A stretch of DNA of 64,000 nucleotides from Candidatus Woesebacteria bacterium RIFCSPLOWO2_01_FULL_39_23. GTDB taxonomy: Bacteria; Patescibacteriota; Microgenomatia; UBA8517. The stretch is from assembly GCA_001793095.1 (NCBI GenBank), contig MGHG01000008.1:269-64268 (forward strand). The letters are read 5' to 3'. Numbering within the stretch: position 1 is the stretch's first letter; each line of letters opens with the position of its first letter. Positions 1-64,000 of the stretch are shown here, one piece after another. The notes beneath the pieces are model-generated. The model made no database searches. It had not been told where the DNA came from and saw nothing but the letters and a program-made list of their open reading frames with translations. Position numbers and translations under genes: made by a program.

Positions 1-1
1 C

Positions 2-3000
2 TGGGACGGTTTCCTTGATGAAATAGTTATCTATCCATATGCCCGTTCCGCTGACCAAGTCAAAGCCGATATTCTCGGTTCCCAGCTAGCTACCAGCTAC
101 GGTCTACTTGCTGCTGACCCTCTTACAGAGGGTCTTGTTGGTTATTGGAAAATGGATGACGCCGGAATTGATGCGGAAGGTGAAACATCTACCGATTACT
201 CTGGAAATGGAAAATCGGGAACACTCTACGGAGATAATGGAGTTGGCGATAACGGCACCGGAATGGACTGCGTTTCGGCAGGTAAATTCGGAACGGCCTG
301 TAATTTTGATGGAACTGACGATTACGTTGAAGCCACCACTGTTTCTGCTAATACCGGTAGTGAACTAACAATGTCCGCCTGGGTAAAACCGAGTAACTTT
401 TCGGCTATTCAAACTTTTTTTGGCTATGGATTGGTCAACGACTGGATAAACCTCAGGGTTTACACAAACTCAAAAATTCAAGTCTGGGACGATATAAATG
501 ATAATAATATCGCCATTAATACCACTACCACCCTTACCTCGGGTGTTTGGTATTACGTAACACTAGTACTCCAATCTGACGGTACAAAACAAGTTTTTAT
601 AAATGGGTCGCTCGAAACTACCGCCACCGGAACGACTACCGTAGCATCAGATATTGCTACCGGAACCGTCGGCATCGGCAGGAGAAGTTTTACCACCACG
701 CCGGAATCATTTACCGGAATGGTTGACGAAGCGCGTATCTACAACCGTGCTTTAACCCCGAGTGAAGTCGAGGGGCTTTACCGTTGGGCACCGGGACCGG
801 TAGCGTACTACAAATTTGACGAAGGAACAGGCACTTCCAACGTCTACGACTCCTCCGGCAATGGCTTGACCGGTACCATGAACGGTTCAATGACCGAATC
901 TGATTGGGTCCCGGGAAAGTTCGGCAAAGCTTTGGATTTTGATGGCAGCGATGACTATATTGAGATCGGTAGCAGCTCAAAGGTTGATAACTCCTCTGCG
1001 GGAACTTTAGAAGCATGGATAAAACTTGATGTTATTTCCACAGAACAGTCCATTTTTAACTTCGGAGGGGCCGCAGTGGCAAATGCTGGGCGTTTTAATT
1101 TTTACATTGGCTCCAATAATCGTTTGTACATAGTGCAACAAACCGATGGAGGCACTCTTTATGGAGTATTGTCGGGAACTGGAACGGATTTTGCTGCCAA
1201 CACTTGGTACTACGTATCTGCAGTATCGGATGGTAGCACTTATACTTTATACATAAATGGGGTAAGTGTTTCGCTTGTCGCAACAGGAGGAGGTAACAAT
1301 GGAAACTGGTTCTCAGATACAAGTGTAACAGAAACAGATAGATCAGTTATCGGTCGCCGATACTATAATGGATCATGGTCCATTCCGTTCAATGGAAATG
1401 TCGACGATGTCAAAATCTATAACTACGCCCGGACGCCTGCTCAAATTATCGAAGACATGAATGCTTCTCATCCTGCACCAGGATCACCAGTAGGCTCGGC
1501 GGTTGGACATTGGCGATTCGATGAAGGTTACGGCGACACCGCAAATAACGCAGGTTCCGGCGACACTTCATTAAATGGCAACCTCGGGGGTGCTACTTCC
1601 TGTCCCCAATCCGGTGATTCAGCATGTCCATCTTGGACAAACAGCGGAAAATTTAGTAAAGCACTCAATTTTGATACTAGCGGCACAACCGACGATTACG
1701 TAACTATTCCTGAAGTATCAACTTTTCCCAGTGGCGGAACAATTAGTGTCTGGATTAAACCCGCTACTGGGTACGGACAACGAATCGTAACTATAGATGG
1801 CGTACTAGTGGGAACATTTGACTCAGATGAGATGTGGATGTGTGCAGACGGCAATGGATGTAATTTTGTCGTAGGAGCAGACAATATGCCACCTATTGGC
1901 TCCTGGAGCAACATTATTATGACGTGGGATAACAGCAATTTATATTACTATCTAAACGGAAGATTTGTAATTAGCCGCCCCGATTCCGGATTTGCAGAAG
2001 CTGGCAGAGGCTCATATATTGGAACGGGTGACACTGGAAGTGGTCCGATTAACCACTTTAACGGAATCATTGACGAAGTTAAAATCTACAACCTTGCTCT
2101 AACCGCCGATCAAGTCAAAACTGAGTTTAATCAAGGTGCCGCGACAGTATTTGGCTCTCTTGGTACCACCTCTTCTAATTCTCCTAGCTTCTCCTCCAGT
2201 GATTCCTATTGTCCACCGGGACAAGGCTCAACCTGTACTCCCCCCGTTGCTGAATGGAGGTTTGATGAAAAAACGGGAACAACCGCCTACGACACCTCAA
2301 CCAATGGGAACAACGCTATTCTTGGTGAAGACGGTGCTGGCAGTGACGTACCCGTCTGGCGACATAGTGGAGTCTGTAAACATGGAGCGTGTCTAGAATT
2401 CGATGGCGGTGACGATGACACTTCGGTAACATCCGGTTCAGCAATAGAAAATCTTTTTGATACTGGCGGTACCGTAAGCGTTTGGATATATCCGACGTCC
2501 ACTCTCGTAGATCTCGACAGATTACTTTTCAAGGGTGTTATCTGGGAATTACGTTTCCCAAGTCCTTCTGGCAGTACCGCCAATATTACATTCATTAAAG
2601 AATTTGATGGTAATGATGGAACTTGGAGTACAACTAGTCAACCAATAACGTTAAATTCATGGAATCACATCTCGATAACTTACAATAACGATTCTTCTTC
2701 CAACGATCCTTCTTTCTATGTTAACGGCAATCTCGCAGCAAGTAGTGAAGGTTCTACCCCTACAGGATATAGAACTAGCGATGTTGGATCACCACTGTAT
2801 GTTGGCAATAATAATAATGGAATTAGAGGTTTCCCCGGGTATATCGACGAATTAAGATTTTACAACTACGCCCGCACCCCCGCCCAAATTGCCTGGGATT
2901 ATAATCGAGGTGATCCTGTTGCCCATTGGCGCTTTGACGAATGCTCAGGGAGCGATGCTAAAGATTCTTCGGGCAATTCGTATGACGGAATCATTTATCC

Positions 3001-3643
3001 GGGCGACTCATCGGGAGACAATGATACAGTTGGAACCTGCGGCTCCGGTACAACTACCGAAATGTGGAACGATGGTACGTCCGGCAAGCGTAATGCTTCT
3101 CTCGGCTTCGACGGGACAAATGATTACACACGAGTTACTGATAATGATGTCTTTGACAGCTTAAGTCAGCTCACGATTTCTTCTTGGATAAAACCTACTA
3201 GTATTGGCCAACAAGATAGAATTATAGGAAAAAGCGACAACGGTGCCAACAAACGCCAATATCATTTAGAACTTGAGTCCGATGGGAACATTACAGGAAG
3301 AGTCTGTGGTGCCGGAACCGGCGACTGTGTTGACTTGACTTCAACAACTACACCCATAACGTCTGGAAGCTGGTCCCATATAGTTTTTACCTTTAATAGA
3401 TCTACAGGATCAAAACTATACTTTAATGGAATAGAAATAGCCAGTACTGCTTCAGTTCCCTCGGCCACTACAACGGCTAGTAATGATGTGGACTTCAGAA
3501 TCGGCGCTGCGATTGATAACGGTACTACGCTATTTAACTTCTTTGACGGCCAAATCGACGAAGTTCAGATTTACAATTACGCTTTAAATGCAACCCAGAT
3601 AAAAACTTTGTACAACGATGGAGTAGTTAAGTTTGGCAATTAA
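2..3643 (+). CDS. Large extracellular protein with at least 6 tandem LamG_3/ConA-like lectin repeats; 5'-partial, frame is open from base 2
   Basis: ~200-aa repeats with recurring motifs WRFDEG, GKFG.AL.FDG.DDYV, AWIKP, DE(V/A)RIYN.ALT; no stop in frame upstream of the M at 152. Confidence 0.7.
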   Translation, partial: WDGFLDEIVIYPYARSADQVKADILGSQLATSYGLLAADPLTEGLVGYWKMDDAGIDAEGETSTDYSGNGKSGTLYGDNGVGDNGTGMDCVSAGKFGTACNFDGTDDYVEATTVSANTGSELTMSAWVKPSNFSAIQTFFGYGLVNDWINLRVYTNSKIQVWDDINDNNIAINTTTTLTSGVWYYVTLVLQSDGTKQVFINGSLETTATGTTTVASDIATGTVGIGRRSFTTTPESFTGMVDEARIYNRALTPSEVEGLYRWAPGPVAYYKFDEGTGTSNVYDSSGNGLTGTMNGSMTESDWVPGKFGKALDFDGSDDYIEIGSSSKVDNSSAGTLEAWIKLDVISTEQSIFNFGGAAVANAGRFNFYIGSNNRLYIVQQTDGGTLYGVLSGTGTDFAANTWYYVSAVSDGSTYTLYINGVSVSLVATGGGNNGNWFSDTSVTETDRSVIGRRYYNGSWSIPFNGNVDDVKIYNYARTPAQIIEDMNASHPAPGSPVGSAVGHWRFDEGYGDTANNAGSGDTSLNGNLGGATSCPQSGDSACPSWTNSGKFSKALNFDTSGTTDDYVTIPEVSTFPSGGTISVWIKPATGYGQRIVTIDGVLVGTFDSDEMWMCADGNGCNFVVGADNMPPIGSWSNIIMTWDNSNLYYYLNGRFVISRPDSGFAEAGRGSYIGTGDTGSGPINHFNGIIDEVKIYNLALTADQVKTEFNQGAATVFGSLGTTSSNSPSFSSSDSYCPPGQGSTCTPPVAEWRFDEKTGTTAYDTSTNGNNAILGEDGAGSDVPVWRHSGVCKHGACLEFDGGDDDTSVTSGSAIENLFDTGGTVSVWIYPTSTLVDLDRLLFKGVIWELRFPSPSGSTANITFIKEFDGNDGTWSTTSQPITLNSWNHISITYNNDSSSNDPSFYVNGNLAASSEGSTPTGYRTSDVGSPLYVGNNNNGIRGFPGYIDELRFYNYARTPAQIAWDYNRGDPVAHWRFDECSGSDAKDSSGNSYDGIIYPGDSSGDNDTVGTCGSGTTTEMWNDGTSGKRNASLGFDGTNDYTRVTDNDVFDSLSQLTISSWIKPTSIGQQDRIIGKSDNGANKRQYHLELESDGNITGRVCGAGTGDCVDLTSTTTPITSGSWSHIVFTFNRSTGSKLYFNGIEIASTASVPSATTTASNDVDFRIGAAIDNGTTLFNFFDGQIDEVQIYNYALNATQIKTLYNDGVVKFGN

Positions 3644-3679
3644 AAACGTAAAGTAGCGAAGCTACTAATGTTTTAAACT

Positions 3680-3958
3680 ATGTGGTGGTACAACTACTTA
3701 TTAAAAAGCAAAAAAGATAGTAGTTGGTATATTGGTTGTACAAACAATTTAAAGAATAGAGAAAAAATGCACAATTTAGGAAAGGTGAAATCTACAAGAA
3801 ACAGTAAACCATGGGAACTAATATACTACGAGGCCTGTAAAAACAAGATTAATGCCTTTCGAAGAGAAAGATATTTAAAAAGCGGATATGGGAGAAGATT
3901 TTTGAAAAAAAGACTGATGGAATATAACTCGGAACGTAAAGTAATTGAAAATTACTAA
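3680..3958 (+). CDS. GIY-YIG nuclease family protein, small free-standing (URI domain)
   Basis: N-terminal YNYLLKS..SWYIGCTNNLKNR..H matches the GIY-YIG motif; paralogous to the ORFs at 10410 and 41573. Confidence 0.75.
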   Translation: MWWYNYLLKSKKDSSWYIGCTNNLKNREKMHNLGKVKSTRNSKPWELIYYEACKNKINAFRRERYLKSGYGRRFLKKRLMEYNSERKVIENY

Positions 3959-4029
3959 CGTTCTGAAGGTACTGTCCACTTTGGCCCGTAAGTTACTTAA
4001 GATTCCTAAGTATCTTATAATATAACTAT

Positions 4030-4602
4030 ATGCAACCATATAAAAAACTTTTTACTTACTGGTTCGCGGTTATTATTTACGATCTGACTGTCGATTTTAC
4101 AAAAAGTTACATAAAGAGCTTCAAACTAAAAGAACAAATGGACGGGGCAGCCCGTTCCGGAAAACAAAATATAGTGGAAGGTTCCGAAGGAATGCAAACA
4201 TCTCTTAAAAGCGCAATTAAATTAACGGGGGTTGCCAAAGCGTCGTTTGAAGAGTTAATCGGCGATTTGGAAGATTACTTAAGACAAAACAATCTCAAAC
4301 AGTTCCCCAAAAATAATCCTAAAATTGAAATTTTCCGACAAAAGGCGGCCGTCCTCATTAAGAAATTAAGTGATTTTTATAAAAATGAGTCTCTCGTAAG
4401 AAACCTAAGTAACTTAAGTTACTTAGAAAAATACTTTAACACCTCCTCAGTTGAGGAAAAGGTGAACTTGCTTCTTACACTCTGTCACCAAGAAACTTTC
4501 CTCTTAAATAAACAGGTTCTTTCTCTTGAAGAAAAACACAAAACCGAAGGCGGTTTGACTGAAAAGCTCTACAAAGCAAGAGTTCAACACCGGGGATACT
4601 AA
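4030..4602 (+). CDS. Four-helix-bundle protein (23S rRNA intervening-sequence protein family, TIGR02436-like)
   Basis: QMDGAARSGKQNIVEGSEG and FL.IA.GS..E motif pattern; paralog at 13221. Confidence 0.6.
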   Translation: MQPYKKLFTYWFAVIIYDLTVDFTKSYIKSFKLKEQMDGAARSGKQNIVEGSEGMQTSLKSAIKLTGVAKASFEELIGDLEDYLRQNNLKQFPKNNPKIEIFRQKAAVLIKKLSDFYKNESLVRNLSNLSYLEKYFNTSSVEEKVNLLLTLCHQETFLLNKQVLSLEEKHKTEGGLTEKLYKARVQHRGY

Positions 4603-4755
4603 TTAATCCGCGAAATCCATCGTTCAACCTTGTATTACTAATATGTAGATTGTTATACAAACTCGCTAATTGTTATAGTTGAAAATACTACAAAACTCCT
4701 CTTGACAAGCCATTACCAAGAGTTTAAAAAGAAAGAAGGAGATAATTTGATCTAT

Positions 4756-6852
4756 ATGGAAAGAGTATTCGAAAAAACCGAAAAATACATTCTCTTAATC
4801 ACCATTTTCTTGCTGCCGTTCACGGTTATCACTATTTCTCCTAATCCCTATGTAGTCCCCAAATTGGCTATTGCCGGGTTTGGTATCATACTACTTTTAA
4901 TACTCCTTGCCGTAAGGGTCGTGACGATCGGTAAATTTACGTTCTCACTATCAAATTACGACTTTCCGGTTTTACTTATAGCCGTTACTTATATCTCAAG
5001 TACTGTCATCAAAACTCCCAACAAGATGGAGGCACTCCTTCTTCCCGGTACAACCACCGCTGTTGTTGCCGGAGCGCTGCTTTACTTTCTGGTAAATCAG
5101 GTAAAGAACGGTAGCAAAGAGGCGCTGACAAAAATTCTCTTGATATCCGGAGCTGTCTTTTCTGCTTTCATCATTCTTGCCTTCACCGGCCTTTTTAATT
5201 CAATACCTCAACTCCCTGCTTTTATGAAAGCTAAAACATATTCTCCCGAAGGCGGATACTTGCCCTCAGCAATATATCTTTTAGCTTTGCTCCCACTGGG
5301 TATCGGTACAATCCTCTCGCAAAAGGACATTAATAAACGTGCCGTTAATGCATGTCTTACCCTATTAATATCAGCGGGCTTTCTGATCAGTGCCTGGCAT
5401 CTTCTTCCCAGCAAAGCTTTCTACCCCCGATTTCCAAGTTGGAAAGTGAGCTGGTCAGTCGCCATTGACAGTCTGAAAGAAAGTCCGATATTAGGAATAG
5501 GGCCGGGTAACTATCTGACGGCATTCTCAAGGTACAGACCAATCTCTTATAATGCAACCGATCTTTGGGCTCTTAGGTTTGCAACCGCAAACAACCACCT
5601 TATGACCGTATTCACAGAAGCCGGAATAATCGGCCTTGCTGGTTACATTATATTGGCCGTCGCCTACTATAAAAATGCCAAGCGCGACCTGAAAGAGAAA
5701 AAGCTGGTCAACTGGGGCTTTGCAGGTATTTCCGGTTTGGTCTCCTTCCTAATCCTATTCCTCACGACTCTCCTTTTCCCGGCAACGGCCCTTCTCATTA
5801 TCATGTTCTTTATTCTTCTTGCTCTGGGAGCTAAAACAACCGCAACAGCAATTAATCTGACGACTGCCGGTACAAGAGACAACCAGGAAAAGGATGTCAC
5901 CTCAAGACTTCCTGCAATCCTTGTTAGCCTGCCTGTTTTTGCTCTTGTTGTCTGGGGAGCTTACAAAGGCGGCCGGATACTTCTGGCTGAATACTATTTC
6001 CAAAGATCCTTGACAGCTCTTGCAAATAACGAAGCCAAAAATACCTACGACAACATGAGAAGGGCAATTATTCTTAATCCCCGTGTTGACAGATATCGTG
6101 CTTCTTTTTCCAGGGTGAATTTGGTCTTGGCTGACTCGGTTGCAAAGAAAGCCATTACACCTCCTCCTCCCTCCGGCCCCGAGGGCTCCAGCTCAGCAGG
6201 CATCCTCTCCGAAAAAGACCAAAACGACATTTCTCAAATGATCCAGGTTGCCATATCTGAGGCTAAAGCGACGGTTGCCTTAAACCCTCTGCGGGCTGCC
6301 AACTGGGAAATATTGGGTCGAACATATCAATCAATAATTCCTCTTGCAAAAGGAGCCGATGTTTTTGCTGCTCAATCATTCAGACAGGCAATTGCCCTGG
6401 ACCCGGTTAATCCAAGTTACAGAATAATACTGGGTGGTTTATATTACGGCGCTAAAGATTACGAGACGGCAACACGCATTTACGAACTGGCAGTTGCAAC
6501 AAAGCCTGACCTGGCCAACTCTCACTTCAACCTTGCTTATTCTTATTCCCAGCAAGGCAAGACTGATTTAGCCATTCAGCAGATGACCTTGACCTTGTCT
6601 CTCTTGGACCCCAAGAGTAAGGATTATGAAACTGCAAAAGCAGCACTTGACACTATGGAAGCAAAGAAGAAAACCGCTACTGAGGCAACCGCTGGAGAAA
6701 ATCTTACTCCTCCTGCACAGCCAACCCCGGCAATCAAGCCCCAAGTTGAATTACCCGCAGGTAGTGAACCACCTGAGGCTCCCATTACACCAACAGCTAC
6801 ACCGATCCCGGAAAATTCGGAGCCGTCCCCCACTCCCACAGTCCAACCCTAA
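4756..6852 (+). CDS. O-antigen ligase (Wzy_C)-like polytopic membrane protein with C-terminal TPR repeats and a Pro-rich tail
   Basis: About 10 TM helices, TPR-like repeats (ALDP.N..Y...G..Y), P/T/E-rich C-terminus. ATG at 4756 is preceded by AAGGAG; the track start at 4702 is a TTG inside a TTGACA box. Confidence 0.6.
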   Translation: MERVFEKTEKYILLITIFLLPFTVITISPNPYVVPKLAIAGFGIILLLILLAVRVVTIGKFTFSLSNYDFPVLLIAVTYISSTVIKTPNKMEALLLPGTTTAVVAGALLYFLVNQVKNGSKEALTKILLISGAVFSAFIILAFTGLFNSIPQLPAFMKAKTYSPEGGYLPSAIYLLALLPLGIGTILSQKDINKRAVNACLTLLISAGFLISAWHLLPSKAFYPRFPSWKVSWSVAIDSLKESPILGIGPGNYLTAFSRYRPISYNATDLWALRFATANNHLMTVFTEAGIIGLAGYIILAVAYYKNAKRDLKEKKLVNWGFAGISGLVSFLILFLTTLLFPATALLIIMFFILLALGAKTTATAINLTTAGTRDNQEKDVTSRLPAILVSLPVFALVVWGAYKGGRILLAEYYFQRSLTALANNEAKNTYDNMRRAIILNPRVDRYRASFSRVNLVLADSVAKKAITPPPPSGPEGSSSAGILSEKDQNDISQMIQVAISEAKATVALNPLRAANWEILGRTYQSIIPLAKGADVFAAQSFRQAIALDPVNPSYRIILGGLYYGAKDYETATRIYELAVATKPDLANSHFNLAYSYSQQGKTDLAIQQMTLTLSLLDPKSKDYETAKAALDTMEAKKKTATEATAGENLTPPAQPTPAIKPQVELPAGSEPPEAPITPTATPIPENSEPSPTPTVQP

Positions 6853-6858
6853 CTCCCC

Positions 6859-6880
6859 TTGACAGGGTCTGACCCTGTCA
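6859..6880. repeat. REP-like palindrome copy 1 (TTGACAGGGTCTGACCCTGTCA)
   Basis: Perfect 10-bp inverted repeat just upstream of the RAYT gene. Confidence 0.8.
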
Positions 6881-6895
6881 TCTACAGTTAATGTA

Positions 6896-7585
6896 ATGAC
6901 ACAGCGATACCGGGTAAAAACATATGTAGAAGATGCGTATTATCACGTTTTCAACAGAGGGGTAGAAAAAAGAACCATTTTCGAGGATGACAATGACTAT
7001 TCTCTGTACCTACACCTCCTTAAATACTACCTCTCACCGGAAAACCAAGGTTTGTTTCACCCATCAGAAAATTATGCAACGTATAACATAATTCGACCAA
7101 GACCTTTAACTAACTTAAGCAACGAGATTGACTTGCTTGCCTATTGCTTAATGCCTAATCATTTTCACCTGCTTATCAAGCAAAAGACAAAAAACGGAAT
7201 GACCAAACTCTTAAGAAGTATCTCTACTACTTATGCTATGTATTTTAATAAAAAGTACGATCGGGTCGGACCACTCTTTCAAGGAAGGTACAAAGCAGCT
7301 CTCGTTGACAATGATAACTATTTAATACACATCAGCCGCTATATTCACCTCAACCCTCTTGACCTAGCCTTGACAGGGACGGACCCTGTCAATTATCCAT
7401 ATTCAAGCTTTGCTTACTATGTTGGTAAGAAACAAGCCGACTGGCTAAAGCCGAATAAAGTATTAGAGCTCTTTAAAAAAGATGGTTTATTTCCCTCTAT
7501 GTTCAAATATCGTTCGTATGATAATTTTTTTGTTAAAGATATTACTGATTCAAAAGAAAAAATCGGCACACTTTCGATAGACTAG
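6896..7585 (+). CDS. REP-associated tyrosine transposase (IS200/IS605 TnpA-like, Y1 HUH)
   Basis: YHVFNRG, CLMPNHFHLL (HUH motif), LFQGRYK and catalytic-Tyr-region motifs. Confidence 0.8.
   Translation: MTQRYRVKTYVEDAYYHVFNRGVEKRTIFEDDNDYSLYLHLLKYYLSPENQGLFHPSENYATYNIIRPRPLTNLSNEIDLLAYCLMPNHFHLLIKQKTKNGMTKLLRSISTTYAMYFNKKYDRVGPLFQGRYKAALVDNDNYLIHISRYIHLNPLDLALTGTDPVNYPYSSFAYYVGKKQADWLKPNKVLELFKKDGLFPSMFKYRSYDNFFVKDITDSKEKIGTLSID
7370..7392. repeat. REP-like palindrome copy 2, inside the RAYT coding sequence
   Basis: TTGACAGGGACGGACCCTGTCAA, in-frame coding for LTGTDPVN. Confidence 0.8.
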
Positions 7586-7598
7586 CCGTTTTTGTACG

Positions 7599-7620
7599 TT
7601 GACAGGGACGGACCCTGTCA
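7599..7620. repeat. REP-like palindrome copy 3
   Basis: TTGACAGGGACGGACCCTGTCA, 14 nt after the RAYT stop. Confidence 0.8.
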
Positions 7621-7664
7621 GAAAGGATAAGAATTTTCGGAAGTAAATATTATATAATTAAACT

Positions 7665-8366
7665 ATGAAAAAGCTTGCAAAAGTGGTTTTTATCTATTCA
7701 ATCGTGGCTATTACCGCCAACCTCATCGCTCTCGGCTTATTCAACCCAAGCCCTCAAAATCTAATCTCAAGCGTTCTGCTTTTTCCGATACTTCTATATC
7801 TTTGGCTATTAATGACACATCCAGAAGCGGTCAGCGCGGGCAGATGGTCACTTAGACTACTACTTGTTATCTTCCTACTAAGTCTCTCCTCCGTCTACGC
7901 CCTTTATTTAGCCAACATAGGCAACATTAGATCTAAAGTAGAAGCAAAAAATACTGATCCGTCAAAAATTACCGCCTTAGAAAGCGAAATTGCTAAACTG
8001 AGAGCCGAAAAAAAAGATAATCAGAAACTTAGCGATGAACTTACAAGTATCAAAGAAAAATTGGCCGAGCTTGACAGCAATGAAAATTCAACCCTCGCCG
8101 TAAGCAGCCAGAGTTCAGACCTTGCTGACCTACTTATGGAAAACGATAAAACTGATGCCCTGCTAGGCAACGTGACAATCAAAAATAATCTGACAAAGTC
8201 GGTTGACGTACTCGAGGTTGCAAATTTCAGTGCAAAACCGGTTGGTAAAATTACTTATGGTAATAATTACCCCTACTACGAGACGGATGGCAATTGGTAC
8301 AAAATCATGATCGATAACTCAGTTTTCGGATGGGTCCACGATAGAGACGTTAAAAAGATTGATTGA
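7665..8366 (+). CDS. Membrane protein with a coiled-coil segment and C-terminal SH3b-like domain
   Basis: N-terminal TM helices; LRAEKKDNQKLSDELTSIKEKL coiled coil; C-terminus GKITYGNNYPYYETDGNWYKI is SH3b-like. Confidence 0.45.
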   Translation: MKKLAKVVFIYSIVAITANLIALGLFNPSPQNLISSVLLFPILLYLWLLMTHPEAVSAGRWSLRLLLVIFLLSLSSVYALYLANIGNIRSKVEAKNTDPSKITALESEIAKLRAEKKDNQKLSDELTSIKEKLAELDSNENSTLAVSSQSSDLADLLMENDKTDALLGNVTIKNNLTKSVDVLEVANFSAKPVGKITYGNNYPYYETDGNWYKIMIDNSVFGWVHDRDVKKID

Positions 8367-8800
8367 CAAAAATGCACATGCCAACTGCCACTCCAAAGAA
8401 GTTGCTCCTTTTCTACTCGACCGCAGCTTCATTATTCTTAATAGTCAGCGCTCTTTTGACTTTAAAAACCAAAGATACTGCCATATTCCAAATTCTTATT
8501 CTTCCGGTTTTTTTATACCTTTTCTTACAAACTTTGAAGGAATTAAAAGGACTATTTAAGAAAAAAGACAATATTCCCGAGATTAAACCTCCAAGAAGTA
8601 AGGGTTTCTTCTACTTCATCTTAGTATTTTATTTTGTACTTTTGGCGTTAGGGGCAAGAAATATTCTGAAAAGTAATATTGAAAAACAAAATAAAATTAA
8701 CGACAAAAAACCGACTCCTACTTCCCAACCTTTGATTTTCAAAAATCAAAAACCGACGGCGACTGATGCAGCGAACATCAACAAATCAATAAAACAATAA
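8363..8800 (+). CDS. Hypothetical small membrane protein
   Basis: ORF with 3 predicted TM segments; 4-nt overlap with the upstream gene. Confidence 0.4.
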   Translation: MTKMHMPTATPKKLLLFYSTAASLFLIVSALLTLKTKDTAIFQILILPVFLYLFLQTLKELKGLFKKKDNIPEIKPPRSKGFFYFILVFYFVLLALGARNILKSNIEKQNKINDKKPTPTSQPLIFKNQKPTATDAANINKSIKQ

Positions 8801-9457
8801 ATGAAAAAGGTAATTATTTATTACGATTTTATAATTGTAAGCCTCATTGTTTTAGCGGGATTTTTCTCGGCTGAAAATATCTATCAGCTCCTTAGTGCCT
8901 CTATTTACTACCCAATCTTAATTTACTTCTTAACATTGATTATTCCGAGAAGGCAAAAGGCAGTTGTCCTCCCCAAGGAAATCGAACCAGTTACTAAAGT
9001 TATAAAACCCGGAGAAAAGGAGGAAAAACTAGAGAAACTTACAAAGATTAAGACTGGTAAAATAGATAAGGACAGACGAGTATTTTTAAAAATCATCGGA
9101 ACGGCAGGAGCAACAGCCTTCATCTTTTCAATTTTTGGAGTTAAGAAAGCCCAGGCCGCATTCTTCGGCAGCGTTCCAGGTCCGGGAATTGTCGGACTCA
9201 AAGATATTGCCGGAAATAGGATCGATCCGGCACAACATCATCCGACCGACGGGTATAAAATCAGCCGCCTGGATGATTCCTCACCCGCCTATTACGGCTT
9301 TACCAATAAAGAAGCTGCATGGTTTATCATGAAAGAAGACAGCTCGGGTAATTATACGTATGCCGTAGGTTCATCCGGTTTTGATACAAACTGGACCAAC
9401 AGAAATGTCGCTCCCCCCACCGGCCCAACCTATGGTGAATTTTACGACATGTTCTAG
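8801..9457 (+). CDS. Hypothetical membrane-anchored protein with an internal twin-arginine-like motif (DRRVFLKIIGTAGATAF...AQA)
   Basis: Two N-terminal TM helices, then an RRxFLK motif, h-region and AQA, then a soluble domain. Confidence 0.4.
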   Translation: MKKVIIYYDFIIVSLIVLAGFFSAENIYQLLSASIYYPILIYFLTLIIPRRQKAVVLPKEIEPVTKVIKPGEKEEKLEKLTKIKTGKIDKDRRVFLKIIGTAGATAFIFSIFGVKKAQAAFFGSVPGPGIVGLKDIAGNRIDPAQHHPTDGYKISRLDDSSPAYYGFTNKEAAWFIMKEDSSGNYTYAVGSSGFDTNWTNRNVAPPTGPTYGEFYDMF

Positions 9458-9513
9458 GTTCGAAGTTCGGACTTGAGCTTGAGGTAAAAAATAACTATAC
9501 TACGCTCAGCAGC

Positions 9514-10002
9514 ATGAAAAAGGAATACGTCCTAATATTTATTATCGGTCTTTTCTTACTCTCTTACGTACTCGATGCTGTCGTGAATCCCCTGCACCTT
9601 AATCTGCCAACCCCCTATCACTATCTTGATCCTAAGGTTTTGAATCTCTACCCGTTTACAACCGCGTCAATAGTTATAAAAGGTATTGCGCTATTTCTTA
9701 CACCTCTTCTTCTCCTCTCACTGGTCGAGGGGTATTACCCTGCTAAAGCAGGAGCGCTTTTAATTCTAATTGCTCTGATGCAGCTCTACGCTCTTCAGGA
9801 TATCGCCACCAAAGCTCAGGTAGTTCCGCTTGAATGGGCTCTTTCAATATCGCTCGCCGGGGTTACACTAATACTGCCTGCCATCTGGTATTTTATAATG
9901 GGTGGAATATCATGGCTGCATAAAAGTCTGGGAGGAAAAGAAGAAAACACAACAGAAACCCAAGAAAGTGAAGACATTAATAAAGAACCGTCTTCTCAAT
10001 AA
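9514..10002 (+). CDS. Hypothetical polytopic membrane protein
   Basis: ORF with 4 hydrophobic helices. Confidence 0.4.
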   Translation: MKKEYVLIFIIGLFLLSYVLDAVVNPLHLNLPTPYHYLDPKVLNLYPFTTASIVIKGIALFLTPLLLLSLVEGYYPAKAGALLILIALMQLYALQDIATKAQVVPLEWALSISLAGVTLILPAIWYFIMGGISWLHKSLGGKEENTTETQESEDINKEPSSQ

Positions 10003-10400
10003 GCCGAAAGATTACTCTTCCCCCTTTCAACTATCTTCCCCCAAATAAAGTTTTGAGCAAAATTAGCTACTAAGCCGAGTAGTAGTGCCCACCAAAAGGA
10101 GCTTATGCCAAAACCTGCTATATGAGAAAATCTCGAAACGAGCCAAAATGCAGTAAAATTAAACGCCCAAAAGATAAAAAAACGCCCGCTAACTTTGTCG
10201 AGTTTGATATCTCTTACATAGAGATAGTCCCACATTGCCCAAAACACCACCATTGTCCAAAATCCTGCATAAATTGCTGATTCAACCATATTAAATCTAA
10301 AGTTACCCAGAACTACATTGTCCGGAAAAACTAGACCGACAACAAGAAGGAGAAGAATATTGGCTAACCAGTAAAGCAGGTACAAGATATGATTATACAT
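9996..10400 (-). CDS. Hypothetical polytopic membrane protein
   Basis: ORF with 4 hydrophobic helices, W/F-rich. Confidence 0.4.
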   Translation of the reverse strand: MYNHILYLLYWLANILLLLVVGLVFPDNVVLGNFRFNMVESAIYAGFWTMVVFWAMWDYLYVRDIKLDKVSGRFFIFWAFNFTAFWLVSRFSHIAGFGISSFWWALLLGLVANFAQNFIWGKIVERGKSNLSAY

Positions 10401-10409
10401 TAATTAATT

Positions 10410-10799
10410 TCACCTTCTCTCCCGCACCAATTTAGCTAAAGAAAGACTTCCAGATATTCGTTTCTTTAGTTCATTGAGTGCTTGTCCATAATTTTTTAAT
10501 CTATATTCACGGGTCATTGCGTCTTCTTTTGATTTATGACGTCCTCCGCGGACCAAGAGTCCGCGGTTTCCCTCTAAAGGAGGACGACATATCAAGTTCA
10601 ATTCATCTCCGGGCTGATAGCCCGGAGTTTTCTCGAAATTGCTATAACTCTCATTGTATACTAAAATCCAAGGCCCTTTTTTTCTGGTAGAGAAACTCCT
10701 GTTTGTATTATGTTCAACAATCCTTTTTTTAATATTATTTGTATAACCTATGTAAAGCTCTCCGGTAACGAAACTTACCAATATGTAAACATAATACAT
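10410..10799 (-). CDS. GIY-YIG nuclease family protein carrying a ~35-aa in-frame GC-rich palindromic insertion
   Basis: MYYVYILVS..ELYIGYTNNIKKR..H motif. Likely true start is the ATG at 10799; the track's TTG at 10826 reads through the inverted-repeat arm. Insert NFEKTPGYQPGDELNLICRPPLEGNRGLLVRGGRHK is absent from the two paralogs. Confidence 0.7.
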   Translation of the reverse strand: MYYVYILVSFVTGELYIGYTNNIKKRIVEHNTNRSFSTRKKGPWILVYNESYSNFEKTPGYQPGDELNLICRPPLEGNRGLLVRGGRHKSKEDAMTREYRLKNYGQALNELKKRISGSLSLAKLVRERR

Positions 10800-10817
10800 A
10801 GCTAATTTGGTGCGGGA
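10421..10817 (-). mobile_element. Hairpin element with ~18-bp terminal inverted repeats (TCCCGCACCAATTTAGCT / AGCTAATTTGGTGCGGGA) whose loop encodes a GIY-YIG nuclease
   Basis: Arms at 10421-10437 and 10800-10817 are near-perfect reverse complements. Same arm family as the 41553/41844 element and the three 23S rRNA insertions. Confidence 0.6.
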
Positions 10818-10829
10818 CTCTACCAAAAA

Positions 10830-11408
10830 TTATTTTCCTATAACTACCCTAGCCGAGGCGGTTGAATTTTCCAACTCACCTGCAACAGACGCTATCCCAT
10901 ATTTATCTTTAATATCCGTAAGTAACACATCTATGCTATCTTTATATTTAGAATTTACCATAACATAGTTTGTAGCACTCGACTTAGTATTTCCAACCAG
11001 ATTTATGACATAACCAAGCTCTTTTAATTCGTCCGCCACCTTCCCCGCTACGCCCGGTCGACCGGAACCGTTTAATACCTCAAGGTTAATTTCATCCCTG
11101 CCCAGTTGATCTGACACCGCCCCCGAAATTGTTACCTCAGTAGCCGTCTCTTTACTACTTTCAATTACTGTAGCTTTTTCCTCGGTATCGACCGGCATTT
11201 TTATCTTAAGATATAAAAGTGAACCTGTCGCCAGTATGATCACAACAAGAAGCATCAGTCCTACATAATAAATACGCCTGTTACTCGTCTCTAAAGGTAT
11301 CTCTTCTCTCTCCGAGCCGGAGGTCTCTTCCTCCTGGCCAGAAGTCCTTCCGGACTGGTGGCCGAGCCGGTGGCTCTCTTGATCACTATTCTGATTTTTA
11401 GTAGCCAT
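10830..11408 (-). CDS. LytR_C (LytR/CpsA/Psr C-terminal) domain membrane protein
   Basis: Single TM, then VLNGSGRPGVAGKVADELKELGYVI..VGN, typical of the LytR_C domain. Confidence 0.55.
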   Translation of the reverse strand: MATKNQNSDQESHRLGHQSGRTSGQEEETSGSEREEIPLETSNRRIYYVGLMLLVVIILATGSLLYLKIKMPVDTEEKATVIESSKETATEVTISGAVSDQLGRDEINLEVLNGSGRPGVAGKVADELKELGYVINLVGNTKSSATNYVMVNSKYKDSIDVLLTDIKDKYGIASVAGELENSTASARVVIGK

Positions 11409-11464
11409 ATATTTGAATGCCAGTTGTCTTAGTTATTATTACAAATGTATTATTAGATAACAAG

Positions 11465-11530
11465 ACGTTAAAGCAAAGAACACAAGAGCATAAAATCACG
11501 AGAAAAATGTTGTGGTGTTTTAATGTTTTC
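11465..11530 (+). repeat. Intergenic repeat family copy A (GAGCATAAAATCACGA core)
   Basis: Shares ~60 nt with the reverse complement of the 13659-13740 and 14697-14775 copies. Confidence 0.55.
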
Positions 11531-11553
11531 TTGGTTTAATGATTTAATAAAGT

Positions 11554-13194
11554 ATGCTGCAAACTCAGTTCTTACTTACTAATGCTCATTTTACGCTAAA
11601 TCTTCTGACGGCTTTAGTTTGCTTCGCAGTCTCCTGGTTATATTTTGATGCATGGCTAGGACGCCACGATTATAAAGAGAGTACAAAGTCGCTGGGATTT
11701 TTACTTTTATCTCTGTCATTTGCTGTCCATGCTACCCAAATTGAGCAAACAATTCTGAAAAACCCACTTCTTAATTCTGAAGTTACCAATATTTTGACTG
11801 CAGCTTTTATCATTAGCGCTTTTCTAGTACTCATAATCGGCCAATTTGTAGATCCGCTTCAGCCTCTCCCCTCCTACCGGCTGAGTATGGAAAAAAATGT
11901 CCATGGCTTTGGAATTAAGAAGAGTAAAGACAAATCAGCAGCAATACTGCTATTGGGGAAAATCGCTCCGCTTGTATTTGTACCTTTCTTATATCCAGTT
12001 CTTGCCATTTTTACAGGTTTCCTTTATTTAAGAAGAGCCACGTTGGGATTGGAATACCACCTAAGAACAATAGGTTATAGCTTAACGATACTTGCAATAA
12101 GTGAACTACTTTCTCTTTCCGCCTTATTTAGAGGCAGTACAAACATTACACTGGAAAGAATAGTCGGCGCTTTCGGACCGATTTGGATGGTCGAACATGT
12201 CCTCCAACTGATATTTACTATTTATTTAGGTCGATGGGTTTGGGCTTATTTGACCAAACGCTTGGAAACGCAACTTTTTATTATTTTCGATACAGTCATC
12301 CTTATTGTATTTTTACTTACAGCAATCTTTTTCACCTCCGTTTCGTTATCAAATATGCGCCAGGATATTCTCGCCAATCTCGAAACTAATGTGGCACTTC
12401 TTGCTTATACAATTGACGGCAAAAAGGCAGAAACGCTCTCCGACGTTGAAATGCTGTCTCAAAACCCTGAGTTAATTACGGCACTCAAAGACCAGGATAA
12501 GAAAGCGCTGACTGAGCTCACAACTACAACGCTTATCACAAAAAGTAAAGACTTTCTGGTTGTAGTTGATGAAAACGGTGCAATATTAGCCCGTGGAGAT
12601 GATCCCGAAAAAATCGGAGGATCGCTCTCGGACGATCCTCTGATTAAAAAGGCACTCACGGGCAGCAGTATTACCGGCCTCGTCACAAAAGATGGAGTTA
12701 TGGCTCCTGTCGTGTCTGTAAGAGCTGCTGCGCCTGTTAAAGTAGGTGAAGACATAATTGGAGCAGTAACGATCGGCTCAGTTGTAGATAACGCTTTTGT
12801 CGATGGCCTGAAAAATGCAACAGGCCTGGATGCCAGCGTCTACGCCGACAATATCCGTTCAGCTACTACTTTTATTGCACCGGATGCCAAAAGCAGATGG
12901 ATCGGCATAAAAGAAGAAAACAAAGACGTCAGGAAAACAGTGCTCAACGAAGGTAACATATATACCGGATCTCTATCAATTCTGAATATCCCCTACCTCG
13001 TAGCTTTTGCTCCGATAAAAAACATCGACGAAAACCCCATCGGCATGCTCTTTGTCGGTAAACCTGAAGTTACGACAATTCAAACAGCGAGTAAACTTAT
13101 TGAGCAGACCTTTATAGTAACCGTCGGACTCCTGATGTTGTCATTCTTCCCTTCTTATTTCGTTTCCCGCTACATCATTAGTGAGGTAAAATAG
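11554..13194 (+). CDS. Membrane protein with large extracytoplasmic sensor-like (Cache/PDC-like) domain and no output domain
   Basis: About 6 N-terminal TM helices, an extracellular ~250-aa domain, C-terminal TM; no kinase or GGDEF motifs. Confidence 0.4.
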   Translation: MLQTQFLLTNAHFTLNLLTALVCFAVSWLYFDAWLGRHDYKESTKSLGFLLLSLSFAVHATQIEQTILKNPLLNSEVTNILTAAFIISAFLVLIIGQFVDPLQPLPSYRLSMEKNVHGFGIKKSKDKSAAILLLGKIAPLVFVPFLYPVLAIFTGFLYLRRATLGLEYHLRTIGYSLTILAISELLSLSALFRGSTNITLERIVGAFGPIWMVEHVLQLIFTIYLGRWVWAYLTKRLETQLFIIFDTVILIVFLLTAIFFTSVSLSNMRQDILANLETNVALLAYTIDGKKAETLSDVEMLSQNPELITALKDQDKKALTELTTTTLITKSKDFLVVVDENGAILARGDDPEKIGGSLSDDPLIKKALTGSSITGLVTKDGVMAPVVSVRAAAPVKVGEDIIGAVTIGSVVDNAFVDGLKNATGLDASVYADNIRSATTFIAPDAKSRWIGIKEENKDVRKTVLNEGNIYTGSLSILNIPYLVAFAPIKNIDENPIGMLFVGKPEVTTIQTASKLIEQTFIVTVGLLMLSFFPSYFVSRYIISEVK

Positions 13195-13220
13195 ACAGGA
13201 AATCATGAGAGCATTAAATC

Positions 13221-13652
13221 ATGAAAACATTAAAACAAGAAAACATGGAGACCACAAAAAATACAAATAGTAAAATAGAAAAAGGAACCTTTAAAAATAA
13301 ATTGGTAAAAAGGATGGATGATTTTGTTCACTTTATTTATAAAATAACCAAAAATTATCCCAAAGAAGAGCTTTATGGTTCAACAAATCAGTTACGGCGA
13401 GCTTCACTCTCGGTAATCTTAAATTATATAGAAGGTTATGCTCGCAGGAGGCCGGCAACACAACTTACTTTTTTTGAAACCGCTTATGGTTCCTTAAAAG
13501 AATCGAGTTATTTATTAGACTTTTCTAAAGATGAAGGCTGGTTATATATTAACGATTATGACAGCGCAAAGAAGCTTGTAGATGAAATCGGAGCAATGCT
13601 TTGGACAGAAATAAAAAATCTTGATAACTCAATTAAGTTGTCAAAACTTTAA
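13221..13652 (+). CDS. Four-helix-bundle protein (23S rRNA IVS protein family)
   Basis: LRRASLSVILNYIEGYAR ... AYGSLKESSYLL, the classic motif of this family. Confidence 0.7.
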   Translation: MKTLKQENMETTKNTNSKIEKGTFKNKLVKRMDDFVHFIYKITKNYPKEELYGSTNQLRRASLSVILNYIEGYARRRPATQLTFFETAYGSLKESSYLLDFSKDEGWLYINDYDSAKKLVDEIGAMLWTEIKNLDNSIKLSKL

Positions 13653-13658
13653 ATTGAT

Positions 13659-13740
13659 AAATCATCAAAACATCAAGTCAGGACAGCGCTGTATTCGCGA
13701 TTTTATGCTCTAGTGCTCTGGTGTTCTTGTGATTTAACGG
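13659..13740 (-). repeat. Intergenic repeat family copy B, terminator-like hairpin 3' of a response-regulator gene
   Basis: CATAAAATC..GATTTTATG inverted repeat with a T-run on the minus strand; ~80% identical to copy C. Confidence 0.55.
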
Positions 13741-14145
13741 TTATTTGGAGGCGGCGCGGGGAACTTCGTCTCGGGTTGTAGCTGCAAGAATTTCCCTTAT
13801 TTGAGCAACAATCTCTCTCGGCTTATTTTGGGATTTAACGATATATTTAATCGCTCCCAGCTCGAGTGCGTGCTCGGCATCTTTCGCCCCAGAGAGGTTG
13901 GTCAAAACAACAACCGGTATCTTTTTGTAATTGGGATCGGCCTTAATTTCTTCCAACACCTCGATACCGCTCATTTTCGGCATCATGATATCCAGAAGTA
14001 TCATCACAGGAGTATTTTTCTTAAGTTTCTCAAGCCCCTCCTCACCGTTTCTAGCCATATCTACCTCGAAGCCTTCAAACTCAAAGACCGTTTGATACAT
14101 TCTCGATATTAATGGATCATCCTCGCAAATTAATACCCGGGTCAT
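13741..14145 (-). CDS. Single-domain response regulator (REC only, CheY-like)
   Basis: DD..D phospho-acceptor context LLDIMMPKMSGIEVL, K at the conserved position; no output domain. Confidence 0.8.
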   Translation of the reverse strand: MTRVLICEDDPLISRMYQTVFEFEGFEVDMARNGEEGLEKLKKNTPVMILLDIMMPKMSGIEVLEEIKADPNYKKIPVVVLTNLSGAKDAEHALELGAIKYIVKSQNKPREIVAQIREILAATTRDEVPRAASK

Positions 14146-14155
14146 AGTTTTATCT

Positions 14156-14665
14156 TTAAGCCTTATCCCCGACCTTTTCCGGTACTACACCAGCAGTCGA
14201 AGGCATGCCAGTTGCCGTAGATGCAGCTGGATCCGGTGTAGTACTTTGAGATGGAGCCGAAGTGTCCTTGTCTTTAGAAGGAGTTGTACCGGCAGACTTA
14301 GATTGTATAAATTCTTTTGCATAAGCGGCCACTTCTTTCGGACGGTACTCACTTTTCACCATATAAGCAAAGGCACCTTTTGAAATTGCTATTTCGGCGT
14401 CTCGTGTACCGGAGAGGTTGGTCAACATAATGACCGGTATTGCTTGGGTATCAGGATTGGCTTTAAGGCGATCCAAGACCTCAATACCATTCATTTTCGG
14501 CATCATGATGTCACAAAAAATTAAATCAGGCTTTAATGTCTCTGCCTTCTTTAGACCCTCTCGCCCATCAGCTGCCACCTCGATTTCAAAGCCCTCAAAC
14601 GAAAGCACCTTCTGGTACATCCGGACAACCAGGGGGTCGTCTTCGATAAGTAAAACTTTAGCCAT
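14156..14665 (-). CDS. Single-domain response regulator with C-terminal low-complexity S/T/P tail
   Basis: REC domain paralog (IFCDIMMPKMNGIEVL), then a ~45-aa disordered tail. Confidence 0.8.
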   Translation of the reverse strand: MAKVLLIEDDPLVVRMYQKVLSFEGFEIEVAADGREGLKKAETLKPDLIFCDIMMPKMNGIEVLDRLKANPDTQAIPVIMLTNLSGTRDAEIAISKGAFAYMVKSEYRPKEVAAYAKEFIQSKSAGTTPSKDKDTSAPSQSTTPDPAASTATGMPSTAGVVPEKVGDKA

Positions 14666-14696
14666 ATATCAGTAAATCATTAAATCGATAAATAAG

Positions 14697-14775
14697 TAAA
14701 GCATCAAAACATAAAATCAGGACAGCACTGTTTTCGTGATTTTATGCTCTAGTGCTCTTGTGCTTTGATGTTTCC
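14697..14775 (-). repeat. Intergenic repeat family copy C
   Basis: Nearly identical to copy B: ATCAAAACATAAAATCAGGACAGCACTGTTTTCGTGATTTTATGCTCTAGTGCTCTTGTG. Confidence 0.55.
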
Positions 14776-15141
14776 CAATATTTCTCGTATTTTTTGAGCT
14801 ATATCTTTCGGTTTCAAATCCTTTTTAACCCAGTAAGCATAAGCACCCTTTTCCTTTGCAAGCTCAATATCGTGCATACCCGAAAGATTAGTAAGCATGA
14901 CAACAGGGATATCGGCCGTCTCCGGATCTGATTTTATGTGTTCCAACGCCTCAATTCCGTTCATCTCGGGCATCATAATATCCATAAGGATAAAATCCGG
15001 TTTTTCACTCTTTGCATATTCGACTCCCTTTCTTCCGCCATTTGCCGTTACCACTTCAATATCATTGAATGTCAGGGCTGTTTCAAACATCCTCACAACT
15101 AAGGGTTCATCTTCGACAATCAATACTTTAAGACTTTCCAT
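14749..15141 (-). CDS. Single-domain response regulator (REC only)
   Basis: REC paralog: ILMDIMMPEMNGIEAL ... LTNLSG. Confidence 0.8.
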   Translation of the reverse strand: MESLKVLIVEDEPLVVRMFETALTFNDIEVVTANGGRKGVEYAKSEKPDFILMDIMMPEMNGIEALEHIKSDPETADIPVVMLTNLSGMHDIELAKEKGAYAYWVKKDLKPKDIAQKIREILGNIKAQEH

Positions 15142-15206
15142 ACTCTTATATATACACCCTCCGTAGTGGGTTTATCAATATGATTTCCGGGTAACGCGTC
15201 CTGCAG

Positions 15207-15581
15207 TCAAGGACGTAAGATCGCTTGTACTTTTTTTCCTAAACCTTTCACCTTAACATCACATTTAACCCAATAGTCAAGTGCCCCTTTGGCCTTGGCC
15301 AGCTCAGCATCGTGTTTCCCCGACAGATTGGTCAACATGACAACCGGAATGCCCGCTATATCGGGATCGGCCTTAATTTTCTCCAACACCTCAATACCGT
15401 CGGGTTCAGGCATCATAATATCCAAAAGTACAACATCAGGTTTTTCAGATTTAACCTTAGTCAACCCATCCAGCCCACCCAAGGCCACAGTTACGTCAAA
15501 ACCGTCAAACTTCAGAGCTTCCTGATACATCCTGGCAATTATATCCTCGTCTTCAACGATTAAAACTTTAGCCATACTCAT
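15207..15581 (-). CDS. Single-domain response regulator (REC only)
   Basis: REC paralog: VLLDIMMPEPDGIEVL ... LTNLSG. Confidence 0.8.
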   Translation of the reverse strand: MSMAKVLIVEDEDIIARMYQEALKFDGFDVTVALGGLDGLTKVKSEKPDVVLLDIMMPEPDGIEVLEKIKADPDIAGIPVVMLTNLSGKHDAELAKAKGALDYWVKCDVKVKGLGKKVQAILRP

Positions 15582-15654
15582 TAAACTTAAACTTATTTAT
15601 TTTATATTTCAACATCCTCTTTTGGAGTTACGTCCGCACCTTAGGGGAAATCGA

Positions 15655-18261
15655 CTAACCTTTATCCTCTAAAAGAGGAAGCGTAAATGCAAATGTACTC
15701 CCCTTCCCTATACTACTTTTTTCCAGATCCAATTTGCCTCCCATAACCCTCATAAATTCCCTGCTAATATAGAGTCCCAAACCAGTACCACCAGCTTCAC
15801 GCTCAATGGTCCGGTCCATTGCCTGCTGAAATCTCCTGAAAAGAAGCGTATGTTTTGAGATTGGAATACCCATACCCGTATCCTCAACATAAAATTTAAT
15901 ACCATGAGGAACTAATTCATGCCAAACCTTAATACCACCTTTCTCGGTAAACTTAATACTATTCCCAATTAAATTAATGAAGACTTCTTTCAGAAGACCG
16001 GGATCAGCGGATACTATAACATCCCTACTGTCACAGACATAACTCAGGTCTAAGCCTTTTTCTTTGGCAAGCGCTTTAAGTTCATTTATTACCTCTTTAC
16101 CAAGTTTACAGGCATCGACAGGCATCAAATCATATTTTAGTCTTCCTTGATCGAGTCGTGATACATTTAAGAAATCCGTTACCATTTTCATTAACCTGTC
16201 GGCCGCCGTCATTGAGTCTTTTAGGAGAGATGTATCGGCTGAGGTTAAATTACTTTTACCATAGCCAGCCAAAATCGTATCAAGATTTCCGCTGATTACC
16301 GTCAGAGGGGTTCTGAGCTCATGTGATGCAATTGAGAAAAAGTCATCTTTTTGCTGCTGGAGACGCATGTCTTCGGTAATGTCGTGAATTATCCGTACTA
16401 CTCCTATAAATTCCTTGTCGACATACACCGGAGCTGCATTAATAATGACACCGAAATTACCTTCCCGCTTTTTAGCAATCCAAACTTTGGTCTCTTTCTT
16501 TTTAGCAGTAACCGCAGCCGCGTCCGATAGTTGTGCCGGAGATATCAATTTTCCCTTGACATCATATGCTTTTATGACTTCGGAAAAATCGCGACCTGAA
16601 AGTTCGGCTTCACTATAGCCGGTCATATTACTGAAGGATGGGTTTACGTAACTTACAAGGCCACGCGAATTTGTAAGTATCACACCCTCATCAGTGTTTT
16701 CCAATATCGAGAGGCTTTTACCCTGTTCTTCTTTGAGCTCTTTTGTCCGTGATTTAATAGTTTCTTCGATAATAATTTTGGCTTCCTTCTCAACCGTGGC
16801 GTCCCTGAAAACCTTAACAACTCCGACAACTTTTCCGTCGACGAGCATCGGCGTTGTTACCGAAGTGACCGGGAACTTTCTGCCGTTCGGAAGCACGTAA
16901 TAATGATCCGCGTCAAGTGGTGTAATTAAACTTACCCCCATATTTAATACTTTGATTGAGGTTCGCTCACTCTCAGGTATCTCTCTACCGCCAACATAAG
17001 CTTTAACAAACTCTGTCCACTTGTGACCAATTACCTCTTTCTCGTCCACACCAAAAAGGCTTACTGCCTTTGCATTAATTAAATCAATTTTATGGTCGCG
17101 ATCAATCATTAGTACTCCCTCGCCCATCGACCCAACTATCAAACTTAAGGTATTTTTATCTTCCTTCAGTTGGGCAGTAACCTCTTGGACAAGCGCGTCT
17201 GCTCTCATTCCACCCCTTACTATAGTGCGCGTTAAACCAAACAACGCAAAACTCAATAAACAACCGGAAATCAAAACAATCGCCGGTAAATACTCCACGG
17301 CCCCAGTACGCAGAGTTGGTGTGGGAGTAAAAAACTCGACTTCCCATTGCCGGCCTGCGATGTCTAATGTCCTTTTGGCTAAACTAAACACATCATGTTC
17401 TTCATGCTCTTCCTCCTTAAGTGTGTCAAAAACAATTTTACCACCATCATTTACGTGTACCTCGATTTTCTTGGCAATAGCCTCAGAAAATAGATCCGAC
17501 ATAAGCTCTTGATAACCATATGCTGAATTAACAAAACCAACTAAGGCTTGCCTTCTTTCTTGCTGGGTATTAGCTGAAGCGCCATTTTTGTAAATGGCAA
17601 GCGTTACCAAAAATCCAGACATTTCAGGACCTGCCAAAATAACCGGACCAGATGCTACTGCTTCGCCGGTATCCCTGGCATGCTCCATAGCTACCCTTCT
17701 GGTTTCATCTAGACTTTGATCTAATCCATAAGAAACAGGTGTACCAAGTTCAGGCTGTCGGACTATGTAATTTAAAAAATAATGTTCGGGGACGTCGGCG
17801 ACGTGTTCAGGTATGCTGGTTATCGGTAAACCTTCCTTGTTGAGCTCTTGTTTCAAATTCTCAAGAAAGTGACTTGCATCTTTATGTGCAACTCTGCTTG
17901 TATAACCGAAAGAATATATACCGGGGTATTGGCTGGATATATCCAGTGCTGTAAAATAGTCATCAAATTCACTCCGTTCGACATCAACGCTCGCCGAAAA
18001 TAAACCCTTGACAGAATATAGAGCCCCAACATAGCGATCCATATTGGACTTAGCCGCTTGCTCTATTCTACTTACTTCGCCAAGCATCTCTGTCCTATTT
18101 TGTCTTTCAACTAGCGAATCCACTGTTTTCCAAAATCCAAAGGTTATACCCAGTAAAAGTATTAAGACAATAACATCCAGTGAAGATTTAAATTGAGATA
18201 TGAAGTTAGTGGTATTTTTAACCATACATTTAAAGATGACACAAATTGCCAGACTTCGCAA
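15655..18261 (-). CDS. Sensor histidine kinase with extracytoplasmic CHASE-like domain, PAS domains, HisKA and HATPase_c; no REC
   Basis: H-box FSIASHELRTPL; G-boxes DTGMGIP and GTGLGLYIS; two TM helices flanking a ~300-aa extracellular domain; PAS-like repeats. Confidence 0.8.
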   Translation of the reverse strand: MRSLAICVIFKCMVKNTTNFISQFKSSLDVIVLILLLGITFGFWKTVDSLVERQNRTEMLGEVSRIEQAAKSNMDRYVGALYSVKGLFSASVDVERSEFDDYFTALDISSQYPGIYSFGYTSRVAHKDASHFLENLKQELNKEGLPITSIPEHVADVPEHYFLNYIVRQPELGTPVSYGLDQSLDETRRVAMEHARDTGEAVASGPVILAGPEMSGFLVTLAIYKNGASANTQQERRQALVGFVNSAYGYQELMSDLFSEAIAKKIEVHVNDGGKIVFDTLKEEEHEEHDVFSLAKRTLDIAGRQWEVEFFTPTPTLRTGAVEYLPAIVLISGCLLSFALFGLTRTIVRGGMRADALVQEVTAQLKEDKNTLSLIVGSMGEGVLMIDRDHKIDLINAKAVSLFGVDEKEVIGHKWTEFVKAYVGGREIPESERTSIKVLNMGVSLITPLDADHYYVLPNGRKFPVTSVTTPMLVDGKVVGVVKVFRDATVEKEAKIIIEETIKSRTKELKEEQGKSLSILENTDEGVILTNSRGLVSYVNPSFSNMTGYSEAELSGRDFSEVIKAYDVKGKLISPAQLSDAAAVTAKKKETKVWIAKKREGNFGVIINAAPVYVDKEFIGVVRIIHDITEDMRLQQQKDDFFSIASHELRTPLTVISGNLDTILAGYGKSNLTSADTSLLKDSMTAADRLMKMVTDFLNVSRLDQGRLKYDLMPVDACKLGKEVINELKALAKEKGLDLSYVCDSRDVIVSADPGLLKEVFINLIGNSIKFTEKGGIKVWHELVPHGIKFYVEDTGMGIPISKHTLLFRRFQQAMDRTIEREAGGTGLGLYISREFMRVMGGKLDLEKSSIGKGSTFAFTLPLLEDKG

Positions 18262-18316
18262 GAAAGAATAAAAATTTGCTCTACTAATTCTCCCATGGAG
18301 CAGGCTTTTTCAAGAA

Positions 18317-20584
18317 TTAGGTCTCACCACCTTCTTCCAGAAGTTGTTGCATTTCATCTTTATTTAATACTCCCGTCACAATTTCTTTTACTACACCCCG
18401 CCTATCAATTAAAAAGTGCATCGGAAGAGAACTAACGGCATAATCCTCTACCAGCTCTCCATCAGTATCAACAATAAAGTCACTTTCGTATTTACCTTTC
18501 TTTTGAAATATCCTGACTTTGGATTTAGTTTCTTCGCTTACGAGAATTCCCCCTGCAAAGAGGTCGTCCGAAATTAGGTCATCAAGAATGGATATCTGTT
18601 CGGTTGACGGCGGCGACCAGGTATTAACGAAGGATAGGATAAACGATCCGCCTCTTTTGGTATTTAAGGAAAATTTATTATCTTCAATTGTCGGGAGGTT
18701 AAAATTTTTTGCTTCCTTACCAATTAATTTTCCGACACCAGCACTGCTTTTAACACTTTTGAGAACCACATCCGCCTTCTTGGAAAATAGATCCGCAAAT
18801 CCGATTCTCAGACCAAAAAGATTGAGTCCTCCGCCTTTTTGTAATACAAAATCAGAATTCAAGGGAGTACCTGCGTCAAGCTTAAATATCTTACTCGTCA
18901 ACTTGTTATAAAAAGGCGATCTGATTTCGAGATAATATTTCCCGGGTGGTAGGAAATATTGGTAATTACCGTTGTCATCCAGTTTTTGCGGATTCTCCTG
19001 GCCAAAAGTTCGGGCGTCCCACAAAGACCAAGATTCTGTAAGTTGATCCTGAATATATATTGCCACCTCGCCTTTGGTCACCATCTTCTTATTCTCATCC
19101 CTGACATGTCCCTCCTCAACCGCAACAACACGTCCAAGTTCACGATCGGTTATATTGCCGGCTCCGTCGGCGGCATGAGTTGAAAGATCATATGTTCCGG
19201 TATCAGGCAAGTTAATCACGCCATGCCAAAGCCCAGTTTCGGGGCTTTGAGATAATGAAAACATTTTTTCCTCCCGCCCTGAGCCCACCGAATGGGCTAT
19301 TAAATCAATCGACGTCGGCCCGCCGACTGCCGTCAGAGTTATTTTTATTTCCAAGCCTTTCAAGGTAATAATTACCCCGTTTTTATCCGGAAGTAAAGGT
19401 TGCGGGCCTAAGGAAAGTAAATTTCCGCCGACTCTCGGAGGCAGCCTATCGATCACCAAATCGAGTGCTGTCGATATACCGACATTACCCGCCGAATCGA
19501 TCGCACGGACTTTTATCTTATAATTCCCATCATCAAATATAAACGGTACAAAGGAGTATTCTGTACTTTTTGAACCCAAATCTTCCACAACTTCAACAGG
19601 CAACCAATTAACCCCGTCATCAGTTGAATAGTCAATGCTTGCAACGTCTTCGTTGTCACTTGCTGAGCCTTCGATCTTCCCAGCCGCTGTTACACTCCCC
19701 GTAATTTCAGTTGTAATAATTACTCTTGGCGCTACCGTGTCGCGAATTATTACAGGTGTCGGTGTTGGAGTTGCAGTTATCACACTTGTAGTCGATGTTG
19801 ATGAGGGCACTGGTGTCGAAGTCGCAACTACGGTTCCCGCCGCCGCAGTCGTAAAAGAGTTCTCAGAGGAACATCCCTGGTTATTTGCCGCATCAGTCGA
19901 ACAAACCTGATAATAATAAGTTGTCCCAGGAGCAACAGATTGCGTAATGGTCTGTGAATGCGAAGTTACCAATGCAGTATCTACTTTCGAAAATGTATAA
20001 TCTGCAGGATTAGCTGAGACATCATATTCAACCTTGGAGGTTGCGGCCTCGTTTGTTGTCCACCCCACTGTTGCTTGCGAGGTTGTTACACCCGATACTG
20101 AGATCTCCAAAATCTGAGGCGCCGTGGTGTCTGGAGCAGCACCAGTAACATTAAAATTTAAAGTTCCAGCACAATTATATGGACTAGCTCCTCCTGGATC
20201 ATCTGAAACCTGGACGCTCCAGCTTCCCGAAAATCCTGTCAAGCTTGAGGGGATAATTGTCTCAAACCTGGGAGCTGTGTTTGTACCTGGAGTCAATGAA
20301 TTTCCAGTAAAGGTAACAACATTTCCGGAAACACTTCTACTCCAATTAGACATGATAGTTCCGGGGTCTAAACTTGCGTGAGGGGTGGTTATTCTAAACC
20401 AATTGATATTAACCGAATCGGTATTATTAATAGTAATTGTAAATTGAAGATAATCATCAGGATTCACTTCTGTCGGACTAACAGTTGCAGAGCAAGAAGA
20501 TACGGTTGCCCAAGTAGTGGAGATCGAACGTATAAATAACAATACCGGCAGTAGCGTAGCAACAAGAAAAAATATTTTTTTCAT
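18317..20584 (-). CDS. Secreted multidomain protein: signal peptide, FN3-like, Ig-like, carboxypeptidase-regulatory-like, and C-terminal thioredoxin-fold (TlpA/redoxin-like) domain lacking CxxC
   Basis: Signal peptide MKKIFFLVATLLPVLLF. FN3-like segment ...ATVGWTTNEAATSKVEYD...GTTYYYQVCSTDAANNQG. C-terminal redoxin-like fold has WSPP in place of WCxxC. Confidence 0.55.
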   Translation of the reverse strand: MKKIFFLVATLLPVLLFIRSISTTWATVSSCSATVSPTEVNPDDYLQFTITINNTDSVNINWFRITTPHASLDPGTIMSNWSRSVSGNVVTFTGNSLTPGTNTAPRFETIIPSSLTGFSGSWSVQVSDDPGGASPYNCAGTLNFNVTGAAPDTTAPQILEISVSGVTTSQATVGWTTNEAATSKVEYDVSANPADYTFSKVDTALVTSHSQTITQSVAPGTTYYYQVCSTDAANNQGCSSENSFTTAAAGTVVATSTPVPSSTSTTSVITATPTPTPVIIRDTVAPRVIITTEITGSVTAAGKIEGSASDNEDVASIDYSTDDGVNWLPVEVVEDLGSKSTEYSFVPFIFDDGNYKIKVRAIDSAGNVGISTALDLVIDRLPPRVGGNLLSLGPQPLLPDKNGVIITLKGLEIKITLTAVGGPTSIDLIAHSVGSGREEKMFSLSQSPETGLWHGVINLPDTGTYDLSTHAADGAGNITDRELGRVVAVEEGHVRDENKKMVTKGEVAIYIQDQLTESWSLWDARTFGQENPQKLDDNGNYQYFLPPGKYYLEIRSPFYNKLTSKIFKLDAGTPLNSDFVLQKGGGLNLFGLRIGFADLFSKKADVVLKSVKSSAGVGKLIGKEAKNFNLPTIEDNKFSLNTKRGGSFILSFVNTWSPPSTEQISILDDLISDDLFAGGILVSEETKSKVRIFQKKGKYESDFIVDTDGELVEDYAVSSLPMHFLIDRRGVVKEIVTGVLNKDEMQQLLEEGGET

Positions 20585-20680
20585 AATATTGCTATTTCAG
20601 AATAGCAGGAAGTTACTTGATCTATCAAGTTAAGACGATTAATATCATTTTAGTATGGATAATAATGAAGGTGACTAATT

Positions 20681-23170
20681 ATGGCAACAGCGACAATAGC
20701 AACTGGCTTAACACGACTTACTGCTTGTGAGGCTGCCCATGACTCGTACTGGCTGGGTACGGGTGGTGCCGCATCTTCGCAAAACACAGATCTTGTTAAG
20801 GAGGGTTCGGCATCAAGAGCGAGACGTATTGATAATACGACTTATGGATTCTCCTTTAATTACTATGCAGCTAACGGTAACACAACTATCGATCTTTCCA
20901 GTACCCACGTATGGTTATGGTTTCTATGTCTTCAACCCGGTCTAGTTGCTTCTATCACGTCAGGTGGAATAAGAATTAGAATATCTTCAAATACAACTGC
21001 CAACACTTCAACCTATGCAGAATGGTATGTTGGCGGTAACGAAAATTACAAAGGTGGATGGAAAAGGTTTGTTGTTAATACAGCAAAGACCCCAACAGCT
21101 ACCAACGGTTCTCCCAATCTCGCAGCTGCTACAAATGTTGGTATTGTAGCTACCATGGGTGACGTTGGAGGTAATGTCGCAAATGTTGCCATAGATTGCA
21201 TTGACGCAGGAAACGGCATAGTTGTCTATGGGGGTACATCAAGCGATAAGTTAACCTTCCAAAATATTGCAGATGCAGACACTGCCAGTACCTCCACTCC
21301 AAATTATGGCATCTTAGAAAAAACAGGCGATGTTTTTAATATGTTAGGCACCCTACAGCTTGGTGAGTCCACCGGCACAAATGACACATATCTTGACGAT
21401 GAAGACTCTATTTTAATATGGCAGGAAAGACCGTACTATGACAATACTTCCCAAGTGACAGCTACTGCAGATACTTTCAACAAGTTATCTGTAGTAGGTA
21501 GTGGAACTGCCGGACAAGACATCGACTTTCAGTGCGGAAATAAAGTCGGGACTGGAGATACTGCCGTAGGTTCTAATGGTGTCCTTTTCCAAGCAGAAAA
21601 AGGCTCAAACTTAACTAAACTCACGGTGGATCTTGACGACGCAAATGTGGATTACGTCAAATTATATGGTTGTACCATTAGGAGAGCATCCCAAGGAGTC
21701 ACGTTTTGTAACGACTCAACAAATGGCCCTAACCACGAATTAATAGGTACTACAATCGACCAGTCAGGCCAAGTCGATGTAGGTAGAGTTGAAGTTAGAA
21801 ACTGCACTTTTTCAGGAACAACTGCCAGCGATTATAGTGGTAGCGCATTATTATGGAATGCAAATATTGATGTAAAAAACTGCTCATTTCTTGCAAATTT
21901 ACTGACAGGTGGCCCTGGTGAGGACGAAACCTTTACCTCTGCGAACGTAAACACAACCACTAATATAATTACTATCACTGGGCATCCGTTTTCCAACAAC
22001 GATGTTGTCGAGTTTTCGACAACTACTACCATCCCTGCACCTCTAGTTGCTGGTACTAATTACTACGTTGTCGGTGTTAGCGGAAACGACTTCCAGGTAT
22101 CGTCAACACTCGGAGGCAGCGCAGTAGATTTAACAAGTGGCGGTTCAGGAACCCACACCGTAAAAACTGTTGATGCTCATGCAATTAAGCACTCTACCAC
22201 GGGCACATTCACCCATGACAACTTAACACACACAGGCAACGACTACGATATCGAAAATTCGGCTGCAGGGACAAACACTGCAACGTATGGAGCTGATGCT
22301 GGTACCGAAAGAGATGGATCAACAAATATTTATAGTGGAAGTATAGTTGGAGCTGGTCAATCTTTTGCAGGAGATGGTGGAACATTGTCTAATGTCACTT
22401 TCTACCTACAAAAGACAGGTAGTCCTACTGGCAATATTACTGCTAAGGTTTATGCTCATTCAGGGGTATATGGTACCTCTTCTGTTCCTACAGGCGGTGC
22501 TCTTGCTACCTCTGAAACTATCTCCGCCACTACCATAAATAGAGAGTGGTCTTATGCGAATTTTTTCTTTACAGGAGAAAGCGGGTCCCCTGATAATAAT
22601 ATTGTTTTAACTAATGGCACTGATTATGTTGTTACTATTGAATATAGTGGAGGTGATGTAAGTAATTACATTAGTGTAGGCACGGATACCTCTACTCCTG
22701 GCCATGGTGGAAACTTCTCAACCTATAATGGTTCAGTTTGGAGCGCTGTCAGCGGCACGGATGCACTTTTTAGACTTAGGACAGGTGGTATTGTAGTAGT
22801 TAACACAACCAATGGTTCAAACCCCGGCCTAGCTCACAATACTGGATCCCCACCTGGATCTACAACGATTATTAATTCCGTCAATCTTACGGTTCGAGGA
22901 GTTTCCGCCGGAACAAGAGTCGCATTCATCGCTAATGAAACCACTGCTCGGCATACACTGGGCGACATTATCGCAAGTGGAGAAGCAAACAGTAGTGGCA
23001 TTTTTACTTACTCCTATAATTTTACTGTGTCTCAAGGAATTAATATAATTTCGAGATTGGTCGGTTACCTACCTTTCAAATCCACAGATACAATTGATTC
23101 CGGAGGTGTTGATGTTACTGCTGTTTGGCAAATTGACCCAATTTCGGACAAGATTGATACGAGCGGCTAA
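20681..23170 (+). CDS. Giant Ser/Thr/Gly-rich protein with no signal peptide; beta-rich repeats; possible surface or virion-like structural protein
   Basis: 829 aa, about 35% S/T/G, no N-terminal hydrophobic segment. Confidence 0.45.
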   Translation: MATATIATGLTRLTACEAAHDSYWLGTGGAASSQNTDLVKEGSASRARRIDNTTYGFSFNYYAANGNTTIDLSSTHVWLWFLCLQPGLVASITSGGIRIRISSNTTANTSTYAEWYVGGNENYKGGWKRFVVNTAKTPTATNGSPNLAAATNVGIVATMGDVGGNVANVAIDCIDAGNGIVVYGGTSSDKLTFQNIADADTASTSTPNYGILEKTGDVFNMLGTLQLGESTGTNDTYLDDEDSILIWQERPYYDNTSQVTATADTFNKLSVVGSGTAGQDIDFQCGNKVGTGDTAVGSNGVLFQAEKGSNLTKLTVDLDDANVDYVKLYGCTIRRASQGVTFCNDSTNGPNHELIGTTIDQSGQVDVGRVEVRNCTFSGTTASDYSGSALLWNANIDVKNCSFLANLLTGGPGEDETFTSANVNTTTNIITITGHPFSNNDVVEFSTTTTIPAPLVAGTNYYVVGVSGNDFQVSSTLGGSAVDLTSGGSGTHTVKTVDAHAIKHSTTGTFTHDNLTHTGNDYDIENSAAGTNTATYGADAGTERDGSTNIYSGSIVGAGQSFAGDGGTLSNVTFYLQKTGSPTGNITAKVYAHSGVYGTSSVPTGGALATSETISATTINREWSYANFFFTGESGSPDNNIVLTNGTDYVVTIEYSGGDVSNYISVGTDTSTPGHGGNFSTYNGSVWSAVSGTDALFRLRTGGIVVVNTTNGSNPGLAHNTGSPPGSTTIINSVNLTVRGVSAGTRVAFIANETTARHTLGDIIASGEANSSGIFTYSYNFTVSQGINIISRLVGYLPFKSTDTIDSGGVDVTAVWQIDPISDKIDTSG

Positions 23171-23287
23171 GGCTAACAGACGGCACAGACCAACCACTTG
23201 ACACTGAGTCCACTAAGTAAATATACTGACTATGATAACAGCTGTCTGAATTTCGGGCAGTTGTTTTGTGCAAGTTTAATTTAACAA

Positions 23288-23914
23288 ATGTCCTCTAGCA
23301 GTAAAAAGGTTAAACCAAAAGATACGGCTCAGATAGAAATTGCTGTTAAAAATGCTCGGGTCGGAAGCTCTTTTGCAATATTTGTGGATACCCAGGCCAG
23401 AAGATATACCCAAGGACAGGTGAGGGCTAGTAGTTTTAGTATATCAATTCCCTCTGGTTTTGCTAAAAGTGCTAAATTAAACATCTTAGAACCCCGTACC
23501 AGGGAAAGCCGCGGAAGATTGTTAAGTATTGATATCGATCCCCTAGAATCCAAAACGGTAGATGTAAGTCAGTATATCCCTACTCCTTCATCGTTATCAG
23601 AAGAACCAAAGTCAGAAAAAGGCAAAAAGCTAATTCAAAATAAGCTGCAAGAAAAGGTCCAGCAAGCAAAAGAAAATGCTCAAGACGCAATGCATGAGGA
23701 AGAAACCACGGCCACGCAAGAAATAACAGATGTGCCGCAACACAAGAGAAATTTTCTGGAAAACAAACTAAGAGAACAAATTCAAGAAAAAAAGGCCGTT
23801 GACTCAGGAACCCCAGAAGCAAATAATGAAAATGGTGAGAATTCTAACACCGAAGAAGCAAACCAAGATGAGGAAGGGAAACCTAAAAAAAGTTTCTGGG
23901 ATAGACTAAGGTAA
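23288..23914 (+). CDS. Hypothetical protein with K/E-rich acidic disordered C-terminal half
   Basis: N-terminal ~100-aa globular part, then a K/E/Q-rich region. Confidence 0.4.
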   Translation: MSSSSKKVKPKDTAQIEIAVKNARVGSSFAIFVDTQARRYTQGQVRASSFSISIPSGFAKSAKLNILEPRTRESRGRLLSIDIDPLESKTVDVSQYIPTPSSLSEEPKSEKGKKLIQNKLQEKVQQAKENAQDAMHEEETTATQEITDVPQHKRNFLENKLREQIQEKKAVDSGTPEANNENGENSNTEEANQDEEGKPKKSFWDRLR

Positions 23915-23936
23915 GTTTAAAACTTAAAAGTCAAAA

Positions 23937-23951
23937 GTTATTAGTTATTAG
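23937..23951. repeat. Heptamer tandem repeat (GTTATTA)x2, same family as the 58129-58177 array
   Basis: GTTATTAGTTATTAG immediately upstream of the 23966 start. Confidence 0.4.
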
Positions 23952-23965
23952 TCAAATTAAATACC

Positions 23966-26900
23966 ATGGCAATTTCAGCAGATTGGGACGTCGATTTCAT
24001 TAATAAAGTTATAAGCCACGTTGATGGTACTCTAGACTATGATGGCGGCTCGGGCACATTGCCTTCCGTTGGAGCCTACGTCAAAGGTACGACTTCAAGT
24101 GCTGTCGGCAAAGTGCTCTCCATCACAACTACAGATTCCACAAGCGGTAGACTCACCCTTACCAATGTTGTAGGCAGATTTCAGGATAACGAAACTCTGG
24201 ATGCACTTGATTCCCTTGGTTTCAATTCTGTTGCAAACAGCGGTTTTAGGGTTGGCGATACTTTAAGAGATACTGCAACTAGAACCATCGATGTTGCGGC
24301 TTATGAATACAACTACACCGAAGCAACTACCGCGGGAGACGGTACGGTTTGGGGCACTTTTGCAGGAGCTGGCTCTTTTACAAACACAGAACAAATTGAC
24401 ATTTCGGCACCTGCCGCTCGAGCCCAAACAGATGTTGCCAATGTCGACGGAGCTGAAGTTGCCGGCGTATCTTTTTCAGCAGCTGCCGCTGGAGCTCTTA
24501 CCGAACCCACCGGATCTGACTGTATTATCATCAATTTTGATGCGGGTACTCAAGCCGTTCCAAGATTTGCTTTTATACAGGATGACCAAACAAACTCCCC
24601 AGGTCAAACAGCAGTTGTTCAAAAAGTTTACGGAGTTACGGCAACAGGTTCACTTCGTTTAGTCGACACGACCGGTACGTGGGCAAATAACGATAATATT
24701 TATGTTAGAAAATTACCATACGATAATTTACAGAGTACTTCGTTTAAAATCGGGGATAAAGTCGTAGGCGGAACATCCGGATATAGCGGTAAGGTAATCA
24801 ACGTTGAGGCAAGTTCATCCACCGAAGGCAAAATCACACTCCAAAATCAAACAGGTATTTTTACCAACGACGAACAAATCCGAGTACGTACAACCACCGA
24901 TACTTACTATGCTGATGTAGACATCGCAGCAACTGCTGACCAATACGAACTTGCTGCTGTCCAAAATGGAGCTCTAATCTCAAACCAGTTGCAAACTCAA
25001 GGAGGAATTTACAACGCAACAAGCTTAAATATCATTCGCGATTCAAATTCCCTATATACATTTCTCCAGGATACTCTTGATGAACTCGGAGCCTTGGATG
25101 ATGAAATTCCGATGACCGCCCAGGTTGCCTTGCAGCAGTTTACTTTGGTTAATGGCTGGAAAATTCCGGATCTTGCCTACCGATTCCTTGAGTCCGGTTC
25201 TATTCAGGACTCGGCACTTGATAATATCTGGACCAACTTCCAGTCTCTTGGATCCGTAGAAGGCATCGGTAATACTGTTTATGCAGCCACCACTCCCTTG
25301 CCTCAATTCTACATTGAACAAGACGGATCAGTTATTTCATCGTGGTGGTATTACGGGCATATAGATGTACTTGTTAAAGTTAAAACAAATTCCAACCCTG
25401 AATACTCGGCCGTGGCAACAGGTGCCTTAATCAACAGTGGTACGGTGACTATTTTTAACCGCAACTATACCCATACTTTTGACCACTTTACGACGACAAC
25501 TATAGCTGGAGTTGCTCCTATCCCTTTGGCCACTGCAAGCGACTTAAACAATGCTACAGGTACTCATCGGATTGATTATGACAATGAATCAGGCGGTCCT
25601 TTTGTGGTAGGAGAAGAAATAGTCAAAACAACCCCAACTGATGAAACCAAACGTGGCATAATTACAGCTTTGGTTGATAACGGTCTAACCGGTCAAATTA
25701 GCTATGTTCTGACGGGTGCCAATAATTTCGCAAATAACGATCAAATTACCGGTCAAACTTCCAATGCTACAGCGGACGTTAATGAGGCGGTTGAAATAGA
25801 AGAATTGGTGGCTGGCTACGGTGACAGAATCATTATTGCAACAGTAGACGGTTATGTAACTTACACCGGCGGATCGGGCACGTTCAGGAATGGCGAAACA
25901 GTTGTCCAAGTAACTACAAATGCAGCAGGCGTCATGATGTACGACGACACCATCAATAGTCGACTCTGGTTGGGAAATATCAGTGGAACATTCAGCGGCA
26001 ATAACACCATAACAGGTGATGGGAGTAGTGCAACCAAAACTTTCACCGGAGGCTCCACGTTAACCGACCAAGATACTATATCGCGGGATATCGGGGAAGG
26101 CGGTAGCCAACCTTATCACACGGTAATTTATCTTAACCGCGATGCCCAAGGTAACGGCGACACCCTTGCACATATGTACGAGTGGGTTAAGTATAGAACC
26201 AGAAGTTTGGAAACTGCAGGAGAGCCGTCTTATAATCTTTTGGGTGGTTATGGTACAAATACAGGTGTTCAGGGTCGGCTCTATATTACTCTAAACACTT
26301 CCTATGCTTTAGTTAAAGCTTCACCTCTTGGTACCTTCGCCGGAGGTACTTTCTTTGGTGCTCGTGGAGTTTTTGTCCAAAATATGAGCAGTGCAGATAT
26401 CAGAAACTATCAGCTGATCGATGCGAACGGAATTGTGCGTAACCCGCCAAATTTGCAAACTTTAACAGTTTCCGGAGTAGTCAGCGGCGATAGGGTTGCG
26501 GTTTTCCGTACCTCTGGTGGCAATATCCAGGTCGACGAGTATCAAATCGCAACAGAAGCGGGTGCGTATAATGGCGCCACAGACACTCAAATCCAAATTC
26601 AAAACGGAACAAGAAATGCAACAAGCGAGGTTACCGACATCCCGGATTCAGGTGTCATCAGAGTCCTTGATCCCAACGACACCAACTTATATCTTTCGAT
26701 TTCTTATAGCGCAATTACCAGGGCATCGACCGGTGCTATTTTTGCCCTTGATACCGGAGATAACGCCACTATTGCCTCTGTAACCACAATTAGTTTAGTT
26801 CAGGGAGATAATGCGTTTGTACCGCTAATTGAGGCGCAGGCTACAACTACAAGCGTATCAGCAAATATTGTTTACGATTCGGACGTTGGCAATATTCCAA

Positions 26901-27013
26901 TACTTACCCGTGTGCGTATCAAAGGAATTTTGCCTTTCGAGGTTGCCGGTAGCTTTACCTCTAGCGGTGCGACAGTTGCTGCTATCCGCTCACTCGACAG
27001 CATCGTTGATTAA
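23966..27013 (+). CDS. Giant Ser/Thr/Gly-rich protein with internal ~45-aa repeats (G.xV.GxTSG..GkV...) and no signal peptide
   Basis: 1015 aa. Repeated motifs include GAYVKGTTSSAVGKVLSI.., GDKVVGGTSGYSGKVINV.., EEIVKTTPTDETKRGIITAL.. Confidence 0.45.
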   Translation: MAISADWDVDFINKVISHVDGTLDYDGGSGTLPSVGAYVKGTTSSAVGKVLSITTTDSTSGRLTLTNVVGRFQDNETLDALDSLGFNSVANSGFRVGDTLRDTATRTIDVAAYEYNYTEATTAGDGTVWGTFAGAGSFTNTEQIDISAPAARAQTDVANVDGAEVAGVSFSAAAAGALTEPTGSDCIIINFDAGTQAVPRFAFIQDDQTNSPGQTAVVQKVYGVTATGSLRLVDTTGTWANNDNIYVRKLPYDNLQSTSFKIGDKVVGGTSGYSGKVINVEASSSTEGKITLQNQTGIFTNDEQIRVRTTTDTYYADVDIAATADQYELAAVQNGALISNQLQTQGGIYNATSLNIIRDSNSLYTFLQDTLDELGALDDEIPMTAQVALQQFTLVNGWKIPDLAYRFLESGSIQDSALDNIWTNFQSLGSVEGIGNTVYAATTPLPQFYIEQDGSVISSWWYYGHIDVLVKVKTNSNPEYSAVATGALINSGTVTIFNRNYTHTFDHFTTTTIAGVAPIPLATASDLNNATGTHRIDYDNESGGPFVVGEEIVKTTPTDETKRGIITALVDNGLTGQISYVLTGANNFANNDQITGQTSNATADVNEAVEIEELVAGYGDRIIIATVDGYVTYTGGSGTFRNGETVVQVTTNAAGVMMYDDTINSRLWLGNISGTFSGNNTITGDGSSATKTFTGGSTLTDQDTISRDIGEGGSQPYHTVIYLNRDAQGNGDTLAHMYEWVKYRTRSLETAGEPSYNLLGGYGTNTGVQGRLYITLNTSYALVKASPLGTFAGGTFFGARGVFVQNMSSADIRNYQLIDANGIVRNPPNLQTLTVSGVVSGDRVAVFRTSGGNIQVDEYQIATEAGAYNGATDTQIQIQNGTRNATSEVTDIPDSGVIRVLDPNDTNLYLSISYSAITRASTGAIFALDTGDNATIASVTTISLVQGDNAFVPLIEAQATTTSVSANIVYDSDVGNIPILTRVRIKGILPFEVAGSFTSSGATVAAIRSLDSIVD

Positions 27014-27240
27014 GAAGAAAGAGCAGCTATTATCTCTTGTGTTGCTGCAATCAAAGCATCTGCTTGCTCATTAGCAATTTTGTCTCCCCTTTGGGCTTCA
27101 ACAGAGTTTATAGCTTGTAACGAATTAATCGCTGCCTGGTCATTATTTTCATTTACATCATTAAGTGCATTTTGTGCTGCCTCGAGTTTCTGATCTAAGC
27201 TATTTTCAATGCCGTTTTGTAGATTAAAAGATATTACCAA
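27010..27240 (-). CDS. Small coiled-coil hypothetical protein
   Basis: 76-aa ORF, A/Q/N-rich helical sequence; weak support. Confidence 0.25.
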   Translation of the reverse strand: MVISFNLQNGIENSLDQKLEAAQNALNDVNENNDQAAINSLQAINSVEAQRGDKIANEQADALIAATQEIIAALSS

Positions 27241-27319
27241 ATCGACAAGATCCTCTATAGCCTGTGAGGGTGTAAGAATATGGACTGTAATTCTGCTCGG
27301 CGAAATCCCGGATCCACTA

Positions 27320-28465
27320 TCATTGTCGGTTTTGCCACTCGAAAAAATTATTTTTTGTCACTGTCTGCCAAGTAGAATTCGAGTACGCTTCTCTCCATGC
27401 TTTGGGGGGGTGAGTCCTCCCTTTTAACCACTTAACTTCATGCGCTTTGAGTACACCAGAGCTTTCTTCCACAAGATCTATCTCTTGTTTTTCATAAGTC
27501 CTCCAGAAATATAAAAGTTGACGGTTCCCTGTAAAATTATCCCGTTTTTTCTTTTCGGAAATAACAAAATTCTCCCATAACTGTCCTACATCGCTTCGCA
27601 GACTAAGTGGATTATAATTATTAATCAAAGCGTTTCTAACACCCAAATCATAGAAGTAAATTTTTCGAAGTTTCCCCAACTCTTTTCGTAAATTTCTACT
27701 GAAAGGCCTTAACTTAAAAACGATATACGCCTTTTCTAATATGTCAACATAAGTTTCTGCTGTTTGCTTGCTCACCCCAACAAGCCGTCCCAGCTCTACA
27801 TACGAGACCTCATTACCCATCTGAAGTGCAAGTCCTTCAAGAAGTTTTCTTATAACTTCTGAGCCCTTAAGATCTTGGAATTTTAGTAGATCCTTATACA
27901 GGTAATTGTTGCTGATCTTGCCAATTTCGATCTTCTTCTCGTCCAAACCCAACGAAAGAACTACGTTTGGATAACTACCATATATAAGTAAGTTCTCCAA
28001 ATCTCTATTAAATGCTAATCCATCACCTGCTTTGTAAATTTCAGATACTGCCAACGGATATAACCAAAACTCAATACTTCGCCCCGTTAAAGGCTCGCTG
28101 ACGTCATTTGCCAATTCAAACGAAGAAGACCCCGTAGCAAGTATTTGAGTTTCGGGAAAATTATCAATCAGAAGTTTCAACTTGAGTCCAATATTTCTAA
28201 CCCTCTGCGCCTCATCAATTACTACTAACTTGGCTCCCCCAATAATGTGTTTAAGGGCAACTGAAGTGTCAGCTTCCAAAAACAATTTTTGAATATCGGC
28301 CTCGTCGCAGTTAAGATATCTGGAAGGTATTGAGTCGTAATCCTGAAGAATTTTTTTGACCAGAGTAGTTTTACCAACCTGCCTGGCACCATATAAAATT
28401 AAAATGCTTTTCTTAAAAAGGTTAGATTTAATTAAGGGTTCAATTTTGCGCTCAAAATATATCAT
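27320..28465 (-). CDS. AAA-family ATPase with DUF4143 (COG1373-type ATP-binding protein)
   Basis: Walker A GARQVGKTTL; Walker B VVIDEAQ; length and architecture typical of this family. Confidence 0.7.
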   Translation of the reverse strand: MIYFERKIEPLIKSNLFKKSILILYGARQVGKTTLVKKILQDYDSIPSRYLNCDEADIQKLFLEADTSVALKHIIGGAKLVVIDEAQRVRNIGLKLKLLIDNFPETQILATGSSSFELANDVSEPLTGRSIEFWLYPLAVSEIYKAGDGLAFNRDLENLLIYGSYPNVVLSLGLDEKKIEIGKISNNYLYKDLLKFQDLKGSEVIRKLLEGLALQMGNEVSYVELGRLVGVSKQTAETYVDILEKAYIVFKLRPFSRNLRKELGKLRKIYFYDLGVRNALINNYNPLSLRSDVGQLWENFVISEKKKRDNFTGNRQLLYFWRTYEKQEIDLVEESSGVLKAHEVKWLKGRTHPPKAWREAYSNSTWQTVTKNNFFEWQNRQ

Positions 28466-28608
28466 TTAAATTAGGTAAATAGATTTCCCTAATTTATACC
28501 GAATTAGGGAAGGTTTGTCAAGCGATTAACTTGACTTAAAGTCCGAAGCGTACGAACCCCATATTCATCACCAATGTTTTTAATGTGCAGATAATATATA
28601 ATTAAATA

Positions 28609-28803
28609 ATGCCAACTGCATCGGATACAAAAAAACAAAAAGACGAGTTTGAAAAAGACAACCAATATTCGATTAAAACTCTGGAAGAAAATATTGCCAG
28701 AGCTGAGCAAAATATCCAAATATTCTCAGCTGAAGTCCAGAAACAAATAATGCTTAAGGCTGAGCTTGAAGCCCAATTGGCTGCACTCAAGGCAAAGAAA
28801 TGA
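28609..28803 (+). CDS. Small coiled-coil hypothetical protein
   Basis: 64-aa ORF, K/E/Q-rich helix; weak support. Confidence 0.25.
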   Translation: MPTASDTKKQKDEFEKDNQYSIKTLEENIARAEQNIQIFSAEVQKQIMLKAELEAQLAALKAKK

Positions 28804-30595
28804 TCCCCGGCTTTAGGCCTCCAAGATATCTTTCCCACATTATTTCGTACACTTTCTCCAGGTTTTTAACGAATAATTCTGTGTCGAATAAGGGGTAAGT
28901 CAGTCTATTAGATTTAAGTTTCAGTCTAAGTTGAAGAAGTTCTTCGGGATGGTTTGCGAGATGAACAACCAGGTTCTTATATTCTTGAAAACCGTGAGTA
29001 ATCAGCTCGGGCAGTCCTGCGGCCGTTAATATACTTGCCGCAACCCGCGAAGCAAAATGACTACCCATCAGGGTAATATAGGGTAACCCTGCCCACAGAC
29101 AGTCAGAGGAAGTAGTGTGGCCATTGACGATATATGTATCTAATCCAATATCGGCAAGTTTATGCCGTGCTAAATGCTCGGACTTATTTAATCGTGGAGC
29201 AATAATTACCCTCTCGGGATCAACTCCCCTAACTCTTGCTTCCTTTTTTAAATTCCCGGTAGTTTCATCATCGCTCTCTAGTTGCCACAACACACTTCCG
29301 GACACATCCTTTAAAATCTCCATCCATATATCAAACATCCGTGGTTCGATCTTATAAGCCTGGTTGAAAGCTGCAAAGATAACTCCTCTCTCAGGTAATC
29401 CGAAATCGGCTCTTGTATAAATCTTGTCCGAAATTACCTGAGTATTGTCAGTTATCTGATAACAACCCTGCATATAGACAACTTTCTCGCTGTAATATTT
29501 CTGGTGTTTTTTAGGAATTAAGACGCGATCGGCAATAATATAGTCCATGAAAGACGCGCCGGTTGTTCCAGGAAATCCTAACCATGTTACCTGTAAAGGT
29601 GCGGGTTTAAATGCGCAAATTTCAAGCCTGTTTCCCCGTGTATGCCCGGTTAAATCTACTAAAATATCAACCTTGTCATTATAAATCGTTTTAGCGGCTT
29701 CAGCATTGTCCATTCTCCTGACATCTAGAAACTTGTCACAACTTTTACTTATGTATTTTCTGTAATAACTATTATCATCCTCTCCGTAGGAATAGCCGAA
29801 TACCTTGAACGCACTTCTGTTATGCAATTCAAAGAGCCTTACGTCAAGATGAGCTACCGCATGATTCCTGAAATCATTAGACAGGTAGCCTATGTGAAGA
29901 ATTTTCTTTTTCCTTTTCTGAAATGAAAACTTCAAATTGACTAACGAGGCCGGCTTCCCCATATTCTTCCCCCAGATCCTTGCAACCTCAAAATTCTCTC
30001 TAACGTTTTCACTTCTTGTAATATTTATAAAAGGCGTTTCACCTGCTATCAATTCATTCGAATCAACTTTTTTCAGTTTCTTTTCTAGCTTTTTTATAGT
30101 TCTCCACTCGCATCTGTAGCGAAGAAGGTTGATAAGAAAAACATAGGCGAGTCTGTTTTCTGGATCGAGCTCGATTGTTTTTTTATATGCCGCTATCGCT
30201 TCATTTCTTTTTCCCAAATCCTTATATGCCATGCCAAGATTGCAGTATGACTCGACACTTCCCGGATTCAATTTTATTGAAGCAAGATAGCACTTAACTG
30301 CCTCGTCTAGTTTTCCAATTAAAACTAGGAGGTTGCCGAGGTTATTGAAAGTTTCAGGATAACACGGGTTGAACCTGAGTGCATTCTTATAGTCAGCCAA
30401 TGAATTATCATAAAATCCCCTCTCTTGAAAAATTACACCCCGGTTATTATAGGCAACAGCCAAGTTGAGACGGGCATCTTGATATTCAGGATCTAACCTA
30501 TAGGCTTGATTAAATTCCTCAATTGCCCGGTCCAAATTTCCGGTATTGGCTAATGCTATGGCCTTACGATTTCGGTCTTGTGCACTTAAGGTCAT
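28787..30595 (-). CDS. TPR-repeat GT41 glycosyltransferase (O-GlcNAc-transferase / SPINDLY-like), paralog 1
   Basis: N-terminal TPRs, then a C-terminal catalytic region GHTTSSDCLWAGLPYITLMGSHFASRVAASILTAAGLPELIT, close to the OGT C-terminal lobe. ATG at 30595 overlaps the upstream stop (ATGA). Confidence 0.75.
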   Translation of the reverse strand: MTLSAQDRNRKAIALANTGNLDRAIEEFNQAYRLDPEYQDARLNLAVAYNNRGVIFQERGFYDNSLADYKNALRFNPCYPETFNNLGNLLVLIGKLDEAVKCYLASIKLNPGSVESYCNLGMAYKDLGKRNEAIAAYKKTIELDPENRLAYVFLINLLRYRCEWRTIKKLEKKLKKVDSNELIAGETPFINITRSENVRENFEVARIWGKNMGKPASLVNLKFSFQKRKKKILHIGYLSNDFRNHAVAHLDVRLFELHNRSAFKVFGYSYGEDDNSYYRKYISKSCDKFLDVRRMDNAEAAKTIYNDKVDILVDLTGHTRGNRLEICAFKPAPLQVTWLGFPGTTGASFMDYIIADRVLIPKKHQKYYSEKVVYMQGCYQITDNTQVISDKIYTRADFGLPERGVIFAAFNQAYKIEPRMFDIWMEILKDVSGSVLWQLESDDETTGNLKKEARVRGVDPERVIIAPRLNKSEHLARHKLADIGLDTYIVNGHTTSSDCLWAGLPYITLMGSHFASRVAASILTAAGLPELITHGFQEYKNLVVHLANHPEELLQLRLKLKSNRLTYPLFDTELFVKNLEKVYEIMWERYLGGLKPGIISLP

Positions 30596-32391
30596 TTGAC
30601 TATCATTTTGGCAGGTTTTAAGCCTTTTAAATACCTTCTCCAAACGATTTCATATGCCTTCTCTAGGTTCTTGACAAACATGGGAGTATCAAATAAAGGA
30701 TAAGTTAGTCTATTAGATTTAAGTTTAAGTCTAAGTTGAAGAAGTTTTTCAGGGTTGGTGGCAAGTTCGATGGCCAAATCCTTGTATTCTTCAAGGGAAT
30801 AAGTAATCAGCTCAGGTAATCCCACAGCAGTCAATATGCTCGCTGCGACACGGGAGGCAAAGTGCTTGCCCTCCAGAGTGACTAGAGGTAATCCTGCCCA
30901 CAGACAATCAGATGTTGATGTATGACCGTTACAAGTCACAGTATCAAGCGCCAAGTCAGCCAGCTTCAGTCTCGCAAGATGTTCGTCTTTGGGTAACCTG
31001 CCGGCAAAGATTAACCTACCGGCTCTTACACCACATTTTGCAGCTTGCTTTTTAAGATTCTTAATCGAAGTTGCATCGTATGCCATCAACCAGATCACGC
31101 TTTTTGGGACAGTTTTTAAAATTCTCATCCACGCTTCAAAAACGTCGGGCTCGATTTTGTAGGACTGGCCTAGATAACAGTAAACAAACGCATTTTCAGG
31201 CAGGGAGAAATCCGCACGCTTAAATTTTATAGCAGAAATCTTTTGCTTGTTATCGTTAATCTGATAACAATTGGGTAAAAAAATAAGTTTTTCTGTGAAG
31301 TACTTAGCATTCCCTGGTACAACTATGTTATCAGCAATCATATAATCTATAAACTTAGCGGCAGTTGTTCCGGGAAAACCTAAATAAGTGATTTGGATTG
31401 GGGCTGGTCGATAAGTACAAATCCGCAATCTGTTGTTACCCGTATGGCCTTTGAGATCCACCAGAATATCAACCTCATCATCATTAATTTGCCTTGCGCA
31501 GTCATAATCACTCATTTTTTGCAGGTCAACAAATTTGTCGGAATCTGCCTTAATTCTTTCAACATACTTGCTTTTGTCATCATCACTATACGAATAAACG
31601 TTCACGCTAAATTTTTTTTTGTCATGGAGTCTAAATAATCCCAAAATCAGATGTGATGTTGCATGGTCGCGAAAGTCAGCAGATAAGTAGCCAAGCCTTA
31701 TCCGGTGATGTTTTCTATTTTTGTTAGTAACTGAAAAAGTATCTTTTAGTCTGCCATAGCGGTCATTTAAATCTTTAGCCCAGATTTTTGTAATTTCAAA
31801 ATTGCGCTTAGAATCAGCAGTTCTCGTAACACTGATAAAAGGTTCTTCAACCGGCATCCGGTCGATTTTTATTTGCTTATTTTCCAAAGCGTCCAACCTG
31901 CTCGCGATCTGGTAATAGTCACGCCAATCACATAAGTACCTTTTGCAGTGCAGCAAATACGCATAAGCTTTGATATGCTCCGGATCGGCTTGGTAAGCCA
32001 AGCGGAAATAGCGCACCGCCTCTCTTATGCGGTTCATATTTTTATAAATCAAGCCTAGGTTTGTAAGTGCACCTGCATGTCTGGGGTCTATCTTAACGGC
32101 CGTTTTTAACCTCTGAAGGGCTATGTCCGTAAACCCGTGTTCGTGCATAATGTTACCTATTAAAAAATGCGTCTCGGCATTTGGCGGATCCAAGAGCATC
32201 GCCCGCTGGAGATATCCTAAAGCTTCGTATGGACGGCTCAAATTATTAAGTACGATACCTAAGTTGTTTAAAATACTCTGGTGGTTGGGATTTATTGCCA
32301 ATGCCAACTGAAAATACTTTAAGGCATGGATAAAATCACCTTTCTGACTAAGCCCAGCGGCAAAGTTGTTGTACTCCTCGGCTGTTCTCAT
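30592..32391 (-). CDS. TPR-repeat GT41 glycosyltransferase (OGT-like), paralog 2
   Basis: GHTSTSDCLWAGLPLVTLEGKHFASRVAASILTAVGLPELIT; ATGA start/stop overlap with the FkbM gene. Confidence 0.75.
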   Translation of the reverse strand: MRTAEEYNNFAAGLSQKGDFIHALKYFQLALAINPNHQSILNNLGIVLNNLSRPYEALGYLQRAMLLDPPNAETHFLIGNIMHEHGFTDIALQRLKTAVKIDPRHAGALTNLGLIYKNMNRIREAVRYFRLAYQADPEHIKAYAYLLHCKRYLCDWRDYYQIASRLDALENKQIKIDRMPVEEPFISVTRTADSKRNFEITKIWAKDLNDRYGRLKDTFSVTNKNRKHHRIRLGYLSADFRDHATSHLILGLFRLHDKKKFSVNVYSYSDDDKSKYVERIKADSDKFVDLQKMSDYDCARQINDDEVDILVDLKGHTGNNRLRICTYRPAPIQITYLGFPGTTAAKFIDYMIADNIVVPGNAKYFTEKLIFLPNCYQINDNKQKISAIKFKRADFSLPENAFVYCYLGQSYKIEPDVFEAWMRILKTVPKSVIWLMAYDATSIKNLKKQAAKCGVRAGRLIFAGRLPKDEHLARLKLADLALDTVTCNGHTSTSDCLWAGLPLVTLEGKHFASRVAASILTAVGLPELITYSLEEYKDLAIELATNPEKLLQLRLKLKSNRLTYPLFDTPMFVKNLEKAYEIVWRRYLKGLKPAKMIVK

Positions 32392-33233
32392 TTTTGTTTG
32401 GCGGTAATGCGCCCAATAACCTTCTGCCAATTGTCATCTTTCCCCAAAACAGACTCTAAGTCCTCAACTTTTATGTGATTACTACTATGCAAGCAGAGCA
32501 TATTAACCTCGGGTTGAAATTGGGCAAAGACGTTTTTTTTGTTCTTAAAATAATTTTCTTCGTTGAAATAAGGAGCAACATGCCACCAACATTTATAGTG
32601 CATTTGGGTTATAAAACTTATTACTTCTTTCGAATTTTCAAGTCTGTTATTTTCCACAAACAATACCGGGTGCAAACTCTCAATTACTCGTCGTGCACCT
32701 TGCAATACTTGAATTTCCATACCTTCGACGTCAATTTTTATTAAATTGCATCTTTTTAATTTCATATCATCAAGTGCCATCTTACCGACCAAATCTCCTT
32801 GATTATATTTTTCCAGTCTTACAGCCCCGAAATTCTGCTTAGTATTTGGATCCAAAACTGGAACAGCTATTACTCCACTCTCCGATCCGGCCGCAGCGTA
32901 TACCGCTTTGACATTTAATAATCCGTTTAAGGCTATATTACCGCATAACATATTAAATGAAGTTCTCTGGGGTTCTATGGCATAGACGTACCCGCCGTTA
33001 GCTACCTGGTTGGCAAAGAAAATACTGTGTGTACCTATGAATGCTCCCACATCAACTATTACATCACCTTCTTTTATAATCTGACCCAGTAAATCAATTT
33101 CTGCCTCGCACCATTCCCCATATAAATCAAGAGATCGACCAACAAACAAGTCATTTCTGTTGTACATAAAGATTCCGTGTTTTGTTCTTTTTATAGCAAC
33201 ATATCCTGACTGAAATTGTCTTTTGGTTATCAT
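32388..33233 (-). CDS. FkbM-family methyltransferase
   Basis: VDVGAFIGTHSIFFA SAM-binding motif and FkbM-like length; embedded between OGT paralogs with 4-nt overlaps. Confidence 0.65.
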   Translation of the reverse strand: MITKRQFQSGYVAIKRTKHGIFMYNRNDLFVGRSLDLYGEWCEAEIDLLGQIIKEGDVIVDVGAFIGTHSIFFANQVANGGYVYAIEPQRTSFNMLCGNIALNGLLNVKAVYAAAGSESGVIAVPVLDPNTKQNFGAVRLEKYNQGDLVGKMALDDMKLKRCNLIKIDVEGMEIQVLQGARRVIESLHPVLFVENNRLENSKEVISFITQMHYKCWWHVAPYFNEENYFKNKKNVFAQFQPEVNMLCLHSSNHIKVEDLESVLGKDDNWQKVIGRITAKQK

Positions 33234-35410
33234 GTATGTAATATAATATTTCTTGGAAGATTACCAGAAAGGTAAGTCTTCCACATTATTTTGTAGGCCG
33301 TCTCAAGTTTGCTTACAAATCTCGGACTATCATATAAAGGTTTCGTTAGAATGTAACGAGTAAGTTTATTGTGCAATTTCAGTAATTCTTCCCTGTGAGT
33401 GGCATAATAAGTAGCAAGATCTTTATAGTCTTTTAGACTATGGCATATTAAATCCGGTAAGCCAACTGCCGTCAGTAAACTGGCGCTCATGCGGGATAAA
33501 TACGATTCGCCTGCTAAAGTAATTACGGGTACACCCACCCTAAGAGCATTACTGGTCGTTGCTCCGCCATTATAAATTCTGGTATCTAATGCCAAGTCTG
33601 CCAATTTCAATCTTTCTAAATGCTGGGGAAGGTCAATCCTGTCTGCAAATATAAGTCGATGAGGTTCAACTCCTCGTTTTTCTGCCTCATTTTTCAAATT
33701 TGTCTCGGCTTCTCTACTGCTTCTTAACAACCAAAGAACACTCCTCTCAACTGACTTAAGTATTCGCATCCAAACAGTAAACATTATTGGTTCAATTTTT
33801 AAAGTCTTATTAAAGGAACAAAATACAAAAGCGGTCTCGGGCAATCCCCAATCAGTTTTCTTGGTTTTTGTTAAAGAAATTTCCTGCGTATGGTCATTTA
33901 TTTGATAACAATCAGGCATAATCACCAGTTTCTCAGTGTAATACGTCTCTTTTTCCTTGGGTACAATTACCCGATCAACTATATTGTAATCAATAAAGTC
34001 TGCACCTAACGTTCCGGGAAATCCTAAATAAGTTACTTGAATCGGGGCCGGACGAAGAGCATTAATTATTAACCGTTCGTCTTTGGTGTGACCCTTAAGG
34101 TCAATTAATATATCAATCCTATCCTTATTAATAGTTTCAGCAGCCTCAACAAAACTACAGCTTGCGAGGTTTGTAAACTTATCAGCACCTTGGATTACTT
34201 TTTTAATATATTTATTTTCCAAGTCAAAACCATATGAATAGACATAAACTTCGAACTTTTTCCTATCGTGTAGTGAAAACATATTCTTAGTTAAATGAGC
34301 AACGGGATGGTCATTAAAGTCGTTCGTGATGTAACCCAACCTAATAATTCTCCTGTTTTTGGAATGCCTAAGATCAAAAGTGCTAGTCATCATATCCTTC
34401 GCCCTAGACTCGATAATCCTACTTCGCGCAACAGCTATGCGTTTGTGCTTCGAAAGATTATCCGAGCGTGTAATACTCATAAAAGGAAGTTCACCCAACT
34501 CGCGTTTATCCCTTAAGGATTTCAGTGTTAATTTGTCTAATAATTTGGAGTGCTTTGTTACCTCCTTCCAATCACATATATAACGCTCTAGATGAACCAG
34601 TTGAGCCAAGGCGGGTTCAAAGTCCGATTTAATTGCGAGTGCCGCAAGGTAATAGTCCCTAGCCTTAGTGACCATATCTAAATCCTCATATGCTTTTCCC
34701 AAGCTATTCAGTGCCTCGTGATAATCTATCTTAACTTCCAAGGCTTGCTTGTAATAAAAAATTGCATCCTTATATCTGCCCTCTATATGATAAACATTGC
34801 CTAAATTATAGAATGGCTCTGCGAAATTGCTCCCGTACTTAATCGCCTTTTTGAAATATTTTTTTGAGACTTCATATTCACCGTTATTGCATAAAATAGC
34901 TCCCAAATTGTTATTAGCAACCGCATTATCACTATCGATGGCGAGTACTTTTTTAAAATAATATAGAGCCTCATGTATCTTGCCTTTATCCTGCAGGGCA
35001 ACAGCCAGGTTGTTGTAGGCTCTTGCATCATGTAGGTCAAATTCAATATATTTTTTGTAGTATGTGATTGCCTGAGGTAAAAAGCCTAAGGACTGTTGAA
35101 CATATGCAAGGTTGTAATAAGCTTTGGCAAAATTATAATTTTTAGCAATCGCTTTGCGATAATACACCGAAGCGCGGTTAAGTTTATCTTGCATGAAGTA
35201 AACATTACCTAAATTAAAATACGCCGGAGCGAAATTAGGGTTTTGGGAAAGACTTGCATGAAGTAATTTTACAGCCTTGATAATATTTCCTCGATTGACA
35301 TACTCGATTCCCTTATTATTTAAGATTTCTTCTTCGGATAGTTTTTGTCTAACCATGATACTTGGGTTATTATATACACAAATGCTTACGAACATTAATG
35401 CTTCGTTCAT
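33230..35410 (-). CDS. TPR-repeat GT41 glycosyltransferase (OGT-like), paralog 3
   Basis: About 8 TPRs, then NGGATTSNALRVGVPVITLAGESYLSRMSASLLTAVGLPDLIC. Start is uncertain: ATG at 35410, alternative at 35353, track TTG at 35476. Confidence 0.7.
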   Translation of the reverse strand: MNEALMFVSICVYNNPSIMVRQKLSEEEILNNKGIEYVNRGNIIKAVKLLHASLSQNPNFAPAYFNLGNVYFMQDKLNRASVYYRKAIAKNYNFAKAYYNLAYVQQSLGFLPQAITYYKKYIEFDLHDARAYNNLAVALQDKGKIHEALYYFKKVLAIDSDNAVANNNLGAILCNNGEYEVSKKYFKKAIKYGSNFAEPFYNLGNVYHIEGRYKDAIFYYKQALEVKIDYHEALNSLGKAYEDLDMVTKARDYYLAALAIKSDFEPALAQLVHLERYICDWKEVTKHSKLLDKLTLKSLRDKRELGELPFMSITRSDNLSKHKRIAVARSRIIESRAKDMMTSTFDLRHSKNRRIIRLGYITNDFNDHPVAHLTKNMFSLHDRKKFEVYVYSYGFDLENKYIKKVIQGADKFTNLASCSFVEAAETINKDRIDILIDLKGHTKDERLIINALRPAPIQVTYLGFPGTLGADFIDYNIVDRVIVPKEKETYYTEKLVIMPDCYQINDHTQEISLTKTKKTDWGLPETAFVFCSFNKTLKIEPIMFTVWMRILKSVERSVLWLLRSSREAETNLKNEAEKRGVEPHRLIFADRIDLPQHLERLKLADLALDTRIYNGGATTSNALRVGVPVITLAGESYLSRMSASLLTAVGLPDLICHSLKDYKDLATYYATHREELLKLHNKLTRYILTKPLYDSPRFVSKLETAYKIMWKTYLSGNLPRNIILHT

Positions 35411-35501
35411 TTTCCCTGCAACTGAAGCTAGACTGGCAAACAGATTAATTAACACCTTGGGTAATAAATTCACCAATTTTGAAGCTTTTCCGCTCTATGG
35501 C

Positions 35502-36026
35502 ATGAATTCGTTTTTTCAAACTTGGAGAAATGGATTATCAAAAGCCAAAAAAAAATATCTCGTTTTAACCCACCAAGATGTGGAATTTATAAGTATTCCC
35601 GATTTAGATAAAATATTTAGTGAAAACACTGGCATGATTGGCCCTGCTGGAACTAAGATCATCACAAAAAAGGATCCATGGTGGTTCTCCCCAGGGCGAC
35701 TCGAAAATAACCACTTGTCAGGTGAGGTTTTTCATAAAAAAGGAGGCAAACGTATGACAAAGAGTTTCTACGGCAAATACGGTGAAGTTTTAGTATTGGA
35801 TGGCGTCTGTCTTATCACTGAAAAGGAAATACTTGCGAAAGTTGGTGTTCCTAAAATAACATGGGCTCGCTGGGACTTTTACGATCACGTCATCTCGCTA
35901 AAATTTATTAACAAGGGTTATACTCTTAAAACCTCACCTATTAAACTTGTCCACTTTTCCTCAGGAGAAAAAAGAAGACCCGACTACTTTAAGAACCAAG
36001 AAATATTTGTCAAAACATATTTTTAA
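35502..36026 (+). CDS. Hypothetical protein, possibly a glycosyltransferase-like fragment
   Basis: ORF from the ATG at 35502; the track's 5' extension overlaps the convergent OGT gene. No firm motif. Confidence 0.3.
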   Translation: MNSFFQTWRNGLSKAKKKYLVLTHQDVEFISIPDLDKIFSENTGMIGPAGTKIITKKDPWWFSPGRLENNHLSGEVFHKKGGKRMTKSFYGKYGEVLVLDGVCLITEKEILAKVGVPKITWARWDFYDHVISLKFINKGYTLKTSPIKLVHFSSGEKRRPDYFKNQEIFVKTYF

Positions 36027-36679
36027 TCCACAAAGTCCAGTAATCTCCTGAAATTTTTTATAACTACTTTTGCTCCAAGCTTCTCAAAATCGTCAAGCTT
36101 GTAAAACTTGTGATTGCTTTCGGGAAAATAGATAATTGTAGTTATACCCGCACGCTTGCCTCGTATAACATCTCTAGGTGAATTACCTACAAAAAGCGCC
36201 TTTCTTTTCGTACCTCCGAGTAAATCCAATACGTGTACAAGACTTTCTCCATCATTCTTGTTATCATCAACACCTCTTTTAGTGTAAATCTGATCGAAAT
36301 AACTTTTTATTTCTAGGTTGGTTAGAGCTTTTTCAACAAGATTCTTGTTTTCAGGTACCAGAAGAGCAAGCTTTTTTCGCGTCCGTTTCAAAGCAGTCAA
36401 AACAGATTTTACGCCATCAAAAAGCTCGGGTTTTTGAAGTTTACTCTCTAAAGTAGTGTAAAACCTGGAAAAGAAGTCTTGGGGATTAACCACTCCAAAG
36501 GAGGCAAAGCCGTTTAGCCATTTTCCAAAGGCCTTATCAATTATTTCTCTGTCAGTTGTTAAAATCCCTTCTTTTAATAATTCTTCTTTAAGCGTTCCCA
36601 AAACCACATCCATGGTATTAGCCAGACAGCCATCCCAATCCAGAATAATATATTGATAAGAATCCCCAACAACCCGCAT
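36023..36679 (-). CDS. HAD-superfamily hydrolase (phosphatase-like)
   Basis: Motif I ILDWDGCL (DxDG); motif IV-like GNSPRDVIRGKRAG. Confidence 0.65.
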   Translation of the reverse strand: MRVVGDSYQYIILDWDGCLANTMDVVLGTLKEELLKEGILTTDREIIDKAFGKWLNGFASFGVVNPQDFFSRFYTTLESKLQKPELFDGVKSVLTALKRTRKKLALLVPENKNLVEKALTNLEIKSYFDQIYTKRGVDDNKNDGESLVHVLDLLGGTKRKALFVGNSPRDVIRGKRAGITTIIYFPESNHKFYKLDDFEKLGAKVVIKNFRRLLDFVD

Positions 36680-36735
36680 AACTTTTTAAGAATTCTAACA
36701 TAATATATGATTTCACAAGCTACCCCGTCTCAAAC

Positions 36736-37722
36736 TTGCCCGGTACGTATGTTACAATTAACTCTAGAATGTTCTCAGACCCGATAAAGTTTTATTTAGT
36801 TCGAGATAGTAAAATTGGTAGCTTAAAGGACGACTTCAGGAAAATTATCAATGATTTGGCCACTTATGGTGACATCGGCTTTAATCAGGCATCTGAGGGT
36901 GATGTAACCCTGTCATTCACCGAAACACCTATTAAAGCTAACTTAAAAACTTCAATTAACGTTAAAAATCAAGACTATGTAAGCTCACAGCAAATTATTT
37001 TAACTTGCGAAAGAAAAGACAACGTATCTGTAAATATTCTCAAAAATATCACATCACGTATCGGTTACAGAATATTTAATCCTCAAAACAATTATTTTCT
37101 AGTGAATAACCCCGGTATAATTGATTTAACAACCTTTGATGTTGAGGAAAAAGTATTAAAGATTTTCAAAAACTACGAACTTACTCCCCTTTTCCAATTC
37201 CAAAACAGTCTGGTCTATTTTGCCCAAGATAATAAGGGTAACATTCGCTTTATAAATAGGAATTTACTCGAACATCTTTTAGAACAACCCGCCGACCTTC
37301 CCAAACAAAAAGATTTTAGCGTTATTGTAGCGAAAGATGTTGGTCATTTCGTCGCTCTCTTTGACCGGGGGGTTATACCCACCACCTTTTATGAGTATTT
37401 TTTTAATCAGGTTATATTATTGAATTTATCGGGCGTAAATATTCACAAAACCGAAAAAGAAATATATGTCGCCCCTCTTTTCTTCCAATACAGTTCTTCC
37501 AAACAAAACTTTACTTCTCTAAAATCGGAAAAAGACTTCTCAAGGCAGGATAAGTTACATAAAGGTCGATCAGTTCGGGTGTACCTGCAAAAACTACTCA
37601 AAGATTTTAAAATAAAAAACACCATCCTGGCTGTTAAAATTGCCAGAAATATAAGCTATGTCTTTAATCAAAAAGGTGTGTTAACGCCCAGACTCAATGT
37701 TAATGTTTTTCTAGACGAATAA
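36736..37722 (+). CDS. Hypothetical protein
   Basis: 328-aa ORF with no recognizable motifs. Confidence 0.35.
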   Translation: MPGTYVTINSRMFSDPIKFYLVRDSKIGSLKDDFRKIINDLATYGDIGFNQASEGDVTLSFTETPIKANLKTSINVKNQDYVSSQQIILTCERKDNVSVNILKNITSRIGYRIFNPQNNYFLVNNPGIIDLTTFDVEEKVLKIFKNYELTPLFQFQNSLVYFAQDNKGNIRFINRNLLEHLLEQPADLPKQKDFSVIVAKDVGHFVALFDRGVIPTTFYEYFFNQVILLNLSGVNIHKTEKEIYVAPLFFQYSSSKQNFTSLKSEKDFSRQDKLHKGRSVRVYLQKLLKDFKIKNTILAVKIARNISYVFNQKGVLTPRLNVNVFLDE

Positions 37723-37775
37723 ATTTTAAAACGAATTTCACTAACCATCATTCGTTAACCACTAATCACTAGTTT

Positions 37776-39098
37776 ATGGCAACGATATCCTTTCTCAAAT
37801 ACGACCGAGTAATCTTGGTAGAAAATCCTGTTGAGGGGACCGAGGTTACTTGTCAAGAACTGATTAATGCAATTCGAGATTACGAAGACGAACTTTCATT
37901 TATGGATTATGGTCATATTGCAAACGCATATGGCAAACAGCCTCTGGGTGGAGGGTCGTTTGTTGGAATAACACTTGAACTTATCAATAATTGGCGAATA
38001 CAGTTTGAATCCCCGGGTGCACCACCGACGATAACGGTATATGTCCGCGGTGGAAATCTGGTTGCCGTCAATAGTTACAGCAATAATCCCATTAAACCTT
38101 CTGATTATGTAACTGTTATTATCGCCCAATCCTCCTCTCCTACCATAATTACTCCTCCGGAGGATTTGAACATGCTTTACCTTATTGAATCTTTAAGAGG
38201 GAGACATGCAACACTGGGAAGTATATTTTATTGGGATCCAGTGGGGGGAAATGATGCGAACGACGGAACTCAACCGGGAGATGCTGTCCAAACTTTTGCC
38301 ATGGCACAAACCCTGTGCACCGCCGGAAATAACGATATTATATTCGCTCTCGCTACAGATTCCCTGGGAATTACTACTGTTACCAATGAGTCTTTAAATA
38401 TTACTGTACCAACATTAAAACTCCGGGGTCCGGGTTATGCTTTTCAACTTAAACCCGCCACATCGGGCAGCGATGTCATTAATGTAACTGCAAATGCACA
38501 CGGCATTGAAATAAGTGGATTTTATATTGAACCTGCAGCAGGAGGAAGCGACAACGGTATAACAATTAACGATGCGGATAACATATTAATAAAAGATTGC
38601 TGGATTTATGGAGCAACCGCAAACGGGATAGATATATCAAATTCGACTAGAACGAAAATTGAAAAGTGTGCTATCGAAAACTGTTCTGCTGGAAATGGGA
38701 TTGCCTTGGGGGCGGCAACAACAAGAAACAATATTTCAACTTGCATAATTACAGGCTGCGCTAATGGTGTTGACCTCTCCGGAAGTGGATTGTCTGATAA
38801 TATCTTAGAAAATAATATTATTTACAATAACACCGGTGCCGGTATAGATATAAGTACGGATGTTGCGAGAACAGGGATCAGACTCCACCACACCCTTTCA
38901 GGCAATACGCCGAATATAAATAACCTAAGCTCTACGACATTCCAAGACACTTCGGGAACTATAACACAAGGAGATATCGATGCTATCGTTGACGGAGTTT
39001 GGGATGAGGTTATCTCCCCCGCTCATGTTACTGTGGGTACTGCCGGAAGAACTCTTCGCGATGCCAAGACAAAAGCTACTTTGGCTTCGTTGAAATAA
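37776..39098 (+). CDS. Right-handed parallel beta-helix repeat protein (pectate-lyase-fold / tailspike-like)
   Basis: Repeated NGI.IS.S..T.I..C.I.N.. units (NGIDISNSTRTKIEKCAIENCSAGNGIALG...NNIIYNNTGAGIDIS). Confidence 0.55.
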   Translation: MATISFLKYDRVILVENPVEGTEVTCQELINAIRDYEDELSFMDYGHIANAYGKQPLGGGSFVGITLELINNWRIQFESPGAPPTITVYVRGGNLVAVNSYSNNPIKPSDYVTVIIAQSSSPTIITPPEDLNMLYLIESLRGRHATLGSIFYWDPVGGNDANDGTQPGDAVQTFAMAQTLCTAGNNDIIFALATDSLGITTVTNESLNITVPTLKLRGPGYAFQLKPATSGSDVINVTANAHGIEISGFYIEPAAGGSDNGITINDADNILIKDCWIYGATANGIDISNSTRTKIEKCAIENCSAGNGIALGAATTRNNISTCIITGCANGVDLSGSGLSDNILENNIIYNNTGAGIDISTDVARTGIRLHHTLSGNTPNINNLSSTTFQDTSGTITQGDIDAIVDGVWDEVISPAHVTVGTAGRTLRDAKTKATLASLK

Positions 39099-39104
39099 TT
39101 TGGC

Positions 39105-39695
39105 TCACTTAACAACTCTTAGATCCAGTTCTTCGATTACTAAGTCAGCAACATGTCTCAAAACCGCAAATTCAACATCGTCCAGTTCCCGAAGAAGAAA
39201 CTCCCCGTCTGAAGTCTTTTTAAGCAGTCCTGCTCCGCCCACGCCAACTCTAATCTTCCAAAAAGTATTATCTCCTAATGACTCGCTTATTTTAGCTATT
39301 TCTGAGTGGTCAAACGGTTTGTTGTCAATTTTATAGTCATTGATTTTCAAAGTCGAATCATAAACGGCTACATAGAGATTGTCCAACTCCAAGGTGCTTT
39401 CTCCCTCATTAGAAAGATTCTCTTCCTTTTGTTTTTTCAGGTAAAATCTAGCTAGGTTTCTAACTACAGTACCTATCTCAGAAACCCAAGTTCTTGGCTT
39501 TACAAGAACAGTTAACGGATCGTCTTTTATAACCACGAGCATATACTTACCTGTAATTTTCCACTCATAACGAAGCTCCCTTGGAAAAATGTTAGCAAGT
39601 TCCTGGGCAATCTTATCAATAATAATAAATCCGGCATTAAACCTTGTCCTCGCATACTTCACCCCCGGATTACCAACACCAACTATTAATTTCAT
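39105..39695 (-). CDS. Hypothetical protein
   Basis: 196-aa ORF with no motif. Confidence 0.35.
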   Translation of the reverse strand: MKLIVGVGNPGVKYARTRFNAGFIIIDKIAQELANIFPRELRYEWKITGKYMLVVIKDDPLTVLVKPRTWVSEIGTVVRNLARFYLKKQKEENLSNEGESTLELDNLYVAVYDSTLKINDYKIDNKPFDHSEIAKISESLGDNTFWKIRVGVGGAGLLKKTSDGEFLLRELDDVEFAVLRHVADLVIEELDLRVVK

Positions 39696-39778
39696 AGATC
39701 TATTCTATCCTACCCCAAGTCAAGCTTAAATTACCTATTGCAATTCATCAAACGACTAACTATTATAAGGTCAATCAT

Positions 39779-39973
39779 ATGTTTAGTTCACTTCGCAACA
39801 TCGGTCTTCCGGAAATACTTATTATCGCAGCAGTTCTCGTTTTACTCTTCGGAGGCAAAAAGATCAGAGAGCTATCGCGAGGCCTGGGTGAATCGACAAA
39901 AGAGTTGAAAAACATTAAAAAAGAGATTAAGGGTGAAACGGAAGAGGAAAAAGTAGCCCATACGACTGAATAA
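39779..39973 (+). CDS. tatA: Twin-arginine translocase subunit TatA/E, paralog 1
   Basis: GLPEILIIAAVLVLLFGGKKIRELSRGLGESTKELK, the canonical TatA TM helix plus amphipathic helix. Confidence 0.8.
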   Translation: MFSSLRNIGLPEILIIAAVLVLLFGGKKIRELSRGLGESTKELKNIKKEIKGETEEEKVAHTTE

Positions 39974-39979
39974 AATACT

Positions 39980-40120
39980 ATGCGTAATATCGGCACAACT
40001 GAACTCGTAATTATTGCACTTATACTTCTTTTCCTGTTCGGTGGCAAGAAAATTCCCGAATTTATCAAAGGCCTCGGCAAAGCTATTGAGGAATTTCGCC
40101 GCGCTTCAAAGGAAAGCTAA
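39980..40120 (+). CDS. tatA: TatA paralog 2 (46 aa; below the ORF-track length cut-off)
   Basis: Translation MRNIGTTELVIIALILLFLFGGKKIPEFIKGLGKAIEEFRRASKES; ATG 7 nt after the previous stop. Confidence 0.7.
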   Translation: MRNIGTTELVIIALILLFLFGGKKIPEFIKGLGKAIEEFRRASKES

Positions 40121-40130
40121 CTCTCTATTG

Positions 40131-40260
40131 CCCCACACCAATTCCAGCTAAGTTTTCGGACACCTTTACTGTGAAATGCGAAATGCCTCAATCTGGTATT
40201 AAGCCGATTTCGGCTCCCAGAAGTTAAATTTCGGTGACCTCGTGTAGAATTTGTGCGGGG
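40131..40260. repeat. Degenerate copy of the CCCCGCACC hairpin element (CCCCACACCAATTCCAGCTA ... TAGAATTTGTGCGGGG), ORF-less
   Basis: Arms resemble the 23S IVS and GIY-YIG element arms with 3-4 mismatches; lies between tatA2 and tatA3. Confidence 0.45.
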
Positions 40261-40296
40261 CTTGCACTTTAGCTTTGAACAAACTATCATTTTAAT

Positions 40297-40593
40297 ATGC
40301 TAGGTAATCTTGGATCTCCTGAAATTTTAGTCATAGGAATAGTTCTTCTCATGCTTTTCGGCAGTAAAAAACTTAATGAACTTGCACGCGGACTCGGTGA
40401 ATCCTCGAAAGAATACAAAAAGCTTAAAAACGAATATCAAAAAGCACTTAATGACGACCCTGACGTTGAAGAACAATCTACATCCGAAGATAGTGTAACT
40501 TTAAAATCTGAAAGGTCTCCGACCCGGAGGGTCTCTCCCCGAGCTGGAGAGCTCTCTGAGCAGGAAGCTGGCCTGGAAGGAGGTGAAGAGTAA
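40297..40593 (+). CDS. tatA: TatA/TatB-like paralog 3 with acidic C-terminal extension
   Basis: LGSPEILVIGIVLLMLFGSKKLNELARGLGESSKEYKKLK, then a D/E/S-rich tail. Confidence 0.75.
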   Translation: MLGNLGSPEILVIGIVLLMLFGSKKLNELARGLGESSKEYKKLKNEYQKALNDDPDVEEQSTSEDSVTLKSERSPTRRVSPRAGELSEQEAGLEGGEE

Positions 40594-40740
40594 ATGCTAG
40601 GAAGATTCGGCGTAGCTGAACTATTAATTATTGCATTTCTTTTAGTCCTATTCTTTGGCGGAAAGAAAATTCCGGAATTTATACGAGGTTTAGGTGAAGC
40701 AGTTCGTGAATTTAAAAAAGGTGCCAAGGAAGAAAAGTAA
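40594..40740 (+). CDS. tatA: TatA paralog 4 (48 aa; missed by the ORF track)
   Basis: MLGRFGVAELLIIAFLLVLFFGGKKIPEFIRGLGEAVREFKKGAKEEK; ATG directly abuts the previous stop (TAAATG). Confidence 0.7.
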   Translation: MLGRFGVAELLIIAFLLVLFFGGKKIPEFIRGLGEAVREFKKGAKEEK

Positions 40741-40791
40741 AGCACAAGACCAAAATTCGTCGACACATATGCCCTAGCCAGAGACTGCTAT

Positions 40792-41538
40792 ATGGAAGAA
40801 GAAAGTTTCCTACCGGCGACGATACAGGACAGCTTCAATAAATATTTTCCGTATCTGATGGAGATCAGGAAGAGATTGTTTTTTATTGCAGCTATTTTTC
40901 TCGTTTCCGGGATATTTGGGTTTATTTATTATGAAAAAATAATAAGTACAATCCTGCATCTTCTGAACCTGACCGGTGTAAATATTGTCTTTACCTCGCC
41001 CTTCCAGTTTTTTACCTTATCTATAAATAGTGGATTTTTAGTTGGAGTGATTGTGTCCGCCCCGCTCATTTTCGCTCAAATCCTCTCTTTTATAAGGCCT
41101 GCGCTGACCAAAAAGGAATATAAAATTACAATTACTCTTCTCCCCGTCACTATAATTCTTTTCATCCTGGGATTTTTTTACGGTGTATCAATTATGAAAT
41201 ACATCGTGACCATCTTCTACCAAAAATCACAAGAGCTTAATATCGGGAATCTTCTGGACATCAACCTGCTGCTTGGAAAAATAATAACAACGGGCATCCT
41301 TCTCGGAGTTGCCTTTGAATTTCCTATCATTATGACTATTTTAATGCGACTTAATGTCATTAAATACAAAGACTTTATCAAACAGAGATTTTTGGCATAT
41401 TGCGTAGCAATTATATTTGCCGCACTTCTTCCTCCAACCGATATCCTGTCACTGATGCTTTTGACTCTTCCACTTGTAATGCTCTTTGAACTTACGCTAA
41501 TATTGAATAAGCTATTTTTAAAATCGCATTTATTATAA
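40792..41538 (+). CDS. tatC: Twin-arginine translocase subunit TatC
   Basis: Six TM helices with TatC-like spacing (EIRKRLFFIAAIFLVSG ... FAQILSFIRPALTKKE). Confidence 0.75.
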   Translation: MEEESFLPATIQDSFNKYFPYLMEIRKRLFFIAAIFLVSGIFGFIYYEKIISTILHLLNLTGVNIVFTSPFQFFTLSINSGFLVGVIVSAPLIFAQILSFIRPALTKKEYKITITLLPVTIILFILGFFYGVSIMKYIVTIFYQKSQELNIGNLLDINLLLGKIITTGILLGVAFEFPIIMTILMRLNVIKYKDFIKQRFLAYCVAIIFAALLPPTDILSLMLLTLPLVMLFELTLILNKLFLKSHLL

Positions 41539-41552
41539 TAAATTAGCGGGAG

Positions 41553-41844
41553 CCCCGCACCTGATTCTGGCTATGCATTATGTGTATGTTATTCAGAGTA
41601 TAAAATCTTATGAAATATACATCGGCTCTACAAAGAATCTAAAATTAAGACTTGGTAAACATAATGCAAATAAGAATACATCGACAAAAAATAGAGGACC
41701 CTGGATGTTAATTTACACAGAAGTATACAGATCAAAAGACGATGCGACGGAACGGGAATTCCGTCTTAAATACTATGGACGCGCCCTGGCTCAATTAAAA
41801 AGAAGACTCGTTAGGAGTCTTTTGAAGCCAGAATAGGTGCGGGG
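41553..41844 (+). mobile_element. Hairpin element (arms CCCCGCACCTGATTCTGG / CCAGAATAGGTGCGGGG) whose loop is exactly filled by a GIY-YIG ORF
   Basis: ~17-bp inverted repeats at 41553-41570 and 41828-41844. The ATG follows arm 1 by 2 nt and the TAG stop lies within arm 2. Confidence 0.65.
41573..41836 (+). CDS. GIY-YIG nuclease family protein (87 aa)
   Basis: MHYVYVIQS..EIYIGSTKNLKLRLGKHN; inserted between tatC and tatA5. Confidence 0.75.
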   Translation: MHYVYVIQSIKSYEIYIGSTKNLKLRLGKHNANKNTSTKNRGPWMLIYTEVYRSKDDATEREFRLKYYGRALAQLKRRLVRSLLKPE

Positions 41845-41857
41845 GAGGTGATAACTA

Positions 41858-42001
41858 ATGGTAAAAGGTATCGGATCAACTGAATTAATTATTATTGCGA
41901 TTATACTTTTAATTCTTTTCGGCGGAAGGAAATTGCCTGAGCTGGGACGCGGGCTTGGTGAATCAATAAGAGAGCTGAAAAAATCGATGAAAAACAAATA
42001 A
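41858..42001 (+). CDS. tatA: TatA paralog 5 (47 aa; missed by the ORF track)
   Basis: MVKGIGSTELIIIAIILLILFGGRKLPELGRGLGESIRELKKSMKNK; SD GGGGGAGGTG 7 nt upstream. Confidence 0.7.
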   Translation: MVKGIGSTELIIIAIILLILFGGRKLPELGRGLGESIRELKKSMKNK

Positions 42002-42021
42002 AAGTAATTTCGATTCACCCC

Positions 42022-42438
42022 ATGATGCCAGTTATCCTTTTATCGGTCTTATTTCTCCCCTTTGTACTCTGGCCTGTTGAAAAACTTCTCCCCTTCCCTT
42101 TTTTAGTTGAGGAACTAGTCAAAGTCATTTATATACTCTTGATTATTAAGGAGGAAGAAGCGACGAAAGAGCGATTAATATCGGCGACTGTTGTCGGAGT
42201 CCTTTTTGCGCTAAGTGAGAGCTTTTTCTTTCTTTTGAATATCCAGGCTGTAGGCACACCTTCAACTCTTGTGACGCGACTTGTTTTAACACTACCGCTT
42301 CATGTCGTGACAACTGTCTTAATTATGTTACCTACTTTACTTAATAAGAAACTGATTATTCTAGGGTTTATCCTCGCTGCTACGCTGCACTTTCTATTCA
42401 ATATGGGGGTAACTAAGTTAGCGAACGGACCATTTTAA
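42022..42438 (+). CDS. Hypothetical membrane protein
   Basis: ORF with 4 hydrophobic helices. Confidence 0.4.
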   Translation: MMPVILLSVLFLPFVLWPVEKLLPFPFLVEELVKVIYILLIIKEEEATKERLISATVVGVLFALSESFFFLLNIQAVGTPSTLVTRLVLTLPLHVVTTVLIMLPTLLNKKLIILGFILAATLHFLFNMGVTKLANGPF

Positions 42439-42921
42439 AAAAGCACTACTCGTTTCACTATCCGAAAAATCACATAATACCTCTCCGTTCATGCTTTTAT
42501 AAAAATCCAGAGCACCAGAGGTTTTATCCCCGACGTATGCATAAACTTCCTCGATCCTTTTCTCCCGGGCGAAACTAAATGTCTTTCTGAAGAGCTTTAC
42601 CCCGAAACCACCTTTTCGATACTGCGGCTTGACATACATGTACATCAATTCGTAGGTCGCAGGCGACATGGTAAAACCCGACCCTACCCAACCCTCAAGC
42701 CTGAACGTCTTTTGCCAAACCCGCATTTTAGCGGGAGAGTGCCCGATGACACTGAAACCTACCTTCTCCCCTTCCCTATCTTCAACAAATAAAACATAAA
42801 CCTTGGAATTTCTCTCTTCATCGGCGGCCTCAAACTCTTTATTTATTCTGTTGACAAAATGCGCGTAAGTTCGATCACCTCCGACAATTTCTGCAATAAC
42901 TTTGATTTCATCCTTACTCAT
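42418..42921 (-). CDS. GNAT-family N-acetyltransferase
   Basis: Acetyl-CoA binding motif-A-like YRKGGFGVKLFRKTFSFAREKR; length ~165 aa. Confidence 0.6.
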   Translation of the reverse strand: MSKDEIKVIAEIVGGDRTYAHFVNRINKEFEAADEERNSKVYVLFVEDREGEKVGFSVIGHSPAKMRVWQKTFRLEGWVGSGFTMSPATYELMYMYVKPQYRKGGFGVKLFRKTFSFAREKRIEEVYAYVGDKTSGALDFYKSMNGEVLCDFSDSETSSAFLKWSVR

Positions 42922-43053
42922 TGATCCATATTAACATATGTGAGAATCGGAAAACTCAGACGACTCTGACTCCAGACTTCCGGAAACCCAACTTTCAGAC
43001 CATCTGATAATCTGATTTTCTGAGTATTCTGAGGATTCCGATTTTCTGAATAT

Positions 43054-45957
43054 CTATTCCGACACTATTGAAGTATATTCTGAGCTAACCCACCCCGAAG
43101 TTCCATCCTGAAGTTCAATCTCATACCACCCATTATCTTCTCCTAGCAGTCTATATTTTTCCCCGGGTAATACCTTCGTTATTTCTCCACCTGATGGCTT
43201 TTCCCTGACTCTTAACCAACCCGTTGAGGTATTAAGAATCAGTACCACGGAGACAGTCGGTTCTTCCTTGACATCATCTTCTGCCGCATTGGGAGAAGTA
43301 ACAGCTTCTTCAACATAATCACCTGAGACCCAACCCGCAACTGTCCCCTCGCCTACCAAACCTGCATCTCCGCTTGTCTTACCAGATGCTGGCAAGAGAT
43401 GCGCTGCAATTGCTACATTTACCCAATCTCCATCCTCACTGATCTTTACAGCGTCCAAACTATCTATTAATTTTGCAAGTATTTTATCTTCTTTCGACGG
43501 TCCTTCTCTTAAATTGAGCTTAGAACCAAGGGGAACGTTAATTCTAACAATTTCCTGGCCACCAACGGCATTTGTTTTAGTTTTATCCTCCGCAACTGGT
43601 GCTGGAGTTATCGCATCCCCTTGCTTTTTTTCCTCAACATTGTCCTTGTTTTGTGAAGTCTCCATCTCCCGCCTTACCGAATTTGAAACAACTCCGGCGA
43701 CAATAAATCCGGAGGCTAGTGCAACGACGATTCCGAAGACACCGAAAGATATTCCGAATTTAATCCACCTTCCTACATTGACGCTTCTCTCAGACGTCGA
43801 GATACCTGTTGGTCCTTGTTTCTCACCTTTACCTTTTCTAGATTTAGATTTTCCGCTTGACGCTTTCTTCATAAAGACAACCATCAGTACAAAACCCGTT
43901 ATCATAATAATGATGAGTCCCCAAACAGTAAGTGCATTTACACTTCCTATGAAACCGAAAAGCGTACCTGTTGATGCAGCTAGGGTAACCAAATCCTGAA
44001 GCTTTGCCAACTTTGTCTCCACCGCATTTTTTTCTATCAAAGCTTCCCTATATGCGCGGATTCTTTGCTCGGGGGTGATCGCTTTCTTTTGCAGGGACAG
44101 GATCTTATCTAAGGACGCATCAATATCGCTTTTAAGAGTTACTCCTTGGGCAAAATATGACGTTTTCTCTAAAGGTCTTGAGAGATCAATTGCCTGTGAT
44201 CTAAAACTATCAACCTCGTCTTTTCCAATTACAAAAATATCTTCAAGCCGGATAGCGAGAACTCGCGTTTCATTTACCCTTAAAGGAATTTTTCCGTCAA
44301 CGTAATACTGATTTTTTTCCACATCATATTTAACCGACAAGAGATCGTCGTGGGAGAGAACGTCCTCTTCGCGAATTTCGGGTGGTAAATAATACTTCAA
44401 GATAGCCTCCTGACTGATTAACTTGGATGGATTGATAACCAGGGATTTAATTATTACACTACCCTCTTCAAGCCATGAACTCGCAATATAGGAGCTTGCT
44501 CCTTTTGCTAATAATAGTTTATTGGCAACGAGTAACCCCCTCATAGACAACAGAGAGTTTTTCTGACTTTTTTCAGGCGAGTTAGCATCTGCCGTCTTAC
44601 TGTCCAGCACAACCGACCCCTTCGGTACCTGGTTCACAGCGAGAACTTTTCTTTTCAAATCGCTGATTTTAGTCATCAGATCTTTGTCTCCCCGGACTGA
44701 ATCCCAATTAGTCAAAAGCTTCTCGACCTCACTCTGCCTGCCGTCCAGAGCCAGCGCAATACTCTCGGTCTTTTTAATTTTCCCGTATAAAGTACCATCA
44801 GATTGAATATCAGTCGCCGTACCGATCAATTTCTCAAGGCTTACTGAATTGGTAAATAGATTTTGAAGATCTTTCTTAGCACTTTTATCTCCCTTACCGG
44901 AACCGAGTGACGTTTGAATTGAGACTAAACCCTCTTTCAAGTTTGAAGTCTCAGCATTAATCTTCTCCCCCTCGTCCCAGTTCCAGGAATCATTAATCCA
45001 ATTTATCGACCCGTAAAGCGTATTAGTATTTTCAACATCGGACTCTTCACCCGCTAACTCGTTAAGCTCAATTACCTGGTCCAAAACCTGGCTTTCGGCT
45101 GTCTTCTCATAATTTTTTATAAGTGTTCCGATTTTACTGACGATATACTGATTATTTACGTAGAGTTGGTTTGCAACAGCCTTTGTTTCAGTTATTTTGG
45201 AATTCAAATCAGGTACATCATCCTCCAGTGAATATTCAATAATTGGCTTATTGACAAGTTTTTCTAGAAGGAGCCTCGTATCATCGGCCGTATCTTTTAC
45301 ATTGTTAATTTCGGTTGTAAGAGAAGTTATTCCCGATCCGGTAGCATTCGTCAAATCGGTTTTTGTCGCAATTGAACCGCTAGTTAAGCTCGGGTCTGTA
45401 AGAGTTCTTGATGAATTACTCCACATATTAGAAATGAGCGTCCCAAAAGTTGATAGCGACCTGGTCGAATAGCTCCAAATGTCACCAGCTAAACTCCCAA
45501 AACTTGAAAGTGTTCTTGAAGAATAACCCCAAACAGCACTGGCTATTGCGTCGGGGTCCGACGAGGTTGCTGCATCCGTTACTTCAAAATCTTTATCAAC
45601 GCATAACAATTCTGAACTGACAGTACAACAAACTTGTGTACGATAATAACCTGTCGTCGCCGGTGCTGTGAATTCATACGAGTACCACCCGTCAGACTCA
45701 GCTGCCGGAGGCATATTTTGATTGTCTAAATAAGACGTACCGTCTGGGTAACGGCTGGTGATGCTACAAATATCCGGAGTTGTTATCGGAGTGTACTCGT
45801 CATCGTACAAAAACTCACCGATGCCACACTCACTACCTACTGTACATGTTTGCGGGCTGCCTGCCGAAGCCCTGGCTAAATTTACATTACCAGCCAGGGC
45901 AAGGGCAGAGGCTGCCAAAAACGCCGAAATAGTTATAGCCTTCTTGGCAGTAGTCAT
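43054..45957 (-). CDS. Large secreted/membrane-anchored surface protein with coiled coils, a TM segment and two C-terminal SH3b domains
   Basis: Signal peptide MTTAKKAITISAFLAASALALA; central TM LIIIMITGFVLMVVF; SH3b-like GWLRVREKPSGGEITKVLPGEKYRLLGEDNGWYEIEL. Confidence 0.55.
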   Translation of the reverse strand: MTTAKKAITISAFLAASALALAGNVNLARASAGSPQTCTVGSECGIGEFLYDDEYTPITTPDICSITSRYPDGTSYLDNQNMPPAAESDGWYSYEFTAPATTGYYRTQVCCTVSSELLCVDKDFEVTDAATSSDPDAIASAVWGYSSRTLSSFGSLAGDIWSYSTRSLSTFGTLISNMWSNSSRTLTDPSLTSGSIATKTDLTNATGSGITSLTTEINNVKDTADDTRLLLEKLVNKPIIEYSLEDDVPDLNSKITETKAVANQLYVNNQYIVSKIGTLIKNYEKTAESQVLDQVIELNELAGEESDVENTNTLYGSINWINDSWNWDEGEKINAETSNLKEGLVSIQTSLGSGKGDKSAKKDLQNLFTNSVSLEKLIGTATDIQSDGTLYGKIKKTESIALALDGRQSEVEKLLTNWDSVRGDKDLMTKISDLKRKVLAVNQVPKGSVVLDSKTADANSPEKSQKNSLLSMRGLLVANKLLLAKGASSYIASSWLEEGSVIIKSLVINPSKLISQEAILKYYLPPEIREEDVLSHDDLLSVKYDVEKNQYYVDGKIPLRVNETRVLAIRLEDIFVIGKDEVDSFRSQAIDLSRPLEKTSYFAQGVTLKSDIDASLDKILSLQKKAITPEQRIRAYREALIEKNAVETKLAKLQDLVTLAASTGTLFGFIGSVNALTVWGLIIIMITGFVLMVVFMKKASSGKSKSRKGKGEKQGPTGISTSERSVNVGRWIKFGISFGVFGIVVALASGFIVAGVVSNSVRREMETSQNKDNVEEKKQGDAITPAPVAEDKTKTNAVGGQEIVRINVPLGSKLNLREGPSKEDKILAKLIDSLDAVKISEDGDWVNVAIAAHLLPASGKTSGDAGLVGEGTVAGWVSGDYVEEAVTSPNAAEDDVKEEPTVSVVLILNTSTGWLRVREKPSGGEITKVLPGEKYRLLGEDNGWYEIELQDGTSGWVSSEYTSIVSE

Positions 45958-45962
45958 AGAAT

Positions 45963-46109
45963 TTAGATTTTCTCTTTGGTAGCTTTTCTGAATTCTCTTA
46001 CAGAATCGGCTACTCCCTTTGATAACTCAGGAAGTTTTCTGCCGCCAAATAGAAACAACATAACCAAAGAAATTACTACTAATTCTGGGGTTCCAATGTT
46101 GCTTAACAA
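45963..46109 (-). CDS. tatA: TatA paralog 6 (48 aa; TTG start; missed by the ORF track), 5 nt upstream of the 967-aa surface-protein gene
   Basis: Minus-strand translation (M)LSNIGTPELVVISLVMLFLFGGRKLPELSKGVADSVREFRKATKEKI; SD AAGGAGGTGA 5 nt upstream of the TTG. Confidence 0.65.
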   Translation of the reverse strand: MLSNIGTPELVVISLVMLFLFGGRKLPELSKGVADSVREFRKATKEKI

Positions 46110-46414
46110 GTTAATCACCTCCTTTTTTTGCTAGAGAGGTCGGCGCCCAGTATCTTTGCTAAATTTAAACTAATGGATCCGGAATCAAGATTACGCTTGT
46201 ATCCAGACTGTTTTAGTGTTTGCTAAATGCAATGAATTGTTAAAGGTCCGGGCAGACAACTTATCTTTAACTAGCATATCCAGTATGTAGAGGTTAATTT
46301 GTCTTGTCAATAGCCATTTACAGGCATATCTATTCTTATCATAATCTTATCGCTATTTATATATTTAGCCTTACAAAAGTCGGTGAATTGGCAATTTGAC
46401 ACGATGATATAATT

Positions 46415-47416
46415 ATGATAACCTTTTTTAGAAAAGAGTTGACTCAGTCAAAAGGCTGCAAAACTTTTAAACACATGATTTTAGCATATAATTTATCCCC
46501 CACTATCAAAGATACTCTTGCAAAAATCGATGCCTTAAATAATAAACTTCTTCTTATTCCATTATCTTTGAAGAATGAACAAAGGCTTAAATGGGAAACC
46601 ACCATCGCAAGAATTTACTGGTCACTTATTTTGTCCGCGAACCCACTATCAAAAAACCACATGGCTAAAATTCTCGTCTCACATGACAATAAAAAAAGAG
46701 AAGGCAGACAGGTGATAAATTACCAGAAAGCACTAACCGAAATCAAAGACGAGTGGCTCGTCACAAGAAGAAACGTAACCCTTAATAGCTTACTAAGCCT
46801 CTATAAAACCTGCTGCAAAATTATTTCACCTCAGGATATAAGTCTAAAGAAAAGAAAAGAATTAAATATGCTTTTTGATTTTCTCAATCAAAGTACGGAA
46901 CATCCGGTAATTCAGGCCGGTATTTCTCAGATTGAGATGATAGAAATTGCGCCCTTTGATGACGGCAACGGCAGGATGGCAAGGCTCATGCCTTATTTGT
47001 ATCTTTATAAAAATGGTTACAACTGCCGTGACATGCTTGTTCTTGAGGAGTATTTCAGACGTGACCTGGTTGGCCTGAAACTCGCAATTGAAAATGTCAC
47101 TAAAAGCGGTAATCTGACTTACTGGCTCGAGTACTTTGTCAAAGGCTTTCACTCCCAACTTGAAAAAGCACTCGCAGGAGTAGAAGACATCAGATTTACC
47201 ACAGATATTTCCTCATCTTATTTCAAATTAAACGAACGCCAAAAAGAAATTATTGCACTTCTCGAATCTCCCGGCTCGAGGATTACTAATAAAATGGTTA
47301 AGAAGAGTTTCGGTACATCTCAAATTACTGCATCACGCGACTTGGCAAAACTCCTAAACCTTGAGATTGTCTTCGTTCATGGCAAAGGCAGATCAACTTA
47401 TTACACTAAAGCCTAA
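46415..47416 (+). CDS. Fic/DOC-family protein (AMPylator-like) with C-terminal HTH
   Basis: Fic motif region HPVIQ...APFDDGNGRMARL matches HPFx[DE]GNGR. Confidence 0.7.
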   Translation: MITFFRKELTQSKGCKTFKHMILAYNLSPTIKDTLAKIDALNNKLLLIPLSLKNEQRLKWETTIARIYWSLILSANPLSKNHMAKILVSHDNKKREGRQVINYQKALTEIKDEWLVTRRNVTLNSLLSLYKTCCKIISPQDISLKKRKELNMLFDFLNQSTEHPVIQAGISQIEMIEIAPFDDGNGRMARLMPYLYLYKNGYNCRDMLVLEEYFRRDLVGLKLAIENVTKSGNLTYWLEYFVKGFHSQLEKALAGVEDIRFTTDISSSYFKLNERQKEIIALLESPGSRITNKMVKKSFGTSQITASRDLAKLLNLEIVFVHGKGRSTYYTKA

Positions 47417-47469
47417 TCGGGTGTGATACAATACATAGCCAATCATCCTTTCCTGCTCATATATCTTTA

Positions 47470-48135
47470 ATGGTAGATATTGAACCGAACAAATTATTGA
47501 GTATTGGAGAAGCTGCAGAGTATTTAGGCGTATCAATCGATACCCTTCGACGCTGGGAGGCGCGAGGTAGAATTGTACCTCTACGCTCCCCTGGCGGTCA
47601 TCGGTACTTCAGTAAAAATGACTTAGATAGTTTATTCAATAAAAAATATACCCGCGATGAGACAAGTACCACTGAAACAAAACCAATCGAAACTGAAAAA
47701 TCCACAACCGCGTCCGTACCTGATTCGCCAACTGTACCATTAACACAACCCATCTCCCCCATCCCTCCTGTACCCATCACCCCCGATACTGAAATACCAA
47801 TTGTACCTCCGGTGCATCATGTTGAAGAGATTCGCCCGGTTGAACCAAATCCTCCCATACTCATAAGAGAATCTCCACCCCCATCTCCCATCACACTAGA
47901 CCAGAGGCCACTGAGCATACTTAACCCGATTAGCCAAGTGATGCCCGCCCCAAGTCAGAATGTTTTCCAAAAGGAGAGCAGCGAAACTCCGTCATTACGG
48001 CTTGATACAAATAACGACAAAGCAAAAAAATCCGAGGTTATACTGATTATCTTGATTGTCTTTCTAACATTAGCAGATGTAGTTCTTTTTATTCTTTGGT
48101 ACTCGTCAACCAAAATCACCGCCCCAATTCCTTGA
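47470..48135 (+). CDS. MerR/excisionase-type HTH protein with Pro-rich linker and C-terminal TM anchor
   Basis: LLSIGEAAEYLGVSIDTLRRWEARGRIVPLRSPGGHRYF (HTH_17-like); PxxP-rich region; C-terminal hydrophobic helix. Confidence 0.55.
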   Translation: MVDIEPNKLLSIGEAAEYLGVSIDTLRRWEARGRIVPLRSPGGHRYFSKNDLDSLFNKKYTRDETSTTETKPIETEKSTTASVPDSPTVPLTQPISPIPPVPITPDTEIPIVPPVHHVEEIRPVEPNPPILIRESPPPSPITLDQRPLSILNPISQVMPAPSQNVFQKESSETPSLRLDTNNDKAKKSEVILIILIVFLTLADVVLFILWYSSTKITAPIP

Positions 48136-48162
48136 GAAAATGACTGATATGGAAAGTATCTG

Positions 48163-48585
48163 CTAAACCTTACGAAATGGATTAATAATTTTAATCTCTT
48201 CAAAAACGGAAAAATATTTTTCGTTGTCAGTTGCAATTATCGAAACGTCATTGGTAAGCATTGTTGAAGCCAAATAAGTATCAAAAATATTATCTGAGAT
48301 AATTTCGTATTTTTTTAATAGCTCAAGCGCTACAAATTTAGTTTCAAAAGTTGGAGTAATGTTTACTAAGTGATCTGTTATAGCACTGATGGCTTCGATT
48401 GCGCTTTTTGACGTCATTGGATTGGGGAATTTAGGATGAGTCAATACTCTAAGAGTTTCAAAAATATTTTGATGTGCTACACATAAATTTTCTTTGTTTT
48501 CATTTATAAACTTTTGTGCTTCTTGGATTTTGGGAGAGTCAGCGTTAATCGCGTAGATTAGGACGTTAGAATCAAGGAGAATCAT
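48163..48585 (-). CDS. vapC: PIN-domain toxin (VapC-like)
   Basis: MILLDSNVLIYA.. N-terminal PIN signature; acidic residues spaced as in VapC; 4-nt overlap with the upstream small gene. Confidence 0.7.
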   Translation of the reverse strand: MILLDSNVLIYAINADSPKIQEAQKFINENKENLCVAHQNIFETLRVLTHPKFPNPMTSKSAIEAISAITDHLVNITPTFETKFVALELLKKYEIISDNIFDTYLASTMLTNDVSIIATDNEKYFSVFEEIKIINPFRKV

Positions 48586-48818
48586 TTTATATTAGGTTCA
48601 GAGTAATAGTCACTTCTTGTCAGATTATCCAGAGGTCGTCCCAAACTATGAACTTTAAAGATAATTTCCTTAGCTTTTTTTCTCGCGACTTCTTGCAAAT
48701 AGGCATCAAGTGCTTCATTGAATATGGCCTGCAAAGTAGTATTATTCTCAACTGCACTCTGTTCGGCCTTTTTCTTTAAAATCTTTCTTAAACGAATAGT
48801 TGTTCTAACTAAGTCCAT
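48582..48818 (-). CDS. vapB: Antitoxin (VapB-like, RHH/AbrB-type)
   Basis: 78-aa ORF overlapping the PIN gene by 4 nt; TIRLRKILKKKAEQ is typical of DNA-binding antitoxins. Confidence 0.55.
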   Translation of the reverse strand: MDLVRTTIRLRKILKKKAEQSAVENNTTLQAIFNEALDAYLQEVARKKAKEIIFKVHSLGRPLDNLTRSDYYSEPNIK

Positions 48819-49143
48819 TTGGAATTACTTTAGCATCAATATGACAATATGTCAAGGAATGAGGAGCAACTTTATAACATTTTACAGGCTCGAGTATGTG
48901 CCTACTCATCCCCACTGAGCGGGGTTTTCTTGAATACTTTATAATATATAATACAAACAGATCGTTATATGCCACTTCCCGAAACCAAACGATTCCATAA
49001 CGGAGATCAGGTATTGGGGAAATATATACTCGGTTATAAGCCTCGTACAAGCATCGTTAACAAAGAGTACTCCAGTGAGCCCGATCCCCATCCAATTCTT
49101 CTTTATAATATTTGGCGTATTACTGAAAATTTATTAACTCTCG

Positions 49144-49214
49144 TGGACTCACCGAGAATCGAACTCGGATCTTACCCATGCGAAGGGTATGTTCTACCGT
49201 TTAACTATGAGCCC
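49144..49214 (-). tRNA. tRNA-Ala (anticodon CGC), no encoded CCA, short non-canonical D-arm
   Basis: Hand-folded: acceptor GGGCUCA/UGAGUCC with G3:U70; anticodon stem UACCC/GGGUA with loop UUCGCAU; T-arm CCGAG-UUCGAUU-CUCGG; discriminator A73. Confidence 0.6.
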
Positions 49215-49354
49215 GCGAATGGTAATGCTTATTATACTTCAATCATCTATTTCTTTGTAATATATCGTTCTGCGTTTTTCTATAGTACGTTAATTCGTAT
49301 CGCATTCCCCATAATTCATGATTCGTGCTTCGTTAGTTTGTTATGAGTTATGTG

Positions 49355-50518
49355 TTATTTCAACACTGTTAGCGGGTTGATGTGAACTCCCGAGCGGATG
49401 ACTTCAAAGTGCAAATGAGGCCCGGTTGACCTACCGGTACTTCCCATTTTAGCTATAGCATTTCCCCTTGCAACTGTCTGTCCCGGTACAACATAAAACT
49501 TTGATAAATGGCCATATAACGTCTTATAGCCATTACCATGATCGATAATTATTCTGTTACCATATCCATAATTATCCGGCCAGCCGGCAACAATTACAGT
49601 TCCTGAATCAGCGGCCAAGACATCAGGCATGCCTCTGTTTGCAATATCAAGTCCCGGGTGGTACCAAACAAAGCGTTGAGTAATTGTTCCGCTTGCCGGC
49701 CAGACGAATATGCCTGAAGCAACAACCGTTCCGGCATCGGGAGTTGTTTGTTTTATTCTCGCGACAGGAGGCCCGTAAACCTCCTCTGTCTTTACACCCT
49801 CAGGAACGATAACTGTTTGGCCAATTGCCAATTCAAACTTCTCATCATTTGAATAAGTATTAAAAGGATAGTTAACTATTACCTGCGGATCTATATCATA
49901 CTGTTTCGCAATAGAATAAACGGTATCACCTTTCTTCACCTTATGCGACACACCTGTAACCGGTAATATTTCTAAGCTTTGGCCTTCTTTAATCGCATCT
50001 TTACTCTTCAGATTATTCTGCCAACGAATAGTATCAGAGGATATCCCGTATTTATCAGCAATCGAGCTGACTGCATCCCCTTTTTGAACTGTGTATTCGA
50101 TTATTTCTCCCCTTACCTTGTCCGAAAAGTTTGTCGATATCTCTGTGCTTTGCGTAGCACTGGATAAGACAACAGAAGATGACGGGATACTCCAGGGATC
50201 AACATTTCTTCCCGGAAACTCCTGTGCAACAACGGGGGCGAGAACTACTGCCAATCCGGCTAATCCGGCCATTCCCGAATGGATGAGCCTCTTTGCGTAT
50301 TTCCCCCTTTGCCTGTAAAGCGATGTTACCAATACACCCTTACCTATCTCGAAATGGGAATATGATATATGCAACCTTTTCAAAACGAATCTGCCGAGTT
50401 CACTTGCAAATTGAATCAGGTCTTTTAAAATAAATGCTAAATCCTGCCTCAATTTTTTCGTAAAGTAGAAGTTAATCTTGAAAAGTATTTTTTCCGGTCT
50501 CTGAGGAATAACTCTCAT
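49355..50518 (-). CDS. M23-family metallopeptidase with two LysM domains
   Basis: LysM: YTVQKGDAVSSIADKYGIS and HKVKKGDTVYSIAKQYDI. M23: HPGLDIA ... GSTGRSTGPHLHFEV. Confidence 0.75.
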   Translation of the reverse strand: MRVIPQRPEKILFKINFYFTKKLRQDLAFILKDLIQFASELGRFVLKRLHISYSHFEIGKGVLVTSLYRQRGKYAKRLIHSGMAGLAGLAVVLAPVVAQEFPGRNVDPWSIPSSSVVLSSATQSTEISTNFSDKVRGEIIEYTVQKGDAVSSIADKYGISSDTIRWQNNLKSKDAIKEGQSLEILPVTGVSHKVKKGDTVYSIAKQYDIDPQVIVNYPFNTYSNDEKFELAIGQTVIVPEGVKTEEVYGPPVARIKQTTPDAGTVVASGIFVWPASGTITQRFVWYHPGLDIANRGMPDVLAADSGTVIVAGWPDNYGYGNRIIIDHGNGYKTLYGHLSKFYVVPGQTVARGNAIAKMGSTGRSTGPHLHFEVIRSGVHINPLTVLK

Positions 50519-50576
50519 AGATTACGCTGACAAGGAAAAAGATAGCACGAAGAAGCAACAATTACAAGCTTTCTCA

Positions 50577-51905
50577 TTAACCTACTTTTAAACTCTCGAG
50601 AAAGTCCTTGTTGGTTTTGGTTTTTTTGAGTCTCTCGAGAAGTGTTTCAGTTCGTTCATCATCGGAGACCATGTCAAGCATGCGCCTAAGAGTTACAACC
50701 TGCGGTATTACGTCTTTGCCGTACAAAAGCTCTTCCTGCCGTGTACCGGAACGGGTTACGTTAATAGCCGGAAAAATTCTCCTGTCAGCTAATTTTCTGT
50801 CAAGATGCAGCTCCATATTACCGGTACCCTTAAATTCTTCATAAATCAGGTCGTCCATCCTCGATCCTGTATCAACAAGACATGTACCGATAATTGTCAA
50901 TGATCCACCATTCTCAATTTTTCGAGCTGCTCCAAAGAATTTTTTAGCAGGATAGAGGGCTACGGGATCGAATCCGCCGGTCAAGGTACGTCCCGATGTC
51001 GGAAGTGCTAAATTATATGCGCGTGCCATACGGGTTATCGAATCCAGGAGTATTACAACATCGGCTCCCTTTTCTACCATTCTTCTTGCTCTATCGAGAG
51101 CTAACTCACCTACTCTTGTCTGAGCATCAGGAGCCTCGTCAAAATTAGACGAAGCTACCTCGCCCATGCCATCGGTTATATCTGTCATATGTCTTTTAAT
51201 ATCAGTTACCTCCTCCGGCCTTTCGCCGATTAGTACCGCCATAAGATGAACGCGTTTTGAGTTTTGTCGCTGACCCGACCCGGTGGGAGTTTTGAGTTTT
51301 GAGTTTTTTTCTGGGTAGTTCTTGGCAATGCCCGAAATGATGTCTTTCAAAAGCCAAGTTTTACCCGCTTTGGGCGGTGAGACCACCAAACCTCTTTGGC
51401 CAAAACCGATTGGCGCAATCAAATCAATTACACGCGTTGTCAGAGGCCCATCTTCTATCGAAAGCATTATTTGTGTATCGGGATATAGCGCAGTTAAATC
51501 ATCAAAATGTACACGAGTTCCTATAGTCTCAATATCTTCACCATTGACCTTTTCTACCTTCAAAAGTCCCCAATATCGTTCATTTTCCTTAGGACTTCTG
51601 GCTTGCCCACCGACCAAGTCCCCCACCCGTAAATTAAATCGCCTTATTTGGGAAGCAGAAATATAAACGTCTCTGTCACTCGGAGCAAAATTAGGCCTAA
51701 GTAGCCCCGAACCCTCATTGGCAATATCCAGAATACCCTCGACGTACTGGGTTGGTAAATTTGAATCAGGAATAATTCTCTGATCAATTACCAAGCCCGC
51801 CATTGAACTATCTGACCCATTCATTTCAGGCTGCATATCCATCGAGCTTTCTTGAACATCTCGCGGTTCAGGAGAAGTTTCTGTAATTTTACTTTTGTAA
51901 ACCAT
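50577..51905 (-). CDS. rho: Transcription termination factor Rho, with a 19-aa insertion after the P-loop region
   Basis: RNA-binding and ATPase motifs: GQRGLVVSPPKAGKTWLL, LIGERPEEVTD, DSITRMARAYN. Confidence 0.85.
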   Translation of the reverse strand: MVYKSKITETSPEPRDVQESSMDMQPEMNGSDSSMAGLVIDQRIIPDSNLPTQYVEGILDIANEGSGLLRPNFAPSDRDVYISASQIRRFNLRVGDLVGGQARSPKENERYWGLLKVEKVNGEDIETIGTRVHFDDLTALYPDTQIMLSIEDGPLTTRVIDLIAPIGFGQRGLVVSPPKAGKTWLLKDIISGIAKNYPEKNSKLKTPTGSGQRQNSKRVHLMAVLIGERPEEVTDIKRHMTDITDGMGEVASSNFDEAPDAQTRVGELALDRARRMVEKGADVVILLDSITRMARAYNLALPTSGRTLTGGFDPVALYPAKKFFGAARKIENGGSLTIIGTCLVDTGSRMDDLIYEEFKGTGNMELHLDRKLADRRIFPAINVTRSGTRQEELLYGKDVIPQVVTLRRMLDMVSDDERTETLLERLKKTKTNKDFLESLKVG

Positions 51906-52004
51906 ACAGGTCAGACAAATAACATACTTGTCAAAAAACGGAAGGTAGATTCATCTTAAAGAGGCAAACAAATCTCAACCACCCATATTCTATTTTAGAT
52001 TAAG

Positions 52005-52886
52005 TCACTTGTCAACAGGCTTCGCAATAATAATCAAGCGTTTCCAGGTTGTTCCCGGCGGATTGCAGGTTTGTAGTATCAGAGTTTCTTTATTATAATT
52101 ATTAGTCAAATAAGACGTGTCTGAAGCGGGGGTGATATACCTTTCTGTGACTTCATAGATATATTTATTATCAGAAAAATACAGAATGATCCGATCATTC
52201 GCTTCAAGCTTATCCAAGAGATAAAAAACAGCATTATACCTCGCCACACTCAAAGGAGAATTAGTAGAATGCGAAAACAAGTAAATCCCCTTTCCCTGAC
52301 CCGGAAAGTATGTTCCTCTTGCGTGCGCGACCCCTTTGGATAAGGCACTTATATACTCGTCAGAATTTGCCGGATCGATGTTGGGAAGAATATTAGAATA
52401 AGCCTGAATCTTTGGGATACCAATCGAAAAGCTTGAGGAAATACCATAGCTTTCCGCTTCTTCTTTTATCTTTTCACGCTCTTGGGCATATATCGGATCG
52501 GGAACAACGCTTTGGGTTTCAATATTATTCCCGCTTTTAGCATAATAATTAATCTCGTCAGTTAAAACCGGCTGATAAATGAAAAACATATATAAGAACA
52601 CGAATCCTAAAAGTGAAGCTCCCAAATATCTTAAAAAGCCATACGCAAATCTCTCTATAGGAGATAAATCTCCCTCGAGCTTACGCTCGGGGTATCTTCT
52701 CCCCTCGCTTTGTCGGGAATGAAATCCCTCCGAAGCGAAATGCTCTTCGCTTCCACCCTCAATCTCACGATTGTGGTTTTTCGCGAAGGGGGATAAGATT
52801 ACTACTTTGTGCTCCCCTCGCATTTTTGATAACCGGGAATTGTATATTTCTATCTCAAGCGTCATATAAATATGTGAATTCACCAC
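52005..52886 (-). CDS. Sortase-family transpeptidase
   Basis: Catalytic His in GIYLFSHST, TLxTC motif (TLILQTC), downstream Arg; N-terminal TM. True start may be internal. Confidence 0.65.
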   Translation of the reverse strand: MVNSHIYMTLEIEIYNSRLSKMRGEHKVVILSPFAKNHNREIEGGSEEHFASEGFHSRQSEGRRYPERKLEGDLSPIERFAYGFLRYLGASLLGFVFLYMFFIYQPVLTDEINYYAKSGNNIETQSVVPDPIYAQEREKIKEEAESYGISSSFSIGIPKIQAYSNILPNIDPANSDEYISALSKGVAHARGTYFPGQGKGIYLFSHSTNSPLSVARYNAVFYLLDKLEANDRIILYFSDNKYIYEVTERYITPASDTSYLTNNYNKETLILQTCNPPGTTWKRLIIIAKPVDK

Positions 52887-52988
52887 AGGCTAAAGCCCGT
52901 GGCATCTTCATGCTCTGCGATTTATTTCATAAATCGCAAAATTTCACTACATCCCCGCATAAACGCCGGGGATTTAAGTGATATCGCA

Positions 52989-53978
52989 TTAAACAGTTCT
53001 AAAACGCCTCATTAGGTATATTCCCAATAAACCCGTTCCAAGAAGCGAAACAAAGGCTAAAAGCGGATTATCATACAGGCCTGTTTCCGGCAGTGAACTA
53101 ACTGTAGCCATCGGAGCGGGATCCAAATCGCCCCCTCCACCAATTCCGGTATTTCCTTTAACGGCAAGCGTAATTTTACAATCATCCGATGTCTTCCAAA
53201 CGCCTTTGCTGTCTTGCACTTGAAGAGTGGGATTAAAACCTCCGCCCTTATTATAGACATAGGTAGCAAAATAATCTTCGGTTTCCTTGATACTGTCCTC
53301 CCCACCGTCACCGAAATTAAATCTGTATTTAGCAATAAGTCCATAAGGATCATATCCCGCGCCTGTAAATTCGACTGTTAAAGGAGTCGAACCCTCTATT
53401 GGAGTAGCGATAAGTTCAACACAACTGCTGTCGTATAGCCCTGCCAAATTAGAAGGAACACCCGTCGGATAATTTGTTCCCGGTTGAGGTGTAACCGCTG
53501 TTACACTGGGGGTAACTTTTTCCCAAAATGCTCTTACTGCCGCGTACATGCCACTCTCAAAATACTCAACAACAATTGTGTGAGTCCCGGCAGAGACCTC
53601 TTTTCTAACTTTATAAGATCGATACTGCTGTACTGTCCAAGCATCGATAATCTTTTCACCATCAAGATACATACGAGCTCCATCATCTGAGACGACCGTA
53701 AATTCATATAAAGAATTGTCGAAGTTAAATTTACCCTGCCAGCGGATTGAAAAATTATCTCTACCTATTTTGGAATCAGGAGAACGGATAAACCAGTTAA
53801 ACTCTATCTTGTCATCATAGCGGGACATAACGAGCGTATCAAAATTCTTGCCATTGTAATAATCCCCTAAATATTTACCCGTTGGTATCTCCTGTGCAGC
53901 CACAGAAGATACGCCATTAAAGGCAGTTGCAATAATAAATACTAAACTAACTATTAATGATTTTATTCTCATATACAC
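52989..53978 (-). CDS. Secreted PA14-domain protein with C-terminal LPETG cell-wall sorting signal
   Basis: Signal peptide; PA14-like GDYYNGKNF...RWQGKFNF; LPETG + hydrophobic segment + RRFRTV. Confidence 0.7.
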   Translation of the reverse strand: MYMRIKSLIVSLVFIIATAFNGVSSVAAQEIPTGKYLGDYYNGKNFDTLVMSRYDDKIEFNWFIRSPDSKIGRDNFSIRWQGKFNFDNSLYEFTVVSDDGARMYLDGEKIIDAWTVQQYRSYKVRKEVSAGTHTIVVEYFESGMYAAVRAFWEKVTPSVTAVTPQPGTNYPTGVPSNLAGLYDSSCVELIATPIEGSTPLTVEFTGAGYDPYGLIAKYRFNFGDGGEDSIKETEDYFATYVYNKGGGFNPTLQVQDSKGVWKTSDDCKITLAVKGNTGIGGGGDLDPAPMATVSSLPETGLYDNPLLAFVSLLGTGLLGIYLMRRFRTV

Positions 53979-54061
53979 ATTAATATCAATATTATAGGAC
54001 TATTTGTGCTAATTTTCAAGCTTAATGGGGTCTTTTAACAAAAAAACCGCACCATTCTAGT

Positions 54062-54420
54062 CTCAAGGAACGGGGTAAGTCAGACTTACCAAGTAGAGCG
54101 GCACACGTCAATAAATCGCAGCCGTGATACCCTGAAGGAACGGGGGACGTCAGACGTCCCGGGTAGAGCGACCCGTAAGAAACTTTTCCACCCTCGAGGA
54201 ACGGGTAGAGCGCCTGCCCAACACTCCACCCGCCCCGCGAAGGAAGAAATCAACAAAGTTCTTACGGGTCAAGCCTGCTTGGGACGTTAATTGCCGAAGG
54301 CTAATTAACCGTCCCCCAACACTCCACCCGCCCCCTCAAGATATCAATCGTCTTCCGCTGCAATTTAAACGTACCTGGCACGTTCGACGTGCCGCCTGAC
54401 CAATTTATCCCGTTTAAGCA
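54062..54420. repeat. GC-rich structured non-coding region with imperfect tandem repeats and nested hairpins
   Basis: GAAGGAACGGGG-[palindrome]-GGTAGAGCG x3; CCAACACTCCACCCGCCCC x2; hairpins GGGACGTTAATTGCCGAAGGCTAATTAACCGTCCC and GGCACGTTCGACGTGCC. Confidence 0.4.
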
Positions 54421-55138
54421 CCCCCTCAAACTAGAACCCAATGTGCGGCTCTTTATTCTCCAAGTTACTCTATAGAGAAACGAAAAGCTGTTAACTTTTC
54501 TACTAAGTCTTCGCAAGACTGAGTAAACTCGGTCTTGACAAATTATTAAAAAAATCTATTACTTATTATTAGCTTATCTTGCTTTGCCTGTCCGCGAGAT
54601 AACCAGATTTGTCCCGATCAAATCGGGATAAATGCTAATTAAAAGAGCATTTCTATTCGTGTCCTCTTTATTTAAGGTTAGGACCATCGATAGTGATGCT
54701 CTTTTTTGTTTGAATTCTTTGCAATTCTCTCTTCAAAGGAATTCAAACAACCCGCAAGTGATCGCTCCTTGAGCCGTAGTAGAAATTTACTAAGGCGAAA
54801 GGTAAGACACGGCGAGTAGTTATTCCCTTTGTAAAGAGCTGGTTAACTGTCCATATTTTACATCTTCCTTTATTATTGTCAAATCCCATAGTTACGTTTA
54901 TTCCTAATTCCTCTTTCCCTATAATACGGGTGTGTGTTAAATTAGCTACAGATCTACGGCAAATTTACGGTCGTTAAAATAATTGTGGATAAGTTGTGCA
55001 AATCGTTAGTTCGTTAATTGCTATTTGGTTACTTCGCAAACCAACTAATAAATTCTTACTGTTTTTTTCTAAGTAACGAAGTTACTAAATAACAAAATAA
55101 TGAAGTTCTGCCAAAGGCGGATCAGCCGATGGCTGAAA

Positions 55139-56485
55139 CTATTTAATGTACTTCTTAATCGCTTCCTGAAGATAGTTTACTTCTCTATTTGAAATTACTT
55201 TTGTATAACCCAATCTTCTTGCTTCTTTAATTCTTCGCTCTTCGGCGACAACACCACGAACATCTCCCAAAAGTCCTATCTCACCAGTTGCAACAACATT
55301 TCTAGGAAGTGGTTTATCAAAAAAACTAGAGGCTAGTGATAAACATACTGCCAAATCGGCCGAAGGGTCATTTTTTATCGTAATCCCACCGGCAATATTA
55401 ACAAAAACGTCAAATTCATACAGTGGGAGGCCGCAACGCCTGGTTAATACAGCTAATAAAAGCTCAAGTCGTTTCGCATCCATGCCCTGCGCAACCCTTC
55501 GCGGAATCGGTAATTTTGTACTAACAACTAATGACTGTATTTCGATAAGAAGAGGTCTGGTTCCCTGGAGTACCGAGGTGATTACATTTCCGGATGAGTT
55601 TTTATTACCAGCAGATAAAAATAATTTTTCAGGGTTATCAACGGGTTCAAGGCCCCTATCTTGCATTTCAAATACCCCTACCTCATCAGTCGGACCGAAA
55701 CGGTTTTTGACTGCCCGGAGTATTCTTGTCGCAGTCGTTCTATCTCCTTCAAACCACAATACCGTATCGACAATGTGCATTAGGACCGATGGACCGGCAA
55801 CTGTTCCCTCTTTTGTAACGTGACCTACGATAAATATCGGTATATTTCGAGATTTAGCAAGTTTTACAAGTCTGTATGCAGATTCTCTAACTTGTCCCAC
55901 AGAACCGGCCATACCTGATAGATCGGATGTCTGCATTGTCTGTATTGAGTCAACAATGAGAAAAGTACCATTTGAGTTGGCTTTTGATACGTTTGATACC
56001 TTTCCTGCACTTGATACTTCTTGAATAACAGTATCAATATCCGTCTCTTCTAATATTTGGATCTTCTTATTTTTTATACCCAGTCTATCAGCTCTGACTT
56101 TTATCTGGCTGACCGACTCTTCTCCCGAAACATATAAAGCATTCCCTAATTTATCGGCAAGCTGTAAAAGGATTGTTGATTTACCGATACCGGGTTCACC
56201 CGCAATCAAAATCACCTGTCCTTTTACCAGTCCTCCGCCCAATACCCTGTCTAACTCGGTAATCTTGGTTGACATCCTCGCAGTTGCACTGATTGAAACT
56301 GAAGCCAAGGAAACTAGTTTTGCTTCACTTTTCTTATACTCTCCTGCTCTTCTACTCTCACGCCCTGTCGCAACAGCCGTTTCGACAGCACTGTTCCAAG
56401 CTCCGCACTCAGGACACTTCCCAAACCATCCCACTTGGGAAAATCCACACTGCTGACAGACATATTGTGATCTGTTTTTTACCAT
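55139..56485 (-). CDS. radA: DNA repair protein RadA/Sms
   Basis: N-terminal C4 zinc finger CQQCG...CPECG; RecA-like Walker A GEPGIGKST; KNRFG motif; Lon-protease-like C-terminal domain. Confidence 0.85.
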   Translation of the reverse strand: MVKNRSQYVCQQCGFSQVGWFGKCPECGAWNSAVETAVATGRESRRAGEYKKSEAKLVSLASVSISATARMSTKITELDRVLGGGLVKGQVILIAGEPGIGKSTILLQLADKLGNALYVSGEESVSQIKVRADRLGIKNKKIQILEETDIDTVIQEVSSAGKVSNVSKANSNGTFLIVDSIQTMQTSDLSGMAGSVGQVRESAYRLVKLAKSRNIPIFIVGHVTKEGTVAGPSVLMHIVDTVLWFEGDRTTATRILRAVKNRFGPTDEVGVFEMQDRGLEPVDNPEKLFLSAGNKNSSGNVITSVLQGTRPLLIEIQSLVVSTKLPIPRRVAQGMDAKRLELLLAVLTRRCGLPLYEFDVFVNIAGGITIKNDPSADLAVCLSLASSFFDKPLPRNVVATGEIGLLGDVRGVVAEERRIKEARRLGYTKVISNREVNYLQEAIKKYIK

Positions 56486-56646
56486 AGGTAATTATTATAT
56501 ACAGGATGGTGCAGTCCCACATAAACGCTCTTGCGACGCGAGGCTGTAAACCTCGGGAGCAAGTAAGTTCTGTGCGGGACAAACCAGCGGGGAGATTCAT
56601 ACCCACACTGTTGACACACGAAAGAAGTACTAGATTTTGACATTTT
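56479..56646 (-). pseudogene. Diverged duplicate of the radA 5' end (zinc-finger region), probable gene remnant
   Basis: MSKSSTSFVCQQCGYESPRWF aligns to RadA MVKNRSQYVCQQCGFSQVGWF, then diverges; immediately upstream of radA. Confidence 0.35.
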
Positions 56647-56827
56647 TTCTCCTTTCGTGTGGAAATCCTTCTGAAGTGCAGCATGAGCCGTAAACTGCGT
56701 TTGGATGTCGCGGGTGGGATACTTCCAAAAAGGCAAATGCTAAGCTTGCGTAGGATTGACACACGTATTTAGAGGAAAACTTAGCCATTAAGTGGATTAT
56801 ATCAGATGTCAAAATATCCCCCAGTTA

Positions 56828-58081
56828 TTATCTGGCCTTGCAGCTATCCCTTGCCGCGAGAAGTGTAGAGAAATCTACCGCAGTATTCCCCCATGTCCAG
56901 TATCCTACCATCAAAACCCTACTTTTATCTAAATTGTCGCACATATATTTTAAATCACTGGCCAAGTTGAGATCCTGAGTAGCGTTGACAGTGAAATATA
57001 ATTTCATGCCTGTTGTGGTTGCGTCCGCTTGCTGACTGGTTACAAAACTCTGAACCGTCCCTTTTTTAGGTGTATATTGTGCATTCGCAAAGTTAATCGT
57101 TCCGTCGTTCGCAACAGTTAAAAAATAACTGGGATGAACTCCATACCCAAATGGAAAATTAGAAGCCAAACCGTTTGGAACAAACTCCGCCCGTACAGCC
57201 TTAGCCACGTTGTACAAAGTAGATGCCGGAATCTTAACACATCTAGTAGGATCGTGCGGTTCGTTTAAAACCATAATGCCAATGACTGTATCTTTGTACT
57301 TTACAATTGAAGGCAGTATCCTTTTGATATCAGTCACAAACTGCGATTGATTGAATGTAGCTCCATCCCAGTAATAACACGGGTCCGAGACAGATGGGCT
57401 TGCAATTACCTTACTGCCCTCGGCTTTTGCCGCGGCAAACAAAGATTCAACGGTTGTTATGGCACTATTGGAGCCTATACTCATAAATGCCCCGGTGAAA
57501 AGATCTCCCGCTCTAACACCGTTACGCATAACATTGTAATCACCCGCCGATTCTCCAAAGTGGAAAGGTGCGAAAGGCACACCGTCTGTAACGGGCTCGG
57601 GAGTTGGTGATAGCGTAAGAGCCGGAGTTGAGGTCGGTTTGGGAGTGGGCGTAGGAGTTAGAGTTGGTAGTATAGAAATTGACGAACAAAGAGCCTCAAG
57701 GGATCGACTATCGCTAGCCCAGTTTAAAGTAAACGTTCCGTTGTCGCATATTAAGTATCCCGACTCTTCCTGAGTAAGAATATATATATTTCTCCCACCT
57801 TTGGGTCGGGTAGTGAGATCGGTTCTCCCGCTACATCTGACAAACAAACGCGAGTCGCCTTCATCAAGATTGGCCTCAAGTGTCTGCCCAAGGCAGTAAA
57901 CCCCTGCCGATTCGCCCACTCGCAAATGCTCAGTTTGAATCCCTTTCGCTTGATTTCTTATATCGAAAGTGTTATTAAGCACAAGATAAGTAACAATAGC
58001 AATACTAATAAGGGCAATTACAATTATAAAAAAATGTATGAAGCCTTTTTCTAACTTGGGCAGTTTGGTTTGGGTAAGCAC
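56828..58081 (-). CDS. Secreted/membrane-anchored protein with Pro/Thr linker and C-terminal glycoside-hydrolase-like (GH5/GH26-type NEP motif) domain
   Basis: N-terminal TM; TLTPTPTPKPTSTPALTLSPTPEP linker; VIGIMVLNEPHD resembles the clan GH-A acid/base motif. Confidence 0.4.
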   Translation of the reverse strand: MLTQTKLPKLEKGFIHFFIIVIALISIAIVTYLVLNNTFDIRNQAKGIQTEHLRVGESAGVYCLGQTLEANLDEGDSRLFVRCSGRTDLTTRPKGGRNIYILTQEESGYLICDNGTFTLNWASDSRSLEALCSSISILPTLTPTPTPKPTSTPALTLSPTPEPVTDGVPFAPFHFGESAGDYNVMRNGVRAGDLFTGAFMSIGSNSAITTVESLFAAAKAEGSKVIASPSVSDPCYYWDGATFNQSQFVTDIKRILPSIVKYKDTVIGIMVLNEPHDPTRCVKIPASTLYNVAKAVRAEFVPNGLASNFPFGYGVHPSYFLTVANDGTINFANAQYTPKKGTVQSFVTSQQADATTTGMKLYFTVNATQDLNLASDLKYMCDNLDKSRVLMVGYWTWGNTAVDFSTLLAARDSCKAR

Positions 58082-58128
58082 AAATTTATAGTAAGGAGAT
58101 ATTTAACAGACTTCAAGTAGGAAATGGG

Positions 58129-58177
58129 GTTATTAGTTATTAGTTATTAGTTATGAGTTATGAGTTATAAGTTATTA
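58129..58177. repeat. Tandem heptamer array (GTTATTA/GTTATGA)x7 abutting the rpsA stop codon
   Basis: GTTATTAGTTATTAGTTATTAGTTATGAGTTATGAGTTATAAGTTATTA; related short arrays at 23937 and 49336. Confidence 0.6.
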
Positions 58178-59332
58178 CTTATATCCAACGGGTTTTGTAG
58201 TTAAAACTACACCTAGGGATAATTTTCTTGTATCCGGATCAATATCCTCTATATAAACATCAATAGACTTACCGACTTCCAGTTTTTGTCCCGGTGGAAT
58301 TTTTGTTATATGAATAAGTCCCTCAACTCCCTCCTCCAATTCAACGAACGCACCGAAGTCAGAAAGTCTTACAACAGATCCCTTTACTTTGTCGTCCTTT
58401 TTATATTTCTTAGCCGCGTTCTTCCAGGGATCGCCTTTGGCTTGTTTAATAGACAGGGCAAGCCGGGAAGCACCACCCTTTTGTAAGGGTTCATTTTTTG
58501 AAATTACCTTGACCTTAACTTTTTCGCCCTCAGTGACATTATCAGCAACTGACGTGATTTTACTCCAGGAAATCTCAGAAATATGTACAAGGCCTTCAAC
58601 TTTAGCAATCTTTTTCTTATCGATAGCGACCTCAATTTCGATAAAACAGCCAAAGTTCGATACTGTGGTGACCTTTCCCTCGTAAATTTCACCTTCTTTA
58701 ATTTTTTCATAAGCAAAGCGGACTTCCTTTAAATCTTCCGCCTCAGATACCTCTTTTTCGGAAAGTATTATTTTATTTTCGCTTCTGTTAAGATCAATTA
58801 CCAATACTTTGAAATGTTTACCAACGAGACTTTGAGGATTTTTTGAAGCTTCTTTACCCAATTGGGTGGTAGGAACAAAGCCATAAAGACCTTCTACCTC
58901 AACCGTTAAACCCGAGGTTGAATGGGAGTTACCAAGAACTGCTACCGGCTTTTTTGCCTCCCTAGCTTCTTCAAGTTTCTTCCACGCAGAATCCGCCATT
59001 GCATTTCTGAGAGAAAGAATTGTATATCCGTCGGGCGTTTCTCCAACAATTACGGAGGCAGTTACTTCATCTCCGACTTTCAATTCCTTAATATAATCTT
59101 TCGATTCCTGATACGCTTTTTCAGCTACGATGCCCTCACCTTTTGCTCCGATATCCAAAACCAGGCGTTTGGATTCTTTAGCAATAATTTTTCCTTTAAC
59201 CTTGTCTCCCCTTTTCAAAGAAGATCCACCACTACCATACAAAGCTAGGAGTTCTTCCATTGTCTGAGCTTCGCCACTTTTTTGTTTTGGCGATTTATTT
59301 TTAGATACCGAAGAGGACTTTTGCAGAGTCAC
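58175..59332 (-). CDS. rpsA: 30S ribosomal protein S1 (four S1 domains)
   Basis: Repeated S1/OB motifs: GDKVKGKII..., GDEVTASVI..., GKVTTVSNFGCFIEI...GLVHISE, GSVVRLSDFGAFVEL...GLIHITK. Confidence 0.8.
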   Translation of the reverse strand: MTLQKSSSVSKNKSPKQKSGEAQTMEELLALYGSGGSSLKRGDKVKGKIIAKESKRLVLDIGAKGEGIVAEKAYQESKDYIKELKVGDEVTASVIVGETPDGYTILSLRNAMADSAWKKLEEAREAKKPVAVLGNSHSTSGLTVEVEGLYGFVPTTQLGKEASKNPQSLVGKHFKVLVIDLNRSENKIILSEKEVSEAEDLKEVRFAYEKIKEGEIYEGKVTTVSNFGCFIEIEVAIDKKKIAKVEGLVHISEISWSKITSVADNVTEGEKVKVKVISKNEPLQKGGASRLALSIKQAKGDPWKNAAKKYKKDDKVKGSVVRLSDFGAFVELEEGVEGLIHITKIPPGQKLEVGKSIDVYIEDIDPDTRKLSLGVVLTTKPVGYK

Positions 59333-59536
59333 ACATCATAACCACCTTTCTAGTTTAGATCCTGATTTTATAACAAATTGCTACCTATAACAAGGGATAA
59401 TTTCTCGGGTGGAGCCTAAATCCAGAACACTGTCCTGGCCACGGTACAAATCTTACTTGCTCCCGAAAACTACATGTTCGCATCGCAAGAGCAATTATAC
59501 GTGGCAGGCGGATTTTTTATAATTTCAGAATACTGT

Positions 59537-59652
59537 CCTGGCGATGAGCTATTTTCGCGGTGAGTTGCCCCACAACTATCGTCGCCGCTGATCCGTTTCA
59601 CTTCTGAGTTCGGAATGGATTCAGGTGGTACCAGACCGCTCCGATCACCAGG
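59537..59652 (-). rRNA. rrf: 5S ribosomal RNA
   Basis: Reverse complement reads CCTGGTGATCGGAGCGGTCTGGTACCACCTGAATCCATTCCGAACTCAGAAGTGAAAC...ATCGCCAGG, with terminal helix 1 pairing. Confidence 0.85.
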
Positions 59653-59995
59653 ACACTATCCTGAAACAGTAAATTTATTAAAGTCCTCCGAAACTAACCT
59701 TAAGGCTTTTCAGTACTATTCATACACGCCTTAAGGAGCGTTTACAGGAGGATTTCGGTACAAACTAATTTGTACCTCAAAAATTGAGGAGAAAGAAAAA
59801 AGTCTTACTGCAAAAATGCAGAAGATCTTTAGTATAAAGTCTTATCGACTTATTCGGATCAGGTTAGCTTAAGACATTACTGTCCTTCCACACCCTGCCG
59901 AACAACCCGTCTCGCTCTTGCGAGCCAGACGAGGTTCGCCTTGCGGCGACCTGGTATTCTTCCAGGAGTCTAAAATGAACCCTAATCTTAGGAGG

Positions 59996-60028
<33 letters not shown>

Positions 60029-60154
60029 CTTGGGAATATAGCTACCCGGCTTTGCGGCTGACGCCACAACCGGCACACCAGAGATTCCCCCATGCTGGTC
60101 CTCTCGTACTGAGCACAGCTTCCTTCAAGGTTCTACGATTCCACCGGATAGAGT

Positions 60155-60187
<33 letters not shown>

Positions 60188-60753
60188 ACGTACCACTTTA
60201 ATGGGCGAACAGACCAACCCTTGGCACCTTCTCCAGCGCCAGGATGTGGTGAGCCGACATCGAGGTAGCGATCCGCGCCGTCGCTATGGACGCTCGGGCG
60301 CGACTACTCTGTTATCCCCGGGGTAGCTTTTATCCGTTAAGCTCCAACCCTTCCATGCAGGATTGGAGGATCACTAAGACCTACTTTCGTACCTGCTTGA
60401 GCCGTCACTCTCGCAGTCAAGCTGGCTTTTGCCTTTATACATTACGCACGATGTCCATCCGTGCTAAGCCAACCTTTGTACCCTTGCGTTACTCTTTGGC
60501 AAGGTACCGCCCCAGTAAAACTGCCCACCTAACACTTTCCCTTCCCGAGTATTCATCGGGATTAGGTAAGACTTGCCACGCTCTAAAGGGAGGTGTTTCA
60601 GTGTCGCTCGCGCATAGCTCGCAAATGTCAAATTACAAAAAAGCAAATGATAAATTAGTTTCATTTAGCATTCATCTTTTTAGCATTTAGCATTTCCGTG
60701 CTACACACGGGCTCCCTCCTACTCTAAACAATTAGATCGCACAAACCAATGTT

Positions 60754-60790
<37 letters not shown>

Positions 60791-60858
60791 GTGGAATTAG
60801 GCCGCGTCTTCACAGCCAACGCAATTTCGCCGAGTAGAGGCTTGAGACAGTTGCTAAC

Positions 60859-60895
<37 letters not shown>

Positions 60896-60922
60896 GAGGG
60901 ACTTCGCTACCGTAGAACAGTT

Positions 60923-61357
60923 CAATATGTTATCCCGATCGAATCCGGGACTACGATTTTACGTAGACTGCATATTGCTATGCAGATCGGACTATATCAT
61001 CCACGTTCATGTAAACTGAACGTAGCCTAGCGTGTAGTCTCTGAGGATTCCTTCAAAAATTACTAATTGACTTAATTGCTCTAATTTCTAACAAATTATT
61101 TAATGACCAATTTCAAATGACTAAAACAAAACTTAGTTGGGTCATTCTTAAATTGGGGTTTGATTAGGTTAATTAGAAATTAGTAATTAGAAATTACTTG
61201 GAGGCCTTTCCTGCTGATTGTCCGCACTGATCGCATTGTTACCATTTTAAATGGTAGCGTCAGATACTTCAACTGTTCGTTATTTCCATTCTACTTGAAA
61301 ATCACTACAGTACGGATATTCCAGCATATAGCTAGGTTTTAGAACTACGACTATTTC
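60923..61357 (-). mobile_element. ORF-less group I intron in 23S rRNA at the L1917-1923-type site (between GUAACUAU and AACUGUUCUACGGUAGCG)
   Basis: 5' exon ends in U and pairs with the internal guide GUAGUU (U.G at the splice site); intron ends in G. Core elements present: Q-like AATCAGCAGG, R TCAGAGACTACACG, S GATATAGTCCG. Confidence 0.7.
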
Positions 61358-61606
61358 ATAGTTACTGCTGCCGTTTACCGGAGCTTGACATTGCTGCGCT
61401 TCGCGCAAAAAAGCCAAATTATAAAAAACAAAATGATAAATTAAATTCATTTAGCATTTGCCTTTTGGTCATTTAACATTCTTTGTGCGAAGCACAACGC
61501 CGCTTAACTTACCGGCACTGGGCAGGCGTCAGCCCGTATACTTTGCCTTTCAGCTTTGCACGGACCTGTGTTTTTGATAAACAGTCGGTTAGCAAACATT
61601 TGCTGC

Positions 61607-61743
61607 GCCCCGCACCAATTTAGCAGCTGATTCTCCAAAATATGAATCCTACTTATATAAAACTTAAGTAATATTATTCAAGTTAAATATAAAATAAGAC
61701 TCAAATTCGAATCAGTAATATTTTCTGCTAAATTGGTGCGGGG
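61607..61743 (-). repeat. 23S rRNA intervening sequence 1 (helix-63 region): 19-bp perfect stem GCCCCGCACCAATTTAGCAG / CTGCTAAATTGGTGCGGGG with ~98-nt AT-rich loop
   Basis: Inserted at the tip of a native helix; arms share the TIR family of the GIY-YIG elements. Confidence 0.7.
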
Positions 61744-62120
61744 AGGATATCTTCCGAAGTTACATCCAGCTTTTTTGCCGAGTTCCTTAAACCTCTTTCT
61801 CTCGCTCGCCTTACTATTCTCTAGCTGCCCACCTGTGTTGGTTTGCGGTACGACTTGATTTAGATCTCGCTGCGAACCTTTTCTTGTAGACAGAATGGGA
61901 TAAAATTGCCCCAATCTCTTAGGGCTCTGCATTGCTGCTTGATTAATCGTTTCAGCGGATTTTCCAACTGACCCTATCTAACAGCTTACACCCCGATATC
62001 ACATCGGGACTTTAATCATCCTATCCAGTCAATCCCCAGCTCCACGTTCAGTACTTGCGCATGAACGTGGTGGGCGATCTAAAACAAATAGTGGAATTTT
62101 AACCACTCATCCATCGACTA

Positions 62121-62258
62121 CCCCCGCACCAAAATGGCATCTTATTTTCCAAAATATGAATCTTACTCTTAATAATCACTAAACTATATTCTTCAAATAA
62201 ATTATTAAGGTTAATCTGATCCAATTAAGGTAATATTTTATGCCACTTAGGTGCGGGG
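62121..62258 (-). repeat. 23S rRNA intervening sequence 2 (helix-45 site): stem CCCCCGCACCAAAATGGCAT / ATGCCACTTAGGTGCGGGG
   Basis: Replaces the E. coli GAGGCC-GAAA-GGC tetraloop hairpin; ~100-nt AT-rich loop shares TCCAAAATATGAATC with IVS 1. Confidence 0.7.
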
Positions 62259-62636
62259 CTCATCTTAGGTATCGACTAACCCGTCGTGGACGAACCTAGC
62301 GACGGAAACCTTGGGCTTACGGCGTCCCAGATTCTCACTGGGATTGTACGCTACTCATACCGGCATTCTCACTTCCGTACCTTCCACTCCGCCTCACGGC
62401 GAAGCTTCACTGGATACGGAACGCTCCCCTACCACACCCGCTCGCAGAGCGGGAATGACCAATTTCCAATGGCAAATAACCAATGTATTATTAGAAGCCA
62501 TATTTAAACTTACTGCTTCTTTTACATTTAGCATTTATCATTTAGCATTTATCATTCCTGTTCTACGAACAGGTATCTCTAGCTTCGGCACGCAACTTAT
62601 CCTCGATAAATTTTAGGCGCCTGCTTCCATCGACCA

Positions 62637-62693
<57 letters not shown>

Positions 62694-63204
62694 TTACGGA
62701 AACCGACTTCCTTTCAAACTTAGCTGCGATTTAGAGGCCTTAGCCGAGAGTCTGGGTTGTTTCCCTTTGGACGCATCAGCTTAGCCCGATGCGACTGTCT
62801 AGTACGTTGTTATATATTGTTATTCGGAGTTTGGTTGAATGAAATTGCTTGCGCTCTCTCATCCATCCAGTATCTCTACCATCAATATACTTTTCGTACC
62901 ACGGTCCCTATAGACCTTTCGGGGAGAACCAGCTATCTCCAGGCTCGGTTGGCATATTACCACTATCCACAAGTCATCCCACGTTATTGCAACAACGACG
63001 GGTTCGGGCCTCCTTCCAATCTTCATCGGAATTCACCCTGCTCATGGCTAGATCGCCTGGTTTCGGGTCGGCCATCAGATACTCGTTACCAAAAGGTAAC
63101 ACGCGCTATTCGCACTCGGTTTCCCTTCACCTCCACCCGTTTAAGGGTTTAGATAGTTATCTAACGGCCACTCGCCGGCTCATTCTTCAATAGGCACGAT
63201 ATCA

Positions 63205-63341
63205 CCCCGCACCAAGTTGGCAGAAAATATTTCATTGATTTGAATGTTAACATTAACTAAACTTTAAGTTTATTGAAAGTTTAAACAATAAATAAACTCA
63301 TGTCTCATATTTTGAAAATCAGCTGCCAATTTGGTGCGGGG
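63205..63341 (-). repeat. 23S rRNA intervening sequence 3 (helix-25 site): stem CCCCGCACCAAGTTGGCAG / CTGCCAATTTGGTGCGGGG
   Basis: Classic IVS position (helix 25); one G.U in an otherwise perfect 19-bp stem. Confidence 0.7.
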
Positions 63342-63406
63342 CTCTATCGGTTTGTCCGCAAACAGTTTCAGGTTCTATTTCACTGGGCGTCTCGCCCTTC
63401 TTTTCG

Positions 63407-63438
<32 letters not shown>

Positions 63439-63661
63439 ATCTACCTATATTTAGCCTTGGAGGATGGTTCCCCCAGCTTCCCACGGTGTAGATGCACCGT
63501 GGTACTTGGGATATTCCTAAGATTCTTTATAAATTTTGTATACAAGACTTTCACTTTCTATGGTGTACCATTCCAGATACTTCTACTATTCATAAAGAAC
63601 CCATATTGGAATCCCGCAACCCTGCGCCCATATTCTTGCGAATATGGGGCAGTTTAGGCTA

Positions 63662-63693
<32 letters not shown>

Positions 63694-64000
63694 TCTCGTT
63701 TGATTTATTTTCCTCACCCTACTTAGATGTTTCAGTTCGGGCGGTCTCCCCCGCTACGGTTATACCCCGACAAGTCGGGATTTTTACCATAGGGTAACCA
63801 AATATAATTATGGTTGGGTTTCCCCATTCGGACACCGTCGGATCAATGGATCGTGGCTCCTCCCCGGCGATTATCGCAACCATGTGCGTCCTTCTTCGGT
63901 AGGTAAATCCTAGGCATTCACTGTCTGCGTTAGTAAAGACTTCAATTACGTTCCTGTACGACCCCGCAATAAAGCGAGATATTACAGGAAACGGCCTTTC

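Follow-up and report, generated by a model that had tools for sequence, protein, structure and literature searches.

The 64-kb stretch of DNA analysed here, which we refer to as the window, contains five hairpins of one family. It matches a contig of Candidatus Woesebacteria bacterium RIFCSPLOWO2_01_FULL_39_23, one GIY-YIG protein encoded in it having 100% identity to a protein from that genome. Two of them, W1 and W2, enclose a gene for a small GIY-YIG nuclease, and three lie within a 23S rRNA gene and have no ORF. Their components are as follows.

10410..10799, minus strand: GIY-YIG nuclease ORF of W1, 129 aa, its final codons running across the 3' arm
10420..10437, minus strand: 3' arm of W1 (gene sense), AGCTAAATTGGTGCGGGA
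10536..10643 (approximate), minus strand: in-frame, GC-rich palindromic insertion of 108 nt (36 aa) within the W1 ORF
10800..10817, minus strand: 5' arm of W1 (gene sense), TCCCGCACCAAATTAGCT, directly abutting the ATG
41553..41572, plus strand: 5' arm of W2, CCCCGCACCTGATTCTGGCT, adjoining the ATG
41573..41836, plus strand: GIY-YIG nuclease ORF of W2, 87 aa (PF01541, E=1e-17)
41826..41844, plus strand: 3' arm of W2, AGCCAGAATAGGTGCGGGG, overlapping the stop codon
59833..63944, minus strand: host 23S rRNA gene, 4112 nt (2904 nt in E. coli)
61608..61743, minus strand: ORF-less hairpin, 136 nt, in the 23S at E. coli ~1699-1749
62122..62258, minus strand: ORF-less hairpin, 137 nt, in the 23S at E. 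coli ~1367, with arms CCCCGCACCTAAGTGGCAT / ATGCCATTTTGGTGCGGGG
63205..63341, minus strand: ORF-less hairpin, 137 nt, in place of the tip of 23S helix 25 (E. coli ~540-550)

The W1 ORF, with its ATG at 10799 and its stop at 10410, matches Pfam PF01541 (E=9e-12), and the arms that a preliminary description of this DNA had placed around it are present, the first beginning at 10420 and not at 10421. These arms are complementary at 17 of 18 positions, with a single A·A mismatch. The 36-aa insertion occurs in none of 22 aligned homologues, and Rfam searches with the element and with the insertion gave no match. The second GIY-YIG-bearing copy reported at 41553-41844 proved to have both its ORF and its bracketing arms, which pair with one 1-nt bulge. 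It is preceded by tatC (40792-41538) and followed by a tatA-like gene, and the G-run of its 3' arm runs on into GGAGGTGAT, likely the ribosome-binding site of that gene. Proteins 74-75% identical to W2 lie in unrelated gene neighbourhoods, neither of them in a tat operon: one is beside MamF-like, PCMT and Pth genes, and the other is between a metallo-β-lactamase-fold gene and uvrD (for contig P0003, gene context was taken from the gene table alone).

The hairpins in the 23S rRNA were placed by aligning the window 23S with that of E. coli. The site at ~1367 is what we take to be helix 52 and the one at ~1699-1749 presumably helix 63; helix 25 is a classical intervening-sequence site. All three ORF-less hairpins for which an arm core had been reported were recovered, each bounded by the foot CCCCGCACC…GGTGCGGGG and each replacing a helix tip. 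The proposed arm consensus AAnTTnGCAG held less well, since the helix-52 arms do not fit it exactly. The helix-63 hairpin has arms nearly identical to those of W1, with both the foot and the variable inner arm in common. RNA folding, a check suggested in the preliminary description, gave nearly end-to-end structures for all three, at z-scores of -8.2 to -13.2.

A related metagenomic 23S (locus L151), 77-88% identical to the window 23S across aligned blocks, provides a point of comparison. It carries a hairpin at helices 25 and 63, and the window helix-25 copy is inverted relative both to the L151 helix-25 copy and to the window helix-63 copy. At the ~1367 site, L151 has a native small hairpin only (gag-gccataatggc-gtag), where the window reads gag-CCCCGCACC…GGTGCGGGG-gtag; the L151 helix-52 site is thus an empty site. 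In being found in both orientations and in being present or absent between relatives, this gene-less palindrome behaves like inserted DNA.

We then extended the comparison to homologous loci by a protein-family scan using one genome per species, in which at least 545 relatives were confirmed. From these we took the best 80 loci, whatever their flanks, and the set therefore consists of the best-scoring protein matches and is not a random sample. Most are from Patescibacteria, with a few MAGs labelled Bdellovibrionales, Gammaproteobacteria, Elusimicrobia, Omnitrophota or Margulisiibacteriota. The best ungapped stem between the sequence just upstream of the ATG and the stop-codon region outscores all 200 shuffles in 62 of 78 testable loci, such that the paired arms on which the preliminary description had made its case depend also bracket the GIY-YIG genes of relatives. 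When gaps were allowed, a stem of at least about 10 bp was found in 70 of 80 elements, the two window elements counted, with a median length of 20 bp. We reject a chance or artefactual origin of the arms, based on these stems and on the core decamer CCCGCACCAA, which occurs 7 times in the window versus 0.09 times expected from shuffles.

The arms have two parts that evolve differently. In an anchored alignment, the outer foot CCCC-N-CAC is conserved on both arms (CCCC-N-CAC … GTG-N-GGGG), and the bases that follow its CAC are mostly C and then T across the family. The ten positions inward of the foot differ in every one of 44 elements; on average 8.2 of the 10 are complementary to the element's own partner arm, versus 3.3 of 10 to a partner arm from a foreign locus, which shows that pairing of the stem is maintained. 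Stem mismatches are mostly transitions, with 17 of the G:T type and 10 of the A:C type on the sense strand and no significant bias. This strand comparison is uninformative as to the level at which pairing is kept up, be it RNA, DNA or the two together. The start codon lies within the stem or at most 7 nt from it in 39 of the 62 elements with a significant stem. These data support a single hairpin family with ORF-bearing and ORF-less members, in which the stem is a family trait.

The nuclease itself is a single domain of 85-91 aa (129 aa in W1, with its insertion). PF01541 is its only significant Pfam match, apart from matches to the related PF10544 in some members, and the GIY-YIG catalytic Tyr, Tyr, Arg, His and Glu are invariant in the family alignment. 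An AF2 model (pLDDT 92) has one compact domain and no second, DNA-binding module. The closest solved relatives, by both sequence and fold, are the UPF0213 proteins (YazA, YhbQ; PDB 1ZG2, 1YWL) and Slx1. Slx1 is a structure-selective nuclease for branched DNA but differs in having a RING domain and a partner protein, whereas yazA differs in its fixed housekeeping context between trmNF and rsmI, where the record annotates no repeats. No recognised transposase (DDE, HUH, serine or tyrosine) is encoded in the element, the nuclease being its sole ORF.

The suggestion that the ORF-bearing members are homing-endonuclease-like was not borne out. The fold match to I-TevI is weak (E=0.19), NCBIfam gave sub-threshold matches only (21 bits against a cutoff of 56 for the group I intron endonuclease model TIGR01453), and no intron model matches the element. 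Having neither a DNA-binding domain nor an intron carrier, the element is not that of an I-TevI-type GIY-YIG homing endonuclease, and the protein is closest to UPF0213, Slx1 and Ssn-type nucleases.

In a neighbour-joining tree of 82 proteins, clades coincide with variants of the foot, namely CCCCGCACC / CCCAGCACC, CCCCTCAC, CCCCCCACCAC and CCCCCACAC. Each of these clades has members in different host RNAs, and there are single genomes that contain two types of foot, each together with its own type of protein (the pairs L007/L034 and L019/L037, where L numbers denote loci). This match between clade and foot is more in keeping with a foot read by the nuclease of its own element than with one read by a single host enzyme, yet co-inheritance of arms and ORF would also give the same match.

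According to Rfam, ORF-bearing elements lie inside the 23S rRNA (L030, L080), the 16S rRNA (L032, L046, L072) and RNase P RNA (L005, L007, L021, L025, L061, L068, L075), and one immediately adjoins tmRNA at its 5' end (L006). Each of these 13 copies has the sense orientation of the host RNA. In L005, L021 and L025 the element immediately precedes AGGAAAGTCC, and it therefore occupies the position expected of helix P3. About 16 further elements directly abut tRNA genes, mostly at the 5' end and in sense orientation. Altogether, roughly 29 of the 80 loci are in or against stable-RNA genes, which account for about 1% of such genomes. The rest reside in short spacers between protein genes, often just ahead of the ribosome-binding site of the next gene; the gene upstream points the same way as the element in 37 of 47 cases, and the gene downstream does so in 32 of 44. 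Often, too, the 3' arm supplies in its G-run what is likely that ribosome-binding site (GGGGGAGGTGATAACTAATG in the window, GGAGGAGGTGATTATTTATG in L205). The sites occupied are G-rich (RNA helix tips, 5' ends of tRNA and tmRNA, operon spacers), and ORF-bearing copies are nearly always in sense orientation.

Many of these sites have the appearance of duplicated targets, with the sequence before the 5' arm often repeated right after the GTG of the 3' arm.

Flanking direct repeats of at least 6 nt: 13 of 58 copies, 0.29 expected
Flanking direct repeats of at least 4 nt: 23 of 58 copies, 3.1 expected

The repeats range from 4 to 11 nt in length and are missing from many copies. Beside tRNA genes they consist of the first 7-11 nt of the tRNA. 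L033, for example, reads GGGCCCGTAG (tRNA nucleotides 1-10), then the element CCCCTCAC … GTGAG, then GGGCCCGTAG-TTCA. Repeats of this kind indicate that the G-run pairing with the element's C-run belongs to the target. Shorter repeats found elsewhere include GGGGTAG, GGGTTGA, TTGA and TGAA. Elements at helix tips have complementary host-helix flanks and no direct repeats.

Gene-less copies also occur beyond the window. Outside the ORF-bearing element, 19 copies with the same foot were found in 11 of 59 loci, versus about 2.4 expected, and several of them are gene-less hairpins. A metagenome scan for the window-type arm CCCCGCACCAANTTNGC gave about 10 real gene-less hairpins (44-229 nt) among 80 matches, the remainder being mostly single arms that represent chance matches or tRNA 3' ends. 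One of these hairpins is in a 23S rRNA, and in another (L121) the arms enclose a tRNA gene; the others had no RNA-gene match at the hairpin. Several are flanked by TTGA or TCAA direct repeats. Other cargo, such as a structured RNA or a tRNA, is found in some hairpins, and this cargo implies that the nuclease need not be the mobilising agent; an Rfam search with cargo-bearing hairpins gave no match. No pair of near-identical copies at separate sites, such as would prove recent movement, came to light. Of the earlier claim of one mobile hairpin family, the part concerning a single family thus stands, based on the inner arm shared by W1 and the helix-63 hairpin and on the stem across the 80 loci. 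Its mobility is supported only indirectly, by the direct repeats, the empty helix-52 site, the occurrence of ORF-less copies in both orientations and the unrelated gene contexts of the 74-75% identical proteins.

Based on these comparisons, we propose, with a probability of roughly 0.6, that the family consists of selfish hairpin-bounded DNA elements that have their own structure-specific GIY-YIG nuclease, together with gene-less derivatives. The alternative that survives best, and which we nevertheless regard as unlikely, is that the hairpin is an RNA processing cassette. According to this explanation, an RNase III-type stalk frees whatever cargo is in the loop (nuclease mRNA, structured RNA, tRNA or nothing), the GIY-YIG protein does not act on the hairpin, and spread is by recombination or gene conversion. 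Such a role would suit the sense orientation of all 13 copies inside stable-RNA genes, the co-orientation of operon copies with their upstream neighbours, the very stable RNA folds, the copy at the classical helix-25 site and the existence of loops with other cargo, and a median stem of 20 bp suffices for RNase III. However, sense-strand mismatches show no surplus of G·U over A·C, and the ORF-less copies are found in both orientations, many copies having target-like direct repeats beside them. A single host RNase would also not be expected to produce a foot sequence that tracks the protein clade, with two types per genome. Furthermore, with the start codon so often within 7 nt of the stem, cutting the stem would often damage the start of the mRNA.

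The reading as selfish elements gains from a comparison with the recently described Ssn systems, in which single-domain GIY-YIG nucleases are encoded by genes flanked by cognate NTS/SRM hairpin repeats and cut single-stranded DNA beside the hairpin, even when the hairpin halves are on separate strands (Chenal et al. 2025, PMC11893778). By tblastn against plasmids, which gave few matches, yazA among them, we found an Azospirillum plasmid with a 97-aa Ssn-type gene between sufB and sufC and four flanking copies of CGTCATCCCCGCGAAGGCGGGGATCCAG. The family nuclease is homologous to this gene, and the stem of the Azospirillum NTS-like hairpin, CCCCGC/GCGGGG, is the outer foot of the window elements. 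Both systems thus have a single-domain nuclease of ~90 aa, whose gene is tied to a cognate GC-rich hairpin that recurs elsewhere in the genome (here as the three further copies in the window 23S), with similar stems (TCCCGCG/CGCGGGA in NTS and CCCCGC/GCGGGG in Azospirillum, versus CCCCGCAC/GTGCGGGG here) and a pairing of protein clades with hairpin variants.

There are also differences. In our family the gene is inside the loop of one long hairpin, whereas the Ssn gene lies between small hairpins that are each complete; CPR bacteria are the main hosts; and the copies are in rRNA and RNase P RNA genes or against tRNA and tmRNA genes. The published SRM motif (HGTCWY…YYVSBRH…WNVSBRG…RNCYNB), which includes the GTCAT tag, was found 0 times in 82 loci (±300 nt) and 0 times in the window, versus 4 times in the Azospirillum control. 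The CPR protein also has no counterpart of the C-terminal K-W-x-R…NP-x-W-x-DL region of Ssn and is about as close to UPF0213 proteins as to Ssn-type ones: with a CPR profile, Ssn-type proteins score 47-70 bits and UPF0213 proteins 56-63 bits, and with an Ssn profile, CPR members score 30-58 bits and UPF0213 proteins 40-53 bits. Because of these equal scores and the missing SRM motif, we consider the CPR elements to be relatives or analogues of Ssn systems and not demonstrated members.

In Neisseria, SsnA and the NTS repeats were proposed to serve the cell (PMC11893778), which raises the question of whether the family is a domesticated Ssn-like host system, in which the nuclease and its scattered hairpins would, for example, restrict or modulate incoming single-stranded DNA during natural transformation. 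The homology to a gene flanked by NTS-like hairpins, the resemblance of the foot CCCCGC/GCGGGG to the NTS stem, the conservation of the catalytic residues across a wide radiation, the five hairpins within 64 kb and the function described for SsnA (PMC11893778) all point in this direction. We consider it improbable all the same, given the missing SRM motif and the about equal scores of the CPR proteins with Ssn-type and UPF0213 proteins; moreover, placement in essential RNA genes with flanking duplications resembles insertion and not marks designed by the host, and close homologues are at different loci. Lastly, the idea that the foot (CCCCGC-ACCA / UGGU-GCGGGG) mimics a tRNA acceptor stem with its CCA tail and is excised by RNase P and 3' trimming is barely credible: although the arms in the window do read CCCCGC-ACCA and many elements stop precisely at the RNase P cleavage site of a tRNA or tmRNA, its 5' end, the ACCA is not conserved across the family, direct repeats explain the abutment on tRNA 5' ends, and in about two-thirds of CPR RNase P RNAs the CCA-reading UGG motif is absent (PMC8172020).

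Parts of this phenomenon have been observed before. GIY-YIG ORFs in CPR rRNA genes are on record: every GIY-YIG protein found in one study lay in a non-intron insertion (neither group I nor group II), and these were scattered over poorly conserved sites; numerous short insertions of no assigned class, at sites already known for intervening sequences, were reported as well (Tsurumaki et al. 2024, PMC11270868). At the level of rRNA this is the same phenomenon, but the bracketing hairpin, the ORF-less relatives, the locations outside rRNA and the link to Ssn were unreported there. The earlier statement that no such family had been described therefore needs to be narrowed, as both these insertions (PMC11270868) and the Ssn hairpins (PMC11893778) were already known. 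What we did not find in the literature searched is a description of the bracketing conserved hairpin or its gene-less relatives, of copies at RNase P RNA, tmRNA or tRNA genes, or of flanking duplications.

Two further groups of elements invite comparison. The RNase III-cut intervening sequences of 23S rRNA in Salmonella, Leptospira and Coxiella are likewise extended stem-loops that replace the tip of a variable helix; one window copy is at a classical site (H9, H25 and H45 being the classical sites), and in both cases an ORF can be carried, horizontal spread being assumed for the intervening sequences (PMC11270868). However, those sequences encode the S23p/IVP four-helix protein in place of a GIY-YIG nuclease, and our family also occupies the 16S rRNA, RNase P RNA, the borders of tmRNA and tRNA genes and spacers between protein genes. 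With REP/RAYT systems, IS200/IS605 and MITEs the family shares a small nuclease gene bounded by hairpin-forming ends and abundant gene-less palindromic derivatives, and by analogy an action on single-stranded hairpin DNA is plausible here. It differs from them in having a GIY-YIG nuclease as opposed to an HUH tyrosine or DDE transposase, in its flanking duplications of variable length and in its strong preference for stable-RNA genes.

The family thus looks like a little-described kind of selfish element that is related to Ssn nuclease–hairpin systems. An autonomous copy is about 300-420 bp long and comprises two inverted arms (median 20 bp) and one GIY-YIG ORF of 85-90 aa, and the gene-less derivatives, of about 35-230 nt, retain the arms. 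Within the arms the outer foot is conserved, with the inner part free to vary as long as pairing holds. We propose that the nuclease recognises its own hairpin foot in single-stranded or extruded DNA and nicks beside it, as was demonstrated for Ssn nucleases on NTS hairpins, and that the element, like its gene-less relatives, may be copied or moved with the help of this nick. Expression of the nuclease is probably weak, since its start codon is usually buried in the stem or beside it. In RNA, the long stem would draw the host flanks together, allowing the host RNA to fold and rendering the insertion harmless; its length also suffices for cleavage by RNase III, in which case the rRNA copies would be intervening sequences.

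A bolder form of this proposal, which we put forward tentatively and at less than even odds, is that the 85-aa GIY-YIG nuclease and its enclosing hairpin constitute a new class of hairpin-ended DNA transposon. Such a transposon would home to G-rich starts and helix tips of structured-RNA genes and remain silent as its own stem restores the host fold, and its gene-less offspring may be the source of many of the unexplained short insertions and intervening sequences in CPR rRNA.

Insertions are plentiful in CPR rRNA genes, and the short ones are mostly unclassified (PMC11270868); for part of them, the family described here offers an origin and a mechanism of spreading. The same element family also invades RNase P RNA genes and sits at the ends of tmRNA and tRNA genes. 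With it, the partnership between Ssn nuclease and hairpin takes on a different architecture and reaches a vast lineage of uncultured bacteria, and dozens of natural protein–hairpin pairs become available for tests of specificity. If the nuclease truly mobilises its hairpin, these elements would be among the smallest autonomous mobile units known, and they would represent a third route, besides introns of groups I and II, by which selfish DNA can reside inside essential RNA genes.

The GIY-YIG ORF of the first window element (W1) carries a GC-rich in-frame insertion, which has no counterpart in any of the 22 aligned homologues, occurs once within the window and found no match in an Rfam search.

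Window ~10536-10643, minus strand: in-ORF insertion, 108 nt (36 aa)

It consists of two hairpins, CTCCGGGC…GCCCGGAG and CGTCCTCC…CGCGGAC/GTCCGCG…GGAGGACG, and is reminiscent of the in-frame palindromic elements of Rickettsia.

Further sites in the 23S rRNA of the window, at E. coli positions ~1163-1185 (helix 45, a classical intervening-sequence site), ~1860-1886 and ~2133-2145, are occupied by another family of hairpins, which are AT-rich and bear repeats of the AAATGCTAAATG type.

Window 62434-62576, 61389-61497 and 60622-60705: AT-rich hairpins
Window 60923-61357: 435-nt insertion after E. coli 23S position 1917

The 435-nt insertion is without a long ORF, and its match to group I introns stays below threshold (37.9 bits, E=3e-8). 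Probably it represents a group I intron that lacks an ORF and has an AT-rich hairpin of its own inside.

Beyond the window, arms CCCCGCACCAATTTTGC are found on metagenomic gene-less hairpins with GC-rich structured cargo (L090, L096, L103, L134, L154 and L160), with no Rfam match among them. Compensatory changes distinguish L090 from L096 (GTCCGCCGAAGGCGGAC vs GTCCACCGAAGGTGGAC), and the motif GGCC-GAATA-GGYC / TCCC-TTGT-TGGG is common to four cargo hairpins other than these two. At another locus, L121, the cargo is a tRNA, not an ORF.

L090 2099-2266 and L134 2598-2745: gene-less cargo hairpins
L121 19-136: arm pair of the hairpin family around a complete antisense tRNA-Arg gene (46-120)
L063 2436-3760: tRNA cluster interspersed with small GIY-YIG genes
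L081 1080-1170 and 1500-1590: inverted pairs of NTS-like repeats

The three GIY-YIG genes of the L063 cluster are all different; one has upstream a remnant comprising the 5' two-thirds of a tRNA, and another ends in an Ssn-like C-terminus, REIQIKKWRRGKKEMLI. On Azospirillum lipoferum plasmid AZO_p3 (L081), an Ssn-type GIY-YIG gene is inserted between sufB and sufC, with one of the inverted repeat pairs on each side.

Behind the 3' arm, GGAGGTGAT followed by 6-7 nt and ATG is kept in the elements of both the window and L205, a locus from elsewhere.

Window 41840-41862 and L205 815-840: post-arm sequence through ATG

Since this sequence is conserved despite different downstream genes, we suggest that the hairpin element may either carry in a ribosome-binding site for whichever gene comes next or keep that gene's site intact.

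What the first reader, a model, noticed from the sequence alone, without database searches (positions are those of the whole stretch)
28787..35410. Translationally coupled operon of three GT41 O-GlcNAc-transferase-like TPR glycosyltransferases with an embedded FkbM methyltransferase
All three large proteins end in a catalytic lobe that closely matches the eukaryotic OGT C-terminal domain (..GHTT..D.LW.G.P..T..G....SRVAAS.LTA.GLPELI..).

The genes overlap by ATGA start/stop codons in the order OGT3-FkbM-OGT2-OGT1.

Bacterial GT41 enzymes glycosylate Ser/Thr of cytoplasmic or surface proteins such as flagellins and adhesins. Two giant Ser/Thr-rich proteins without signal peptides lie immediately upstream at 20681-27013 and are plausible substrates.

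The FkbM methyltransferase hints at a methylated glycan.
Basis: partly seen in the sequence, partly recalled or inferred. Interest (0 to 1): 0.6.

Follow-up and report, generated by a model that had tools for sequence, protein, structure and literature searches.

The report
Three-enzyme protein glycosylation operon in CPR
A tiny uncultured groundwater bacterium (Woesebacteria) carries a tightly packed operon of three human-OGT-like sugar transferases plus a methyltransferase, and in related genomes this cassette always sits beside genes for large phage-tail-fibre-like proteins, which are therefore its most likely targets.

Summary
The core observation is real. Four minus-strand genes (OGT3 33230-35356/35410, FkbM 32388-33233, OGT2 30592-32391, OGT1 28787-30595) are joined by three ATGA overlaps. 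All three large proteins are TPR + GT41 enzymes (Pfam E 1e-93 to 1e-108; best solved relatives are human and fly OGT). The fourth is an FkbM-family methyltransferase.

The window comes from Candidatus Woesebacteria RIFCSPLOWO2_01_FULL_39_23, where these genes are annotated as hypothetical.

The catalytic Lys842 and His558 equivalents are present in all three. The donor pockets differ:
- OGT2 is human-like (Cys917, HTS..D).
- OGT1 has Val917.
- OGT3 carries a conserved variant (Tyr917, GGATTSN, K898L), so it probably does not use UDP-GlcNAc.

The "Ser/Thr-rich" proteins are not upstream. They are convergent and separated from the operon by an ATPase gene, and their S/T content is a family trait. 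They are phage-fibre-like: their homologues are neighbours in tailed-phage contigs.

All five CPR GT41-FkbM cassettes examined lie within about 3 kb of an ST1015-family gene. The substrate idea is therefore supported by synteny for ST1015, though the link is untested.

Verdict: a new variant of known bacterial protein-glycosylation islands; moderately interesting.

The parts
33230..35410 (-). OGT3: about 8.5 TPRs plus a GT41 catalytic domain with a variant donor pocket (Y917, G920, A921, N925, L898, K839, L841 in human numbering). The likely true start is ATG 35356 (708 aa); 35410 gives 726 aa.
   Evidence: Pfam PF13844 E 1e-93. AF2 model pLDDT 89.5, TM 0.79/0.80 to human OGT 4gyy_A. Active-site columns. 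Start choice.
32388..33233 (-). FkbM-family SAM-dependent methyltransferase (281 aa), overlapping both neighbours by ATGA.
   Evidence: PF05050 1.2e-16 and TIGR01444 9e-26. Orthologues of 47-63% identity lie in the same cassette in L005, L007, L011 and L018.
30592..32391 (-). OGT2: about 4.5 TPRs plus a GT41 domain with a human-like donor pocket (Q839 Y841 K842 K898 H901 R904 C917 H920 T921 S922 D925).
   Evidence: PF13844 1.4e-108. Columns. 66% identical orthologue in L005.
28787..30595 (-). OGT1: about 4.5 TPRs plus a GT41 domain. The pocket is as in human OGT except V917, which is the commonest bacterial state.
   Evidence: PF13844 1.1e-104. PDB E 1e-147 to human OGT. Columns. 100% match to NCBI 'hypothetical protein A3A76_00135'.
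23966..27013 (+). ST1015: 1015-aa all-beta protein with no signal peptide. It belongs to a large Pfam-less family found in Patescibacteria and in phage contigs, and is the candidate acceptor protein.
   Evidence: No Pfam, NCBIfam or PHROG hit. More than 549 homologues, all hypothetical. AF2 pLDDT 76.8, all beta; best BFVD hits are cyanophage structural and fibre proteins. Linked to every CPR cassette seen.
20681..23170 (+). ST829: 829-aa T/G-rich protein. Residues 435-504 carry a phage tail-fibre motif. Its homologues sit next to ST1015 homologues in phage-like contigs.
   Evidence: tblastn against phages. Adjacency in L008, L020, L021 and L022.
23288..23914 (+). p208: small charged protein encoded between ST829 and ST1015, with a weak homologue at the same position in L005.
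36736..37722 (+). u328: 328-aa protein of unknown function. It was seen only in cassette-bearing loci (window, L005, L007).
   Evidence: blastp 34-35% identity. Absent from the GT41-less loci. No family hit.
37776..39098 (+). Right-handed beta-helix (NosD/tailspike-like) protein without a signal peptide. In CPR loci it is the conserved partner of ST1015-family genes and is followed by Tat genes.
   Evidence: PF13229 3e-13. Weak tail-spike PHROG hits. 42-62% identical orthologues next to ST1015-like genes in L007, L009-L012, L014 and L015.
35355..36026 (+). Glyco_tranf_2_5-like glycosyltransferase, divergent from OGT3. The two start codons overlap as CATG. A 53% identical orthologue occupies the same place in L005.
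36023..36679 (-). HAD-family phosphatase. An orthologue is present in the L005 cluster.
   Evidence: PF13419 1.4e-24..
27320..28465 (-). AAA_14/DUF4143 ATPase lying between the operon and ST1015. It is probably an unrelated insertion, because L005 has a HepT/MNT toxin-antitoxin pair at this position instead.

Best explanation
This is a cytoplasmic protein-glycosylation cassette.

Proposed mechanism:
- Three soluble TPR-GT41 glycosyltransferases and one FkbM-type O-methyltransferase are made from one translationally coupled mRNA.
- The TPR superhelices bind extended stretches of acceptor proteins; the Asn of the 'xNLG/A' motif is kept in most repeats.
- The GT-B domain transfers a sugar from a nucleotide sugar to Ser/Thr, using the conserved Lys842/His558-type site.
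- The three enzymes have three different donor pockets. OGT2 is human-like (Cys at the 'gate' position 917) and most likely uses UDP-GlcNAc. OGT1 (Val917) is the common bacterial type. OGT3 (Tyr917, GGATTSN loop, K898L, D925N) most likely uses a smaller or different nucleotide sugar.
- Together they would add different sugars at different sites, or extend one another's product. FkbM would then O-methylate a sugar hydroxyl.
- The most likely acceptors are the neighbouring large beta-rich proteins that lack signal peptides: the ST1015 family, with ST829 and the beta-helix protein as possible further targets. These are relatives of phage tail-fibre and tailspike proteins retained in CPR chromosomes.

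What is shown: family membership, fold, key residues, coupling and synteny. What is inferred: the donors, the acceptors, sugar methylation, and any role in cell-surface or host attachment.
For: Family and fold: Pfam, NCBIfam and PDB matches. The OGT3 model superposes on human OGT (TM 0.79-0.80, rmsd 3.0 A) and on XcOGT (TMt 0.88-0.91).

Residues: K842 and H558 equivalents are present in all three enzymes. OGT2 matches human OGT at 10 of 11 donor-contact positions, with T922S.

[quoted passage not shown] Here it is C, V and Y in the three paralogues. The OGT3 variant set is conserved in its 58% identical L005 orthologue and recurs in unrelated proteins (YNGGATT.N loops), so it is a maintained subclass and not decay.

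Coupling: three ATGA overlaps.

Synteny: every CPR GT41-GT41-FkbM cassette examined (window, L005, L007, L011, L018) lies within about 3 kb of an ST1015-family gene. The genes are co-directional in L007, L011 and L018, at protein identities of 32-72% and with different gene orders. None of 32 other FkbM loci of at least 5 kb has GT41 or ST1015.

Precedents:
- A 54% identical FkbM sits with TPR-glycosyltransferases directly upstream of flagellin, FliD and FlaG in a Chloroflexota MAG.
- GT41 plus methyltransferase is known in enterobacterial flagellin glycosylation islands (PMC4875605).
- Synechococcus Ogt is needed for pilin glycosylation (10.1101/2021.07.06.449578).

Localisation: no signal peptide or TM segment in the enzymes or in the candidate substrates, which fits cytoplasmic modification.
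Against: - There is no biochemical or proteomic evidence.
- Of 13 loci found through ST1015 itself, only one carries the cassette. Glycosylation is therefore at most an accessory decoration. Linkage could also reflect a shared hotspot for accessory genes; toxin-antitoxin and ATPase insertions occur at the same spot.
- The five cassette loci are related genomes, so they are not fully independent, and three of them were chosen through FkbM.
- In the window the cassette and ST1015 are convergent and separated by another gene.
- XcOGT and TtOGT, the solved bacterial GT41s, showed no O-GlcNAc activity on bacterial substrates, so donor and acceptor predictions for bacterial GT41s have a poor record.
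- No nucleotide-sugar biosynthesis gene lies in the window.
- The His498 equivalent of human OGT is Thr, although that residue's role as catalytic base is disputed (my own knowledge).
Confidence: 0.5

Rival explanations
1. The three enzymes are general nucleocytoplasmic-type O-glycosyl (O-GlcNAc-like) regulators. They would modify many cytoplasmic proteins, as eukaryotic OGT/SPY or Yersinia HmwC do, and the neighbouring fibre-like genes are irrelevant.
For: The closest solved relatives are human and fly OGT, and OGT2 has a human-like donor pocket including Cys917, which is rare among bacterial relatives (9 of 120). The enzymes are soluble. Multi-substrate O-GlcNAcylation by a bacterial GT41 has been reported (PMC11329713, abstract seen).
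Against: Three paralogues with different pockets plus a sugar methyltransferase suggest glycan building rather than a simple on/off mark. No O-GlcNAcase was found among about 40 window ORFs scanned, though the rest of the genome was not checked. The recurrent linkage to ST1015-family genes would be left unexplained.
Confidence: 0.15
2. The cassette glycosylates other exported proteins encoded elsewhere in the genome, such as type IV pilins, S-layer proteins or sortase substrates. This would parallel Synechococcus Ogt acting on PilA or flagellin islands in motile bacteria.
For: Bacterial GT41s are linked to pilin and flagellin glycosylation. The FkbM clade occurs in a flagellin island. A sortase and a PA14/PKD surface protein lie in the window.
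Against: No pilin or flagellin gene was found near the cassette in the window or in L005, L007, L011 or L018. The only recurrent neighbours are ST1015-family, beta-helix and Tat genes.
Confidence: 0.2
3. The enzymes act on a non-protein acceptor, such as a cell-wall or capsular glycan or a lipid, and FkbM caps the glycan in the way RfbT or NoeI do.
For: FkbM relatives methylate O-antigen and Nod-factor sugars (my own knowledge; weak RfbT Pfam hit). A GT2_5-like transferase and a HAD phosphatase are adjacent. The GT41 enzyme HMW1C can also form sugar-sugar bonds.
Against: TPR domains with a retained Asn ladder are peptide-binding modules in every characterised GT41 (for the motifs; my own knowledge for their function). 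There is no flippase, polymerase, or undecaprenyl-phosphate or other membrane component in the cassette.
Confidence: 0.1
4. The whole block (ST829, p208, ST1015, cassette, u328, beta-helix) is a degraded prophage or phage-derived island. The cassette would be phage cargo that once decorated virion fibres and has no current cellular role.
For: ST829 and ST1015 homologues are neighbours in contigs carrying HK97-type or Gp23 capsid genes and the podophage fibre protein Gp80. ST829 has a tail-fibre motif. The beta-helix protein has weak tailspike hits.
Against: No capsid, portal or terminase gene was seen in the window's flanks or in the L007 locus. The order ST1015-like, beta-helix, TatC, then the 967-aa SH3 protein is conserved across at least seven CPR loci at 33-62% identity, which argues for long-term chromosomal retention. 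All ORFs are intact, and the OGT3-type pocket is conserved under selection. No phage contig examined carries the GT41 cassette.
Confidence: 0.1

Closest known systems
Metazoan O-GlcNAc transferase (human OGT, Drosophila OGT; CAZy GT41)
   Same: TPR superhelix fused to a GT-B catalytic domain. 40-45% identity over the catalytic lobes. K842, H558, H901 and R904 are conserved in all three paralogues. OGT2 keeps the whole UDP-GlcNAc pocket including C917.
   Different: No intervening domain (Int-D), as alignment gaps show. Only 4.5-8.5 TPRs against 13.5. H498 is replaced by Thr. There are three paralogues with different pockets, encoded in an operon with a methyltransferase.
Bacterial GT41 homologues with solved structures: Xanthomonas XcOGT (2JLB/2VSN) and Thermobaculum TtOGT (5DJS)
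   Same: Short TPR domain plus a GT41 domain without Int-D. The OGT3 model matches XcOGT with TMt 0.88-0.91. Tyr at the 917 position is shared with OGT3.
   Different: Sequence scores are lower than to human OGT (236/180 and 167/155 bits against 293/267). Those are single genes with unknown substrates. OGT3 has further changes (G920, A921, N925, L898).
Plant and protist SPINDLY protein O-fucosyltransferase (GT41)
   Same: Same fold. A bulky aromatic residue at the gate position (SPY Y744, OGT3 Y917) and loss of His920, implying a donor other than UDP-GlcNAc.
   Different: The OGT3 loop is GGATTSN, not the SPY-type GTTTTCE, which is common in other bacterial GT41 domains. Overall similarity to SPY is lower than to OGT.
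Flagellin glycosylation islands with GT41 (COG3914) and methyltransferases (Enterobacteriaceae, PMC4875605), and the Chloroflexota locus L006
   Same: A TPR-containing protein glycosyltransferase plus an FkbM or AdoMet methyltransferase, encoded beside the structural protein that is modified in the cytoplasm before export.
   Different: There are no flagellar genes here. The neighbouring structural genes are phage-fibre-like proteins of a CPR-specific family. The window has three separate GT41 genes rather than one GT41-methyltransferase fusion.
HMW1C/NGT-HMW1 adhesin system (GT41 N-glycosyltransferases)
   Same: A cytoplasmic GT41 enzyme encoded next to the large secreted protein it decorates. 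It can also make sugar-sugar bonds.
   Different: NGTs lack TPRs and modify Asn. The NCBIfam NGTferase model scores only 23-45 bits against a cut-off of 1000.

Membership tests
CAZy GT41 / Pfam PF13844 (OGT-SPY family) | Significant match to the Glyco_transf_41 profile above the curated cut-off | tested here: met
   348, 361 and 312 bits against a cut-off of 25 for OGT1, OGT2 and OGT3.
CAZy GT41 / Pfam PF13844 (OGT-SPY family) | N-terminal TPR superhelix contiguous with a two-lobed GT-B catalytic domain | tested here: met
   TPR Pfam hits in all three. The OGT3 AF2 model (pLDDT 89.5) has 8.5 TPRs plus GT-B and TM 0.79-0.80 to 4gyy_A. OGT1 and OGT2 align to human TPR10-13.5 plus the catalytic lobes.
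CAZy GT41 / Pfam PF13844 (OGT-SPY family) | Essential phosphate-binding Lys (hOGT K842 / SPY K665) and His558 (SPY H495) | tested here: met
   Present in OGT1, OGT2 and OGT3 and in all CPR orthologues aligned. K842 is found in 120 of 120 and H558 in 118 of 120 homologues.
O-GlcNAc transferase proper (UDP-GlcNAc:protein O-GlcNAc transferase) | UDP-GlcNAc pocket: Q839, Y841, K898, H901, C917 (small gate residue), H920, T921, T922, D925 | tested here: inconclusive
   OGT2 is fully met (T922S is conservative). OGT1 is met except C917V. OGT3 is not met, with K839, L841, L898, Y917, G920, A921 and N925. The role of position 917 is taken from PMC9715652.
O-GlcNAc transferase proper (UDP-GlcNAc:protein O-GlcNAc transferase) | Demonstrated transfer of GlcNAc to Ser/Thr of proteins | not testable with these tools
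   Needs enzyme assays or glycoproteomics.
Metazoan-type OGT | Intervening domain (Int-D) between the N-Cat and C-Cat lobes; about 13.5 TPRs | tested here: not met
   Query residues 387-392 bridge human residues 741-859 in 7ntf numbering. There are 4.5-8.5 TPRs.
FkbM-family methyltransferase (TIGR01444 / PF05050) | Profile match above the cut-off and a class I SAM-binding glycine motif | tested here: met
   91 bits against 37.7 and 61.8 against 22.7. The motif VIVDVGAFIGTHS is in the sequence, with D61, G63, G67, T68 and H69 invariant in five cassette orthologues.
Flagellin glycosylation island | Flagellin or flagellar genes adjacent to the glycosyltransferase genes | tested here: not met
   No Flagellin_N/C or other flagellar family was found in the window ORFs scanned or in L005, L007 and L018. 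They are present only in the Chloroflexota locus L006.
HMW1C-like N-glycosyltransferase | Match to the NGT equivalog; an all-alpha AAD domain in place of TPRs | tested here: not met
   NF049992 scores 22.6, 45.1 and 24.9 bits against a cut-off of 1000. TPRs are present.
SPINDLY-type O-fucosyltransferase | Tyr at the gate position plus a GTTTT(C/F)E-type loop; GDP-fucose donor | tested here: inconclusive
   OGT3 has the Tyr, but its loop is GGATTSN. The donor cannot be tested here.

The most novel reading that the evidence does not exclude
CPR bacteria have kept phage tail-fibre and tailspike genes (the ST1015, ST829 and beta-helix families) as chromosomal genes beside their Tat machinery. They may use them as a host-attachment or surface apparatus. 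In some lineages a dedicated cytoplasmic GT41 x2-3 + FkbM cassette decorates these fibres with a mixed, methylated O-glycan before they leave the cell. OGT3 would represent an uncharacterised GT41 donor class (the YNGGATT.N loop).
Probability: 0.2. Interest if true: 0.8.

Novelty: new variant of a known kind. Interest (0 to 1): 0.5.

Why it matters
Bacterial GT41 enzymes are extremely common: 39,548 clusters at 50% identity match the OGT3 catalytic domain. Yet almost none has a known donor or acceptor, and the solved bacterial examples showed no activity on bacterial substrates.

This locus offers an unusually testable case. It holds three paralogues with three distinct donor pockets, one of them human-like, together with a sugar methyltransferase and a recurrent candidate acceptor encoded next door.

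It would also be the first indication of protein glycosylation machinery tied to a specific structural protein family in CPR bacteria. My search found no paper linking GT41 and Patescibacteria. In addition, it points to phage-fibre-like proteins that are stably kept in CPR chromosomes.

Tried and rejected
- Viral-contig scans with ST829 and ST1015 found no confirmed relatives.
- tblastn of ST1015 against GenBank phages gave no match.
- PDB sequence searches with the ST1015 profile, the beta-helix protein and ST829 found nothing usable.
- Foldseek of the ST1015 model against the PDB returned only generic Ig-like sandwiches (E > 0.03).
- The BFVD hits are significant by E-value but have TM about 0.13, so they support only a 'phage structural-protein-like beta beads' reading.
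- Promoter and terminator consensus scans were at the level of shuffled sequence and uninformative.
- A search for twin-arginine signals in window ORFs, to test Tat export of the fibre proteins, found none.
- The idea that S/T richness marks glycosylated family members was rejected, because GT41-linked and unlinked homologues have the same S+T content.
- The idea that OGT3 is a decaying pseudo-enzyme was rejected, because its variant residues are conserved in orthologues and recur elsewhere.
- The idea that this FkbM clade is generally GT41-linked was rejected: 0 of 32 metagenome loci and locus L019 show no such link.
- All 24 contigs carrying OGT1 itself come from the same organism, so they gave no comparative information.

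Full report

Yes, for its core. The minus strand between 28787 and about 35400 carries four consecutive ORFs. Reading the sequence shows that each stop overlaps the next start as ATGA:
- OGT3/FkbM at 33230-33233.
- FkbM/OGT2 at 32388-32391.
- OGT2/OGT1 at 30592-30595.

Pfam gives Glyco_transf_41 at E 1e-104 (OGT1), 1e-108 (OGT2) and 1e-93 (OGT3), with many TPR families in each N-terminus. The 281-aa protein gives Methyltransf_21/FkbM at 1e-16, and NCBIfam TIGR01444 scores it 91 bits against a cut-off of 37.7.

Against all PDB sequences the best matches are human and Drosophila OGT: E 1e-147 for full-length OGT1, and 293-314 bits (OGT1) or 267 bits (OGT3) for the catalytic domains. These lie ahead of Xanthomonas XcOGT (236/180 bits), Arabidopsis SPY (178/180) and Thermobaculum TtOGT (167/155). 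The metazoan intervening domain is absent.

An AlphaFold2 model of OGT3 (pLDDT 89.5, pTM 0.85) has 8.5 TPRs and a GT-B domain. It superposes on human OGT 4gyy_A with TM 0.79/0.80 and rmsd 3.0 A, and on XcOGT with target-normalised TM 0.88-0.91.

Two details of the finding are wrong:
- The quoted GHTT..D.LW motif is not present in OGT3, which reads GGATTSNALR.
- The two large proteins are not upstream. They lie on the opposite strand, convergent with the operon's 3' end, with an AAA_14/DUF4143 ATPase gene (27320-28465) between them.

**2. Origin**

OGT1 is 100% identical to 'hypothetical protein A3A76_00135' of Candidatus Woesebacteria bacterium RIFCSPLOWO2_01_FULL_39_23. The same 60-65 kb contig recurs in several groundwater assemblies.

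The window is chromosomal. It carries 23S and 5S rRNA, Rho, RadA, S1, Pth and Tat genes. The three paralogues are only 42-46% identical to one another, and OGT1 (the only one searched) is at most 49% identical to anything outside this organism.

**3. Active sites**

I mapped human OGT numbering from the HMMER alignments and checked the offset using H558 and K842. I then aligned the three paralogues with their CPR relatives.
- H558, K842, H901 and R904 are present in all three.
- OGT2 matches human OGT at Q839, Y841, K898, C917, H920, T921 and D925, with T922S.
- OGT1 differs only by V917. That is the commonest state among its 120 best homologues (V 75, Y 35, C 9).
- OGT3 has K839, L841, L898, Y917, G920, A921, N925 and R928.

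The SPY crystal-structure paper argues that the residue at the C917/Y744 position sets the size of the sugar pocket. Cys goes with GlcNAc, while Tyr or Phe goes with smaller sugars. XcOGT and TtOGT, which both have Tyr there, lack O-GlcNAc activity on bacterial substrates (PMC9715652).

The OGT3 residue set is identical in its 58% identical orthologue in locus L005 and in a third L005 fragment. YNGGATT.N loops also recur in unrelated GT41 proteins. OGT3 therefore represents a maintained subclass rather than a decaying copy.

The operon thus encodes three GT41 enzymes with three donor-pocket types. Most TPRs keep the Asn of the xNLG/A motif. In human OGT that Asn forms the peptide-binding ladder (my own knowledge).

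**4. Surroundings and comparative genomics**

The FkbM protein has many homologues of about 50% identity. I examined the contexts of five of them:
- L005, the best hit at 63% identity: GT41, FkbM and GT41, next to homologues of ST1015 (72% and 57%, split in two), p208, u328, the beta-helix protein, the GT2_5-like gene, HAD and Tat genes.
- L007, a complete 785-kb Patescibacteria genome: GT41, GT41, FkbM, two small genes, then co-directional ST1015-like, u328-like and beta-helix genes, followed by TatA and TatC.
- L018, another Patescibacteria MAG: GT41, GT41, FkbM, the same two small genes, then a protein of more than 2827 aa whose C-terminus belongs to the ST1015 family.
- L006, Chloroflexota at 54% identity: FkbM plus two TPR-GT92 genes directly upstream of flagellin, FliD and FlaG.
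- L019: nothing relevant.

The identities quoted for L005, L007 and L018 come from blastp and tblastn.

A genome-collection scan with an ST1015 alignment gave ten loci. In the CPR ones the conserved core is ST1015-like, beta-helix, TatC, then a 967-aa SH3 membrane protein. Only L011 adds GT41, GT41 and FkbM, again immediately upstream of and co-directional with the ST1015-like gene.

A metagenome scan with the FkbM alignment gave 32 loci of at least 5 kb, none with GT41 or ST1015.

Summary of the linkage:
- All five CPR GT41-FkbM cassettes seen lie within about 3 kb of an ST1015-family gene, despite rearranged gene orders.
- Most ST1015 loci lack the cassette, so the cassette behaves as an accessory module attached to this locus.
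- u328 was seen only in cassette-bearing loci.

**5. What the 'Ser/Thr-rich giants' are**

ST829 and ST1015 are unrelated to each other. Neither has a Pfam, NCBIfam or PHROG assignment, and neither has a signal peptide or TM segment.

ST1015 belongs to a family of more than 549 proteins, all annotated as hypothetical; the few hits that carry an organism name are mostly Patescibacteria. Its C-terminal 571 residues model as all-beta domains (pLDDT 76.8). These resemble predicted cyanophage structural and fibre proteins (BFVD E down to 5e-8, but TM only about 0.13) and nothing in the PDB.

ST829 residues 435-504 match rhizobiophage tail-fibre proteins.

Homologues of ST829 and ST1015 are direct neighbours in four phage-like contigs:
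- L008, which also has an HK97-type major head protein (phrog_267, 9e-20) and a minor tail protein.
- L020, with a Gp23 capsid fragment and the 'podophage GP4 fiber I gp80' domain close upstream of the ST1015 homologue.
- L021, with a beta-helix protein downstream.
- L022, with Gp80 immediately upstream.

The proteins are therefore phage tail-fibre or tailspike relatives.

In CPR chromosomes they are not part of an obvious intact prophage, and they keep a conserved position next to Tat genes. S+T content is 17-26% across the family irrespective of GT41 linkage, so composition is not evidence of glycosylation.

**6. Most likely mechanism**

Shown:
- Four translationally coupled genes.
- GT41 fold and catalytic residues.
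- Three distinct donor pockets.
- FkbM family membership.
- Soluble proteins.
- Recurrent synteny with ST1015-family genes.

Inferred:
- The enzymes bind extended segments of the fibre-like proteins through their TPRs in the cytoplasm and O-glycosylate Ser/Thr.
- OGT2 uses UDP-GlcNAc, OGT1 probably a UDP-HexNAc or hexose, and OGT3 a smaller or different nucleotide sugar.
- FkbM methylates a sugar hydroxyl.
- The decorated proteins are then assembled or exported by an unknown route. I found no Tat signal.

Precedents are GT41 plus methyltransferase in flagellin glycosylation islands (PMC4875605), the FkbM/TPR-GT/flagellin locus L006, pilin glycosylation that depends on Synechococcus Ogt, and HMW1C with the HMW1 adhesin.

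I put 0.5 on this composite explanation. Family membership alone is near certain.

**7. Rivals**

- A general O-GlcNAc-like regulatory system (0.15).
- Targets elsewhere in the genome, such as pilins or surface proteins (0.2).
- Non-protein acceptors (0.1).
- A decaying phage island with no current role (0.1).

None of these is excluded. The main weaknesses of the preferred model are the lack of biochemical or proteomic data, the non-independence of the five related loci, and the poor track record of predicting activities for bacterial GT41s.

**8. Novelty and interest**

GT41/TPR proteins are abundant in bacteria. The OGT3 catalytic domain matches 39,548 clusters at 50% identity, and the top hits are giant proteins with 2-6 GT41 domains. 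The enzyme family is therefore known, and clustering of GT41 with methyltransferases is known from flagellin islands.

What appears new:
- The CPR setting. My search found no paper linking GT41 with Patescibacteria.
- The combination of three donor-pocket classes in one coupled operon.
- The conserved OGT3-type loop.
- The specific association with a phage-fibre-like protein family kept in CPR chromosomes.

I rate it a new variant of a known kind, with interest 0.5.

Noticed in passing
window 59833-63944 (-), with 60968-61111: The bacterial 23S rRNA match spans 4112 nt for a 2925-nt model, so it holds about 1.2 kb of insertions. A sub-threshold group I intron match lies inside it (37.9 bits, E 3e-7). 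Insertion-bearing rRNA genes are typical of CPR bacteria. The 5S rRNA is at 59536-59652.
   Followed up: partly
window 28901-28941 vs 30706-30746: OGT1 and OGT2 are 53% identical in DNA overall, but share a 40-nt patch with one mismatch near their 3' ends (80% nucleotide identity over about 90 nt). This suggests local gene conversion between the paralogues, or strong constraint on the C-terminal helix.
   Followed up: partly
window 35354-35357: If the orthologue-supported starts are right, the divergent OGT3 gene (ATG 35356, minus strand) and the Glyco_tranf_2_5-like gene (ATG 35355, plus strand) have start codons overlapping in the palindrome CATG. Each promoter would then lie inside the other gene. 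Annotators disagree on both starts.
   Followed up: partly
window 27320-28465; L005 10772-11616: The slot between the GT41 cassette and the ST1015 gene holds an AAA_14/DUF4143 ATPase in the window but a HepT/MNT toxin-antitoxin pair in L005. It looks like a hotspot for accessory gene insertion.
   Followed up: no
window 28609-28803 (+): A 64-aa ORF antisense to, and overlapping, the last 17 nt of OGT1 is called as a gene in all public annotations of this contig. It has no family hit on record.
   Followed up: no
window 37776-41538; L007, L009-L012, L014, L015: The beta-helix gene is followed within about 1 kb by several TatA copies and TatC, and then by a 967-aa SH3-domain membrane protein (window 43054-45957). 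This order holds across at least seven CPR loci. The cluster proteins show no twin-arginine signal, so the reason for the conserved linkage is unexplained.
   Followed up: partly
L008 (QMZE01000006.1, binned as Archaeoglobales), L020, L022: These contigs carry ST829- and ST1015-like genes and look like tailed-phage genomes (HK97-type head protein, Gp23 fragment, Gp80 fibre protein). L008 has 35% GC and all its genes on one strand, so it may be a virus mis-binned into an archaeal MAG.
   Followed up: partly
proteins P0361-P0509: The best matches of the OGT3 catalytic domain among 1.8 billion representatives are giant proteins of 1000-3800 aa with 2-6 GT41 domains in one chain. Their donor loops are diverse: GTTTTCE, GHTTTSD, GGGTTCD and GGLTTLE. 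This is a fused counterpart of the three-gene arrangement here.
   Followed up: partly
L006 1040-6305; L023 12635 onward: In a Chloroflexota MAG, a 54% identical FkbM is followed by two TPR + Glyco_transf_92 proteins and then flagellin, FliD and FlaG. This is a flagellin glycosylation island built on GT92 rather than GT41. A 74% identical GT92-TPR gene follows FkbM in L023 as well.
   Followed up: no
window 13741-18261 (-) and 11554-13194 (+): Four tandem single-domain response-regulator genes lie downstream of a CHASE/PAS histidine kinase gene, with a Cache-domain sensor nearby. This is an unusually dense signalling cluster for a small CPR genome.
   Followed up: no
window 152-3643 (+): A 1163-aa protein has five Laminin_G_3 (concanavalin-like lectin) domains (E 4e-122) and a sialidase-N-like region. 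It is a probable carbohydrate-binding surface protein.
   Followed up: no
L021 1-825: In the phage-like array that contains ST829-, ST1015- and beta-helix homologues, the first gene encodes a 953-aa protein with GT4 and GT9 glycosyltransferase domains. Glycosyltransferases of other families may therefore also accompany this fibre module.
   Followed up: no

Follow-up and report, generated by a model that had tools for sequence, protein, structure and literature searches.

A Tat locus of a Candidatus Woesebacteria bacterium with six TatA-family genes and a single tatC

To our knowledge, folded proteins have no general route across energised membranes other than the Tat system, and the division of work among its TatA-type subunits is still being worked out. 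An important residue of TatA from E. coli is the phenylalanine of the amphipathic helix (F39). The core of the system is a TatC trimer, in which helices of TatA and TatB share one TatC site via a polar residue at position 8. The functional E. coli core was reported in 2026 to be asymmetric, with the composition TatA1B2C3, and E15 and E103 of E. coli TatC contact the two arginines of the signal (PMC13323110). Bacillus subtilis possesses three TatA and two TatC proteins in separate pairs (TatAd-TatCd, TatAy-TatCy, with TatAc as the third TatA) and no canonical TatB (PMC9166423, PMC3827258, PMC5777986).

The window, i.e. the whole stretch of 64,000 nt that was analysed, comes from Candidatus Woesebacteria bacterium RIFCSPLOWO2_01_FULL_39_23 (GCA_001793095.1, contig MGHG01000008.1, positions 269-64,268 of the forward strand). 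The host is a groundwater bacterium with a tiny genome, the genomes of this lineage being about 1 Mb in size. The window contains six TatA-family genes (PF02416, E-values from 2.7e-11 to 2.5e-15) and one tatC (40792..41538, + strand, 248 aa, PF00902 138 bits). Upstream of tatC and on the same strand lie A1 (39779..39973, 64 aa, PF02416 48.6 bits), A2 (39980..40120, 46 aa, FGGKKIPEF…EEF, 50.1 bits), A3 (40297..40593, 98 aa, FGSKKLNEL…KEY, 46.5 bits) and A4 (40594..40740, 48 aa, 43 bits), the ATG of which immediately follows the stop codon of A3. A5 is located downstream of tatC (41858..42001, + strand, 47 aa, KKLPELGRGLGES, 55.9 bits). These five genes fall within 2.2 kb, and A6 (45963..46109, - strand, KKLPELSKGVADSVREFRKA, 49.2 bits) is found about 4 kb away on the opposite strand. 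All six proteins pass the gathering score of the TatA_B_E family PF02416 (21 bits) with 43-56 bits. Scanning all 64 kb with HMMs in six frames yielded neither a seventh tatA copy (next match E = 0.5) nor a second tatC.

A sequence-only reading of this DNA had proposed an expanded Tat locus in which several true tatA genes accompany one tatC, and the open reading frames at these coordinates with their PF02416 and PF00902 matches bear this out, including the sixth copy at 45963-46109. The five tatA genes and the tatC that it placed in 2.2 kb are all present, but an ORF for an 87-aa GIY-YIG nuclease (41573-41836, + strand, PF01541 64.5 bits) also sits between tatC and A5. This ORF lies between the arms of an inverted repeat of 19/20 nt (41553-41572 and 41826-41844; segment 41553..41844) and is absent at the same position in four related loci (L085, L087, L089, L090); its sole other tblastn match is in L076, 6 kb upstream of tatC. 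It is an insertion and not part of the Tat system.

The GenBank record calls three of the six tatA genes (64, 98 and 48 aa) and omits those of 46, 47 and 48/51 aa, A2 and A5 being among the uncalled ones. In the JGI and ENA gene calls for the identical contigs, five of the six are represented, in differing subsets. It had been assumed that three of the genes are below ORF-caller length, and three are indeed omitted by GenBank, but since a 48-aa gene is called and JGI and ENA call five, the omission reflects the scoring of the gene callers and not a hard length limit. As half of the tatA genes are absent from GenBank records, surveys based on annotation undercount tatA. The length of A6 depends on its start codon (48 aa from TTG 46109, 51 aa from GTG 46118). 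Since GGAGGTG lies 6 nt upstream of TTG 46109 and GTG 46118 abuts the same Shine-Dalgarno sequence, TTG 46109, the start already noted in the sequence-only reading, is the better one. Shine-Dalgarno-like sequences also precede A4 (GGAGG) and A5 (GGAGGTG); none is found at A1, A2, A3 and tatC.

Comparison of the window genes with those of four closer relatives resulted in pN and pS values of 0.29 and 0.85 for A1, 0.17 and 0.73 for A2, 0.31 and 0.77 for A3, 0.11 and 0.73 for A4, 0.18 and 0.83 for A5 and 0.11 and 0.62 for A6. The pN of tatC (0.18) is comparable to the values of the tatA paralogs (0.11-0.31), and the silent sites of the latter are saturated (pS 0.62-0.85). The six tatA genes are thus genuine genes under purifying selection and not degenerate repeats. 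In an alignment of the six proteins, F21 and G22 are invariant, the hinge reads FG[GS], the glutamate at the N-terminal end of the membrane helix is always present (E9 of A3) and the amphipathic helix is kept; the degenerate duplication without key residues that had been considered beforehand is therefore not what we found. The same residues are nearly invariant among 245 homologues (Glu in 244, hinge Phe in 243, hinge Gly in all), and reading frames and positions of the tatA genes are kept across more than 80 species-level loci.

The paralogs of the window share 37-57% amino acid identity, and their DNA identity is 61-74% over a core of 72 nt. For each of them, a same-position gene of a foreign species is closer than any paralog of the home genome. 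The comparison of about 85 Microgenomates loci led us to distinguish four types. Type L lies upstream of tatC, is longer than type S (median length 65.5 vs 53 aa), lacks the proline after the hinge, has an aliphatic residue instead of the helix phenylalanine and carries an acidic tail. The short type S (KKIPEF…EF) is also encoded upstream, beside tatC, type D immediately downstream of tatC, and type X at a distance of about 4 kb on the opposite strand, translationally coupled to the gene of a large surface protein. A proline five residues past the hinge glycine is present in 2 of 64 L, 59 of 73 S, 42 of 45 D and 31 of 32 X proteins; for the helix phenylalanine, the corresponding numbers are 6 of 64, 58 of 72, 29 of 39 and 28 of 32. 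The nearest neighbor in another species occupies the same position for 43 of 45 genes at D1, 64 of 72 at U1, 60 of 64 at U2 and 31 of 32 at X. A1, for instance, is closest to the same-position genes of L075, L006 and L022. The nearest relatives of A2 are L005 U5, L075 D1 and L006 U3, and within its own genome A2 is about equally close to A6 and A4.

Class HMMs trained solely on loci with at most four tatA genes label A1 to A6 as L, S, L, S, D and X, and the same alternation is seen in L005, L006, L022 and L085. The margins are small (5-11 bits): A1 scores 84 bits as L vs 76 as S, A2 85 as S vs 78 as X, A3 82 as L vs 77 as S, A4 78 as S vs 67 as D, A5 90 as D vs 81 as X and A6 88 as X vs 77, and for the A3 orthologs of L089 and L090 the S model gives a slightly better score. 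A1 lacks the proline after the hinge, has a leucine at the helix phenylalanine position and an acidic tail. A3 possesses a long acidic tail; in its AlphaFold2 model, a low-depth model with a pLDDT of 68.7 that does not resolve the hinge break, residues 7-51 are helical and residues 52-98 are non-helical and of low confidence. At the helix phenylalanine position, A2, A4 and A6 have Phe, A3 has Tyr, and A1 and A5 have Leu. The shared motif FGGKK[IL]PE[FL]..GLG..REF, which the sequence-only reading had ascribed to all copies, fits four of the six proteins, but not A1 and A3, which lack the proline and have Leu or Tyr in place of Phe (A5 also has Leu). The tandem paralogs are real, but they are not equivalent repeats of recent origin: judged from these comparisons, they represent four old orthologous types tied to fixed positions, with the L-S pair occurring twice in the window. 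The resulting gene order is L-S, then L-S-tatC-D followed by a prsW-like gene and, further on, X with the surface protein.

The TatC of the window scores 123.6 bits against TIGR00945, just below the cut-off of 132.7. Its residues E24 and E109 recur without exception in 20 homologues and correspond to E15 and E103 of E. coli, as mapped by motif (LxEhRxR and PALxxxE) and not by a computed alignment. As TatC keeps the two arginine-reading glutamates, it should recognise classical RR signals. For five of the six TatA proteins, TIGR01411 (tatAE) is the best or second-best NCBIfam model; its cut-off of 53.9 bits is passed by A5 alone (56.6 bits), the other five scoring 47.5-52.8 bits. The cut-off of the TatB model TIGR01410 (56.5 bits) is reached by none of the six (22.8-33.2 bits), all of which score better with the TatA/E model. 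Against solved TatB chains, the L profile gives 30.5 and 16.5 bits and the S profile 35.9 and 23.9 bits, compared to 43.8 and 59.2 bits, respectively, against TatA chains. TatB is further characterised by greater length, with an extended helical stretch past the hinge. In the TatB proteins of solved structure (E. coli, N. salsuginis, M. xanthus), the hinge reads LGP throughout. We therefore rejected the assignment of L or S as TatB, since both stay below the TIGR01410 cut-off, match TatA chains better and have the hinge F-G and not G-P.

Our analysis of related species-level loci revealed that the expansion, described beforehand as unusual, is real with its six tatA genes, but not peculiar to this genome. 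The six-gene layout and its neighbors are common to four closer relatives (TatC identity 69-74%); among the relatives at large, six tatA genes characterise a subclade and eight a single species. Among 50 loci with full flanks, two to four tatA genes around tatC are the norm, six occur in two loci and eight in one; L-S-tatC alone is present in 16 and L-S-tatC-D…X in 14. The minimal set across the Microgenomates is L-S-tatC, and each related locus (up to 20.7 kb) has one tatC. The orthologous tatA groups predate species that share only 50-60% TatC identity. In a separate clade, tatC is followed by four tatA genes in the order long-short-long-short, and the array of this clade appears to be an independent recurrence. 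No description of the layout with six tatA genes and one tatC was found in the literature searched.

We consider it fairly probable that the locus encodes one Tat translocase, with a single TatC and six differentiated TatA-type isoforms, of which L and S would be partner subunits. According to this explanation, L and S act as non-redundant core partners, so that a division into a TatB-like and a TatA-like role would have arisen from within the TatA/E branch, with no canonical TatB involved. The L-S unit would have been duplicated as a pair, each pair apparently with its own promoter; since proteins of this short length do not yield a resolved tree, the duplication as a pair is deduced from the alternating pattern only. 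D and X may be extra isoforms that enter either this same trimer of TatC or the TatA assembly brought in for transport. The outcome would be translocases of varied composition that share one TatC.

It is also conceivable, if somewhat doubtful, that A1-A2, A3-A4-tatC-A5 and A6 with the surface protein constitute condition- or substrate-specific translocases sharing one TatC. This explanation overlaps with the one that we prefer, the main difference being that L and S would have the same role. Promoter-like sites ahead of A1 and A3 speak in its favor. The first (TTGCAA-17-TATTAT, 39738..39766, + strand, a weak hit of a consensus scan) lies 12 nt ahead of the A1 start codon. The second, read from the sequence (TTGCAC-17-TATCAT, 40262..40290, + strand), ends 6 nt ahead of the ATG of A3. 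Its -35 and -10 blocks (TTGCA and TATCAT/TATGAT) are the sole conserved parts of the A2-A3 spacer, which is 100-180 nt long and divergent in L085, L087 and L090. The site suggests a second, near-leaderless transcription unit starting at A3. A further weak hit of the consensus scan (TTGACA-17-CATACT, 46310-46282, - strand) lies upstream of A6. However, the promoter evidence is weak, because the total of such sites in the region does not exceed the shuffled expectation. Separate use is also suggested by the location of A6 in an oppositely oriented pair with a large secreted protein, an arrangement found in 31 loci, and by the situation in B. subtilis, where a dedicated substrate gene adjoins tat genes and the systems differ in their substrates (PMC3827258). 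Unlike B. subtilis, though, the window and each related locus have a single tatC. Moreover, neither L nor S occurs without the other, and the two alternate, even in loci with just two genes, which would be unexpected for self-sufficient TatA proteins.

The neighboring genes invite another, rather unlikely explanation, namely that some of the paralogs function outside classical Tat export. X could aid the membrane passage or anchoring of the adjacent surface protein without an RR signal, and the PrsW-like protein could process TatA or signal peptides. The gene next to A6, which starts 5 nt past the A6 stop codon (43054..45957, - strand), codes for a 967-aa protein predicted to be secreted and membrane-anchored, with C-terminal SH3 domains (SH3_3 60.7 bits). 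A type X tatA followed by a gene for a protein of 510-1124 aa is present in 31 loci, the two genes being separated by -17 to +14 nt. The N-termini of these large proteins resemble signal peptides, and 29 of the 31 have no Arg-Arg pair, which is found in only two. The gene of the putative intramembrane protease of the PrsW family (42022..42438, + strand, 138 aa, PF13367 31.6 bits) begins 20 nt past A5. Its homologs directly follow tatC or a type D tatA in the same orientation, at a distance of 24-390 nt from tatC, in 35 of the 39 loci that have one, and the gene is also conserved in the four closer relatives. It is a conserved operon partner with a presumed role. The activation of TatA from Providencia stuartii by cleavage through a rhomboid protease, as described in PMC3712462, would fit. 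However, X has all the hallmarks of TatA, including the glutamate that docks to TatC, and shares the lowest pN (0.11), conserved adjacency by itself is no proof of a functional link, and there is no evident N-terminal extension on the window TatA proteins that would need removal.

A more far-reaching version of the preferred one-translocase explanation is unlikely in our estimation. It assumes a multi-isoform Tat machine that evolved in the Microgenomates from the TatA/E branch and with no canonical TatB, where each of the types L, S, D and X would have a place of its own in or around the TatC trimer. This would be an independent route to an asymmetric core like that of E. coli, the duplicated L-S pairs would provide alternative cores on one TatC, and X would extend TatA to an RR-less giant surface protein as its client, one not read by TatC in the classical manner.

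Hardly more than a slim chance is left for gene dosage, i.e. for many copies with the same job that meet the required excess of TatA over TatC in a small genome with little regulation. A TatA:TatB:TatC stoichiometry of about 20-50 to 1 to 1 is given in bioRxiv 10.1101/2025.09.29.679310 and would agree with it. S, D and X also have common motifs. Copies kept for dosage are usually young and alike, however, whereas the paralogs of the window share just the 37-57% identity mentioned above, belong to orthologous groups older than species with 50-60% TatC identity and conserve class-specific residues; the fixed locus position of each type would be unexpected under pure dosage, too. That the small ORFs are non-functional, be it chance ORFs or decaying duplicates, is practically negligible, since their absence from the GenBank annotation in three of six cases and the missing Shine-Dalgarno sequences at A1, A2, A3 and tatC are outweighed by Pfam E-values of 1e-11 to 1e-15, saturated silent sites with low protein change in all six, frames and positions conserved in more than 80 species-level loci and key residues that are nearly invariant (243-245 of 245).

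A candidate Tat substrate of 218 aa (KDRRVFLKIIGTAG…AQA|AFFGSVPGPG) is encoded at 8801..9457 (+ strand), the sole ORF of the window with a credible twin-arginine signal. Its predicted architecture, with two hydrophobic helices in the N-terminal domain, then a linker and an internal twin-arginine signal of textbook form, is kept in 10 homologs. Homologs with [DN/K]RRxF[IL]K and an in-frame upstream hydrophobic domain occur in nine related loci at a distance of at most 10 kb from tatC. Membrane proteins with dual Sec/Tat targeting possess Sec-inserted helices, then a final hydrophobic segment preceded by RR, and a folded outer domain (PMC5449189). The arrangement of helices and RR in the candidate is alike, but an AxA cleavage-like site follows its RR hydrophobic segment, and a search of the protein against Pfam gave no match and no recognised cofactor domain. 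In 1.35 Mb of related DNA, no other family with a twin-arginine signal was found, which fits oddly with a Tat machine of such complexity. Bacteria of the candidate phyla radiation are usually described as having minimal machinery; the lineage studied here keeps an elaborate export system, with few recognisable substrates in the DNA examined.

A lineage with genomes of about 1 Mb, one TatC and four to eight conserved TatA isoforms, an L-S pair always among them, offers a natural experiment on the roles of TatA. It poses the questions which residues make a TatA a receptor partner and which a pore or membrane-thinning subunit, whether a TatB-like role is possible without the TatB hinge, and whether one TatC can serve several sets of TatA.

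Overall, the closest known Tat systems are of three kinds. As in the TatABC systems of E. coli, other Gram-negatives and actinobacteria, and in the chloroplast system Tha4/Hcf106/cpTatC, two TatA-family genes lie directly upstream of tatC, one of the pair is longer and more divergent, both proteins carry a polar residue where the membrane helix begins, and TatC possesses the two glutamates that bind the arginine pair. In contrast to these systems, none of the sequence tests applied identifies L as a TatB, the L-S pair has been duplicated, and there are two additional isoforms, D and X. Extra TatA proteins with distinct signatures, for which non-redundancy is argued or evidenced (PMC5777986, PMC4148689), are also known as TatE of E. 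coli, TatA_1/TatA_2 of Vibrionales and TatA1/TatA2 of Campylobacter jejuni. There, however, one paralog is added, often at a distant locus, and it is marked by N-terminal charges (E3xxxxK8), whereas the six paralogs of the window are clustered, all have Glu at the equivalent of position 8 and differ in the hinge-proximal proline, the helix aromatic residue and the tail. The minimal TatAC system of Gram-positive bacteria such as B. subtilis is similar in lacking a canonical TatB, in its short TatA with …FG.KK[IL]PE… past the hinge (seen here in types S, D and X), in having several TatA paralogs per genome with a substrate or client gene that may adjoin the tat genes, and in an envelope thought to be monoderm (PMC9166423, PMC3827258, PMC5777986). 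Yet instead of three TatA and two TatC in separate pairs, the window has six TatA-family genes and one TatC in 64 kb. Furthermore, the long type L without the proline is always paired with a short type, and this organisation is conserved across a group at the level of a candidate phylum.

The tat locus of the window combines one TatC with six TatA-family genes that are under selection and belong to four old types in fixed positions. Five of the genes lie on the forward strand, A1 (39779-39973, 64 aa), A2 (39980-40120, 46 aa), A3 (40297-40593, 98 aa) and A4 (40594-40740, 48 aa) upstream of tatC and A5 (41858-42001, 47 aa) downstream of it, and the TatA-like ORF A6 (45963-46109 or 46118) is on the reverse strand. 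The tatC gene (40792-41538, 248 aa, Pfam match of 138 bits) is present in a single copy within the window. All six TatA ORFs exceed the Pfam TatA_B_E gathering score (E 2.7e-11 to 2.5e-15), and a six-frame scan of the window with a profile built from A1-A6 returned only the same six, the next match having E = 0.5. The sequence-only reading had described five tandem tatA genes with tatC in 39779-42001 and a further copy at 45963-46109. The Pfam profiles bear out all five ORFs as well as TatC, and the sixth copy is indeed found on the reverse strand. Its start codon is likelier the TTG at 46109 than the GTG at 46118, since the Shine-Dalgarno sequence GGAGGTG lies 6 nt 5' of the former whereas the latter abuts it. 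What that reading left unmentioned is a stand-alone GIY-YIG nuclease ORF of 87 aa (41573-41836) between tatC and A5.

The six genes are not recent copies of each other, since the paralogs share only 37-57% amino acid identity and the DNA identity of their 72-nt core is 61-74%. A repeat search detected these cores and short chance-level repeats only, and missed the gapped inverted repeat of the GIY-YIG insertion. For a comparison of selection, we used four closer relatives (L085, L087, L089 and L090) with a TatC that is 69-74% identical and six genes in identical order. Silent differences in the tatA genes are saturated (pS 0.62-0.85), with a pN of 0.11-0.31 for the six tatA genes and of 0.18 for tatC, and A4 and A6 are even better conserved than tatC. 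Moreover, the glutamate at the start of the membrane helix is found in 244 of 245 homologs, the hinge phenylalanine in 243 and the hinge glycine in all 245. The low pN at saturated pS and the almost universal presence of these residues rule out a degenerate duplication, which the sequence-only reading had named as a refuting outcome.

In order to place the locus in a broader context, 20 aligned Microgenomates TatC proteins were used to retrieve 80 species-level loci from the genome collection, originating from Woese-, Gottesman-, Davies-, Roizman-, Ames- and Levybacteria and unnamed Patescibacteria. Six-frame scans revealed that tatC is accompanied by tatA genes in nearly every locus. In the 50 loci whose flanks cover at least 2 kb upstream and at least 6 kb downstream of tatC, two (16 loci), three (12 loci) or four (17 loci) tatA genes are found most often, while one, five and eight genes occur in one locus each and six genes in two loci. 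The commonest layout has two tatA genes upstream of tatC (16/50); the next (14/50) adds to these one gene downstream and a distal one on the opposite strand. The largest set seen belongs to a marine Patescibacteria genome (L005, JAHJHG010000006.1; 8838-10895 and 14689-14847), which carries eight tatA-family genes with one tatC, arranged as three long-short pairs upstream, one gene downstream and one on the opposite strand. In five loci (L066, L067, L069, L083 and L084; L080 is cut off) tatC is followed by four tatA genes in the order long-short-long-short and none is located upstream; this clade is an independent arrangement of the long-short theme. Many of the contigs (e.g. L006, L010 and L012) are titled 'uncultured Gammaproteobacteria/Pseudomonadales bacterium'. 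Their TatC proteins are 50-61% identical to that of the window and the tat layout is shared, and the titles are probably taxonomic mislabels in deposited metagenome-assembled genomes.

The position of a tatA gene predicts its sequence. When the cores were aligned with hmmalign, the nearest neighbor in other species occupied the same position for 60 of 64 distal-upstream, 64 of 72 proximal-upstream, 43 of 45 downstream and 31 of 32 opposite-strand tatA genes. This defines four types, which we call L (long, without proline), S (short), D (downstream of tatC) and X (distal, opposite strand). A proline five residues past the hinge glycine is present in only 2/64 L proteins vs 59/73 S, 42/45 D and 31/32 X proteins, and the amphipathic-helix phenylalanine in 6/64 L, 58/72 S, 29/39 D and 28/32 X proteins, L having isoleucine, leucine or valine there. 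The median length is 65.5 aa for L and 53 aa for S. Hierarchical clustering of the cores set only L apart from the rest, and S, D and X were resolved by the nearest-neighbor and class-HMM tests. Class HMMs trained solely on loci with at most four tatA genes label A1-A6 as L, S, L, S, D and X, the margins being 5-11 bits, and they reveal the same L/S alternation in L005, L006, L022 and L085. L005 reads L-S-L-S-L-S-tatC-D…X with one L/S tie, and L075 matches the window in its six types but not in their order. Because of the alternating long-short order, which includes the separate tatC-first clade, the repeated unit looks like an L-S pair, a reading taken from the pattern, as proteins of 45 residues are too short for a resolved tree. 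An AlphaFold2 model of A3 (from a six-sequence alignment) was of modest quality and did not distinguish L from S.

Two conserved neighbors accompany the tatA genes. A putative intramembrane protease of the PrsW family (42022-42438, forward strand, 138 aa) starts 20 nt after A5, and of the 39 related loci with a homolog, 35 have it 3' of tatC or of the D gene in the same orientation. It exhibits the motifs EExxK, LH and HxxxN, as read by eye, and could conceivably be linked to TatA or signal-peptide processing. On the reverse strand, 5 nt separate A6 from a downstream gene encoding a 967-aa protein, which has a signal peptide, hydrophobic segments in its interior and SH3 domains at its C-terminus. 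This pair of a type-X tatA and a large protein (43054-46109 in the window) occurs in 31 loci, i.e. the window and 30 related ones, with an intergenic distance of -17 to +14 nt. The partner is a surface protein of 510-1124 aa with the conserved mature N-terminus …C.VG..C.[IV]GEF[LV]YDD.Y.P. We dropped it as a candidate Tat substrate, since an Arg-Arg pair is present in only two of the 31 signal peptides and absent from 29. Upstream of A1, a beta-helix (NosD-like) protein and a peptidyl-tRNA hydrolase are encoded.

The GIY-YIG ORF is a local insertion (41553-41844) outside the Tat system. It lies between tatC and the downstream tatA in this genome only and is absent from that interval in the relatives. 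Local alignment placed the ORF between the two arms of a 19/20-nt inverted repeat (CCCCGCACCTGATTCTGGCT / AGCCAGAATAGGTGCGGGG), and together they look like a small mobile insertion. The motif AGAATnnGTGCGGGG occurs at the right end of this insertion (41830-41844) and once more in the A2-A3 spacer (40246-40260), where it forms the hairpin GTGCGGGGCTTGCAC. This spacer is divergent among the relatives except for a TTGCA… and a TATCAT/TATGAT block, 17 nt apart. These promoter-like blocks end 6 nt 5' of the A3 ATG, and a similar site precedes A1. This weakly suggests two transcription units, A1-A2 and A3-A4-tatC-A5-prsW, which would be nearly leaderless at the first gene; the promoter and terminator scan as a whole gave counts not above the shuffled expectation, so that single sites are weak leads. 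Rfam at the gathering threshold gave no match within the tat locus. Elsewhere in the window, it revealed a 5S rRNA gene (59536-59652), and the 23S rRNA gene (59833-63944, reverse strand) measures 4112 nt vs 2925 nt of the Rfam model. About 1.2 kb are inserted, which fits the candidate phyla radiation, and ORFs of at least 70 aa inside the enlarged region had no Pfam match.

We favor, with moderate confidence, a single Tat translocase in which one TatC would be served by specialized TatA isoforms, with L and S acting as non-redundant partner subunits. The partner role is suggested by the constant co-occurrence of L and S even in minimal loci, by their alternation when multiplied and by their differences beside the hinge and in the amphipathic helix. 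There is also a structural precedent, since in the solved core, a trimer of TatC, the helices of TatA and of TatB share a site via the polar residue at position 8, the active E. coli core being asymmetric (PMC13323110), and all six TatA proteins of the window have glutamate at the equivalent position. By sequence, L does not qualify as a TatB: it stays below the TIGR01410 cut-off, scores better against solved TatA chains and has an F-G hinge, whereas the three solved TatB proteins have G-P. Any TatB-like role of L would therefore have arisen independently. It is plausible, albeit clearly more tentative, that the tatA genes form condition- or cargo-specific sets sharing one TatC, which is compatible with specialized isoforms in one translocase. 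Less probable is the idea that X and the PrsW-like protein may have roles outside classical Tat. Pure gene dosage is unlikely, since the paralogs are old and conserved in a class-specific manner.

The invariant residues E24 and E109 of TatC (20 homologs) appear by motif to correspond to E15 and E103 of E. coli, which contact the two arginines of the signal (PMC13323110). With home-made rules, neither TatP nor TatFind, we detected one credible twin-arginine signal in the window, KDRRVFLKIIGTAGATAFIFSIFGVKKAQA followed by AFFGSVPGPG, in a 218-aa ORF (8801-9457, forward strand) without a start codon near the motif, which was therefore missed by the first scan. Homologs with the same motif occur at nine loci (L010, L011, L015, L016, L027, L028, L031, L059 and L083) within 10 kb of tatC. 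In all ten family members the reading frame extends upstream into a domain with 2-4 hydrophobic helices; the internal signal [DN/K]RRxF[IL]K…AxA is followed by a domain of approximately 95 aa starting with AFFGSVPGPG. This uncharacterized family has no Pfam match, and no other convincing twin-arginine family emerged from 1.35 Mb of related DNA. In its N-terminal helices and internal twin-arginine signal, the protein resembles membrane proteins whose insertion depends on both Sec and Tat (PMC5449189). It might thus be a dual Sec/Tat membrane protein or, given the AxA site after the hydrophobic segment, a cleaved Tat substrate.

The TatC of the window is identical to a protein of Candidatus Woesebacteria bacterium RIFCSPLOWO2_01_FULL_39_23 (assembly GCA_001792375.1, contig MGGL01000014.1), a contig that recurs in JGI and ENA metagenome assemblies. 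GenBank annotates three of the six tatA genes on it (64, 98 and 48 aa), while JGI and ENA, on identical DNA, call five of six in differing subsets. The GenBank record of L087 (MGFU01000060.1) also lacks A2 and A5, both with intact reading frames. Hence, intact and conserved tatA genes of 46-51 aa are absent from both deposited annotations. The sequence-only reading had placed three genes below ORF-caller length. Their omission from GenBank is real, but not by a simple length cut-off, since one 48-aa gene was called and another left out. Half of the family is thereby invisible to annotation-based surveys, and annotation-derived counts of Tat components are too low for these lineages.

The candidate-phyla-radiation Tat system appeared in our text search of open-access papers only as a presence/absence note, according to which Microgenomatia, Paceibacteria and Saccharimonadia possess TatA and TatC (PMC9166423). 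The same kind of search turned up nothing on four conserved TatA types, L-S pairing or 6-8 genes per tatC, and no paper dealing with over three TatA paralogs came up in text matching restricted to open-access papers, although such an absence is no proof. The six-gene family should be moderately interesting to researchers on Tat export and on how ultrasmall bacterial cells work. Among bacterial classes with tatC, half possess tatA and tatC alone (PMC3827258). E. coli has TatA, TatB and TatE (PMC5777986), B. subtilis TatAd, TatAy and TatAc with two TatC proteins (PMC3827258), and C. jejuni TatA1 and TatA2 (PMC4148689). In contrast to these one to three TatA-family genes of known systems, the window possesses six around one tatC.
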